A stretch of 64,000 nucleotides of DNA, taken from Eledone cirrhosa (taxonomy: Eukaryota). The position numbers and the translations under genes were made by a program. The stretch covers positions 29,884,001 through 29,948,000 of the forward strand of contig OZ024742.1 in the NCBI GenBank assembly GCA_964016885.1. The letters are read 5' to 3'. The notes beneath the pieces were generated by a model that had not been told where the DNA came from, made no database searches, and saw only the letters and a list, made by a program, of their open reading frames with translations. Shown here piece after piece: positions 1 through 64,000 of this stretch (within the stretch, counting starts at the first letter, position 1; every line of letters starts with the position of its first letter).

Positions 1-12
1 TATATATATATA

Positions 13-45
<33 letters not shown>

Positions 46-314
46 GGTGGCTGCCAACTCGTTTTCGAGTACGGCCACTACTTTATATCCATATAGGAGA
101 ACCCCTACAGATGCACTGAACGAGTGTGACCTTTTAGTCCAGCCAGCGACTTGAAAACTCTGGTACAAACACCACACTTGTGACAAATATTGACACATAG
201 TGCTGGGGCCATGGTACCCTGTGACGACAAGTGCAGAGAGATCTCCAGATATAAAGCAATGCCTGTGCCGTGAAGCTTTTATAAACATATATACATATAT
301 ACATATATACATAT

Positions 315-363
<49 letters not shown>

Positions 364-390
364 CATATATATATATACATATAGATATAC

Positions 391-423
<33 letters not shown>

Positions 424-1039
424 GATATATATATACATATATATATATGGATATATACATATGTATATATGTATATATATATATATATCATATATATATA
501 CATATATATATGAATATATATATATATGTATATATGAATATATATATATGTATATAAGCATATATATATGCAAATGGGGGGGTGAGGAAGGGGGTATGTT
601 GCTGTGTGTAAAAAAATAATTCTATATTTATATTTTCAGCTTACTGCATCTTCACACACACACACTCACACATACACACACTCACACACACACAAACACA
701 CACACACTCACACACACTCACACACACACACACACACACATACACATACACACACATACACACACATACACATACACACACACATACAGACACATACACA
801 CACATACACACATACAGACATACACGTTTATTGCAGAAAGCCGTAAGGTAATTATTATTATTATAAATCCCCCCACCATCACCCCATACATCAGATATGA
901 ATAAATTTAATAGTATTTTTCTATGAATGTTGCGATGGGGTGAGTTTATTAGAGAGAGACAGACAGACAGAGAGGCAGACAAACAAAAAAAGAGGGAAAT
1001 GCAGGCAGATAGACAGATAGATAGATATAGAGAGAGGGG

Positions 1040-1118
<79 letters not shown>

Positions 1119-1266
1119 TACAGATAGATATAGTTAGATAGAGAGAGGGGGAGCGAGAGAGAGAGGGGGATAGATAGACAGACAGACCGACACACAGATA
1201 GACAGACAGACTGACAGACTGACAGACACACAGATAGATAGATGGACAGATAGAGAGATAGATAGT

Positions 1267-1322
<56 letters not shown>

Positions 1323-1342
1323 CAGATAGAGATAGAGATAGT

Positions 1343-1445
<103 letters not shown>

Positions 1446-1892
1446 TGCTATATTTCCAGTGTTAAAGATTTGGGGCCTTCTTGATCTCGATATTTATAAT
1501 ATTTCAGATATGTCTACTACATAACCTAATTACATATATATGTGTGTGTATGTATGAGTCTATGTATGTACATATATATGTGTGTATGTGTGTGTAGGGG
1601 GTAGGTTCATAGTTGAAGCTTACAACGTTTCGTTACTCAAAATGTCATGCCTCATCAAAAAGATGATATCTGATAGAAGAGATATTTCTCTAAGTTGACA
1701 AAAGATCGATTTTAGATTGTGATCGTCAGAAGAAGGCGAGTGTACCACGATATGAAACTTTTAGCAACAGAATGATCTCAGCTGGAACTATAATACTGCA
1801 GATTGAAGAATTACAATCACTTGATTTCTAGTTCTTTTTTTAATTTGCTCGTATTGTTAACGACGGGATTTTCTGAATTACATACATACTAG

Positions 1893-1934
<42 letters not shown>

Positions 1935-1949
1935 CCTAGTATGCATATT

Positions 1950-1999
<50 letters not shown>

Positions 2000-2003
<4 letters not shown>

Positions 2004-4250
2004 GGAAAAATTTGAACAGGAACAAAACAGAGAGGCAGTTCAACGAATGTTTATTAATTTCACGTCTGGAGAGTGGGGTGGTGGTGGGGAACGACGTTTC
2101 GGGCATAAGCCCTTCCTCAGGGGAGAAGTGTGTGGGAACAGAGTTCAAAGGGTGTGTAGGGGAGAGACATATAGCGAAAGAAAACGGTGCGAATGAAATT
2201 AAAAATTAATATAAAAATAAAAATAAAAATAAAGCATGATCAAAATACAAGGAATGAAATAAAATTAAACATAAAAGCATGATCAAAATAAACTGAAATT
2301 AAAAGGGGGGTAAAACAGGTGGTGGAAGGGTGTGGAGTATGTAGGGGTGGTGGTGGGTTGAGTGGGGAGAGGGGAGACGGGGTGTCCGAGCGGGGAGGGC
2401 TGAAGGTGGTGTGTGTGTGTAGGTGTACGTGTGTGTGTGTGTGTGTGTGTATGTGAAAGTAAGGGTTGGGGGAAGAACGGGGTTGCATGTTCAGGAAGAG
2501 GTGTGTGTTAGGGGTGTAGGTCGGAGTTTCTGTGCGTGTGTGGATAGAGGGGTGGGGGGAGAGGAATCAGGAGGCTGAGGGTGTAAATATGTGGTGGAAA
2601 GCACGTGTGTGTGGGGTTTAAGCGTGTTGTGGGTGTAGGTGGGGTGTGGAGAAAAGATTTTTTGGGTGTGTGTGTGTGGGTGAGTTATATAGGTGATTCC
2701 GTAAGAGGATGGTTGAAAAGTTGGTAAAATCCTATGATGTTTAGTGGATTCAGTGGTGGTCAAGTTTAGTGGATTCAGTGGTGGTCAAGTTCCACATACG
2801 AGTATTCCATGAAGAGATGGTCGGAAGAGGAGAGATGTGGGGTGCGCGCGCAACAGGAAGTGGTCAAGCAGTGGGAGTGCTGTGTGTCTGTTTGTGCTGG
2901 GAGGTGGTCAGAGGGCATAGCAGCAGTCGGTGGAATGGTAAAGGGGCGAGGATGGGTAGGTGTGAAAGTTGGAGTGAGGAGGGTGTGTGTGTGTATTAGT
3001 AGAGGTGTTAGTGGGATGAGTGAGTGTGGAGCGAGGGTGTGGGTGGAGCGGGGAGAGAAGGGTGTGTGTAGTTCTATGGAGGGAGTGTGGTGTACTGGTG
3101 TGTGTGTAGTTTGATGAAGGGGTGTTAGTGGGTGTTAGTATACGGGAGGTGGGGAAGGGTTGAATGCAGGTGTGAGTGGGGGTTAGTGGTGGTAGGGTGT
3201 GTAGAGTTGGTGGTGTGCGAGGGTGTATGGGTACGTGTGCGTGGGGTTGGGGGGTGTTAGTGATGTTAGTTGCGTGTGGGGTGGGTGGTGTAAGTGGGTG
3301 CGTGTGTTCGTGTGCTTGGGGTCAGGGGGTGTTAGTGAGGTTAGTTGCGGGGTGGTGGGATGGAGGTGTGGGGGTGAGAGGTGTGGGGGTGAGGGTTAGT
3401 GGTGGTAGTAGGGTGTGTGTTTTTAGTGTGAGCGCGTGTATATATGTGCCGGTGGGTGTGTGCGTGTGATAAGGAGGGGGAGAAGGAGAAGAAGGGAGGG
3501 ATGTTAGTATGTTAGTTGGGGAAGGGTGGTCGGATGAGGGGTGGAGTGGAGGTGTTAGTATTGTTAGTTGTGGGGTGGGCGGTGAAAAGGAGGAGTGTGT
3601 TAGTGGTGTTAGTGGGGGATAAGTGGGGGGAGGGGGGCGGTCGAAGACTAAAGGAATAAGGGTGGGGAGTTCAGGCCGGGGGAGTGTGGTTCTGTAAGAT
3701 GAAGATAGTTCTTTGTTCGACTCTAAGGCGATTGGCGGGTGTTCCGTGTCATTGGAGTAGGCCACAGACTGTGAGATGGCGTGCGGAATGTCCAGGGCCA
3801 CCAAGTGGCGTCGGAAGAGGCGGCGGATGGTGCGGTGGAGGGGTAAGGTGGAGGGGTGGTAGGTGATGGGGAAGGGGAGACGGTGGGTGGGTGTGCGGTG
3901 GCGTGGGGTGAGGGTGGTGGAGCGGTGGACAGCACGGGCGCGGGTGAGAGCGGTGTGGACGAGAGAGGGGTGTAACCTCTGCGGATGAAATGGCTGACTA
4001 GGGAAAGGGCCTGGGACTCGAAGTCAGCATCTCGGCTACAGAGGCGGCGGATCCTGAGGAGTTGGGAGTAGGGAATGGAGTGTTTAGTGTGGGTGGGGTC
4101 GGAAGAGGTGAAGTCGAGGTAAGAGTGGGAGTCGGTGGGTTTGAAGAAAGGCGGAGGTGACGAGGGAGTGGTGGGAGGGGTCGAAGGCGACGGAGATGTC
4201 TAAGAAGTGGACGTGGGTGGTGGAGATAGAGGTGGTGAAGTGGAAGCAGA
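2000..4250 (-). mobile_element. Degenerate Penelope-like retroelement (RT C-terminal region to 3' end with hammerhead)
   Basis: Minus-strand translation near 3950-4250 gives HFLDISV...KPTDSHSYLDFTSSDPTHTKHSIPYSQLLRIRRLCS, typical of the PLE RT thumb region. The 3' part (2000-2490) recurs on + at about 24435-24862. Confidence 0.75.
2090..2128 (-). ncRNA. Minimal type I hammerhead ribozyme (PLE-type)
   Basis: CUGAGGA-A-GGGC UUAU GCCC-GAAA-CGUC: catalytic core, stem II and short stem III. Confidence 0.7.
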
Positions 4251-4885
4251 GACGCCTACACAATTATATACGAACAAAAATTCATACATACATACAAAAA
4301 ATATCCAAACATTCATACATACATTCATATATACATATATACATACAATCCTCCGTCAAAAACATACATACATATATACGTACATACATACATACATACA
4401 TACACATATACATACATACATACATACACATATACATACATACATACATACATACATACATACATAATGACATACATACACACATAAATACATACATATA
4501 TATACATACATACACACATATATACATACATACATACATATATACATACATACATATATACATACATAGATACATACATAAATACATACATACATACATA
4601 CATACATACATACATACATACATACATACATACATACATACATACATACATACATACATACATACATACATACATAGATAGCAGATGTTAATGTCTGACA
4701 GGAATACATAAGAAAGTCTTCTCTCGTTAGAAATAGAGACTAATTATTGGACATGTCCATCAAGACTAATGACCGGAACTTATTAGTGACACAGAAAACG
4801 ACATATACAGACAATATGATACACACACACATACATATGTCTGTATATATATATGTCAATACATATATATACAGACATACATATA

Positions 4886-5005
<120 letters not shown>

Positions 5006-5030
5006 CATATATCTATATCTATCTATATAT

Positions 5031-5669
5031 ATAATCAAGGTTTAGCAAATAAGAAAAAGTTTCAAAATAAATTTCAAAAAATTCACTGTACTCACTACGG
5101 TTACCTTTACTGAATCGGTTTTGAGTCTCAAAAATAAATGGACAGTCCTTGCGGCCTTCCATTGAAAAGATAAACTCTCGTCAGAAGGTTCTTTTCACTC
5201 GGAGAATATAAAATTCCCGAGTTCAAATGACTGCTGCTATTTATAGTGGTAGTAGACTGACCTCCCTGCCTCTGCTTCTATCTTTACACACGGCACTGGA
5301 GAGAATTGCTTCCACATCATTCATTCTCATCTCGGGAACAATTTTGAAGAGCGCCAGTTCGTAATTTCAACTCAGGAATTTTATATTCTCCGAGTGAAAA
5401 GAACCTTCTGACGAGAGTTTATCTTTTCAATGGAAGGCCGCAAGGACTGTCCATTTATTTTTGAGACTCGAAACCGATTCGGTAAAGGTAACCAAAGTGA
5501 GTACAGTGAATTATTTAAAATTTATTTTGAAACTTTTTCTTATTTGCTAAACCTCGATTATATATGTTCTGGCTCGTTAATTTATTAACCTGCCATTGAA
5601 CCACATTGGCATATGGTTGGACAATATATGTGTCCCTGGACGCTTTTTGCGTGTAGGGATATATACTTT

Positions 5670-5675
<6 letters not shown>
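5031..5675. mobile_element. Short non-coding hammerhead-bearing element with inverted partial copy, flanked by (TA)n
   Basis: About 5031-5225 is the reverse complement of about 5365-5562; homologous to 24995-26194. Confidence 0.75.
5403..5489 (+). ncRNA. Type I hammerhead ribozyme with extended stem II
   Basis: ACCUU-CUGACGA-GAGU...ACUC-GAAA-CCGAUUCGG-UA-AAGGU; stems I, II and III all pair. Confidence 0.8.
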
Positions 5676-5718
<43 letters not shown>

Positions 5719-7058
5719 AAGTTAAATAAAAAGTCAAATGATTAAAATTTAGCTTCGTTTATTACTGCTATATATATTTCAGTGACAGCCATCTTTGGGC
5801 TATATATATTTCAGTGACAGCCATCTTTGGCTGTGACCTCTTCAAACAGTTTGAATTAGTATGGTATAGACAAGTACATATGTTGTTGAGGTGTATAATA
5901 TTGTCAATACTCTGATATGCCCAGTTCCTGGTTGGGTTGTTATTTCACTGAGGAACTGGAATCATATGAATTCAAACAAACGAATTTCAGTGTCAAAGGT
6001 CCTCTTCTCCTCTCATTGGTCAGTTATTAGAACATTCCTCATTCTAAGTGTTGTTATTGTTGGAGTTAGCTTAAAAAATTGATAAAATGGTAGAAGGGAC
6101 AAGGTGTTAAAGGAACAAAATAATTTAAAAAATGTCAAACTTCCCATTGGTCAGTTCTGAGAGCATTCCTCAGTCAGAAGTCTATAGAATTCTTTCTGGG
6201 GTGAGGCTCCCTGTAGTGTTTTTGTTTGCTATTGTTAAGTACATTTGACCTCTACCATTATTTTGGTAGTGTTGTTGGTGTTGTGGTCAGCTTATATCTT
6301 GCTGCTGCTAACAATTTAGAAGTAGCCAGTGTGTGTTTTTTCTTCATCCCTCTTGCCACCATCTCTCATAGTGGTGGGGGGGGGTTCTTCCATGTATATG
6401 AAGAAATATAAGGCAATAAATGAAGAAAACAGAAAATAAATAAATAATATAATAAAATAATTAATATAATTTGTATAATTTGAAAATAAATAAATAAATA
6501 GAGAATAAAGAATAAAGAATAAAGAATAAATGAAAAATTGGTGAAAAAGTAATGAAAATGAATATGGAGAAGTGAAAAATAATGTAGGATAAAGTGTGTG
6601 TGTGCTATAACCAATCTCAAGGTCAGAAATATGTTGGATAGATTGGTATGAAGACAAGATGTTAAGATAAGATAATCAAACTAAATGTGTTTGTGTTATA
6701 ATCAATCTCAACTTAAAAATAAATATAAGGTGATACAGTGGAGAAGGCAGAAAACAAATAACAAATTAATAAAGAGAAATCAAGATTTAAAATTGGAACT
6801 TGAAAATCAGAAATCTAGTAAATTAAAAAGTGTTTGTGTTATATAGATGTTGGCCAAATTATAATGGTTGTGTCCGATTCTATCTCTAGGCTATCATGGT
6901 GTCTGCTCAGCCTGGTTTGTTCCCTATGGCTTGAGGGGAGTTCACAACCTAGGGTGTTGTTACTGCCCATATAGCTTGAGGGAGGTCTGGCCGAGAGGTG
7001 TTTTCATGTTCTGTAGAAGTCCCTATAGCTTGAGGGGAGTTAACATCTTCTTGTGTTG

Positions 7059-7412
7059 CTACTGTCCATATATCTTGAGAAAGGTCCCGGCTCTAAGGTG
7101 TCTGCATGTCCCGAAGAAGTCGGTTCTGATGTTTATCAGGCCGCTTCCACCTCTTAGTATCTCGAGGGTCTCGTTCAGGCATAGTTTGCATATGCAAGAT
7201 CCCCCTTTATCGGGTGGTACTTTCCTGATTATGTACCAGGCCAGAGAGTATGGGGTCCTGTCAAGCTTAAGCTTCCAGATCAGGTCGGAGAGAGCTGTGC
7301 TTTTCCTTTTGGCCTCCTTCTTGAATGAATGGCGATGATTGTACCAGCGGTCTTTAAAGCTCGTTGATGTGGCTCCTATGTAGAGGTGTTCGGAGTTGGG
7401 GTTTTTTACCCT
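7059..7412 (-). mobile_element. Penelope-like (Naiad-type) GIY-YIG endonuclease fragment, 5'-truncated at (TA)n
   Basis: [17 protein letters not shown]...STALSDLIW...CKLCLNE...LINIR...CRH. Confidence 0.75.
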
Positions 7413-7498
<86 letters not shown>

Positions 7499-7576
7499 TA
7501 GATAGATAGATATATAGATATATAGATATATATATAGATATATATATATATATATATACATACATACATATATCTA

Positions 7577-7607
<31 letters not shown>

Positions 7608-7769
7608 ATATATAAATATATATATATATATAGTTAGGGAAACAGGAAAATGCTTATTGTGATCCAGTTCGTGGTTAAGAAAGCCAGTTTCGTGGACGGT
7701 TTCAACGTACGGTTAGGGGTAACTCCACAAGTTTGTAAGAATTCCGTTCAATCTTGGAGTATAAAGTAT

Positions 7770-8152
7770 AAAAGAGAAAACACAGGTAAGCATTAAGAAA
7801 AGGATTTTATCCAGGTATTTATGACCGTTTCATTGGTAAGAGCAACCTTATATTGCTATACTGCAAATAGCAGCCACTCAATGATAATTGTTGTTCACGC
7901 CCAAATTTTCAAAATAGTGAGTAAGTTACTTTTAAAAAAAGTTCTTAATATATATAGAGAAAAACATTTTGGGGCGAATTGTATTTACTAGTATGGAGAG
8001 AGAGGAAGAGGAATTAGAAAGTGGGGGGGACAATTATCATTGAGTGGCTGCTATTTGCAGTATAGCAATATAACGTTGCACTTATCAATGAAACGGTCGT
8101 AAATACCTGGATAAAATCCTTTTCTTAGTGCTTACCTGTGTTTTCTCTTTTA
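7770..8152. repeat. Inverted repeat, arms about 7770-7892 and 8031-8152
   Basis: AAAAGAGAAAACACAGGTAAGCA...CACTCAATGATAATTG is mirrored downstream. Confidence 0.75.
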
Positions 8153-8307
8153 TATATATATATACATACGTACATACGTACATATATATATAGACATATA
8201 TATATACGCTTACGGACACATATATATATATATATATAGGAAAAAGTATAACCCCGACGGCAGATCTCAAGCCGTTTCGACGGCTATTTCTGGACGTCCA
8301 GAAATAG

Positions 8308-9075
8308 CATGTTTTATGATATATAGCTCTGATTATTTAATTTATTAATTCTTCATTGAGCCACAACGTGACCTGTTGCAAAACACATATATATCTATAA
8401 CTTTATATATATGTTAACCTTTATATGTAATAATCTCCCGTTAGGTTGAGATACAATTTGGCTATATTCGGCTGCGCTTTCTAGCAATAAGCCTACCCGC
8501 CGTAAGCAACTAATCACATCCTTTCTAACTTGACCGCTGCCACGTCACGATTGTTAGCCATTTTTGAATGTATTTTTGGCGCGATCACTTTGGAAAATTA
8601 AATGTCTAATTTTGAGTTCACTCCTGATGAATCCGAAGCTCTAGATGTCCCCTGTTATCGGATATCTTAAAATACGGATAAAACCATGGTAGAGGTAATT
8701 AGGTATGTACACATTTCTTCTAAGTTTATTTTACACCTAATTGTGTTTAGTTGACTGTATATCTGGTCGATTTGTACATGCTATCGAAATGTTCGATAAA
8801 TACTCCTTCGTAGCCACCGCGAAGGGGCTGCTTTCGGTTATTTGTCGGAGATTTCTTCATAGGAGCCTTTATTCTTATAGCTTGGTCTAATTGATTTTTT
8901 ATATGGTTAATTATGCTAATTGGGAAAGGAAATGGCTTATATTATATCTAGTGATTCTAAAGACATGTTTTATGATATATAACTCTGATTATTTGATTTA
9001 TTAATTCTTCATTGAGCCACAACGTGACCTGTTGCAAAACACATATATATCTATAACTTTATATATATGTAAACC
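8308..9075 (+). mobile_element. 656-bp monomer plus about 110-bp terminal redundancy, with a degenerate hammerhead at 8621-8694
   Basis: CATGTTTTATGATATA...CTTTATATATATGT occurs at 8308 and 8964; CUC-CUGAUGA-AUCCG...CGGAU-AAAA-CCAUGG-UA-GAG (G12->A). Confidence 0.6.
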
Positions 9076-9143
9076 TTTATATATATATACATATATATAT
9101 ATTTATATATATATATGTATATAAATATATATGTCTCTCCCTC

Positions 9144-9272
<129 letters not shown>

Positions 9273-9829
9273 TTGTGGAGCGCGGGTGGGGGTGGGATAA
9301 ATTTGTGCAATTTAGTTGTAGTGATTAGTTTAGCTCTTTAAATGGTCAGAAAACTTCGATATGCGATAAACATATCATGTACATAAATTGTAGCTCATAT
9401 CCAAATAGATGTGTATTTTGGTAGTTTGGGGAGAAAATATAATTATTGGAGGGGGTCATACAACTCCCACACACACACCATTTCCGCCACTGTATATAGA
9501 TAATTTAAAAATTTATGCTCTGTGCCCTTTCCTAAGGGGTTACTATATCGTGCTTCTTCGCATTTAGTAAGAAACTAGTATTGTATCCAATTTATTCATC
9601 TCCTATATATATACATACATATAGGAAAAGAGTCAGGACTCCGACGGCTGTTCAGAACTAGCTGTCGAAACGGCCTAAGCTCTGCTGTCGGGGTCCTGAC
9701 TCTTTTCCTATAGCCCACTCTACTACCCGAAATATCGAGTACTCTGGTGCGTTATAATCCACCTGGTTCCTTACCACACTTCCTTCTTTACATACACGCA
9801 TATACATACATACATACATACATACATTT

Positions 9830-10285
9830 TATGCAGAACTGATGAGAAATCTGCAGATACTCCACCCTGATTACACCTTCAAATTTATGCCTGTGATTAT
9901 TGGGGTACTGGGATATGTTAGTAACTGCCTCAATACAAATCTTGAGAAGCTAGGCTTCACAGGAACAGAAAGAACACAACTAGTTAGGAAATTACAAGTG
10001 CAATCCATTAATGGAACAGTAAAAATATGTAAAACATTCCAAACATTTTGCATCTAATAACTGCATATACACATGTACAGATACAAAGCATAAACACATG
10101 CACACATACAACTCAAAACATACACATCCACACATACAATAACATCCATATCTACACATCCATGCATACATACATATCTACCTAGTTGATGTTGTGAAAA
10201 TTCCAATAAGAGAGTCTTGTGTCTATGTTAGAAACCAACTCTCTCTCTATTGGTAAAACTTTGTGAAATTATAAAACCAGAAGAA
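9830..10285 (+). mobile_element. 3' end of an RLE-type (R4/Dong-like) non-LTR retrotransposon
   Basis: FMPVIIGVLGYV...LEKLG...LQVQSINGTVKICKTF resembles the RLE C-terminus; flanked by (CATA)n; the 3' UTR recurs inverted at about 28268-28480. Confidence 0.6.
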
Positions 10286-10298
10286 CATACATACATAC

Positions 10299-10360
<62 letters not shown>

Positions 10361-10416
10361 AATAGAATGAAAGGAAATTTCATTTCTCACTCTTAGTACG
10401 GCAGTTACTTAAATGT

Positions 10417-10950
10417 AAGTATGTATGTATACGTACATGCATATATGTATACAGACGTACAGTAGTATGTATATATATATACATACATGCACACATATAT
10501 ATATGCACGGATCGGTTTACCGAACATTTATCATAATGCTCGGTTTGTTTGTTTGTAAACAAACAAACAGCCCGAGTTACGCCGTACAGTGTTTAGGCAA
10601 CCACGTCACCTTTTTGTTCAACACTGACACAGGAACGATGTACTAGTTTCAAGCTTATTAGCTATCGTCAGCATCGTATACCTTCCTGCCAGGTTGAACG
10701 TCTGAAAGTATATACTTTCCTTATGCATATTAACGGCTGAGCAGCCTAATTTGCATATCGAGTGATTTGCCTAAACACTGTACGGCGTAATTCGGGCTGT
10801 TTGTTTGTTTACAAACAAACAAACCGAGCATTATAATAAATGTTCGTTAAACCGATACGTGCATATATATATGTGTGCATGTATGTATATATATACATAC
10901 TACTGTACGTCTGTATACATATATGTATGTACGTATACATACATACATAC
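10417..10950. repeat. Inverted repeat (about 180-bp arms) enclosing a hammerhead
   Basis: About 10417-10598 is the reverse complement of about 10767-10950. Confidence 0.8.
10636..10676 (-). ncRNA. Minimal type I hammerhead ribozyme
   Basis: CGAUG-CUGACGA-U-AGCU AAUA AGCU-U-GAAA-CUAG-UA-CAUCG; 5-bp stem I and palindromic stem III. Confidence 0.8.
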
Positions 10951-10955
10951 ATACT

Positions 10956-11018
<63 letters not shown>

Positions 11019-11232
11019 GGGTGTGTATGATTGTGTATAGAAGATTATATTAATAAAAGGAATTCCAACTTTGTCTGATTTACTGGTTTTATTTACAATC
11101 CGTTAAAATTATAATGATATTAGAATGAAATAGTATGGTAGAATATTACATGTTAAGTGTTAATTGAATACGTACTTTCATGCTTTCGAAATCTTCAGGT
11201 TCATATTCTGTGGTGACAATCAAGTTTGCAAT

Positions 11233-11276
<44 letters not shown>

Positions 11277-11278
<2 letters not shown>

Positions 11279-12560
11279 GAACCCTTCTACAACGAGGCCT
11301 TAACTAGAAGTGGATATAAAGAGAAAAATCTCATATACCCCCAAAACTACTATGGACCAAAATATAAAACCTAGTAAAATCTACAAACACCAAAAAATAC
11401 CATTGAAACAAATACCTAAAGTGGTTATTCCTATTACACCAAACAACCGAAACACCACAACAACTATTACTACACGATCTATGACCAATGTTATCAACCC
11501 ACATATGAATACCAAGCACTCAAAATCTCATAGTCTACCCAAAAATAACACCAAATACAACCACGGTAGTTTACCAAATTCCACAAATAGGGATACTAAC
11601 CATAGGAATTCTTCTAGAACACAGCACATTAATATAAGTGGTAATAAGAACTTAACTAAAAACCGCAAAAGAAACATAACATGGTTCAACGCACCCTTCA
11701 ACCTGTAAACTATTGGACAAATCCCAAAAAAATTTTTTGAAATTCTACATAAACATTTTCCACCAAACCACAGATACCACCAAATATTTAACAAATATAC
11801 TGTTAAATTCTCATACTCTACATCAAACAATCTCCAGCAAAAAATAAGCAACTACAACATTTATAAATTTTAAAATAATATGACCACACCACCACAACAT
11901 AATTTAAATAGGACTGCACCTTTAAAAGAACAAATAATACAATTCTTCAACCTGGAAAACACAACCACCCAAATCACCAACACAAAAACAACATAATACA
12001 AAATCACAATACAACCCTAGCACTAAACCACCCACAAACCAACCTTCATTCTCCCGCTAATATTAATTACAATAGGAATAGCTTAAGGATTAATGAGAAA
12101 GGATTAATGAGAAAGGTACCCCCAACAACCATCTTACGTATGGTTGTAATTGCAGAAATAGAAGCATTTGCCCCTTAAATGGCAACTGTTTGATTAATAA
12201 TGTAATATATAAATGCACTGTGTCTACTACTGACTCCAACAAAACATATATAGCATATACATCGAACACATTTAAGAAAAGATTTTACGCACACTCTAGT
12301 CGTTTTAAGAATACTAAACTAGTTAACACCACATCTTTAGCTGAAGCAGTAAATAACTATAAAAAGAAAAAATAGATTTCAAGCTATCGTGGAATACCAT
12401 TCTGCAAAGAACTCCATATCTTGGGAACAGGAAAGAATGCAGGTTATGTTCAGGTGAGATCTTGGAAATTACTAAATCTAAGGACAATATATTGAATAAA
12501 AGACAGGAACTGATTATAGTTTGTAATCACCGTATACGAAAAAATTATAGCAACTCACTA
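11277..12560 (+). mobile_element. Degenerate Penelope-like (Naiad-type) retroelement, linker plus GIY-YIG region
   Basis: RKRNITWFNAPF, HKHFPPNH...IFNKYTVKFSYS, CNCRNRSICPLNGNC, NVIYKC...YIAYTSNTFKKRF; contains stops and frameshifts; begins at (TA)n. Confidence 0.8.
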
Positions 12561-12864
12561 TAATTCTATGTAGCGTAACATTTGTTAGTACCCCTTTCCC
12601 CTAATTATACGCATTCATGCTTATTTCTTACCTTTTAATGTTTTAGCTTCCTTAGATTTATGAGTTAATGACTAGGGACAACAAGGTACACAACCACCCG
12701 TAATTGCATGAGTAAATATGTATCTATGTATGTATGATATGGGAATATATATATATATATATGTATGTGTGTGTATGTGTGTATATGCGAGTATATGTGT
12801 ATGAGTGTTTTTATGTGTGTGTGTACATGTATGTGTGTGTACATATATATATATATGTGTATAG

Positions 12865-12988
<124 letters not shown>

Positions 12989-13689
12989 AAGAATTCATAT
13001 CTAGTAACATATATATACATACAGATGCATATCAAAGCTAGCAAATATATAGGTTTTGTCTTAATAACAGTGTGGTTCAATGCATGGGGTTGCAGAACAA
13101 TAATATAAGAGACGTAAATTATAAAATTAACTTACTTACTAAAATATCACTTCCAACTAATTAGTTTCTGGAATGGAGTAAATATATTTTCCGAAGAATA
13201 ATATGGAGAAGCATTCCGTCGTCAGGAAAGTCTATTCTCATGTAAGTTTCCAGGCAAAGCGAGGACACTGGAAACTTATTAAAAAATAATTCAGTGGATA
13301 GGAAATAGCGAAGCGTGGACTGAATTCCAAGCCATTGAGAAAATCACTGCCTCTACGTCTGTGGCAAATTCAAAAAGAATCGAACACGTGACATTGAGGT
13401 CAATCAGTGGAAAGTGGTTTGCTAATAAGACAGCGGCCTGCCTACAACCGTAGCAGCAGTCATGGCCAATATTGCTCGACAAATAATTTGGAGATAATAA
13501 TAAAGAATTCATATCTAGTAACATATATATACGTCTCTTATATTATTGTTCTGCAACCCCATGCATTGAACCACACTGTTATTAAGACAAAACCTATATA
13601 TTTGCTAGCATTGATATGTATCTGTATGTATATATATGTTACTAGATATGAATTCTTTATTATTATCTCCAAATTATTTGTCAGCATAA

Positions 13690-14454
13690 TCTGTAAAGTA
13701 AGCCCCCATAATAACTGTAAAACTAGAAACATAGTATATAGCATAAGATGTACTGAGGGACAATGTAAAGATAAAAATATGGTGTACCGAGGTGAGACAG
13801 CTCGTAGCATAGGTGAACGATTAAATGAACACTGGCGAGAACTCCAAGATAGAAAAGACTCATCAGTTCTCCACCAGCATGCTAAAATAGAACATAAGGG
13901 CAAATTAGAGAACATAGGAATAAAAATAAAATATACACACAGAAAAGACGCAATGTTTAGACAAATCACAGAGGCAATAAACATAAATGAACTCCAACCA
14001 AAATTAAATAGAAAACATGAATGGAATAGCAACATCACAACTTACAATTAAGAACAAAATGAAAACACACACACACATAGAACAAACAACCAACCAGTAA
14101 CATGTAAATAAACAAATAAAAACACACAGACACCCGGATGTAACACTTGCGCAAACTAAGCACACAACACACACAAAAGTAAGATGGCGTAGGACAGAAC
14201 AAAGGAGAGGCACAAAACAAAGAAAAGAATCCCCAGTCACTTATGAGGTCACAGAATGTGTGACGAAAGAACTTTGATAATATATGAACAACCATCCGGT
14301 TGTGGAACCAACCAACCAACGGGAAATTTATAATAAATTGAATTGAAAGCAACTGGTGCGTGTGTTTCTTATTGGCAACATGACCCTCCCAAAGTATAAC
14401 AATATCGGTTTCAACACACGTTTTCAGATAAAGAATCTTGCTAAACAAATTCAG

Positions 14455-14455
<1 letters not shown>
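13690..14455 (+). mobile_element. Penelope-like element 3' end with intact GIY-YIG endonuclease segment
   Basis: CKTRNIVYSIRC...C...VYRGETARSIGERLNEH...HQH...RQITEA...LNRKHEW (to 14051). Other copies on the minus strand at about 15310-15968 and 23930-24255. Confidence 0.8.
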
Positions 14456-14500
<45 letters not shown>

Positions 14501-15100
14501 AAGTATGACCCCGACGGCAGAGCACAAGCCGTTTCAACGGCTATTTCTGGACTAAATTAGAATTTTTAGCCTGGTGAATAAATAGCCGAACTTATCAAGG
14601 GGGTACTTCCTTATATGGGAAAATTGTAGTTGTCAAGAGGATTGGTTAAAATTTGTTGTAAACACAAATAAGTCTATCATGGCATTTGGTGGGAGGTAGG
14701 GGTGGCTGAACTTGCCTGTAGAACAATAGGGGAGTGAGTGGAGCGGTCAAGCGTTGAAAGAGATATGTATACAGCAGATTCTAAGGATAAGGTATGAAGT
14801 GGAGGAGGGAGGTTATAGAATAGGTAAATCGAATGAGAGTAGGAGACAATAAAAGATAATAGAAAGAAATAAAAAAAATATATAAAATTAGATTGTGAGA
14901 AATGAATTAAAAAAAATCACATTGCTATCTTACAATAACAGGTTAATAAGTTGAGAATAGAAAAAACTTGTAGAAATTGAGTAGTACCAGAACTGATACA
15001 GAATTAAAGGGGTTTAACACGTCTGCTATAAGTAGTTAGTAAAAGTATTGAGTACTCTGGTGCGTTATGATCCATCTGGTTCCTTACCACAATTCCTTTG

Positions 15101-15157
<57 letters not shown>

Positions 15158-15269
15158 TACTCTAAAACAATAGCATAAGGTCTTCGAAATGCTTTTAATT
15201 AAGCATACAGTGTATTGCAAAATACACTATATATACATTCATATATATATAGCTATTTCAGAGCACCAA

Positions 15270-15301
<32 letters not shown>

Positions 15302-15309
15302 ATACGTTC

Positions 15310-15968
15310 TTGAATTTGTTTTGCGAGATTTCGTATCTGAAAACGTGTGTTGCAACATATATTGTTATACTCTGGAAGGTTCATGTTGCCAATAAAAACA
15401 CATGGACTTGTTGGTTTTCACTTCAATTTATTATAAATTTCCGGTTGGTTGATTGGTTCGATAACCGGAAGGTTGTTTATATATTGTCAAAGCTCTTTCG
15501 TCACACATTCTGCGACCTCCTCAGTGACTAGGTTTTTATTTTATGTGTCTCTCCTTTATTCTGTCCTACACCATCTTGTTTTTGTGTGTTGTGTGCTTAG
15601 TTTGCGCACGCGTTACATCCGGGTATGTGTGTGTGTTTTTATTTATCTATTTTTTTGTTTATTTACTTGTCACTAGTTGGTTGTTTGTTCTATCTGTGTG
15701 TGTCTGATTTGTTTTGTTAGTTTGGTTTTTGTATATCTCGCTATATCTTTATCTTGTCCTTAATTACTAGTTGTGATGTGGCTATTCCACTCATGTTTTC
15801 TGTTTAATTTTGGTTAGAGTTCGTTTATGTTTATTTCCTCTGTGATTTGTCTGAGCATCGCATCTTTTCTGTGTGTGGATATAATTTTTATTTCTATGTT
15901 CTCTAATGTGCACCTATGTCCTATTTTGGCATGTTGGTGGAGTACTGATGAGTTTTACCAATCCTTGA
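15310..15968 (-). mobile_element. Second copy of the 13.7-kb Penelope-like 3' end
   Basis: Reverse complement matches about 13845-14455; hammerhead at 15486-15528 (GUCA-CUGAGGA-G-GUCGC...GUGAC-GAAA-GAGC-UU-UGAC). Confidence 0.75.
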
Positions 15969-16439
15969 GTGTATATATATATATATATATATGAAGTAAT
16001 TCCATCGGAAAAGTCCAGGAAAAAAGAGTGCTCTATGTAGGCAACAGAGCTTAATTATTATTATTATGTAATAAACAACATAAGGCAATTATTCCATTTA
16101 CCAGTGGTTTCTTAAAAGCAAAAGGTTTTGCTTTCAATCCTCAGAACGGAAAAATCCTGGTTTGTTTATTGAATTTGGATTACAAACAAAAATGCAATCT
16201 ATATGAAAGTGAGGCTGGAGAAGGGAGAAGGAAAGGAAAAATAAAATAAAATAAAACTACGCATGCAAACACACACACAAAAAAAAACCCAAAAGCATAC
16301 TTACACACACATACATATATACATATATATATATGTACGCATACATATATACATATACACATATATATAAAACGTACACTTACATACACAAACACATATA
16401 TACACACATATACACATACAAACATTAATACATATACAC

Positions 16440-16480
<41 letters not shown>

Positions 16481-16983
16481 TATCCACACACATATATATA
16501 TGTACATATATATATATATATATACATATATATACATATACACACATACACATACACACACATACACATGTGTGTGTACAAGCATACACATACACAAACA
16601 TAGCCATACACACACACATATATATACACATACATACATTCACACAAACATACAAAACGTACATACATACACATACATGAATGCACTCCTCTACATATTC
16701 ACACACGCAAATAAATATAAGAAAAAAAAATATATATATATATATTTTAAAAATTTTTGACACCGATACACGACCCAGCTAACAGGACAGACACGCGTGG
16801 TAAGTAATACACACAAAAGCACGTATACATACGTACGAAATAGTAAACACATACACACACTCTCATACATAAATATACATAAACAAATACAAAAACACAT
16901 ACATACACATACATACACAAACACGCACACGTATACATATTAAACACACACACATATGTATATATAATTATATACACACACAC

Positions 16984-17060
<77 letters not shown>

Positions 17061-17212
17061 TATATATATATATATATATACAAAAATATAAAAATATAAA
17101 CGCACACACACACACACACACGCATATACGTAAACACACATATACATACATAGCTAAACAATTATACACATGCAAATACGTATATATCAAAAACACGCAC
17201 AACCAAATACAA

Positions 17213-17246
<34 letters not shown>

Positions 17247-17301
17247 CCACACACACACATATATACATAAAAAAATAATAAATACACACACACACATATA
17301 C

Positions 17302-17366
<65 letters not shown>

Positions 17367-18488
17367 TACACACATACGTACATATACACATATGCATACA
17401 CATACACACACACATATACATGTGTGTATGTGTAAAACTCAGTATTAGAAAAGACAAATGAACCTTACATAAACGTATATATAGTAGTAAAGTAATAAAG
17501 CAACATAAGGCAATTATTCCATTCACCAGAGGTTTCTTAAAAGCAAAAAATGTTTCCTTCAGTCTTCAGAATGAAAAAAATGAAAAAAATGAAAAAAACC
17601 TGGTTTATCCACATATACATACATATACATACACAAATATACATATATATACACACATACACATACACACACATACATATATATATATACACACAAAAAT
17701 ACATACACATACGCATAGGTATGTGAAGGGCAAAACAAAAAGAATATATGGGGGGGGGGGCTAAGAGGAGGTAAAATATAAGGGGAGGTAAGGGAGAAAA
17801 AAAAATTTGTAAATATACAAGAGTACAGAAGGTAGAATCAGCAAAATAAAAACCGTAGCAGAAGTAAAGAGCAGAGAAGGAGTTCAAGGCGGTTGATTTA
17901 TCATAGGAGTGTCAATCCAGTTACAGATCAGATGCGATTTCAGATGAGGACAGCATCTGAAGATCTCAGTCTTTGAGTTAAGGCAAGCGGAAGTGGCTCT
18001 CAAGTTTAGCAAAATCCTATACTTTTCTGTGGTGCACAAAGAACAATTCTTTGTGCCCCTTTGGTATTCCCTCGAATGGTCTAATATAGACCAATCAATA
18101 GAGTACGGGATATTACTATCCTTGAGATCCCATACCTTACTATATATCCCATACCTTACTATATATATATATACACTCTTTTAATTACATATACACACAC
18201 ATATCCTCTTAGCTTCGTACGGACGTATAATAAAGCACACACATACACACACACGCGCGCATACGCACGCGCACACGTATAGCTCTATATACAAAAGAGT
18301 TTTTTCCCATTTCAGATAGACGTGCTCCATCATCCACTTTTCTAAAAGAAGTATATCATACACAAAACGCCAGCATCAAGTTTTCCAAGAGATGCCAACA
18401 TGAATGGACCTGTTATTTTACTCTAACCACTTTTTTCCGATTCCGCCCTGCCTGTCCCTTCCATCTTTCTAATTTCTCATTCTTTCTT

Positions 18489-18516
18489 CTGATGAAGGAT
18501 TGACGTCCGAAACGTT
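18489..18516 (+). ncRNA. Minimal hammerhead-like motif
   Basis: CUGAUGA-A-GGAU UGAC GUCC-GAAA-CGUU. Confidence 0.6.
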
Positions 18517-18665
18517 AAGACACTCTTTCTGCTATTTCAAGCGTTAACCTAATATATTCCTTCCATATACTGTTCTGATTGTGTTGTTATTTCTGTTTAC
18601 CTTTTAAAATGTATTGGTAACATGACCCTTCCAAAGTATAACTATATATATATATATATATATAT

Positions 18666-18937
<272 letters not shown>

Positions 18938-19322
18938 ATATATATATATATATATATATAAACACAAATGCTGACTTACAGAAATCAACAAAAATATTGA
19001 TATTGACAAATTCTCTGGTCGATACACTCGGTGGAACATTTCATCCGATATGATATTCTATACAATATAGCAAGTAATTCCTTGCAATATCAGAATAGTA
19101 ACTTGTAAGAGTTTCACATTTATTAAATACCACCTCCATATGCTCTTCACTCTATATGTATTTATATATATATGTGTGTGTGTGTGTGTTGTGTGTGTGT
19201 GTGTGTGTTATGTATATATGTGTATATGTGTGTGTATGTGTGTGTATACCACTCCATATATATGTACATGTATATGCACAACCCCTATAAATATATATAT
19301 GCGTGTGTGTGTGCATGTATGT

Positions 19323-19363
<41 letters not shown>

Positions 19364-19488
19364 GTGTGTGTGTGTGTGTCTAGTTTCTAGTTCCATAAAT
19401 CTCCGCGGGAGTCGTAGGGGCGCTACATTGAGATACGCGCTTTGTTTCTGGGCAGTTTTTAACCTAAAGGAGCCCATTTCCTCTTTAG

Positions 19489-19539
<51 letters not shown>

Positions 19540-19642
19540 GCCGAAAATCAGTATGTAAGTGTTTTAATGATAAAACAATTTAACCTAATAACAAATGTTT
19601 TGGAGATCCAAAAATTCATTTATACATGTTATAAAGATCCTT

Positions 19643-19828
<186 letters not shown>

Positions 19829-19959
19829 AGGTGCGCTTTGCAAACACTTTTTTATCATTTTCCTTCTCTAACGCGATCTATATAGAACGTTTTCTAACGA
19901 CCACACTTTTTGTTCACTATATATCTATATTTCCAATACGGCCTTCTGGGTTTTTTTCA

Positions 19960-20015
<56 letters not shown>

Positions 20016-20157
20016 TAGTAGAACACTGGAAGGTAATATCCGTAGTAGTAGAGCACTCAGTCCATGGGACGAGTTTTGGTAGAAGTAGTAACACAACAGT
20101 TAGTTCACCATACCGAGAATAAATATTTCACCTTATTCGGATCCTCATATGTATGTG

Positions 20158-20194
<37 letters not shown>

Positions 20195-20260
20195 ACATTA
20201 TATATATACATACACATACATATATTTATATATATATATATATAAATACATGTAAATATT

Positions 20261-20337
<77 letters not shown>

Positions 20338-20415
20338 ATACACCTGTGTATACACACACATGCACACATATGTATATATTATATATATATATAAATATGT
20401 AATTATGTGTGTGTG

Positions 20416-20453
<38 letters not shown>

Positions 20454-20649
20454 CAGTTCACGAAAAGATCTTTAATCCCTTAAAAGTAGATACATGGTTT
20501 TCTTCCGACAATTGCCCCTGGGATCTCCGTTCTGTCCCCTGGGATCTCCGTTCTGTCCCCTGGGACCACAAGCCGGACTAAACCTTAAACAGAGAGATAT
20601 TACCAACCTTATTTCGTTCAGTATTATTATTCTTAACAATAATACTGAA

Positions 20650-20840
20650 CGATGGATTGGCATGATCATTAGAGGGTCAGACGCCATGCTTTGCAGCACA
20701 GAGTTACGGGCCTTTACGATCTGAGTTCAAATCCTGCCGAGGTTAGCTTTGCCTTTCATCCTTTCGGGGTCGATAAAATAAAGTACCAGTAATACACTGG
20801 GATAATTTCTGGCCTTGTGCCAAAAGTAGAAACAATTATT
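20650..20840 (+). mobile_element. tRNA-derived SINE (Meta-domain-like core)
   Basis: B-box-like GAGTTCAAATCC, then GCCGAGGTTAGCTTTGCCTTTCATCCTTTCGGGGTCGATAAAATAAAGTACCAG; same family recurs throughout the window. Confidence 0.75.
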
Positions 20841-20954
20841 ATTCTTGATTATCTCATTTCTCCTGCCAACTTCTCCAGCCCATGCTGTATATTTTCATTT
20901 TGTTTGTATCGTGTTATAGTTTCTATGTTTGGTTGAATATTGGTTTATGATTTA

Positions 20955-21155
20955 GGCACAAGGCCAACAATTTGGGGGAGGGAATGTCGATTAAATTGAC
21001 CCCAGTGTATTATTGGTACTTTATTTTATCGACCCCGTAAGGATGAAAGGCAAAGCTAACCTCGGTGGCTTTTGAACTCAGAGTGTAAAGGGGTGTAACT
21101 CTATGCCATAAAGCATGTTGTCCGACGCTCTACTGATGCTGCCAATGCACCGCCT
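20955..21155 (-). mobile_element. tRNA-derived SINE, same family
   Basis: Reverse complement of the same core. Confidence 0.7.
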
Positions 21156-21469
21156 TTGTTTGGTTGACTATTGAGTTTTATCCTGTATGTAGTAGCATGA
21201 CCGAATGGTTAAGAGATACACTTCTCTATCATTGGGTTCCACGTTCGAGCCTCCAGTGTGGTGTCTTGGGCATGTGTTATTTACTATGTATGGATCAGTA
21301 ACTCTGGAGGGAGTCGTAGGTGTACTGCTTTGACATATGCTGTTTTTTTTTCTAAACCTGGTGGAGCCCATCTCCTCACCAGGTCTAAATACAGCAGATT
21401 TCTTCCAGAGGATAGAGAGTGAGAGAATGGAAATGAGAAAGAGATATAGAGAAAGAGTTGACTCCAGTA

Positions 21470-21612
21470 CTAGACTGGTACGTTTTTATCCGCCTTGAAT
21501 GGATGAAAGGCAAAGCTAGCCTCGGTGGGATTTAAACTCAAAGCACAGAGTGGAAACAAATGCCACAAAGCATTCCAGCCGACATCCCAACGACTCTGCC
21601 AATGCACCGCCT
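21470..21612 (-). mobile_element. tRNA-derived SINE, diverged
   Basis: GGATGAAAGGCAAAGCTAGCCTCGG...TTTAAACTCA core. Confidence 0.6.
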
Positions 21613-21812
21613 GTTATTTACTGTAGCCTAGAGTAAAGTCACACCTTTTCAGTGAAATTAGGTAGAGAGAATCTATTTGTCAGCTCATTAAAGACACGGC
21701 ATTATGAAAGAATGTCTCACGCTAAATCTATCGGAGAATTACGATAGATATACACATGCCTGTATAAGGCTCAGCCACTGGCTTACAATACAAGATGGAT
21801 AGTATTGCACTG

Positions 21813-22155
21813 TCTTCTTCTTATTTTTTTTTTTTTCTTCTTCTTCTTCTTCTTCTTCTTCTTCTTCTTCTTCTTCTTCTTCTTCTTCTTCTTCTTTTTC
21901 TTCCTCTTTTTCTTCTTCTTTTTCTTCTTTTTCGTCTTCTTCTTTTTCTTTTTCTTCTTCGCCCACTTATTCCTGAAATAGACATGGGGGTGGGGTGGGG
22001 GTAAGAGTCCTCAAACTTCCAGTGGGTCCTGTCAGAAGCAACTGTCTCCAACTGACCCGGCTGGATCCCCAAACAAGACCAGTCAAGCTCATGGATGTTA
22101 TCCAACCATCTTGCTCAGGGTCTACCTCTGGCTTTCCTACCGGTTAGTTTTGCTG
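21813..22155 (-). mobile_element. RTE-type LINE 3' end with (GAA)n tail
   Basis: RGRP*ARWLDNIHEL...LG...ASDRTHW resembles the RTE ORF C-terminus; followed by a (GAA)n tract. Confidence 0.65.
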
Positions 22156-22781
22156 TCGGGTCTCGAATAATCATCCCCTCCCCAACTTATTAATTTTTCA
22201 GATTCCCCAAACCGCTTATTCCAAACACCTCCCTCCTATTACTTGAGACCCGAGAGTATTATTCAAAAAGGGAGCAGCCTTGTCACACAACATCACGGTG
22301 AATCACCCGGAGAATTATATTAAAAGTGCACGTGTGTGTATGTGTGTATGGAATGCTTAGGCACTTACGCATTAATTTCAGGGGCTGGCTGATTCGTTAT
22401 ACAAACAAGTGAGACACCACTCCTCGTCAACTCCGACGAATGTCCATTACATTTAACAATACCGCTTTATTTTACTCTAACCTCACACTATATTATATTT
22501 GGGGCTTGCAATAAAAACGAAAACGAAAACTGAAAACTAAATTCCTATGTTCCACACTGGAAGAGAATGTTTCATTCTAATTGCTTCTATCCTACATTTT
22601 ATTCTCTCATCTACCAATGTCCGTCATAAAATAAAATCATGGCGGCGTTACATATCTCATTTCCTTTGCTGCTTTCTTGCACGAGTCAGAAGCTCTTTAT
22701 ATATATATGTGTGCGTATATATATATGTATGTATATATATACGATATATATATATTGGGGGGGGGGGGGTACATATGTATG

Positions 22782-22833
<52 letters not shown>

Positions 22834-22931
22834 TGTGTGTGTGTATATATATATGTAAATATATATATATATATATACACACATATATATATACGTATAT
22901 ATATATACATATATATATACGTAAATATATG

Positions 22932-22968
<37 letters not shown>

Positions 22969-23031
22969 GTAAATGTATATATATATATGTATATATATAT
23001 ATATGTATATATATATGTATATATATGTATG

Positions 23032-23199
<168 letters not shown>

Positions 23200-23216
23200 C
23201 ACATATACACATATAC

Positions 23217-23282
<66 letters not shown>

Positions 23283-23287
23283 ATATG

Positions 23288-23549
<262 letters not shown>

Positions 23550-23851
23550 ATAGACCAATAATAAAATTAGTAAACCCACTATCCGGGAGCTTCCAACCGA
23601 CATGGTCGCATTCTTTAAGGGTATGTCAATACTTGTTTATAAAACTGATCTATATTATATTTTATGTGATGAAAGAGCACCATGATTTGCTTTGGTGTCC
23701 TTGAAATATGTATAATGAAATAAATATGGTTATATAAATATAGTTTCCATTTGTTAATATATTGTATTTTTACTCCAAAAATTTGTTGAGTGCTTTATAT
23801 CAGTTATAAAAATATTTGCTTGTTGTATCCCAACAAATTAAATATAACTTC

Positions 23852-23926
<75 letters not shown>

Positions 23927-24150
23927 TTCGTTTCTGAATTTGTTTAGCAAGATTCTTTATCTGAAATCGTGTGTTGAAACCGATATTGTTATACTTTGGG
24001 AGGGTCATGTTGCCAATAAGAAACACACGCACCAGTTGCTTTCACTTCAATTTATTATATATTTATAAATTTATAAATTTACAAATCTACAAACCTATAA
24101 ATTTCTGGTTGGCTGGTTGGTTCCACAACCAGATAGTTGTTTATATATAT

Positions 24151-24195
24151 AGTCATAGTCCTTTCGTCACACACTCTGTGACCTCTTCAGTGACT
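24151..24195 (-). ncRNA. Type I hammerhead in a PLE 3' fragment
   Basis: AGUCA-CUGAAGA-G-GUCAC...GUGAC-GAAA-GGAC-UA-UGACU. Confidence 0.7.
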
Positions 24196-24288
24196 GGGGA
24201 TTCCTTTCTTCGTTTCTGTGCCTTTCCTTTCTTCCATCCTACGCCATTTTGTTTCTGTGTGAAACAAAATGGCGTAGGATAGAAGTAT

Positions 24289-24337
<49 letters not shown>

Positions 24338-24434
24338 AAGAGTAATAGATTATAATCAGAAAGAAGAGGAGTCTCAAAAAGAACAAATAATTACTGAGGT
24401 CGCAGAATGTGACTATATATATATATATATATAT

Positions 24435-26238
<1,804 letters not shown>

Positions 26239-26584
26239 AGTGTGTTGGTTATCGTGTTGAGCTCTACTGATGAACGGTTCCAACCATGACTAACTTCACT
26301 GAAAAGTTTCGTGAAATAGTCTTTTTAAGACTATATAGAGCATTTGTAGTTTTTCCAAATTGAAGGATGAGTATTTAACCTTAATTCTATTCTGAGTTAA
26401 GACTCTATTGGTTTTTTTCCCTGGATTTCACAAAATCTGTGGATAAAATTTCTGTCTTAATTTTTTTTTTATTGAGTTTTAATTATTTTCCCATATCTTA
26501 CGTTAATTATTTTCCATCTTGACGTTATAGTCACTTATATTTTATGAAATACTGTTGGCTTCTTGCTCACGTTTCTCTATTTTC

Positions 26585-26648
<64 letters not shown>

Positions 26649-26723
26649 ATAATAATAAAATTGATATATAGTAATAATAGTAATAATAGTAAATATAGTA
26701 ATAATTGATATATAGTAATAATA

Positions 26724-26772
<49 letters not shown>

Positions 26773-27102
26773 TGGATGTATATATAATGTATTTTGCAAT
26801 ACACTTTATGCTTAATTAAAAGCATTTTGAAGACCGTAAGCTATTGTTTTTTAGAGTAGTGACAAATTCACTTACTTTGATCTCAGCAAACAGGGGAGAT
26901 AAGCCTTGTTTCGCTTTTGTTGAAGCTTATCAAGGCTAACTACTATATATATATATTATATATGTGTGATACAGTTCGTTCACCATACCGAGAACATACT
27001 GAGTGCTCTACTACTACGGATATAACTCAACAGAGTTCTACTATTATATATATGTATATATATACATATATATACATATATATATATATACATATATATA
27101 TA

Positions 27103-27199
<97 letters not shown>

Positions 27200-27919
27200 T
27201 GTGTGTGTGTGTATGCATGTATTTTTGGGGGTGGGGTGTCTCCTAATCCCTAGGAGATCACACTGATAATAAACCTGTGACTTCGTTTGCTTCCAATGAT
27301 GTAGACCAGTTCTTCTTTTTAGGTAAATGTGTTTGATGTTCAGAGAGTGTGGCTGACTCCGGGCAAAGCCTTTCCTCACTTTAAAAAGTTTCAAGCACAG
27401 GCATTGCTTGATATGTAACATGTTTTTGCGATGCATGGCATTGCTGGCCATAGGCAAGTCCCTGGCAGGACTAAAAGGCCACGTCTGTGATGCTCATGCT
27501 TAAGTATCAAATGATGGCATTACTCGAAATTGAGTTGCAGCCATCATGTATGTATGTATGTATGTATGTATGTATGTATGTATGTATGTATGTATGTATG
27601 TATGTATGTATGGTTATGTATGTATGTTGTCAGGTCACCAGTTGGTGCTACTGGTAACATGTATACCAGTACAACCTGTCTCATGGTCGGGTCGTTGGCG
27701 ACTAAACTGGCAACCCCACCAAGGTTTCTTGGTGAGGAGGGTGACTTTGGACATCCTGCAGGACTAAAAACAAAACCTGTCAAAGGGCAAAGGAGCTCTT
27801 AAGAGTCAATGGCCATCCAAAATCACCGGGAGAGATGACCCCTTAGCCTTTGTCAAGGCAGAATTCTAGGAGAAGGAAAACTCTGATATAACACCTGCAA
27901 CCCTGATGGTATCCAATGA

Positions 27920-28238
27920 TGTTGACTTGTTCTTCTTTTTGGTAAATATCATCTTGGTTAAGAGAGTGGGACTGGTTTTGTGCAGTGCCTTTGCTCACTA
28001 TAAAAGCTTCAGGGCACAGGCATTGCTTTATATCTGGAGATCTCTCTGCACTTGTCGTCACATGGTACCATGGGCCCAGCACTATGTGTCAATAAATGTC
28101 ACAAGTGTAGTGTTTGTACCAGAGTTTTCAAGTCGCTGGCTGGACTAAAAAGTCACACTCGTTCAGCGCATCGGTAGGGGTTCTCCTACATGGATATAAA
28201 GTAGTGGCCGTACTCGAAAACGAGTTGGCAGCCACCAT
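27920..28238. repeat. Interspersed repeat; inverted near-identical copy at 46-280 and a diverged relative at about 27260-27545
   Basis: ...CGAAAACGAGTTGGCAGCCACCAT followed by (GTAT)n; reverse complement at the window start. Confidence 0.75.
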
Positions 28239-28610
28239 GTATGTATGTATGTATGTATGTATGTATGTTCTTCTGGTTTTATAATTTCACAAAGTTTTAC
28301 CAATAGAGAGAGAGTCGGTTTCTAACATAGACACAAGACTCTCTCATTGGAATTTACACATCAACTAGGTAGATATGTATGTATGCATGTGAAGATATGG
28401 ATGTTATTGTATGTGTGGATGTGGATGTTTTGAGTTGTATGTGTGCATGTGTATATGCTTTGCATCTGTATATGTGTATATGTATGTATATATGTATGTA
28501 TGTATGTACGGATGTATATGGCGATTTTCAATATGTATCTATATGTAAGCGAAATTTGCCTGTAGGTCTGAGGTGTCAAAGCTTTATCTATATAAACACA
28601 CACACACACA

Positions 28611-28665
<55 letters not shown>

Positions 28666-29599
28666 TATAACCGGTACCTTGTGTATTGTCCCCCTTCGGT
28701 ATCTATACACAAGGTGTCAGTTAGATAGGTCTTTGTCTACAAATGCTTTTATTTGCAGCGATGTTACGATGTTAAAAATCATTTAATTTATGCTGGTCAA
28801 TGCTCGTTTTATGGCAGATATAGACATATGTGTGTGTGTACATGCTATATATATATATATATATGAGTGAGTGTGAGTGTATGTATACATATATGTATCT
28901 AAGTATATGAGGGTTGCGTGATTAAAGTGTCTGTCTGTGTGCGTTTCGATAAACCACATTCTCCATAGTCGGTTTTACACAATTAACTGCCTTCAACGAC
29001 CTCTCCAGGACAAGCTATATACTTAACTAAATCGGCTTTTAACAGATTAGACTCCTTCTTGGGACCCAAAAGCAATTTTAACCTTTCCTTTTACCTTTGA
29101 CCTTCATATAAAGCTTAAAATTCTGTCACGTAATGAATATTACAGACAGATATGAACATTCTCCATACATACATCGCTTTCGGCCAATAACAATTTAGTT
29201 TCTACCGCATCGAGTATCCCTGACGTAAAGCTAACTTCTCGTCCAACCAATCAAACTTCTGATCCCCCGGTCTCAATTCCCACTTGGAATCGCTTTCACT
29301 AAGTTCGCGTTAATCAAACTCCTTAGGGGGGAAGAAGAAAGAGTTGAAACTCCTCAACATGCTTCAGTCCACCTACTTCCTTTCTATCTATGAATCTCCA
29401 TGTCTGTGTTTAGAAATCGATAATTTGGCTTCAGTCCAAAATAAAATTTTACGAAACAATAGCAACGTAGTCTTTGTGTTTACTTATAGATTGTCGGGCA
29501 GGCGAGAGCTGCAGAGCTAGAGGCGAGCAACTAGAAAATGTCAGGGAAAAGAATGTGGTTTCAATCCTTCATTGAAGCCACTTCATAATTATTTCTGAT

Positions 29600-29810
29600 T
29601 TAGACACAAGACCAACATTTTTTTAGGGCGGTGGGAGTCGATTAAATCTACCCCAATGCGTTACTGTTACTTTATTTTATCGACCCCGTAAGGATCAAAG
29701 GTACTTTATTTTATCGACTCCGTAAGGATGATAGGTACTTTATTTTATCGACCCCGTAAGGATGAAAGGCAAATCTTACCTCGGCGAGATATGAACTCAG
29801 AACGTAAAGC
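29600..29810 (-). mobile_element. tRNA-derived SINE with internal triplication
   Basis: TACTTTATTTTATCGACCCCGTAAGGAT repeated three times. Confidence 0.7.
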
Positions 29811-30259
29811 CCCTTCAAAATATATATTATTCACAATGAGATATCCCACAAATATTTTATCTTAGCAAAAGCATAACCGCCCCAATATCACATTTCTTCA
29901 ACTTTTCTGTTGTTTAAAGAATATCTGCACCTTAGTGCCTCTCAAATCTAAAACTTGTTAAATACTTTGAACTTGTATGTATATGTGTGCGTCTCAATGT
30001 ACCTCCATCTGTCAATCAACGTATAGCTCCGCCCCCTAAGAGATAGACAGTAAGGAAGAGTGGTTGATGCAGCGGATATCGCTGGCTATTCTCCGTCGCA
30101 ATGCTATCCTTACCTTATCCGTGGGGCACAGATGGAATATACTATCCAGTCAAGGGTACAGACTTTACCTATAACAAACACTTCCCTTTTTTTCTCTTGC
30201 TGGTTATTATTTTAATTCTTTCTTTTTTTTAAATACTTTCATTATTGTATACTTGTGTT

Positions 30260-30460
30260 AGGGCGGTGGATTAACAGTATCGGTAGAACATCAGTCAACA
30301 TGCTTTGCGGCATAGAGTTACGGTCCTTTACGTTCTGAGTTCAAATCCAGCCGAAGTTAGCTTTTTTTGCCTTTCATCATTTCAGAGTCGATAAAACAAA
30401 GTACAAGTAATGCCCTGGGGTCGATTTAATCGACTTTCCCCTCCCCCAAAATTGTTAGCA
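30260..30460 (+). mobile_element. tRNA-derived SINE
   Basis: Same core (GTTCTGAGTTCAAATCC...GTCGATAAAAC). Confidence 0.7.
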
Positions 30461-30804
30461 GTGTGCAGAAACCATTTACTTTTGGTCAACAATAAAGGTT
30501 TTATATTTCTAAGAAAGGGTTATTGTTGCTATTTCTTCCCATACCATCCTCTCAAACATGCACCATCTTTTATCATCTCAACTAGTTCTACGTATGTTGC
30601 TATCGACTTTACATTCCAAACAACTTCTATAGAACTTCGACCGTTAGAATTGCTTACATCAGGATTTCTTAGCATTAAAATTAGTGGCGTGATGTAGGGA
30701 GGTTTAGCCAACCTTTGTATATACCTGAAATTATTGACACCCTGCTAGTAATATAGTTGTGGTGAAGGAGTGTCAAGCTTTGTATATTGTATATACCTTC
30801 TCTA

Positions 30805-32295
30805 CTTCTTCTTCTTCACCGACTTATTCCTGAGAGGGTCGTGGAAGTAAAGTCCTCAAACACTCCTTTCAGCGGGGCCTGTCAAACACTCCTTTCAGCG
30901 GCGGAGCCTGTCAAATACTCCTTTCAGCGGGGCCTGTCAAACACTCCTTTCAGCGGGGCCTGTCAAACGCTCCTTTCAGCGGCGGAGCCTGTCAAACACC
31001 CCTTTCAGCAGGGCCTGTCAAACACTCCTTTCAGCGGCGGAGCCTGTCAAACACTCCTTTCAGCAGGGCCTGTCAAACACTCCTTTCAGCAAAGCCTGTC
31101 AAACACTTCTTTCAGCGGCGGAGCCTGTCAAATACTCCTTTCAGCGGCGGAGCCTGTCAAATACTCCTTTCAGCAGTGCCTGTAAAACACTCCTTTCAGC
31201 AGAGCCTGTCAAACACTTCTTTCAGCGGCGGAGCCTGTCAAATACTCCTTTCAGCGGCGGAGCCTGTCAACTACTCCTTTCAGCAGTGCCTGTAAAACAC
31301 TCCTTTCAGCAGAGCCTGTCAAACACTCCTTTCAGCAAGGCCTGTCAAACAATCCTTTCAACGGGGCCTGTCAATCACTCCTTTCAGCGGGGCCTGTCAA
31401 ACTCTCCTTTCAGCAGGGCCTGTCAAACTCTCCTTTCAGCGGGGCCTATCAAACACTCCTTTCAGCAGAGCCTGTCAAACACTCCTTTCAGCAGAGCCTG
31501 TCAAACACTCCTTTCAGCAAGGCCTGTCAAACAATCCTTTCAACGGGGCCTGTCAATCACTCCTTTCAGCGGGGCCTGTAAAACTCTCCTTTCAACGGGA
31601 CCTGTCAAACACTCCTTTCAGCGCCGGAGCCTGTCAAATACTCCTTTTTCAGCAGGGCCTGTCAAACTCGGTTTCAGCAGGGGCAGTCAAACACTTCTTT
31701 CAGCAGGGTCTGTCAAACACTCCTTTCAGAAAGGCATGTCAAACAATCCTTTCAACGGGGCCTGTCAATCACTCCTTTCAGCGGCGGAGCCTGCCAAACA
31801 CTCCTTTCAGCGGATCCTGTCAAACACTCCTTTCAGCAGATCCTGTCAAACACTTCTTTCAGCAGGGCCTGTCAAACACTCCTTTCAGCAAGGCCTGTCA
31901 AACAATCCTTTCAACGGGGCCTGTCAAACTCTCCTTTCAGCAGGGCCTGTCAAACTCTCCTTTCAGCGGGGCCTGTCAAACACTCCTTTCAGCAGGGCCT
32001 GTCAAACACTCCTTTCAGCGAGGCCTGTCAAACACTCCTTTCAGCGGCAGAGCCTGTCAAACACTCCTTTCAGTGGGGCCTGTCAAACATTCCTTTCAGC
32101 GGGGCCTGTCAAAGACAGCCGTCTCCAACTGGTCCAGCTTGATCCCCAAGCAAGACCAGCCAAGCTGATAGATATTATCCAACCATCTTCCTCGGGGTCC
32201 ACCCCTGGCTCTCATGCCGGTTGGTTTTGTCCATAAATTCTGTCCAGGGATTCTTTTCTCAGACATTCTAACCACATGTCCATAGTATCGGAGCT
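30805..32295 (-). mobile_element. RTE-type LINE 3' end interrupted by an internal minisatellite
   Basis: Flanks align to 21955-22155 on both sides of the array. Confidence 0.65.
30855..32112. repeat. 23/25-bp GC-rich minisatellite (about 50 units)
   Basis: CCTGTCAAACACTCCTTTCAGC(A/G)GGG-type units, with a GGCGGAG variant. Confidence 0.95.
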
Positions 32296-32324
32296 GTACC
32301 TGAAATTATTAATACCCAGGTAGA

Positions 32325-32520
32325 GGGAGGTGGATTGGCAGTATCGGTAGAGGGTCGGACGCCATGCCTTGCAGCATAGAGTTACGGCCCTTTATGATCT
32401 GAATTCAAATCCCGCCGAGGTTAACTTTGTCATTCATCTTTACGGGATCGATAAAATAAAGTACCAGTCACGATTTATTCGATTTTCCCCTCCCTCAAAA
32501 TTGCTAGCCTTGTGCCTATA
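32325..32520 (+). mobile_element. tRNA-derived SINE
   Basis: A-box-like TGGCAGTATCGG, B-box-like GAATTCAAATCC, and the family core. Confidence 0.7.
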
Positions 32521-33418
32521 TAAGAAACCATTAATACCCAGGTAGTAAAATGGTTGAGGGGGAGATTTGTATATACCTGAAATCGAACTCACGACCTTAC
32601 GATTGCGAGCCGAATATCCTAACCACAAAGCCACTCTCCTTCACTCTGGCGGCTGTATAAACCGTTTGTAACACTACAAACAATGGCTGAATCAATTTTA
32701 GTAATTATTAAAATCTCAATTTATAGATTCAATGATTATATTTGACAATTTTTTTTTATTCTCTGCCTGAAAAGTGAACAGAGAGATGATGATACCGGAA
32801 GAAAACTAATTTGAAATGGCCACACGTCGGCTAATCCGGAGAATTTGAAGAGACGCATCTTTTGGTAATGAACGAACGACATGAAAATGTCAATCTGGTA
32901 TTTTATATTCTTTGTGTAGACAGAAAATTTGATTAGTTCTCTGTGTATATTACTGGATATATACACATACATACATACATATACACATATAAACACACAT
33001 ACAGACATATAAACACACATACATACATAGGTACATACATACACACATACAGACATATAAACACACATACATACACACATACAGACATATAAACATACAT
33101 ACATACATAGGTACATACATACACACATACAGACATATAAACACACATACATACATAGGTACATACATACACACATACAGACATATAAACACACATACAT
33201 ACATAGGTACATACATACACACATAAAGACATATAAACACACATACATATATAGGTACATACATACACACATACAGACATATAAACACACATACACTTGC
33301 ATGCATAATATGCAGAGACATGAACACACACACACATACATATGAAACACTTACAGACTCATGGAACACATAGTTATACGGACACACACACACACACACA
33401 TATGTATATATATATATG

Positions 33419-33459
<41 letters not shown>

Positions 33460-33489
33460 TATGTACATATATATATATATATTATATAC

Positions 33490-33543
<54 letters not shown>

Positions 33544-33831
33544 ACAAACGAAGACACACATAGTCATCTGTTAACGTAGACACATACATACAACAATATA
33601 CTCCTACATACATATACTGTCGTAACGAAACACGTACATATATATATATATAACCTATATACAACACACGCACACACACACATATCCTATATACAATATA
33701 CACACACGCACACACACACAAACTCACATACACACACAAACACACGTACACACACAAACAAATGAACACACACACACACATGTACTCTCTATCATATACT
33801 ATTTCTCCGCTGCATCGTAACACACTCTCTT

Positions 33832-33930
<99 letters not shown>

Positions 33931-34048
33931 TACTCATTCTCTCTCTTTTTCTGACATACGCAGCTATACATATATACGCCCCCGCAAACTCACACACACA
34001 CACACACATATATAAGAATACATACACACATATATGTATATATATATA

Positions 34049-34090
<42 letters not shown>

Positions 34091-35087
34091 GTGTGTGTGC
34101 GTGTGTGTGCGTGTGTGTGCGTGTGTGTGCGTCGTGTGTGTGTGTGTGCGCGTGTGTGTGTGTGTGTATGTGCGCGCGTGTGTGTGTGTGTGTTCGTGTG
34201 TGTGCGGGTGTGTGTGTGTGTCTGTGTGTGTGTGCGCGCGCGCGTGTGTGTGCGTGCGTGTCTGTGTGTGCGTGTGTGTGTGTGCGTGTGTGTACACATA
34301 CTCAAAGTAACGGATATTCTATTACACACAGATACATACATTACAACATGCAAAAAGTCAGTCAGACAGACACATACACCCAACCATGTGTGTGTGTGGG
34401 GGGGGGGGGGTCAATGAGTGAGTGTGCGCGCGTCCATGTGTCTGTGTGATTGTGTTTTATGTGTGTTTGTGCATTTTATGTGTGTGTGAGTGTACGCGCG
34501 TACAAGTGTATCAGTGTGTTTGTGTGTGTGTATCTGTGTGTGTATGTGTGCATGTGTATATGTATATGTGTATGTGTATGTATATGTGTATGTGAGTGTA
34601 TTTGTATGTGTGTATGTGTGTATGTATGCGTGTATGTGTATGTATGTGTATGTGTGTATGTGTTTATTCACGGCTGCTGTTCTATGTGTCAGTTCTGAGA
34701 ATTTAATTACCACGTTGTTTTACTGCCTCACTAACTGTGTAACAACCTGAAGGGATCTCCGTCGCCTTCGACTATAACTCTTACAGTTGTTTGATCACCG
34801 GAACTGCCTACTCGTGGAAGCGACGTGCGCGTGACTGATCACTTCACAGACACTTGTACTCTTAATATAATTCTCAGGGAGACTCAGCGTGACAATATTT
34901 ATGACAAACGTCCCCTTGAATTACATGCATAATAATCCATGAGACGGGCTTCTAGCCAGTTTCTGTCTGCCTATTTTCACGCACTAGGCTTTTGTAGACC
35001 AAAGACTTCGGTAAAAGACAAAAGCCCAAGATACTGTGCAATGAAATCATTGTGTCCACTCTGCAGCCTGACTGTCTAAGTTTGTGG

Positions 35088-37712
35088 TTGTCTTGTCTAA
35101 CTACCTCAGTGATTGTCTTACTGTCTAACTATCTCAGTAATTGTCTTACTGTCTAACTACCTCAGTGATTGTCTTACTGTCTAACTACCTCAGTGATTGT
35201 CTTACTGTCTAACTACCTCAGTGATTGTCTTACTGTCTAACTACCTCAGTGATTGTCTTACTGTCTAACTACCTCAGTGTTTGTCTTACTGTCTAACTAC
35301 CTCAGTGTTTGTCTTACTGTCTAACTACCTCAGTGTTTGTCTTACTGTCAACTACCTCAGTGTTTGTCTCATTGTCTAACTACCTCAGTGTTTGTCTCAC
35401 TGTCTAACTACCTCAGTGTTTGTCTCACTGTCTAACTACCTCACTGTCTAACTCCCTCAGTGATTGTCTTACTGTCTAACTACCTCAGTGATTGTCTTAC
35501 TGTCTAACTACCTCAGTGGTTGTCTCGTTGTCTAACTACCTCAGTGTTTGTCTTACTATCTAACTGCCTCAGTGATTGTCTTACTGTCTAACTACCTCAG
35601 TGTTTGTCTTACTGTCTAACTAGCTCAGTGATTGTCTTACTGTCTAACTACCTCAGTGTTTGTCTTACTGTCTAACTAGCTCAGTGATTGTTTTACTATC
35701 TAACTACCTCAGTGTTTGTCTTACTGTCTAACTACCTCAGTGATTGTCTTACTGTCTAACTACCTCAGTGTTTGTCTTGTCTAACTACCTCAGTGATTGT
35801 CTTACTGTCTAACTACCTCACTGTTTTCTTACTGTCTAACTACCTCAGTGTTTGTCTTACTGTCTAATTACCTCAGTGTTTTTCTCACTGTCTAACTACC
35901 TCAGTGTTTTTCTCACTGTCTAACTACCTCAGTGTTTTTCTCACTGTCTAACTACCTCAGTGTTTGTCTTACTATCTAACTCCCTCAGTGATTCTCTTAC
36001 TGTCTAACTACCTCAGTGTTTGTTTTACTGTCTAACTACCTCAGTCTTTGTCTTACTGTCTAACTACCTCAGTGTTTGTCTTGCTGTCTAACTACCTCAG
36101 TGTTTGTCTTACTGTCTAACTACCTCAGTGTTTGTCTTACTGTCAACTACCTCAGTGTTTGTCTCATTGTCTAACTACCTCAGTGTTTGTCTCACTGTCT
36201 AACTACCTCAGTGTTGGTCTCACTGTCTAACTACCTCACTGTCTAACTCCCTCAGTGATTGTCTTACTGTCTAACTACCTCAGTGATTGTCTTACTGTCT
36301 AACTACCTCAGTGGTTGTCTCATTGTCTAACTACCTCAGTGTTTGTCTTACTATCTAACTACCTCAGTGATTGTCTTACTGTCTAACTACCTCAGTGTTT
36401 GTCTTACTGTCTAACTAGCTCAGAGATTGTTTTACTGTCTAACTACCTCAGTGTTTGTCTTACTGTCTAACTACCTCAGTGATTGTCTTACTGTCTAACT
36501 ACCTCAGTGATTGTCTTACTGTCTAACTACCTCAGTGATTGTCTTACTGTCTAACTACCTCAGTGTTTGTCTTGTCTAACTACCTAAGTGATTGTCTTAC
36601 TGTCTAACTACCTCAGTGTTTTCGGACTGTCTAACTACCTCAGAGTTTGTCTTACTGTCTAACTACCTCAGTGTTTTTCTCATTGTCTAACTACCTCAGT
36701 GATTGTCTTACTGTCTAACTACCTCAGTGTTTTTCTCATTGTCTAACTACCTCAGTGATTGTCTTACTGTCTAACTACCTCAATGATTTTCTTACTGTCT
36801 AACTACCTCAGTGTTTTTCTCACTGTCTAACTACCTCAGTATTTGTCTTACTGTCTAACTACCTCAGTGTTTGTCTTACTGTCTAATACCTCAGTGTTTT
36901 TTCACTGTCTAACTACCTCAGTGTTTTTCTCACTGTCTAACTACCTCAGTGTTTGTCTTACTGTCTAACTCCCTCAGTGATTCTCTTACTGTCTAACTAC
37001 CTCAGTGTTTGTTTTACTGTCTAACTACCTCAGTGATTGTCTTACTGTCTAACTACCTCAGTGTTTGTCTTACTGTCTAACTACCTCAGTGATTGTCTTA
37101 CTGTCTAACTACCTCAGTGTTTGTCATACTATCTAACTACCTCAGTGTTTGTCTTACTGTCTAACTACCTCAGTGTTTGTCTTACTGTCTAACTACCTTA
37201 GTGTGTGTCTTGTCTAACTACCTCAGTGTTTGTCTTACTGTCTAACTACCTCAGTGTTTGTCTTACTATCTAACTACCTCAGTGTGTGTCTTACTGTCTA
37301 ACTGCCTCTGTGTTTGTCTTACTGTCTAACTACCTCAGTGTGTGTCTTATTGTCTAACTACCCGAGTGTTTGTCTTACTGTCTAACTACCTGAGTGTGTG
37401 TCTTACTGTCTAACTACCTCAGTGATTGTCTTACTATCTAACTACCTGAGTGTGTGTCTTACTGTCTAACTACCTCAGTGTTTGTCTTACTGTCTAACTG
37501 CCTCAGTGTTTGTCTTACTGTCTAACTACCTGAGTGTGTGTCTTACTGTCTAACTACCTCAGTGTTTGTCTTACTGCCTAACTGCCTCAGTGTTTGTCTT
37601 ACTGTCTAACTACCTGAGTGTGTGTCTTACTGTCTAACTACCTCAGTGATTGTCTTACTGTCTAACTACCTGGGTGTGTGTCTTACTGTCTAACTACCTC
37701 AGTGTCTAACTA
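35088..37712. repeat. 28-bp minisatellite (about 90 units)
   Basis: CTGTCTAACTACCTCAGTG(A/T)TTGTCTTA repeated, with higher-order duplication. Confidence 0.95.
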
Positions 37713-37869
37713 TAATTACTTGACCGTCTAAATCCCTCTCTAACTACGTCACTGCTTCGTCTATCTAACTAATTGCATTATTTCCTGTTGACGTACCAAA
37801 TGTCTCTGACTTAGTCTAAGAAACTGATGAACTATTTTACTGCTTGATTGTTTGAAAGTCGGCCGGCCT

Positions 37870-38609
37870 TCTCTATATCTCTTTGTCTCTCTATCTCTCT
37901 TTCATTATGTCTATCTTTCTGTTTTTCTTTCTGTCTCTATGTCTCTTTCTCTCCCTCTCTCTCTATTTATCTATCTATCTATCAATATCTCTGTCTCTAT
38001 CCTTCTTTTTGTAGGTCCGTCCCTCTCTCTATATCTCTGTCTGTCTCTCTATCGGTTTCCTTATTTGTCTTTCTTTCTCTTTCTATCTCTTTGTCTCTCG
38101 GTCTGTCCGTCATTCTAACAGCCAGTTCCATTCACTCACTGCCTCACTGTGTACCTCTTCTTCTGTCAGTCTCTCTCTCTATCTATATACCTACATATCT
38201 ACTTACATATCTAGTTATCTATATTTCTATCTATCAGTCTGTCTGTCTTTCTGCCTATCTGTGTATCTATCTACCTATCTACCTATTTCTCTAACTATCT
38301 ATCTATCTGTCTATCTATCTCTCTAACTATCTATCTGTCTATCTATCTACCTATCTACCTAGTTCTCTAACTATCGCCGAGGTTAACTTTGCCTTTCATC
38401 TTTACGGGGTCGATAAAATAAAGTACCAGTAATACACTGGGTAATTGCTGGCCTTGTGCTAAAAGTAGAAACAATTATTTTAATAAAGAAATGTATCTAT
38501 CTATCTATCTGTCTATCTATCTACCTATCTACTTATCTCTCTAACTATCTATCTCTGTCTATCTACCTATCTATCTATATAACTATCTACCTATCTCTCT
38601 AACTATCTA

Positions 38610-38652
<43 letters not shown>
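37870..38652. repeat. Degenerate TCTA/TCTC/TCTG tract ending in pure (TATC)7; landing site of the LINE array
   Basis: Direct reading; interrupted by a SINE fragment at about 38376-38480. Confidence 0.85.
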
Positions 38653-38653
<1 letters not shown>

Positions 38654-38854
38654 GATAGAGTAAGACACGCTTCGCATCGGCTCCGCTATTCCATCGGGAT
38701 TTACCCTTACTATTGTAAGTACCGGATAAATTTTTTAGTGCAACACATTTGGAACACTAACCCCTGTTATTTAGGGAAACATTTTTGCATTTACCCCCTT
38801 TTTAGGGGGTAAAATAAATATCTATTTTTGCCGAAAAATTTCTTTCTTGGCAGC

Positions 38855-40690
38855 ATGGCGGAAAAAATGGCAGACATGTCTGCCATTAGCTCTGCCACGC
38901 CCCCCAAGTCTGAAGAACAAAAAATAATTACAACAAAATTAGACATTGAAACAAACAAACAAAATGAAAAAACAAATGTTAAGGAAAATGAGCAAACAGA
39001 AAACAAACAAACAGAAAATAATACAAATAACGACAGGGCAACTTTCGCCCAGAAAACAAAGCAATCCATTACATACACACCAATTGACCTAACTGCCGCC
39101 AGAGAAAAACTGGCCGAAGCAAAGAAACATATTGTTTTGGGGGAAAACGGAATGTTTTCCATTAACTCCCCCCCAGAATTCAAGAAAGCCAGAGCAGAAA
39201 ACACAGTTATATACAGAACTATACTAAACCAGTCAAGAAAGCCAGCACAGCCCAGCCAAATGGAAATAGAGTTAGTCCTAAAAGACTATATGAAGAATAT
39301 TCTCTTCATACGAAAGGACCGACTCTATGGCAGCATTTCGGTCCTAACAAGAGACAAAGAAACGGCGGTTCAGCTTTCCCTAAGCCCACTCTCGTCGACA
39401 ACATATAGCTTCTATCCCTCCTACATGGGTAGAAGAACTCAGAGAATAAAAGTAAAAACAATGCTGCCCACAATGGACTTCTGGTGGGCTATTGCTGGCT
39501 TCATTGATATGGGCGAAGACACTATGCTGTCAATGGGGAAGGCAACTGGAGATGCGTTCCTGGGAATGGGCCTCGACATACTAGTCCAAATGAGGCCCGA
39601 AAGAATAGCACAAATCCCGGATCGCATCTGGCTGGATGACCTTACCCCAATAGACATAATTGTAGAGGGGAGAAGACCAGCATGCTATTTATGCATGGAA
39701 AGGGGACACGTTAAGGCTAACTGCCCGAAACGTATCCCCCAAAAAGGACTATTGCCCACACCCACCACAAACAGTACACCAGCACCACCCACCTCCAAAA
39801 ATACACTAATACCACACACAGCAAACAAAATACAGACACCACCAACCACAAACACAACACAAACATCACCACCACCAGCACCAAACACAAGCACGACACA
39901 AAAATCACCACCACCAACCACAACACAAACATCACCACCACCATTACCAACCACAAGCACGACACAAACATTACCACCACCACCACCACAAAACCCATTC
40001 CAAACAAATAATAAAAAAAACAGTAACAAATCTACCCCTCCCGCAAAAAAAAAACAACCACACAACACGTCCCTCCCACCTAGCGCTGAAGAGTTTCCCC
40101 CAACTTCTGAAGAAGAAGGAGGAGAAGCCTTCAGACAAGTTAAAAGAAAAAAAAGAAAACACACACCCAGCACACCACAAATAACCCACACACAAACACC
40201 AACTCCAATCAAAAACACCCCACCCTCAACAAACAAAAATAAATCTGCGCCTCCCCTCTCCGAAACATTGACAGCATCACAAAAAAAGACGTTGCAATAC
40301 ACATATATAAATAAAGAAAACAAAAAACTGGTTAAATTAATAAACAATAACCCTATGGTGCAGACCGAAGGGCCAAACTTTATCTCAACAGAGAACTTCA
40401 CCCATTTAAAAATGATAAAGGTCCCTCTGGACCTTTATCGTTCCTTAAAAGAACAATTTAGACGGGACGTGAGCCCCCCCTGTTTAAAACCGTTGAATCG
40501 CGTCCTCTTGAAAGATTTCCCCATAACCGCCCCTCTCCCTGACACAACTCCAAATACCCCAACCCCACCACACACGTGTACCCCCACACCACCACAAAAC
40601 ATCCCTCCACCCAACACACCTGATGCCATGGAAATTACGCCACCCGGAGAGGTAAGTGCTTTTCTTTCTTCACTTTCAACACCAAAATAG
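38855..40690 (+). CDS. LINE ORF1 (gag-like nucleic-acid-binding protein, 611 aa from first ATG), copy 1
   Basis: CCHC zinc knuckle CYLCMERGHVKANC (C-x2-C-x4-H-x4-C), then a Pro/Thr-rich low-complexity region and basic KRKKRK. First ATG at 38855; the ORF track begins at an upstream TTG (38828). Confidence 0.9.
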   Translation: MAEKMADMSAISSATPPKSEEQKIITTKLDIETNKQNEKTNVKENEQTENKQTENNTNNDRATFAQKTKQSITYTPIDLTAAREKLAEAKKHIVLGENGMFSINSPPEFKKARAENTVIYRTILNQSRKPAQPSQMEIELVLKDYMKNILFIRKDRLYGSISVLTRDKETAVQLSLSPLSSTTYSFYPSYMGRRTQRIKVKTMLPTMDFWWAIAGFIDMGEDTMLSMGKATGDAFLGMGLDILVQMRPERIAQIPDRIWLDDLTPIDIIVEGRRPACYLCMERGHVKANCPKRIPQKGLLPTPTTNSTPAPPTSKNTLIPHTANKIQTPPTTNTTQTSPPPAPNTSTTQKSPPPTTTQTSPPPLPTTSTTQTLPPPPPQNPFQTNNKKNSNKSTPPAKKKQPHNTSLPPSAEEFPPTSEEEGGEAFRQVKRKKRKHTPSTPQITHTQTPTPIKNTPPSTNKNKSAPPLSETLTASQKKTLQYTYINKENKKLVKLINNNPMVQTEGPNFISTENFTHLKMIKVPLDLYRSLKEQFRRDVSPPCLKPLNRVLLKDFPITAPLPDTTPNTPTPPHTCTPTPPQNIPPPNTPDAMEITPPGEVSAFLSSLSTPK

Positions 40691-40695
40691 ATCAA

Positions 40696-43600
40696 TTGAG
40701 AGTTGGCTGTTTGAACGCGCGTGGCCTGAGCTCAGCTTGGAAGCAAGCAAAGCTTCTAAGTGACCTCAGGTCACAAAGTATAGATGTGATGGTTGTTTGC
40801 GAGAGTCGGATCAGCAGCGTGAGACAGCTGGCGCCCGCCTTCGATGACTTTGAGATGCACGCATCTCTCTGTCAACCCGGAGCCGGGGGGGGAGTTGCCG
40901 TACTGCTGGATAAACGTCTGACTCTCAACGTACAGATTGTTCACTCGGACCCGGGGGGTCGATTACTGGTGCTGGACGTCGGAGGTGGTGAAGGCGGGGC
41001 TTTCAGACTGGTCGGTCTTTATGCTCCCTTCGGGGCGGAGAGAGCCGACTTCTTCCAACGTCTGGAGACTTTTCTAGGAACGTCGCGTTCCCTGCTTTTA
41101 GTGGGGGACTGGAATGGAATCCTAGATGCGCGTTGGGACTATGCAGGGGCATGTCCCGATAGAGGGGGGTGTAGCAGCCTCAAGGGGTTACTCGATCGAT
41201 TCGACCTGGTCGATAGATTTCGACTAGATTGTCCAACTGCGCCAACCTGGACCTGGGCAAACCGCAGTGGACAATCTAGATCGTACCTAGATAGGTTTTT
41301 GGTTAGGAGTAAGGATAGGGACGTATTTAGTTGTCCAGAACTGATCATGGTTGGCTATTCAGATCACAAATTAGTGACCTGCGTGGTCAACCTTGATAGA
41401 ACGCATAGACAGGGTCCCGGTTACTGGAAGATGAACTTGTCCTTACCGACAAAGAAAGATTACAGAAACCGGATTAGTAGCTTAGTTAAGATGCGGTTGA
41501 CGGGAGCGATCGTCAACAGTAGGTGGTGGATATCTCTAAAGAGAGAGATTAGAGTAAGTTCGATAGGTTACAGTAAGGAACTAGCGGCGAATACAAATAG
41601 GAGGGAAAGGGAGTTAACAGATAAACTAGAAGAGGCGATTAGGAGCGGAGACGTAGCCAGAGTGTTAGCGACGAGAACGGCATTGAGCCAGTTCTTTGAC
41701 GCGAAGCACGAAGGCTGCGTTGTCCGAAGTAAAATACGTGCTTTAGGAAACGAGGGGACCAAAGCTGTTAGCTGGGCCCGCGTGACAGAAGCCAAGAGTG
41801 GGATTAAATCCACCATTCGGTCTTTGCGAGACCAGGATGGACGGGTGATCCTTGAACCTGAGCGAATGTGCGAGACCTTTCAAAGGCACTTTGCTCGACT
41901 GTTCGGAGGTGGCGGGGGGCCGGACGGGGATGTGGACTTCGGTCCATACCTCGACGGTCTACCGCGTCTTTCGAGCGGCGAAGCGGAGTGCTGCGAAGGG
42001 CCAATCACAGCCACTGAAATCGGGGAAGCGCTCAGCCAATGCAGCAGACGCAAATCCCCGGGTCTCGATGGTCTACCATACGAACTTTATTTAGCTATGC
42101 CGGTCTTGTTCTCCGAACTCCTCGAGGCTGTCTATTGCAACTGGCAACAGAACGGGAGAATTCCCTGTTCTGTGACCAAGGGCGTGGTCACGCTAGTGAG
42201 GAAGGACGAGAGCAAGGGGGACGACTTAAGTAACTTTAGGCCCATAACTCTGCTGAATGCAGAGTTACAGATTTTGGCCAAGGTGTTGACGAAGAGGTTG
42301 GCGCTTGTGGTGGGTGGTTTGGTGGGAGACGCGCAGACATGCGCTATCCCGTCCAGGTCCATTCACGACAACCTCCACCTCATGCGATACATCATAGAGA
42401 GGGTTGGCTACGAACCCGGCTTTGGTGGGGCCCTGATCAACTTGGATCAATCTAAGGCGTTCGATAGGGTCGACCATGGTTACCTGGATGCGGTGCTAGC
42501 GGCGGCGGGCTTCGGACCCGTTTTCAGGGGCTGGATTTCTGCCATGCACAGTGGCAACATCTACTCTAGGATTAAAGTAAACGGCTACCTCTCGGAGCCG
42601 TTTCAAATCACCCGATCCATCAGACAGGGGTGCCCCCTCTCCTCCCTTCTGTACGTATTGACTCTCGAGCCACTGCTGCGGAAGTTGGAGTTGCTGCGGG
42701 GCATACCCCTGGAACCGGGATTGCACAAAGCGGTCTCGGCCTATGCCGATGACGTAACAGTAATGGTGGCGGACGCCTCGGAAATCGGGGCGATCGCCAC
42801 CCTACTGGAGGAATACGAAAGGCTGACGGGGGCTAAGCTGAACCAGGACAAGTCAGTCGGTTTGCAACTCGGAACGTGGAGGGGCAAACCGATGCCGTTA
42901 GACGGTGTCGTCGGGCGGTGGACGGAGGGCCCGGTGAAGCTGCTCGGGGTCTGGTTCGGACCGGACCTCCAGGTGGAGAAGAATTGGGGCGAGGTGACGA
43001 GCAGGGTGTTTGCGCTGACCCAGAAGTGGGCCAAGTGCAAACTATCACTGAAAGGTCGGGCGGAGGTGACGAACGCTTACATAGCGTCCGTCATCTACTA
43101 CCGCCTGACCGTCGTGCCTTGCCCCAAGGAAAAGCTCACCATCATGGAACGCATGCTCTTCCAGTTCCTCTGGAAGAAGCGGCCTCCCATGGTGAGGAGA
43201 TCCATCTGCTGCCAGCACCCTTCGAAAGGAGGGCTGGGTATGCCGTGGCTGTTGATGCGTAGGCACGCATTGAGGCTACGGCATCTACAGGTATTCCTCA
43301 ACGGTCAGCCGGTGTGGGCCCCGTTTGTGAGGCGAGCCTTCCCACAGCTCGTCTCGCTCACCGAACTGCAATCCTGGGTGAAGCAAAGACCGAGAAAAAT
43401 GGGCAACTGGCACACTGAGTGTGCCCAGGCGCTCACGGCTATCTGGCAAGCGGACCCGACTGTCAGTGGAGAATCCACCTCGACATTCTATAGAGGGTTG
43501 GTGGCTAGCAGGGGCGACGACACCCTTGGAGAGTCGCTAGGCATGGAGGAGGACGAACTGGCCAGCCTGTTCGGTAGAACTTTCGGCCCGGGACCCATGG

Positions 43601-44124
43601 ACAACTTCCAGAGGTCCCTAGCCTGGCAGTGTTACCGGGGGGCTCTGCCCGTTCGAGAAAAGCTCTACAGACACGGGCGCCCGGGCAGGGATCCCGCGAA
43701 AAAGATCTGTCCCAGATGCGTGCGCGACGAGGAAACCGTTGCGCATGCACTGGTACACTGCCCGGGCGTTGCCGATCTGTGGGGCTACGTCGAACGACTG
43801 CTGTCGCGTGTGGCGCCGATTCGATTAACCGCCGAGTCTGTGGTGAACATCAAGCCGCCTCCTCCCTTCAGAAATGAAGCAGAGGCGGTCTTTCTGTGCG
43901 TAATAGCCATGATGAAAGAGGTTGTGTGGTGGACGCGCCTGAAAGGTCTGAGGTCGGGTGACTTTCTCTCCGGCCATCACCTGGTTTACTTCTTCCGATA
44001 CCACTTCGGAAGAAGAATCAGGATGGAGAGAGAAGTGCTTGGTCCCAGACAGTTTTATGAAAGGTGGGTGAAAGAAGCGAGAATGGCCCGTGTAAATGGG
44101 CCTTCTCTCTACATTGTTCTGTAG
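40696..44124 (+). CDS. LINE ORF2 (APE endonuclease, reverse transcriptase, C-terminal CCHC), copy 1; non-AUG start
   Basis: APE motifs LNARGL, VCES, GDWN, YLDR, SDH; L1/Tx1-type GPGYWKMN; RT motifs FRPITLLN, DQSKAFDRVDH, RQGCPLS, YADD; C-terminal CPRC-x8-H-x4-C. Uninterrupted 1142 codons. Confidence 0.95.
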   Translation: MRVGCLNARGLSSAWKQAKLLSDLRSQSIDVMVVCESRISSVRQLAPAFDDFEMHASLCQPGAGGGVAVLLDKRLTLNVQIVHSDPGGRLLVLDVGGGEGGAFRLVGLYAPFGAERADFFQRLETFLGTSRSLLLVGDWNGILDARWDYAGACPDRGGCSSLKGLLDRFDLVDRFRLDCPTAPTWTWANRSGQSRSYLDRFLVRSKDRDVFSCPELIMVGYSDHKLVTCVVNLDRTHRQGPGYWKMNLSLPTKKDYRNRISSLVKMRLTGAIVNSRWWISLKREIRVSSIGYSKELAANTNRRERELTDKLEEAIRSGDVARVLATRTALSQFFDAKHEGCVVRSKIRALGNEGTKAVSWARVTEAKSGIKSTIRSLRDQDGRVILEPERMCETFQRHFARLFGGGGGPDGDVDFGPYLDGLPRLSSGEAECCEGPITATEIGEALSQCSRRKSPGLDGLPYELYLAMPVLFSELLEAVYCNWQQNGRIPCSVTKGVVTLVRKDESKGDDLSNFRPITLLNAELQILAKVLTKRLALVVGGLVGDAQTCAIPSRSIHDNLHLMRYIIERVGYEPGFGGALINLDQSKAFDRVDHGYLDAVLAAAGFGPVFRGWISAMHSGNIYSRIKVNGYLSEPFQITRSIRQGCPLSSLLYVLTLEPLLRKLELLRGIPLEPGLHKAVSAYADDVTVMVADASEIGAIATLLEEYERLTGAKLNQDKSVGLQLGTWRGKPMPLDGVVGRWTEGPVKLLGVWFGPDLQVEKNWGEVTSRVFALTQKWAKCKLSLKGRAEVTNAYIASVIYYRLTVVPCPKEKLTIMERMLFQFLWKKRPPMVRRSICCQHPSKGGLGMPWLLMRRHALRLRHLQVFLNGQPVWAPFVRRAFPQLVSLTELQSWVKQRPRKMGNWHTECAQALTAIWQADPTVSGESTSTFYRGLVASRGDDTLGESLGMEEDELASLFGRTFGPGPMDNFQRSLAWQCYRGALPVREKLYRHGRPGRDPAKKICPRCVRDEETVAHALVHCPGVADLWGYVERLLSRVAPIRLTAESVVNIKPPPPFRNEAEAVFLCVIAMMKEVVWWTRLKGLRSGDFLSGHHLVYFFRYHFGRRIRMEREVLGPRQFYERWVKEARMARVNGPSLYIVL

Positions 44125-44567
44125 GTGAAGAAGTGAAGAGGAAAGGGGGAGCGCCTCCTCTCTGGGCTTCCCCCGCGAAAAGAGTTGCACACTTTTCGGG
44201 GGTATGTGCAATCCCCAACACGCCCCCTCCCTTTTGAGGACTTTTTATTGTTATATTATTATTGTTATTCCTTTTTTCTTTACTCGATTTATGTAAACTC
44301 CCCCACTGTGTAAATGTCCCCTTCTTTTGTGCCCTCGTGGCAAATAAATAGAAATTTATCTATCTTGATAGAGTAAGACACGCTTCGCATCGGCTCCGCT
44401 ATTCCATCGGGATTTACCCTTACTATTGTAAGTACCGGATAAATTTTTTAGTGCAACACATTTGGAACACTAACCCCTGTTATTTAGGGAAACATTTTTG
44501 CATTTACCCCCTTTTTAGGGGGTAAAATAAATATCTATTTTTGCCGAAAAATTTCTTTCTTGGCAGC

Positions 44568-46403
44568 ATGGCGGAAAAGATGGCAGACATGTCTGCCATT
44601 AGCTCTGCCACGCCCCCCAAGTCTGAAGAACAAAAAATAATTACAACAAAATTAGACATTGAAACAAACAAACAAAATGAAAAAACAAATGTTAAGGAAA
44701 ATGAGCAAACAGAAAACAAACAAACAGAAAATAATACAAATAACGACAGGGCAACTTTCGCCCAGAAAACAAAGCAATCCATTACATACACACCAATTGA
44801 CCTAACTGCCGCCAGAGAAAAACTGGCCGAAGCAAAGAAACATATTGTTTTGGGGGAAAACGGAATGTTTTCCATTAACTCCCCCCCAGAATTCAAGAAA
44901 GCCAGAGCAGAAAACACAGTTATATACAGAACTATACTAAACCAGTCAAGAAAGCCAGCACAGCCCAGCCAAATGGAAATAGAGTTAGTCCTAAAAGACT
45001 ATATGAAGAATATTCTCTTCATACGAAAGGACCGACTCTATGGCAGCATTTCGGTCCTAACAAGAGACAAAGAAACGGCGGTTCAGCTTTCCCTAAGCCC
45101 ACTCTCGTCGACAACATATAGCTTCTATCCCTCCTACATGGGTAGAAGAACACAGAGGGTAAAAGTAAAAACAATGCTGCCCACAATGGACTTCTGGTGG
45201 GCTATTGCTGGCTTCATTGATATGGGCGAAGACACTATGCTGTCAATGGGGAAGGCAACTGGAGATGCGTTCCTGGGAATGGGCCTCGACATACTAGTCC
45301 AAATGAGGCCCGAAAGAATAGCACAAATCCCGGATCGCATCTGGCTGGATGACCTTACCCCAATAGACATAATTGTAGAGGGGAGAAGACCAGCATGCTA
45401 TTTATGCATGGAAAGGGGACACGTTAAGGCTAACTGCCCGAAACGTATCCCCCAAAAAGGACTATTGCCCACACCCACCACAAACAGTACACCAGCACCA
45501 CCCACCTCCAAAAATACACTAATACCACACACAGCAAACAAAATACAGACACCACCAACCACAAACACAACACAAACATCACCACCACCAGCACCAAACA
45601 CAAGCACGACACAAAAATCACCACCACCAACCACAACACAAACATCACCACCACCATTACCAACCACAAGCACGACACAAACATTACCACCACCACCACC
45701 ACAAAACCCATTCCAAACAAATAATAAAAAAAACAGTAACAAATCTACCCCTCCCGCAAAAAAAAAACAACCACACAACACGTCCCTCCCACCTAGCGCT
45801 GAAGAGTTTCCCCCAACTTCTGAAGAAGAAGGAGGAGAAGCCTTCAGACAAGTTAAAAGAAAAAAAAGAAAACACACACCCAGCACACCACAAATAACCC
45901 ACACACAAACACCAACTCCAATCAAAAACACCCCACCCTCAACAAACAAAAATAAATCTGCGCCTCCCCTCTCCGAAACATTGACAGCATCACAAAAAAA
46001 GACGTTGCAATACACATATATAAATAAAGAAAACAAAAAACTGGTTAAATTAATAAACAATAACCCTATGGTGCAGACCGAAGGGCCAAACTTTATCTCA
46101 ACAGAGAACTTCACCCATTTAAAAATGATAAAGGTCCCTCTGGACCTTTATCGTTCCTTAAAAGAACAATTTAGACGGGACGTGAGCCCCCCCTGTTTAA
46201 AACCGTTGAATCGCGTCCTCTTGAAAGATTTCCCCATAACCGCCCCTCTCCCTGACACAACTCCAAATACCCCAACCCCACCACACACGTGTACCCCCAC
46301 ACCACCACAAAACATCCCTCCACCCAACACACCTGATGCCATGGAAATTACGCAACCCGGAGAGGTAAGTGCTTTTCTTTCTTCACTTTCAACACCAAAA
46401 TAG
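44568..46403 (+). CDS. LINE ORF1, copy 2
   Basis: Intact; differs from copy 1 at TQRIK->TQRVK and ITPPG->ITQPG. Confidence 0.9.
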   Translation: MAEKMADMSAISSATPPKSEEQKIITTKLDIETNKQNEKTNVKENEQTENKQTENNTNNDRATFAQKTKQSITYTPIDLTAAREKLAEAKKHIVLGENGMFSINSPPEFKKARAENTVIYRTILNQSRKPAQPSQMEIELVLKDYMKNILFIRKDRLYGSISVLTRDKETAVQLSLSPLSSTTYSFYPSYMGRRTQRVKVKTMLPTMDFWWAIAGFIDMGEDTMLSMGKATGDAFLGMGLDILVQMRPERIAQIPDRIWLDDLTPIDIIVEGRRPACYLCMERGHVKANCPKRIPQKGLLPTPTTNSTPAPPTSKNTLIPHTANKIQTPPTTNTTQTSPPPAPNTSTTQKSPPPTTTQTSPPPLPTTSTTQTLPPPPPQNPFQTNNKKNSNKSTPPAKKKQPHNTSLPPSAEEFPPTSEEEGGEAFRQVKRKKRKHTPSTPQITHTQTPTPIKNTPPSTNKNKSAPPLSETLTASQKKTLQYTYINKENKKLVKLINNNPMVQTEGPNFISTENFTHLKMIKVPLDLYRSLKEQFRRDVSPPCLKPLNRVLLKDFPITAPLPDTTPNTPTPPHTCTPTPPQNIPPPNTPDAMEITQPGEVSAFLSSLSTPK

Positions 46404-46408
46404 ATCAA

Positions 46409-49400
46409 TTGAGAGTTGGCTGTTTGAACGCGCGTGGCCTGAGCTCAGCTTGGAAGCAAGCAAAGCTTCTAAGTGACCTCAGGTCACAAAGTATAGATGT
46501 GATGGTTGTTTGCGAGAGTCGGATCAGCAGCGTGAGACAGCTGGCGCCCGCCTTCGATGACTTTGAGATGCACGCATCTCTCTGTCAACCCGGAGGCGGG
46601 GGGGGAGTTGCCGTACTGCTGGATAAACGTCTGACTCTCGACGTACAGATTGTTCACTCGGACCCGGGGGGTCGATTACTGGTGCTGGACGTCGGAGGTG
46701 GTGAAGGCGGGGCTTTCAGACTGGTCGGTCTTTATGCTCCCTTCGGGGCGGAGAGAGCCGACTTCTTCCAACGTCTGGAGACTTTTCTAGGAACGTCGCG
46801 TTCCCTGCTTTTAGTGGGGGACTGGAATGGAATCCTAGATGCGCGTTGGGACTATGCAGGGGCATGTCCCGATAGAGGGGGGTGTAGCATCCTCAAGGGG
46901 TTACTCGATCGATTCGACCTGGTCGATAGATTTCGACTAGATTGTCCAACTGCGCCAACCTGGACCTGGGCAAACCGCAGTGGACAATCTAGATCGTACC
47001 TAGATAGGTTTTTGGTTAGGAGTAAGGATAGGGACGTATTTAGTTGTCCAGAACTGATCATGGTTGGCTATTCAGATCACAAATTAGTGACCTGCGTGGT
47101 CAACCTTGATAGAACGCATAGACAGGGTCCCGGTTACTGGAAGATGAACTTGTCCTTACCGACAAAGAAAGATTACAGAAACCGGATTAGTAGCTTAGTT
47201 AAGATGCGGTTGACGGGAGCGATCGTCAACAGTAGGTGGTGGATATCTCTAAAGAGAGAGATTAGAGTAAGTTCGATAGGTTACAGTAAGGAACTAGCGG
47301 CGAATAGAAATAGGAGGGAAAGGGAGTTAACAGATAAACTAGAAGAGGCGATTAGGAGCGGAGACGTAGCCAGAGTGTTAGCGACGAGAACGGCATTGAG
47401 CCAGTTCTTTGACGCGAAGCACGAAGGCTGCGTTGTCCGAAGTAAAATACGTGCTTTAGGAAACGAGGGGACCAAAGCTGTTAGCTGGGCCCGCGTGACA
47501 GAAGCCAAGAGTGGGATTAAATCCACCATTCGGTCTTTGCGAGACCAGGATGGACGGGTGATCCTTGAACCTGAGCGAATGTGCGAGACCTTTCAAAGGC
47601 ACTTTGCTCGACTGTTCGGAGGTGGCGGGGGGCCGGACGGGGATGTGGACTTCGGTCCATACCTCGACGGTCTACCGCGTCTTTCGAGCGGCGAAGCGGA
47701 GTGCTGCGAAGGGCCAATCACAGCCACTGAAATCGGGGAAGCGCTCAGCCAATGCAGCAGACGCAAATCCCCGGGTCTCGATGGTCTACCATACGAACTT
47801 TATTTAGCTATGCCGGTCTTGTTCTCCGAACTCCTCGAGGCTGTCTATTGCAACTGGCAACAGAACGGGAGAATTCCCTGTTCTGTGACCAAGGGCGTGG
47901 TCACGCTAGTGAGGAAGGACGAGAGCAAGGGGGACGACTTAAGTAACTTTAGGCCCATAACTCTGCTGAATGCAGAGTTACAGATTTTGGCCAAGGTGTT
48001 GGCGAAGAGGTTGGCGCTTGTGGTGGGTGGTTTGGTGGGAGACGCGCAGACATGCGCTATCCCGTCCAGGTCCATTCACGACAACCTCCACCTCATGCGA
48101 TACATCATAGAGAGGGTTGGCTACGAACCCGGCTTTGGTGGGGCCCTGATCAACTTGGATCAATCTAAGGCGTTCGATAGGGTCGACCATGGTTACCTGG
48201 ATGCGGTGCTAGCGGCGGCGGGCTTCGGACCCGTTTTCAGGGGCTGGATTTCTGCCATGCACAGTGGCAACATCTACTCTAGGATTAAAGTAAACGGCTA
48301 CCTCTCGGAGCCGTTTCAAATCACCCGATCCATCAGACAGGGGTGCCCCCTCTCCTCCCTTCTGTACGTATTGACTCTCGAGCCACTGCTGCGGAAGTTG
48401 GAGTTGCTGCGGGGCATACCCCTGGAACCGGGATTGCACAAAGCGGTCTCGGCCTATGCCGACGACGTAACAGTAATGGTGGCGGACGCCTCGGAAATCG
48501 GGGCGATCGCCACCCTACTGGAGGAATACGAAAGGCTGACGGGGGCTAAGCTGAACCAGGACAAGTCAGTCGGTTTGCAACTCGGAACGTGGAGGGGCAA
48601 ACCGATGCCGTTAGACGGTGTCGTCGGGCGGTGGACGGAGGGCCCGGTGAAGCTGCTCGGGGTCTGGTTCGGACCGGACCTCCAGGTGGAGAAGAATTGG
48701 GGCGAGGTGACGAGCAGGGTGTTTGCGCTGACCCAGAAGTGGGCCAAGTGCAAACTATCACTGAAAGGTCGGGCGGAGGTGACGAACGCTTACATAGCGT
48801 CCGTCATCTACTACCGCCTGACCGTCGTGCCTTGCCCCAAGGAAAAGCTCACCATCATGGAACGCATGCTCTTCCAGTTCCTCTGGAAGAAGCGGCCTCC
48901 CATGGTGAGGAGATCCATCTGCTGCCAGCACCCTTCGAAAGGAGGGCTGGGTATGCCGTGGCTGTTGATGCGTAGGCACGCATTGAGGCTACGGCATCTA
49001 CAGGTATTCCTCAACGGTCAGCCGGTGTGGGCCCCGTTTGTGAGGCGAGCCTTCCCACAGCTCGTCTCGCTCACCGAACTGCAATCCTGGGTGAAGCAAA
49101 GACCGAGAAAACTGGGCAACTGGCACACTGAGTGTGCCCAGGCGCTCACGGCTATCTGGCAAGCGGACCCGACTGTCAGTGGAGAATCCACCTCGACATT
49201 CTATAGAGGGTTGGTGGCTAGCAGGGGCGACGACACCCTTGGAGAGTCGCTAGGCATGGAGGAGGACGAACTGGCCAGCCTGTTCGGTAGAACTTTCGGC
49301 CCGGGACCCATGGACAACTTCCAGAGGTCCCTAGCCTGGCAGTGTTACCGGGGGGCTCTGCCCGTTCGAGAAAAGCTCTACAGACACGGGCGCCCGGGCA

Positions 49401-49837
49401 GGGATCCCGCGAAAAAGATCTGTCCCAGATGCGTGCGCGACGAGGAAACCGTTGCGCATGCACTGGTACACTGCCCGGGCGTTGCCGATCTGTGGGGCTA
49501 CGTCGAACGACTGCTGTCGCGTGTGGCGCCGATTCGATTAACCGCCGAGTCTGTGGTGAACATCAAGCCGCCTCCTCCCTTCAGAAATGAAGCAGAGGCG
49601 GTCTTTCTGTGCGTAATAGCCATGATGAAAGAGGTTGTGTGGTGGACGCGCCTGAAAGGTCTGAGGTCGGGTGACTTTCTCTCCGGCCATCACCTGGTTT
49701 ACTTCTTCCGATACCACTTCGGAAGAAGAATCAGGATGGAGAGAGAAGTGCTTGGTCCCAGACAGTTTTATGAAAGGTGGGTGAAAGAAGCGCGAATGGC
49801 CCGTGTAAATGGGCCTTCTCTCTACATTGTTCTGTAG
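46409..49837 (+). CDS. LINE ORF2 (APE-RT-ZnF), copy 2
   Basis: Intact 1142 codons with all catalytic motifs; a few substitutions versus copies 1 and 3. Confidence 0.95.
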   Translation: MRVGCLNARGLSSAWKQAKLLSDLRSQSIDVMVVCESRISSVRQLAPAFDDFEMHASLCQPGGGGGVAVLLDKRLTLDVQIVHSDPGGRLLVLDVGGGEGGAFRLVGLYAPFGAERADFFQRLETFLGTSRSLLLVGDWNGILDARWDYAGACPDRGGCSILKGLLDRFDLVDRFRLDCPTAPTWTWANRSGQSRSYLDRFLVRSKDRDVFSCPELIMVGYSDHKLVTCVVNLDRTHRQGPGYWKMNLSLPTKKDYRNRISSLVKMRLTGAIVNSRWWISLKREIRVSSIGYSKELAANRNRRERELTDKLEEAIRSGDVARVLATRTALSQFFDAKHEGCVVRSKIRALGNEGTKAVSWARVTEAKSGIKSTIRSLRDQDGRVILEPERMCETFQRHFARLFGGGGGPDGDVDFGPYLDGLPRLSSGEAECCEGPITATEIGEALSQCSRRKSPGLDGLPYELYLAMPVLFSELLEAVYCNWQQNGRIPCSVTKGVVTLVRKDESKGDDLSNFRPITLLNAELQILAKVLAKRLALVVGGLVGDAQTCAIPSRSIHDNLHLMRYIIERVGYEPGFGGALINLDQSKAFDRVDHGYLDAVLAAAGFGPVFRGWISAMHSGNIYSRIKVNGYLSEPFQITRSIRQGCPLSSLLYVLTLEPLLRKLELLRGIPLEPGLHKAVSAYADDVTVMVADASEIGAIATLLEEYERLTGAKLNQDKSVGLQLGTWRGKPMPLDGVVGRWTEGPVKLLGVWFGPDLQVEKNWGEVTSRVFALTQKWAKCKLSLKGRAEVTNAYIASVIYYRLTVVPCPKEKLTIMERMLFQFLWKKRPPMVRRSICCQHPSKGGLGMPWLLMRRHALRLRHLQVFLNGQPVWAPFVRRAFPQLVSLTELQSWVKQRPRKLGNWHTECAQALTAIWQADPTVSGESTSTFYRGLVASRGDDTLGESLGMEEDELASLFGRTFGPGPMDNFQRSLAWQCYRGALPVREKLYRHGRPGRDPAKKICPRCVRDEETVAHALVHCPGVADLWGYVERLLSRVAPIRLTAESVVNIKPPPPFRNEAEAVFLCVIAMMKEVVWWTRLKGLRSGDFLSGHHLVYFFRYHFGRRIRMEREVLGPRQFYERWVKEARMARVNGPSLYIVL

Positions 49838-50300
49838 GTGAAGAAGTGAAGAGGAAAGGGGGAGCGCCTCCTCTCTGGGCTTCCCCCGCGAAAAGAGTTG
49901 CACACTTTTCGGGGGTATGTGCAATCCCCAACACGCCCCCTCCCTTTTGAGGACTTTTTATTGTTATATTATTATTGTTATTCCTTTTTTCTTTACTCGA
50001 TTTATGTAAACTCCCCCACTGTGTAAATGTCCCCTTCTTTTGTGCCCTCATGGCAAATAAATAGAAATTTATCTATCTATCTATCTATCTATCTATCTTG
50101 ATAGAGTAAGACACGCTTCGCATCGGCTCCGCTATTCCATCGGGATTTACCCTTACTATTGTAAGTACCGGATAAATTTTTTAGTGCAACACATTTGGAA
50201 CACTAACCCCTGTTATTTAGGGAAACATTTTTGCATTTACCCCCTTTTTAGGGGGTAAAATAAATATCTATTTTTGCCGAAAAATTTCTTTCTTGGCAGC

Positions 50301-52136
50301 ATGGCGGAAAAGATGGCAGACATGTCTGCCATTAGCTCTGCCACGCCCCCCAAGTCTGAAGAACAAAAAATAATTACAACAAAATTAGACATTGAAACAA
50401 ACAAACAAAATGAAAAAACAAATGTTAAGGAAAATGAGCAAACAGAAAACAAACAAACAGAAAATAATACAAATAACGACAGGGCAACTTTCGCCCAGAA
50501 AACAAAGCAATCCATTACATACACACCAATTGACCTAACTGCCGCCAGAGAAAAACTGGCCGAAGCAAAGAAACATATTGTTTTGGGGGAAAACGGAATG
50601 TTTTCCATTAACTCCCCCCCAGAATTCAAGAAAGCCAGAGCAGAAAACACAGTTATATACAGAACTATACTAAACCAGTCAAGAAAGCCAGCACAGCCCA
50701 GCCAAATGGAAATAGAGTTAGTCCTAAAAGACTATATGAAGAATATTCTCTTCATACGAAAGGACCGACTCTATGGCAGCATTTCGGTCCTAACAAGAGA
50801 CAAAGAAACGGCGGTTCAGCTTTCCCTAAGCCCACTCTCGTCGACAACATATAGCTTCTATCCCTCCTACATGGGTAGAAGAACTCAGAGAATAAAAGTA
50901 AAAACAATGCTGCCCACAATGGACTTCTGGTGGGCTATTGCTGGCTTCATTGATATGGGCGAAGACACTATGCTGTCAATGGGGAAGGCAACTGGAGATG
51001 CGTTCCTGGGAATGGGCCTCGACATACTAGTCCAAATGAGGCCCGAAAGAATAGCACAAATCCCGGATCGCATCTGGCTGGATGACCTTACCCCAATAGA
51101 CATAATTGTAGAGGGGAGAAGACCAGCATGCTATTTATGCATGGAAAGGGGACACGTTAAGGCTAACTGCCCGAAACGTATCCCCCAAAAAGGACTATTG
51201 CCCACACCCACCACAAACAGTACACCAGCACCACCCACCTCCAAAAATACACTAATACCACACACAGCAAACAAAATACAGACACCACCAACCACAAACA
51301 CAACACAAACATCACCACCACCAGCACCAAACACAAGCACGACACAAAAATCACCACCACCAACCACAACACAAACATCACCACCACCATTACCAACCAC
51401 AAGCACGACACAAACATTACCACCACCACCACCACAAAACCCATTCCAAACAAATAATAAAAAAAACAGTAACAAATCTACCCCTCCCGCAAAAAAAAAA
51501 CAACCACACAACACGTCCCTCCCACCTAGCGCTGAAGAGTTTCCCCCAACTTCTGAAGAAGAAGGAGGAGAAGCCTTCAGACAAGTTAAAAGAAAAAAAA
51601 GAAAACACACACCCAGCACACCACAAATAACCCACACACAAACACCAACTCCAATCAAAAACACCCCACCCTCAACAAACAAAAATAAATCTGCGCCTCC
51701 CCTCTCCGAAACATTGACAGCATCACAAAAAAAGACGTTGCAATACACATATATAAATAAAGAAAACAAAAAACTGGTTAAATTAATAAACAATAACCCT
51801 ATGGTGCAGACCGAAGGGCCAAACTTTATCTCAACAGAGAACTTCACCCATTTAAAAATGATAAAGGTCCCTCTGGACCTTTATCGTTCCTTAAAAGAAC
51901 AATTTAGACGGGACGTGAGCCCCCCCTGTTTAAAACCGTTGAATCGCGTCCTCTTGAAAGATTTCCCCATAACCGCCCCTCTCCCTGACACAACTCCAAA
52001 TACCCCAACCCCACCACACACGTGTACCCCCACACCACCACAAAACATCCCTCCACCCAACACACCTGATGCCATGGAAATTACGCCACCCGGAGAGGTA
52101 AGTGCTTTTCTTTCTTCACTTTCAACACCAAAATAG
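50301..52136 (+). CDS. LINE ORF1, copy 3
   Basis: Intact; protein matches copy 1 in the ORF track. Confidence 0.9.
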   Translation: MAEKMADMSAISSATPPKSEEQKIITTKLDIETNKQNEKTNVKENEQTENKQTENNTNNDRATFAQKTKQSITYTPIDLTAAREKLAEAKKHIVLGENGMFSINSPPEFKKARAENTVIYRTILNQSRKPAQPSQMEIELVLKDYMKNILFIRKDRLYGSISVLTRDKETAVQLSLSPLSSTTYSFYPSYMGRRTQRIKVKTMLPTMDFWWAIAGFIDMGEDTMLSMGKATGDAFLGMGLDILVQMRPERIAQIPDRIWLDDLTPIDIIVEGRRPACYLCMERGHVKANCPKRIPQKGLLPTPTTNSTPAPPTSKNTLIPHTANKIQTPPTTNTTQTSPPPAPNTSTTQKSPPPTTTQTSPPPLPTTSTTQTLPPPPPQNPFQTNNKKNSNKSTPPAKKKQPHNTSLPPSAEEFPPTSEEEGGEAFRQVKRKKRKHTPSTPQITHTQTPTPIKNTPPSTNKNKSAPPLSETLTASQKKTLQYTYINKENKKLVKLINNNPMVQTEGPNFISTENFTHLKMIKVPLDLYRSLKEQFRRDVSPPCLKPLNRVLLKDFPITAPLPDTTPNTPTPPHTCTPTPPQNIPPPNTPDAMEITPPGEVSAFLSSLSTPK

Positions 52137-52141
52137 ATCAA

Positions 52142-55100
52142 TTGAGAGTTGGCTGTTTGAACGCGCGTGGCCTGAGCTCAGCTTGGAAGCAAGCAAAGCT
52201 TCTAAGTGACCTCAGGTCACAAAGTATAGATGTGATGGTTGTTTGCGAGAGTCGGATCAGCAGCGTGAGACAGCTGGCGCCCGCCTTCGATGACTTTGAG
52301 ATGCACGCATCTCTCTGTCAACCCGGAGGCGGGGGGGGAGTTGCCGTACTGCTGGATAAACGTCTGACTCTCGACGTACAGATTGTTCACTCGGACCCGG
52401 GGGGTCGATTACTGGTGCTGGACGTCGGAGGTGGTGAAGGCGGGGCTTTCAGACTGGTCGGTCTTTATGCTCCCTTCGGGGCGGAGAGAGCCGACTTCTT
52501 CCAACGTCTGGAGACTTTTCTAGGAACGTCGCGTTCCCTGCTTTTAGTGGGGGACTGGAATGGAATCCTAGATGCGCGTTGGGACTATGCAGGGGCATGT
52601 CCCGATAGAGGGGGGTGTAGCAGCCTCAAGGGGTTACTCGATCGATTCGACCTGGTCGATAGATTTCGACTAGATTGTCCAACTGCGCCAACCTGGACCT
52701 GGGCAAACCGCAGTGGACAATCTAGATCGTACCTAGATAGGTTTTTGGTTAGGAGTAAGGATAGGGACGTATTTAGTTGTCCAGAACTGATCATGGTTGG
52801 CTATTCAGATCACAAATTAGTGACCTGCGTGGTCAACCTTGATAGAACGCATAGACAGGGTCCCGGTTACTGGAAGATGAACTTGTCCTTACCGACAAAG
52901 AAAGATTACAGAAACCGGATTAGTAGCTTAGTTAAGATGCGGTTGACGGGAGCGATCGTCAACAGTAGGTGGTGGATATCTCTAAAGAGAGAGATTAGAG
53001 TAAGTTCGATAGGTTACAGTAAGGAACTAGCGGCGAATACAAATAGGAGGGAAAGGGAGTTAACAGATAAACTAGAAGAGGCGATTAGGAGCGGAGACGT
53101 AGCCAGAGTGTTAGCGACGAGAACGGCATTGAGCCAGTTCTTTGACGCGAAGCACGAAGGCTGCGTTGTCCGAAGTAAAATACGTGCTTTAGGAAACGAG
53201 GGGACCAAAGCTGTTAGCTGGGCCCGCGTGACAGAAGCCAAGAGTGGGATTAAATCCACCATTCGGTCTTTGCGAGACCAGGATGGACGGGTGATCCTTG
53301 AACCTGAGCGAATGTGCGAGACCTTTCAAAGGCACTTTGCTCGACTGTTCGGAGGTGGCGGGGGGCCGGACGGGGATGTGGACTTCGGTCCATACCTCGA
53401 CGGTCTACCGCGTCTTTCGAGCGGCGAAGCGGAGTGCTGCGAAGGGCCAATCACAGCCACTGAAATCGGGGAAGCGCTCAGCCAATGCAGCAGACGCAAA
53501 TCCCCGGGTCTCGATGGTCTACCATACGAACTTTATTTAGCTATGCCGGTCTTGTTCTCCGAACTCCTCGAGGCTGTCTATTGCAACTGGCAACAGAACG
53601 GGAGAATTCCCTGTTCTGTGACCAAGGGCGTGGTCACGCTAGTGAGGAAGGACGAGAGCAAGGGGGACGACTTAAGTAACTTTAGGCCCATAACTCTGCT
53701 GAATGCAGAGTTACAGATTTTGGCCAAGGTGTTGACGAAGAGGTTGGCGCTTGTGGTGGGTGGTTTGGTGGGAGACGCGCAGACATGCGCTATCCCGTCC
53801 AGGTCCATTCACGACAACCTCCACCTCATGCGATACATCATAGAGAGGGTTGGCTACGAACCCGGCTTTGGTGGGGCCCTGATCAACTTGGATCAATCTA
53901 AGGCGTTCGATAGGGTCGACCATGGTTACCTGGATGCGGTGCTAGCGGCGGCGGGCTTCGGACCCGTTTTCAGGGGCTGGATTTCTGCCATGCACAGTGG
54001 CAACATCTACTCTAGGATTAAAGTAAACGGCTACCTCTCGGAGCCGTTTCAAATCACCCGATCCATCAGACAGGGGTGCCCCCTCTCCTCCCTTCTGTAC
54101 GTATTGACTCTCGAGCCACTGCTGCGGAAGTTGGAGTTGCTGCGGGGCATACCCCTGGAACCGGGATTGCACAAAGCGGTCTCGGCCTATGCCGATGACG
54201 TAACAGTAATGGTGGCGGACGCCTCGGAAATCGGGGCGATCGCCACCCTACTGGAGGAATACGAAAGGCTGACGGGGGCTAAGCTGAACCAGGACAAGTC
54301 AGTCGGTTTGCAACTCGGAACGTGGAGGGGCAAACCGATGCCGTTAGACGGTGTCGTCGGGCGGTGGACGGAGGGCCCGGTGAAGCTGCTCGGGGTCTGG
54401 TTCGGACCGGACCTCCAGGTGGAGAAGAATTGGGGCGAGGTGACGAGCAGGGTGTTTGCGCTGACCCAGAAGTGGGCCAAGTGCAAACTATCACTGAAAG
54501 GTCGGGCGGAGGTGACGAACGCTTACATAGCGTCCGTCATCTACTACCGCCTGACCGTCGTGCCTTGCCCCAAGGAAAAGCTCACCATCATGGAACGCAT
54601 GCTCTTCCAGTTCCTCTGGAAGAAGCGGCCTCCCATGGTGAGGAGATCCATCTGCTGCCAGCACCCTTCGAAAGGAGGGCTGGGTATGCCGTGGCTGTTG
54701 ATGCGTAGGCACGCATTGAGGCTACGGCATCTACAGGTATTCCTCAACGGTCAGCCGGTGTGGGCCCCGTTTGTGAGGCGAGCCTTCCCACAGCTCGTCT
54801 CGCTCACCGAACTGCAATCCTGGGTGAAGCAAAGACCGAGAAAACTGGGCAACTGGCACACTGAGTGTGCCCAGGCGCTCACGGCTATCTGGCAAGCGGA
54901 CCCGACTGTCAGTGGAGAATCCACCTCGACATTCTATAGAGGGTTGGTGGCTAGCAGGGGCGACGACACCCTTGGAGAGTCGCTAGGCATGGAGGAGGAC
55001 GAACTGGCCAGCCTGTTCGGTAGAACTTTCGGCCCGGGACCCATGGACAACTTCCAGAGGTCCCTAGCCTGGCAGTGTTACCGGGGGGCTCTGCCCGTTC

Positions 55101-55570
55101 GAGAAAAGCTCTACAGACACGGGCGCCCGGGCAGGGATCCCGCGAAAAAGATCTGTCCCAGATGCGTGCGCGACGAGGAAACCGTTGCGCATGCACTGGT
55201 ACACTGCCCGGGCGTTGCCGATCTGTGGGGCTACGTCGAACGACTGCTGTCGCGTGTGGCGCCGATTCGATTAACCGCCGAGTCTGTGGTGAACATCAAG
55301 CCGCCTCCTCCCTTCAGAAATGAAGCAGAGGCGGTCTTTCTGTGCGTAATAGCCATGATGAAAGAGGTTGTGTGGTGGACGCGCCTGAAAGGTCTGAGGT
55401 CGGGTGACTTTCTCTCCGGCCATCACCTGGTTTACTTCTTCCGATACCACTTCGGAAGAAGAATCAGGATGGAGAGAGAAGTGCTTGGTCCCAGACAGTT
55501 TTATGAAAGGTGGGTGAAAGAAGCGAGAATGGCCCGTGTAAATGGGCCTTCTCTCTACATTGTTCTGTAG
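52142..55570 (+). CDS. LINE ORF2 (APE-RT-ZnF), copy 3
   Basis: Intact 1142 codons with all catalytic motifs. Confidence 0.95.
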   Translation: MRVGCLNARGLSSAWKQAKLLSDLRSQSIDVMVVCESRISSVRQLAPAFDDFEMHASLCQPGGGGGVAVLLDKRLTLDVQIVHSDPGGRLLVLDVGGGEGGAFRLVGLYAPFGAERADFFQRLETFLGTSRSLLLVGDWNGILDARWDYAGACPDRGGCSSLKGLLDRFDLVDRFRLDCPTAPTWTWANRSGQSRSYLDRFLVRSKDRDVFSCPELIMVGYSDHKLVTCVVNLDRTHRQGPGYWKMNLSLPTKKDYRNRISSLVKMRLTGAIVNSRWWISLKREIRVSSIGYSKELAANTNRRERELTDKLEEAIRSGDVARVLATRTALSQFFDAKHEGCVVRSKIRALGNEGTKAVSWARVTEAKSGIKSTIRSLRDQDGRVILEPERMCETFQRHFARLFGGGGGPDGDVDFGPYLDGLPRLSSGEAECCEGPITATEIGEALSQCSRRKSPGLDGLPYELYLAMPVLFSELLEAVYCNWQQNGRIPCSVTKGVVTLVRKDESKGDDLSNFRPITLLNAELQILAKVLTKRLALVVGGLVGDAQTCAIPSRSIHDNLHLMRYIIERVGYEPGFGGALINLDQSKAFDRVDHGYLDAVLAAAGFGPVFRGWISAMHSGNIYSRIKVNGYLSEPFQITRSIRQGCPLSSLLYVLTLEPLLRKLELLRGIPLEPGLHKAVSAYADDVTVMVADASEIGAIATLLEEYERLTGAKLNQDKSVGLQLGTWRGKPMPLDGVVGRWTEGPVKLLGVWFGPDLQVEKNWGEVTSRVFALTQKWAKCKLSLKGRAEVTNAYIASVIYYRLTVVPCPKEKLTIMERMLFQFLWKKRPPMVRRSICCQHPSKGGLGMPWLLMRRHALRLRHLQVFLNGQPVWAPFVRRAFPQLVSLTELQSWVKQRPRKLGNWHTECAQALTAIWQADPTVSGESTSTFYRGLVASRGDDTLGESLGMEEDELASLFGRTFGPGPMDNFQRSLAWQCYRGALPVREKLYRHGRPGRDPAKKICPRCVRDEETVAHALVHCPGVADLWGYVERLLSRVAPIRLTAESVVNIKPPPPFRNEAEAVFLCVIAMMKEVVWWTRLKGLRSGDFLSGHHLVYFFRYHFGRRIRMEREVLGPRQFYERWVKEARMARVNGPSLYIVL

Positions 55571-56254
55571 GTGAAGAAGTGAAGAGGAAAGGGGGAGCGC
55601 CTCCTCTCTGGGCTTCCCCCGCGAAAAGAGTTGCACACTTTTCGGGGGTATGTGCAATCCCCAACACGCCCCCTCCCTTTTGAGGACTTTTTATTGTTAT
55701 ATTATTATTGTTATTCCTTTTTTCTTTACTCGATTTATGTAAACTCCCCCACTGTGTAAATGTCCCCTTCTTTTGTGCCCTCGTGGCAAATAAATAGAAA
55801 TTTATCTATCTATCTATCTATCCGTCTTGCTAACACTCTATCTTATTGTCTGGATGTCCGACTCCCTGATTGACCGACTATATGTTGAAATAAGGAGGCC
55901 AAGTTTTTATCAGAATGTTTTGATTGGTTGCTATAGCGAATAGCGAAAGTAAAAGTGAAAGCAAAAGCGAAAATAAAAGAGGAAGAAGAGAAAGAAGTGG
56001 GTGAGGTTGGAGAAACGGAAAACGTAATAACGCTAAATATTATCTCAGGATATTTAATGTGTGTCTACCGTATATAAAGCTTGCTTGCCTTTATTGACCA
56101 CACTTATTGAGTGAGATATCATTGTGTATCTCTCGCTATCTGGACAAATTGATGACCGAAGGGAGAGAACAAATATTTGTGGGAGATATTTTTGTCAGGT
56201 GAACAGTTATTAATAAAACAACAACAGCAACAATAGTAACAATAGCAATAATGG

Positions 56255-56340
56255 TGAAGAAGAAGAAGAAGAAGAAGAAGAAGAAGAAGAAGAAGAAGAA
56301 GAAGAAGAAGAAGAAGAAGAAGAAGAAGAAGAAGAAGAAG

Positions 56341-56377
<37 letters not shown>
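56255..56377. repeat. (GAA)n followed by (CAA)n microsatellite
   Basis: Direct reading. Confidence 0.9.
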
Positions 56378-56378
<1 letters not shown>

Positions 56379-56487
56379 GGAAACAATAAAAATATATATA
56401 AAACAAAGATTGAAGCCGTTTTCCAATGACGTCTTTATTGTTCATACTGTTGTTATGGTTGTTTTTCTTCTTCTTTTTCTTCTAACA

Positions 56488-56952
56488 CTACTACTACTAC
56501 TACTACTACTACCACTGCTACTACTACTACCACCACTACTACTACTACCGCCACTACTACAACTACTATGACTACTACTACCATCACTACTACTACCACT
56601 GCTACTACTACTACCACCACTACTACTACTACCACCACTACTACAACTACTATGACTACTACTACCACTGCTACTACTACTACTACTACTACCACTACCA
56701 CTACCACTACTACTACTACCACTACTTCTACTATTACTACAACTACCATCACTACCACTAATACTACTACTACCACTGCTACTACTACTACTACCACTAC
56801 TACTACTACTACCACTACTACTACTACTACCACTGCTACTACTACTACTACCACTACTACTACTACCACTACTACTGCCACTACTTCTACTATTACTACT
56901 ACTACCATCACTACCACTACTACTACCACTACCACTACTACTACCATCACTA

Positions 56953-56993
<41 letters not shown>

Positions 56994-57174
56994 GCTACTT
57001 CTACTATTACTACTACTACCATCACTACCACTACTACTACCACTTCCACTACTACTACCACCATCACTACTACCACTACTATTACTAATACTACTACTAC
57101 TGCTACTTCTACTATTACTACGACTACCATCACTACCACTACTACTACCACTACCACTACTACTACCATCACTA

Positions 57175-57212
<38 letters not shown>

Positions 57213-57282
57213 GCTACTTCTACTATTACTACTACCATCACTACCACTACTACTACCACTACCACTACTACTACCATCACTA

Positions 57283-57326
<44 letters not shown>

Positions 57327-57390
57327 GCTATTACTACTACTACCATCACTACCACTACTACTACCACTACCACTACTACTACCATCACTA

Positions 57391-57443
<53 letters not shown>

Positions 57444-57525
57444 GCTATTACTACTACTACCATCACTACCACTACTACTACCACTACCACTACTACTACC
57501 ATCACTACTACCACTACTACTACTA
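56488..57525. repeat. (ACT/ACC)n cryptic trinucleotide array with about 110-bp higher-order repeats
   Basis: Direct reading; recurring TATTACTACTACTACCATCACTACC motif. Confidence 0.9.
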
Positions 57526-58347
57526 GTACTTTGACTTTTGCTGCTGATGTGATTCTTTCTAAAGGCCATTCTTGATGTTGTTGTTGTTGTTGTACTGTTG
57601 TTGCTTCTGTTGTGTTTACGGCTATTGTTCTCAATATTGCTGTTGCTGTTGTTGTTGATGTGGACGCCGTCTGGTCCAATAGTTACGAGGTTCACTACAC
57701 AATCATTAGTTCTCAGGATCAAACTACACAGTGTGCCATCTTGGACATGTGTCATATACCGTAGCCTAGTGTCGACCTGTGCCTTGTCAGAGAAATTGGG
57801 TGGACCGGAATTGTTTGGATGCCTGTTAGATGCAGAGTTGGATTCAAACCGTGGGGAAGCCGGGACTTTTCAGGTGGGGAGGGGGGCGGGGGGGCATCAT
57901 ACACTAAAAATAGATACATAGCGCCACCACACCTTCCCAACTTTACATATCAAAGTTAGATTGGTGCAAGTAATTGGAATAGAAAAGTTATACATACAGG
58001 TATTAAATTAAAAAATTCTAACCGTCTTAAAACTATAATTACCAGCTGAGGGCACAAATATATTGTTACGGTCGTCGCTAGTGGGGTCCCCACTGCAGGG
58101 AGCCCGGGGCAATTGCGCCCCATTGAATCCTGTCCTGGTCGGATGGACTGCACTTTTAATTCAAAGAGACAGCCTTCTCAGACTTTATGTCACGCTGAAT
58201 CTCCCTGTGATTTGCAATAAGGGTACACGTGTCTGTGGAATGCTCAACCACTTACCCGTTAATTTCATATGCAGGCTGTTATATTGATCGAAACAACTGG
58301 AACACACATCGCCAAAACCGACGGAGTTCCACCACCATCATCATCAC

Positions 58348-58388
<41 letters not shown>

Positions 58389-58799
58389 ATGTCATAAATA
58401 CTCTTTCTTGTTTCTCTTTCCGGATTAATTGTTTATTATTTTACCACCACCACCATCACAGCCACCAACACCACCACCAACCTACCACCACCACAACAAC
58501 CGCCAACATCACCGCCATGTTTCCATCTGCTTTTGTCTAGTCTTGATGTAAGCTTTAGTTCTGTAAATAATATTTGGTTGAAAGAAATCTTCCAAAATTA
58601 CTTTCCGTGGTTTTTCACAGAATTTATTTCATTCCTCTTGTGTTTTATTCTCTTAATTTTAACTTAATAATAGTTAAAATATATCTTAACTTAATAAACT
58701 GGAAATTGATTTTAGAAATATTTACCTTGTCTGCTGCCTAAGAACAAAGGGATTCTATAATATATAAATATATATATGTATATATATATATATAAACTA

Positions 58800-58831
<32 letters not shown>

Positions 58832-58884
58832 ATATATTTGTGCCGCTTATTTTGTTATTTTTGTTGCTTCTGTTTACATTTTAT

Positions 58885-58917
<33 letters not shown>

Positions 58918-58925
58918 CGTATACG

Positions 58926-58964
<39 letters not shown>

Positions 58965-59047
58965 AAAGGAATCAAGAAGCGAGCAAGCAAGATGTTGCTC
59001 TACCATAAAGTGGTATTAGTTTCAGGCTTAAAAGAAACACAGTGAGT

Positions 59048-59139
<92 letters not shown>

Positions 59140-59459
59140 TGTATATATATATATATAGAGAGAGAGAGAGGGGGTTGAATATATAGAGAGATGGGGGATA
59201 TCGAGAGAGATAGAGAGATAGATAGATAGATTTCTTTATTTGCCACTAGGGCACAAGAGAAAGGGACAAATACACAGGGGGGAGTTTACATAAATGCGAG
59301 TAAAGAAAAAGGCATAACAATAAGAATAATAAAATAATAAAAAGTCCTCAAAAGGGAGGGGGCGTGTTGGGGATTGCACATACCCCCGAAAAGTGTGCAA
59401 CCCTTTTCGCGGGGGAAGCCCAGGGAGGAGGCGCTTCCCTTTCCTCTTCACTTCTTCAC

Positions 59460-62400
59460 CTACAGAACAATGTAGAGAGAAGGCCCATTTACACGAGCTA
59501 TTCTCGCCACTTTCACCCACCTTTCATAAAACTGTCTGGGACCAAGCACTTCTCTCTCCATCCTGATCCTTCTTCCGAAGTGGTATCGGAAGAAGTAAAC
59601 CAGGTGATGGCCGGAGAGAAAGTCACCCGACATCAGACCTTTCAGGCGTGTCCACCACACAACCTCTTTCTTCATGGCTATTACGCACAGAAAGACCGCC
59701 TCTGCTTCATTTCTGAAGGGAGGAGGCGGCTTGATGTTCACCACAGACTCGGCGGCCAATCGAATCGGCGCCACACGCGACAGCAGTCGTTCGACGTAGC
59801 CCCACAGATCGGCAACGCCCGGGCAGTGTACTAGTGCGTGCGCAACGGTTTCCTCGTCGCGCACGCATCTGGGACAGATCTTTTTCGCGGTATCCCTGCC
59901 CGAGCGCCCGTGTCTGTAGAGCTTTTCTCGAACGGGCAGAGCCCCCCGGTAGCACTGCCAGGCTAGGGACCTCTGGAAGTTGTCCATGGGTCCAGGGCCG
60001 AAGGTTCTACCGAACAGGCTGGCCAGTTCGTCCTCCTCCATGCCTAGCGACTCTCCAAGGGTGTCGTCGCCCCTGCTAGCCACCAGCCCTCTATAGAATG
60101 TCGAGGTGGATTCTCCACTGATAGTCGGGTCCGCTTGCCAGACAGCCGTGAGCGCCTGGGCACACTCGGTGTGCCAGTTGCCCAGTTTTCTCGGTCTTTG
60201 CTTCACCCAGGATTGCAGCTCGGTGAGCGAGACGAGCTGTGGGAAGGCTCGCCTCACAAACGGGGCCCACACCGGCTGACCGGTGAGGAATACCTGTAGA
60301 TGCCGTAGCCTCAATGCGTGCCTACGCATCAACAGCCACGGCATACCCAGCCCTCCTTTCGAAGGGTGCTGGCAGCAGATGGATCTCCTCACCATGGGAG
60401 GCCGCTCTTCCAGAGGAACTGGAAGAGCATGCGCTCCATGATGGTGAGCGTTTCCTTGGGGCAAGACACGACGGTCAGGCGGTAGTAGATGACGGACGCT
60501 ATGTAAGCGTTCGTCACCTCCGCCCGACCTTTCAGTGATAGTTTGCACTTGGCCCACTTCTGGGTCAGCGCAAACACCCTGCTCGTCACCTCGCCCCAAT
60601 TCTTCTCCACCTGGAGGTCCGGTCCGAACCAGACCCCGAGCAGCTTCACCGGGCCCTCCGTCTACCGCCCGACGACACCGTCTAACGGCATCGGTTTGCC
60701 CCTCCACGTTCCGAGTTGCAAACCGACTGACTTGTCCCGGTTCAGCCTAGCCCCCGTCAGCCTTTCGTATTCCTCCAGTAGGGTGGCGATCGCCCCGATT
60801 TCCGAGGCGTCCGCCACCATTACTGTTACGTCGTCGGCATAGGCCGAGACCGCTTTGTGCAATCCCGGTTCCAGGGGTATGCCCCGCAGCAACTCCAACT
60901 TCCGCAGCAGTGGCTCGAGAGCCAATACGTACAGAAGGGAGAAGAGGGGGCACCCCTGCCTGATGGACCCGGGTGATTTGAAACGGTTCCGAGAGGTAGC
61001 CGTTTACTTTAACCCTAGAGCAGACGTTGCCACTGTGCATGGCAGAAATCCAGCCCCTGAAAACGGGTCCGAAGCCCGCCGCCGCTAGCACCGCATCCAG
61101 GTAACCATGGTCGACCCTATCGAACGCCTTAGATTGATCCAAGTTGATCAGGGCCCCACCAAAGCCGGGTTCGTTCCCAACCCTCTCTACGATGTATCGC
61201 ATGAGGTGGAGGTTGTCGTGAATGGATCTGGACGGGATAGCGCATGTCTGCGCGTCTCCCACCAAACCACCCACCACAAGCGCCAACCTCTTCGCCAACA
61301 CCTTGGCCAAAATCTGTAACTCTGCATTCAGCAGAGTTATGGGCCTAAAGTTACTTAAGTCGTCCCCCTTGCCCTCGTCCTTCCTCACTAGCGTGACTAC
61401 GCCCTTGGTCACAGAACAGGGAATTCTCCCGTTCTGTTGCCAGTTGCAATAGACAGCCTCGAGGAGTTCGGAGAACAAGACCGGCATAGCTAAATAAAGT
61501 TAGTAGGGTAGACCATCGAGACCCGGAGATTTGCGTCTGCTGCATTGGATGAGCGCTTCACCGATTTCAGTGGCTGTGATTGGCCTTTCGCAGCACTCCG
61601 CTTCGCCGCTCGAAAGACGCGGTAGACCGTCGAGGTATGGACCGAAGTCCACATCCCCGTCCGGCCCCCCTCCCTCTCCGAACAGTCGTGCAAAGTGCCT
61701 TTGAAAGGCCTCGCACATCCGCTCAGGTTCAAGGATCACCTGTCCGTCCTGGTCTCGCAAAGACCGAATGGTGGATTTAATCCCACTCTTGGCTTCTGTC
61801 ACGCGGGCCCAGCTAACAGCGTTGGTCCCCTCGTTTCCTAAAGCACGTATTTTACTTCGGACAACGCAGCCTTCGTGCTTGGCGTCAAAGAACTGGCTCA
61901 ACGCCGTTCTCGACGCTAACACTCTGGCCACGTCTCCGCTCCTAATCGCCTCTTCTAGTTTATCTGTTAACTCCCTTTCCCTCCTATTTCTATTCGCCGC
62001 TAGTTCCTTACTGTAACCTATCGAACTTACTTTAATCTCTCTCTTTAGAGATACCCACCACCTGCTGTTGACGATCACTCCCGTCAACCGCATCTTAACT
62101 AAGCTACTAATCCGGTTCCTGTAAGCTTCCTTTGCCGGCAAGGACAAGTTCATCTTCCAGTAACCGGGACCCTGTCTATGCGTTCTATCAAGGTTGACCA
62201 CGCAGGTCACTAATTTGTGATCTGAATAGCCAACCATGAGCAATTCTGGACAACTAAATACGTCCCTATCCTTACTCCTAACCAAAAACCTATCTAGGTA
62301 CGATCTAGATTGACCACTGCGGTTTGCCCAGGTCCAGGTTGGCACAGTTGGAAAATCTAGTCGAAATCTATCGACCAGGTCGAATCGATGGAGTAACCCC

Positions 62401-62888
62401 TTGAGGCTGCTACACCCCCCTCTATCGGGACATGCCCCTGCATAGTCCCAACGCGCATCTAGAAATCCATTCCAGTCGCCCACTAAAAGCAGGGAATGCG
62501 ACGTTCCTAGAAAAGTCTCCAGACGCTGGAAGAAGTCGGCTCTTTCAGCCCCGAAGGGGGCATAAAGACCGACCAGTCTGAAAGCCCCGCCTTCACCGCC
62601 TCCGACGTCCAGCACCAGTAATCGACCCCCTGGGTCCGAGTGAACAATCTGTACGTCGAGAGCCAGACGTTTATCCAGCAGTACGGCAACCCCACCCCCG
62701 CCTCCGTGTTGACAGAGAGATGCGTGCATCTCAAAGTCATCGAAGGCGGGAGCCAGCTGTCGCACGCTGCTGATCCGACTCTCGCAAACAACCATCACAT
62801 CTATACTTCGTGACCTGAGGTCACTTAGAAGCTTTGCTTGCTTCCAAGCTGAGCCCAGGCCACGCGCATTCAAACAGCCAACTCTCAA
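59460..62888 (-). pseudogene. Disrupted ORF2 of copy 4
   Basis: Premature stops at about 61500 (GLPY*) and about 60662 (TGG->TAG); frameshifts near 60965 and 60405. Confidence 0.9.
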
Positions 62889-62893
62889 TTGAT

Positions 62894-64000
62894 CTATTTT
62901 GGTGTTGAAAGTGAAGAAAGAAAAGCACCTACCTCTCCGGGTTGTGTAATTTCCATGGGATCGGGTGTGTTGGGTGGAGGGATGTTTTGTGGTAGTGTGG
63001 GGGTATCCGAGTGTGGTGGGGTTGGGGTATTTGGAGTTGTGTCAGGGAGAGGGGAGGTTATGGGGAAATCTTTCAAGAGGACGCGATTCAACGGTTTTAA
63101 ACAGGGGGGGCTCACGTCCCGTCTAAATTGTTCTTTTAAGGAACGATAAAGGTCCAGAGGGACCTTTATCATTTTTAAATGGGTGAAGTTCTCTGTTGAG
63201 ATAAAGTTTGGCCCTTCGGTCTGCACCAAAGGGCTATTGTTTATTAATTTAAACAGTTTTTTTGTTTTCTTTATTTATATATGTGTATTGCAACGTCTTT
63301 TTTTGTGATGTTGTCAATGTTTCGAAGGGGGGAGGCGCAGATTTATTTTTGTTTGTCGAGGGTGGGGTGTTTTTGATTGGAGTTGGTGTTTGTGTGTGGG
63401 TTATTTGTTGTGGTGGTGTGCTGGGTGTGTGCTTTCGTTTTTTTCTTTTAACTTGTCTGAAGGCTTCTCCTCCTTCTTCTTCAGAAGTTGGGGGAAACTC
63501 TTCAGCGCTAGGTGGGAGGGACGTGGTGTCTGGTTGTTTTTTTTGCGGGAGGGGTATATTTGTTGCTGTTTTTTTTATTATTAGTTTGGAATGTGTTTTG
63601 TGGTGGTGGTGGTGGTGATGTTTGTGTCGTGCTTGTGGTTTGTGATGGTGGTGATGATGTTTTTGTTGTGGTTGGTGATGGTGGTGGTGATTTTTGTGTC
63701 GTGCTTGTGTTTGGTGCTGGTGGTGGTGATGTTTGTGTTGTGCTTGTGGTTGGTGGTGTCTGTATTTTGTTTGCTGTGTGTGGTATTAATGTATTTTTGG
63801 AGGTGGGTGGTGTTGGTGTACTGTTTGTGGTGGGTGTGGGCAATAGTCCTTTTTGGGGGATACGATTCTGGCAGTTAGCCTTAACGTGTCCCCTTTCCAT
63901 GCATGAATAGCATGCTGGTCTTCTCCCCTCTACAATTATATATATTGGGGTGAGGTCATCCAGCCAGATGCGATCCGGGATTTGCGCTATTCTATCGGGC
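62894..64000 (-). pseudogene. Disrupted ORF1 (3' half) of copy 4
   Basis: Matches ORF1 (ERGHVKANC...SSLSTPK) but broken by frameshifts, for example near 63540. Confidence 0.85.

Follow-up and report, generated by a model that had tools for sequence, protein, structure and literature searches.

The window, a 64,000-nucleotide stretch of Eledone cirrhosa contig OZ024742.1, contains three LINE copies (W1 to W3) of exactly 5,704 bp each, arranged head to tail and joined by TATC tracts (Table 1). Each copy has an ORF1 and an unbroken ORF2 frame, and poly(A) is absent; coordinates, junctions and reading frames thus agree with the initial annotation, which had described three such intact copies. The copies differ pairwise at 14, 4 and 10 sites, W1 and W3 being separated by the 4. 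W2 falls in a different haplotype group; 26 dispersed copies resemble it more closely than W1 does, the nearest (L114) differing at 5 sites; thus the array is no simple triplication. W3 has no private substitutions and differs from its nearest dispersed copy (L108) at 3 sites. Two variants are common to W1 and W3 and missing from 59 other copies, so one of the two may stem locally from the other. Among the public sequencing runs listed as containing the sequence there was no RNA run, and contigs of four runs neither spanned the array nor showed an empty allele.

Table 1. Features of the array and its surroundings in the 64-kb window
Feature	Position	Strand	Remarks
Upstream tract, (TATC)7T	38624..38652	+	Closes degenerate TATC/TGTC/TAAC-rich flank (38170-38651)
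Copy W1, 5,704 bp	38653..44356	+	Same lineage as W3
W1 ORF1, 611 aa	38855..40690	+	Single CCHC zinc knuckle, below the curated cut-off of Pfam zf-CCHC; long part rich in Pro/Thr
W1 ORF2 frame	40687..44124	+	From ATA overlapping ORF1 stop (ATAG); APE endonuclease, RT, zf-RVT
W1 3' UTR, 232 nt	44125..44356	+	AATAAA close to end; no poly(A)
Short junction W1/W2, (TATC)2T	44357..44365	+	Head-insertion class
Copy W2, 5,704 bp	44366..50069	+	Other lineage than W1/W3; ORF1 44568-46403, ORF2 frame 46400-49837
Long junction W2/W3, (TATC)7T	50070..50098	+	Tail-insertion class
Copy W3, 5,704 bp	50099..55802	+	ORF1 50301-52136, ORF2 frame 52133-55570
Downstream tract, (TATC)5	55803..55822	+	
Inverted copy W4 with TATC tail	59217..64000, on past window end	-	Older; element end 59230; broken ORFs

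The inverted copy W4 is full length, about 95-96% identical over its part within the window, and carries 122 private substitutions. It is older and ends in TATC, as first described, but it does not stand alone: beyond the window end, (TATC)3T and then a young copy lie ahead of its head (locus L161), which makes W4 a member of a second array.

Coding capacity

ORF2 matches Pfam Exo_endo_phos, RVT_1 and zf-RVT and has the domain order of the APE-type L1 group, with an N-terminal APE endonuclease, a reverse transcriptase (RT) and a C-terminal CCHC motif. Human L1 ORF2p (PDB 8uw3; E 2e-48, residues 5-853) ranks first among 11 PDB matches, well ahead of R2; the catalytic endonuclease and RT motifs align, and both proteins have a 9-residue hairpin loop. 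Unlike human L1, the family lacks poly(A), has a CCHC ORF1 instead of Transposase_22, keeps to a strict repeat target and is mostly full length. Apart from its single knuckle, ORF1 matches neither Pfam Transposase_22 nor RRM, and no homologues were found at E 0.001; its look-alikes in the Atlas are CCHC proteins (0.90-0.92), followed at 0.89-0.90 by an RRM/ZCCHC3 lead.

An AUG at the start of ORF2 is present in none of 83 copies, and the first ATG of the W1 frame, at 40789, lies already within the endonuclease. The likely route to ORF2p would be either re-initiation without an AUG at the ATAG overlap or a -1 frameshift. SART1 has an overlapping stop-start UAAUG (PMC3894237); here the ORF1 stop likewise overlaps the ORF2 start position, but the overlap is AUAG. 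Splicing was rejected as a source of the AUG, since use of the GTAAGT conserved at the end of ORF1 with a nearby AG yields only an in-frame ORF1 product.

Insertion into TATC/GATA repeats

The family has ~570 copies genome-wide, lying in TATC/GATA repeats. Directly behind TATC-T are 310 of 314 exact 5' ends, compared with 0.14% of background positions (sampled from 20 evenly spaced 10-kb stretches, 570 of 400,000 strand-positions come directly after TATCT and 12 after TATCTATCT). TATC precedes TTGATAG at 572 heads, against 575 heads in all, the two search patterns differing by two bases. The element itself may begin with the T that precedes GATAG, and a sister family also starts TTGATA. Pure repeat extends at least 5 nt upstream in 77/77 full copies and at least 4 nt downstream in 76/77, and 59 of 74 copies have long or degenerate TATC surroundings. 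TC tracts outnumber TATC tracts in the background (16 vs 2 in 200 kb), yet there are no pure-TC junctions; the 2 TATC events extrapolate to 3,600-108,000 tracts genome-wide.

Both ends are kept in 52 of the 57 copies on contig 1. Two of the five truncated copies begin directly behind TATC and have 18 and 12-16 bp duplicated; in the other three the 5' side joins sister-element sequence without TATC, which counts against the favoured reading given below. Seven further 3' ends, fetched in search of truncated copies, proved to be five full copies and two from other families. Target-site duplications of 12-21 bp (L090, L098, L126, L129) accompany 5' truncation as L1-group features. Those at L090 and L098 are 21-bp duplications of interrupted repeats, so the tracts existed before insertion.

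The initial annotation had looked to the 5' flanks to tell a TATC target from a mere tail. The flanks did prove to be TATC-T, but because this sequence is probably partly RNA-borne, they are no proof of targeting by themselves and have less power to refute it. Truncated copies cannot carry a 5' leader, so the observation that a TATC tract immediately precedes 7 of 8 sister copies truncated at the 5' end counts independently. The proposed TATC/GATA specificity is supported genome-wide.

It is possible, though considerably less probable, that the element itself encodes most of the TATC at its two ends, as leader and tail, with an endonuclease of weak core preference and RNA-DNA annealing that selects TATC-like sites. 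At some loci (L119, L133) the site before insertion seems to have held only 1-2 units, and sister families B and G are close in endonuclease yet occupy different targets; however, the G protein evidence is one locus, the leaderless truncated sister copies also lie in TATC, and the duplicated interrupted repeats point to pre-existing tracts. Such encoding would alter who reads the target, not whether insertion is targeted.

Growth of arrays

There are 36 same-family junctions, spread over many contigs, 23 of which span 1-3 repeat units. In an age comparison that took in 30 of the 36 (junctions within triplets are not independent), the upstream copy is younger at 12 of 17 short junctions and the downstream copy at 9 of 13 long ones. 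Rare variants number 28 upstream and 74 downstream at the short junctions and 77 and 53 at the long (Mann-Whitney p=0.009). These two junction classes support insertion both ahead of heads and into tails, and at W4 the young copy sits 13 nt in front of the old head. The short W1/W2 junction itself has no age signal (3 and 3 private substitutions). Classed by motif, 38 of 74 heads have a tail of the same clade no more than 130 nt upstream, in 6 cases from their own family and in 32 from a sister family. Same-family adjacency (36/572) is only modestly above the expectation from scarce targets, which counts against the favoured reading given below.

The suggestion that copies stack by entering their own tails thus holds for the long junctions but not as the sole route, while independent insertion is borne out by the separate W2 lineage. 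W2 was likely the founder, with W3 entering its tail and W1 entering ahead of its head. Each insertion leaves new target at head and tail, which makes tandem stacking likely; target regeneration is accordingly kept as the likely cause, but its general mechanism is already established (10.1101/158386) and is not a novelty here. R1 and SINEU-3 likewise form tandems as new copies keep inserting into a target that is preserved, with later expansion by unequal exchange (10.1101/158386; PMC4494074); the present same-family junctions differ in being mostly shorter than a target duplication, marking insertion ahead of heads, and mixed-family arrays are common.

Unequal recombination between flanking TATC tracts, giving tandem duplication instead of new insertions, is an unlikely origin of the array. 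W1 and W3 are near neighbours with shared private variants, and two other pairs look like local duplicates (L102/L103, with 3 differences and identical 69-nt spacers; L226/L227, with 1 and 0 differences over 1.5-kb ends), so that a minority of arrays appear to have arisen in this way. However, the dispersed affinities of W2 and the unequal lengths of the three junctions argue against it here, and a duplication of W1 could not bypass W2 unless another insertion followed. A single-event RT jump between two RNAs is less probable still as the source of short junctions: these (5-13 nt) are shorter than the observed 12-21 bp duplications, and neighbouring copies are of different lineages, but partner ages differ in one direction and the much-diverged W4 has a young copy ahead of its head. 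An assembly artefact, with an expanded repeat or stacked haplotypes, is very improbable given distinct variants in each copy, shared with different dispersed copies, and the many contigs with such junctions.

A model of insertion

The favoured reading, with a probability of about 0.72, is a recently active L1-like family, likely of the Tx1 group, residing in (TATC)n/(GATA)n, whose array was likely built by separate events, with new copies entering target that earlier insertions had left on both sides. Judging from the junctions, the APE endonuclease would nick the GATA strand, and an RNA 3' end of a few UAUC units would anneal at the nick and prime reverse transcription. AATAAA lies so near the element end that RNA cleavage would fall inside the TATC tract. 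The RNA 5' end would be a leader of about 1-5 UAUC units, and the finished cDNA would pair with upstream TATC, giving the invariant 5' junction and high full-length share (compare the 28S leader of R2). A nick 5-13 nt ahead of an old head, which would provide homology, would leave a short junction, and insertion into an old tail a long one; a minority of arrays elsewhere would afterwards have been copied by local recombination.

Pure tracts of 21-25 nt occur upstream in 28 of 74 copies and downstream in 11 of 74, a peak that could alternatively reflect a nick at the tract start plus a 21-bp duplication. In several copies the upstream repeats are pure where interruptions in the downstream target begin within 4-13 nt, and L098 carries 12 nt more than its duplication accounts for. 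In sister family B the same target-like 15-mer precedes 11/11 heads, while 3' flanks vary. A leader hairpin is not significant against shuffles in the array family (z -0.71; B -4.8, G -2.1).

A target-like leader that lets the cDNA end anneal upstream, yielding precise 5' junctions, would resemble the 5' homologous joining of R2 (PMC13580325, PMC13708176). R2 differs in its restriction-like endonuclease, rDNA target and HDV-like ribozyme; over the present element no Rfam ribozyme match came near the gathering score (3 weak chance matches).

Sister families

The genome contains at least six close TATC families, with ORF2 about 77-89% identical; the TATC target is common to at least five sister families, and one has moved to a minisatellite. 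Family E has imprecise 5' ends. Family B sits in the CTCTCTATATC minisatellite, and the two heads seen of family G are in TATC; the two have endonuclease residues in common and group together (SH-aLRT 96 in a quick tree, with the G protein from one locus). The endonuclease hairpin loop, considered as the basis of the B switch, varies neither in length nor much in sequence across all the families and is not diagnostic. Tentatively, target-like RNA ends may steer insertion: the leader, as the 5' arm of a terminal hairpin, would have changed with the target as B left TATC, whereas its endonuclease remained similar to that of G, which occupies TATC. Retargeting would then be programmed by RNA in nature, with insertions that are base-precise and about 90% full-length, and the clade would itself be producing much of the target it uses.

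Relation to known elements

Membership of the Tx1 group is likely, as a putative assignment from sequence. Tx1 type I ORF1 is described as RRM plus CCHC, not Transposase_22 (PMC5203782), and the part of PMC13295347 available reports sequence-specific insertion among APE clades for Tx1 and R1 only; the heads and truncated sister copies above show such insertion. Named Tx1 elements were absent from 20 + 150 homologues, 10 clusters and the Atlas, and tree outgroups were unnamed only. Kibi, Koshi and crocodilian Tx1 families are likewise APE-type, with two ORFs and microsatellite insertion, but target (TC)n, (TTC)n, (TTCC)n or (TTTC)n (PMC4494074, PMC3812793), whereas the present junctions are TATC; the passages on them, which allow comparison by description, not sequence, name no TATC/GATA. 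The 13 recently active L1-Tx1 families of Octopus vulgaris (421 insertions, 2.29 Mb) average about 5.4 kb per insertion and are thus mostly long, as here (PMC13282606); 'target' has no match in the text available, nor TATC in its one supplement.

Waldo, Mino and Dong, of the R1 and R4 clades, are also microsatellite-specific LINEs, but use other repeats. Their targets are ACAY, AC and TAA, respectively (PMC3812793). As the initial annotation had supposed, no TATC/GATA-specific LINE family was found in the literature searched, although a catalogued TATC-specific Tx1 may exist; relative to that literature, TATC extends the short list of site-specific APE LINE targets.

The target-setting mechanism has been called not well understood (PMC3812793). 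One genome here offers a natural experiment, with close TATC families, B on another target, E with imprecise 5' ends and an array family without an ORF2 AUG, and these contrasts make endonuclease versus RNA-DNA pairing as target setter testable. Exact 5' joints and a high full-length yield are desirable for RNA-templated gene insertion; GATA repeats are numerous and dispersed, so a tool would be multi-site, not single-site, and the missing ORF2 AUG bears on any such use.

Activity and selection

No A-to-I editing signature appears among the copies, private changes being led by C>T (163) and G>A (182), with A>G at 72 and T>C at 62. Both ORFs are kept in 17 of 83 copies, with a median of 6 private substitutions, and are under purifying selection: ORF2 pN/pS is 0.20 for widely shared variants and 0.68 for private ones. 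These values bear out recent activity, in line with the earlier suggestion that the family could still be active.

The TATC-dwelling LINE family

The three LINE copies reported in the window by the initial annotation, head to tail with TATC junctions, were reproduced in size, tracts and open reading frames. The tracts read, in array order, (TATC)7T, (TATC)2T, (TATC)7T and, after W3, (TATC)5. Each copy encodes an ORF1 of 611 amino acids and an unbroken ORF2 frame; W1 and W2 differ at 14 sites, W2 and W3 at 10, and W1 and W3 at 4. The inverted copy W4 does end in TATC and belongs to a second array, as its head is preceded by (TATC)3T and a young copy just beyond the window end.

Features in and around the LINE array (window positions unless a contig is named)
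Feature	Location	Strand	Remarks
W1, W2, W3	starts 38653, 44366, 50099	+	exactly 5,704 bp each
W4	59217-64000 and beyond	-	full length; 95% identical
28-bp satellite, about 95 copies	35094-37705		lies 1 kb upstream of LINE array
26-bp array, about 47 copies	30856-32113
Short dispersed SINE-like repeat	21030, 29668-29769, 38402		one copy within upstream flank of LINE array
Degenerate CAA/CTA array, 1.3 kb	56442-57755		between LINE array and W4; yields spurious poly-Thr/Ser/Val ORFs
Fragment, presumably GIY-YIG endonuclease-like (Penelope-like)	7059-7415	-	adjoins TA/GATA repeats
AG/GTAAGT	40652-40657 and equivalents		at ORF1 end
Donor-like motifs	near 38715		about 60 nt into 5' UTR
Two strong hairpins	50215-50300		ahead of ORF1 start; z -2.87
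Family B (L141-L160)	G000:C1, e.g. 63365978-63372678		minisatellite target
L106, L107	G000:C2, 38.73-38.75 Mb		neighboring family copies

ORF2 contains Exo_endo_phos, RVT_1 and zf-RVT domains and ORF1 a single weak zf-CCHC domain (Pfam). The closest solved structure to ORF2 is human L1 ORF2p (E = 2e-48; R2 proteins, 1e-23 or weaker). The L1-like ORF2, CCHC ORF1 and site specificity suggest membership of the Tx1 group (PMC13295347), an assignment by features and not by a tree. Microsatellite targets described in PMC3812793 and PMC4494074 are TC, TTC and TTCC/TTTC for Tx1 and ACAY, AC and TAA for other LINEs. No TATC/GATA-specific LINE was found in the passages of literature searched. For the 13 L1-Tx1 families with recent activity in Octopus vulgaris, the part of PMC13282606 seen describes no target. 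The kind of element is known; the novelty lies in its TATC target and in how unusually precise the junctions are.

Target specificity

The window corresponds to G000:C3:29884001-29948000 and its repeat landscape may be octopus-like. The claimed TATC specificity holds across the 3.0-Gb genome: a 23-mer from within the 5' end has 314 matches, 310 of them after TATC-T-TGATA, and the two exceptions looked at (L006, L239) are single substitutions within TATC tracts. Shorter patterns count 572 and 575 heads (5' ends). When 60 copies were retrieved in list order, 59 had both ends, and pure repeat extends at least 5 nt upstream in 77/77 full copies (median 24) and at least 4 nt downstream in 76/77 (median 21). 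In control DNA sampled at even spacing (200 kb), TATCT precedes only 0.14% of positions, and there are two TATC tracts of at least three units versus 872 strand-counted TA tracts. A 19-mer of the 3' end has 729 matches genome-wide, 573 continuing into TATCT; 20 of the others were fetched, 19 being one sister family and one a point variant. The 59 such 3' ends on contig 1 comprise 57 family copies and two from other families; 52 of the 57 retain the 5' end (32 and 14 by matches or fetched sequence, six by position of the head match) and five are truncated.

The element RNA probably carries some of the 5' TATC itself, as a leader of UAUC units. A pure tract of 21-25 nt lies upstream of 28 of 74 copies and downstream of 11 of 74, and the upstream repeat stays pure even in copies whose downstream target is interrupted within 4-13 nt; L098 has a 21-bp duplication with 12 extra nt beyond. 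The 5' flanks of full copies are therefore no clean test of targeting. Cleaner evidence comes from truncated copies and surroundings: seven of eight 5'-truncated sister copies start directly behind a TATC tract, two of five truncated family copies have TATC at the 5' side with duplications of 18 and 12-16 bp (the other three are joined to sister-element sequence, TATC being absent), and long or degenerate TATC surrounds 59 of 74 copies. TATC targeting is real, and the target may be read by the endonuclease, by RNA-DNA pairing or by both in some proportion. A reading in which the RNA's own target-like ends steer insertion is the less probable one.

The sister families that dwell in TATC and interleave with this one number at least five (C, D, E, F and G). 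Family B sits in a 25-30 bp CTCTCTATATC minisatellite within a different dispersed repeat with conserved flanks, and an identical target-like 15-mer, a constant 5' leader, precedes 11/11 heads. In B a 10-bp hairpin folds there (z -4.8); the leader hairpin scores -2.1 in G and -0.71 in the present family; the 5' hairpin of E is not target-like, and its 5' junctions differ in 5/5 cases. A quick tree, excluding rows below 300 aa or 70% identity, nests B with G among TATC families (SH-aLRT 96), and G carries B's endonuclease residues at one locus. Relatives, sister or more distant, occur in 2/20 control stretches (L185, L193), which makes the clade as a whole far commoner than the family. Organisms B and C (public runs X5 and X6) also hold the clade, and in X6 two contigs, 138 and 158 nt long, match the family 3' end with zero differences.

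Growth of arrays

Stacking itself is expected, tandems through target regeneration being a known general outcome (10.1101/158386 and PMC4494074, in the portions seen). Same-family junctions of at most 35 nt number 36 genome-wide: 23 hold 1-3 TATC units, none four and 13 five to eight. For 30 of them, both sides were scored for rare variants per 1.5 kb. Among 17 short junctions, 12 have fewer variants in the upstream copy, one has equal numbers and four have more upstream (totals, 28 upstream versus 74 downstream); at 13 long junctions the downstream copy has fewer in nine (53 versus 77 upstream). The contrast gives p = 0.009, with some triplets non-independent, and the baseline is alike in both compared regions (217, 239). 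Short junctions therefore mark places where a copy went in ahead of an older head, and long ones mostly places where it entered an older tail. Growth by insertion into own tails, as initially proposed, thus stands for most long junctions but not for short ones.

The W2 haplotype is common to 14 dispersed copies (closest L114, five differences), and W3 is closest to L108 (three differences). W1 and W3 share two variants missing from 59 other copies; private substitutions number three, three and zero in W1, W2 and W3. W2 may have come first, with W3 entering its tail and W1 landing before its head.

Arrays L102/L103 and L226/L227 look like local duplications, as perhaps does L098/L099. Heads lie directly behind a clade tail in 38/74 copies; because 32 of these tails belong to a sister family, mixed arrays are commoner than pure ones. 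L106 and L107 differ at nine sites, yet each follows the same 745-bp piece of a sister element, 5'-truncated at the same break, attributable either to mixed-unit duplication or to 5' co-mobilization.

Activity and ORF2 translation

The family is real, specific and recently active: as the initial annotation held, intact ORFs persist, with both kept in 17/83 copies and a median of six private substitutions per copy. For variants in at least five copies pN/pS is 0.20 (ORF2) and 0.30 (ORF1), and for private variants 0.68 and 0.62; the low values for widely shared variants place both ORFs under selection in source copies.

ORF2 starts with ATG in 13/13 sister rows versus 0/83 family copies. The latter have ATA there, in overlap with the stop codon of ORF1, and 80 of them are exactly alike. 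Their first ORF2 ATG lies 34 codons in, beyond the first endonuclease strand, the codons of which still differ from the sisters largely synonymously. Non-AUG re-initiation or a -1 frameshift would then produce ORF2; the nearest stop-start case described in the material seen is SART1 UAAUG (PMC3894237).

The AG/GTAAGT at the ORF1 end is a perfect splice-donor-like motif kept in the family and its sisters, and contains the ORF1 stop in several families. The first of the two hairpins ahead of ORF1 is retained in sister families through compensating changes.
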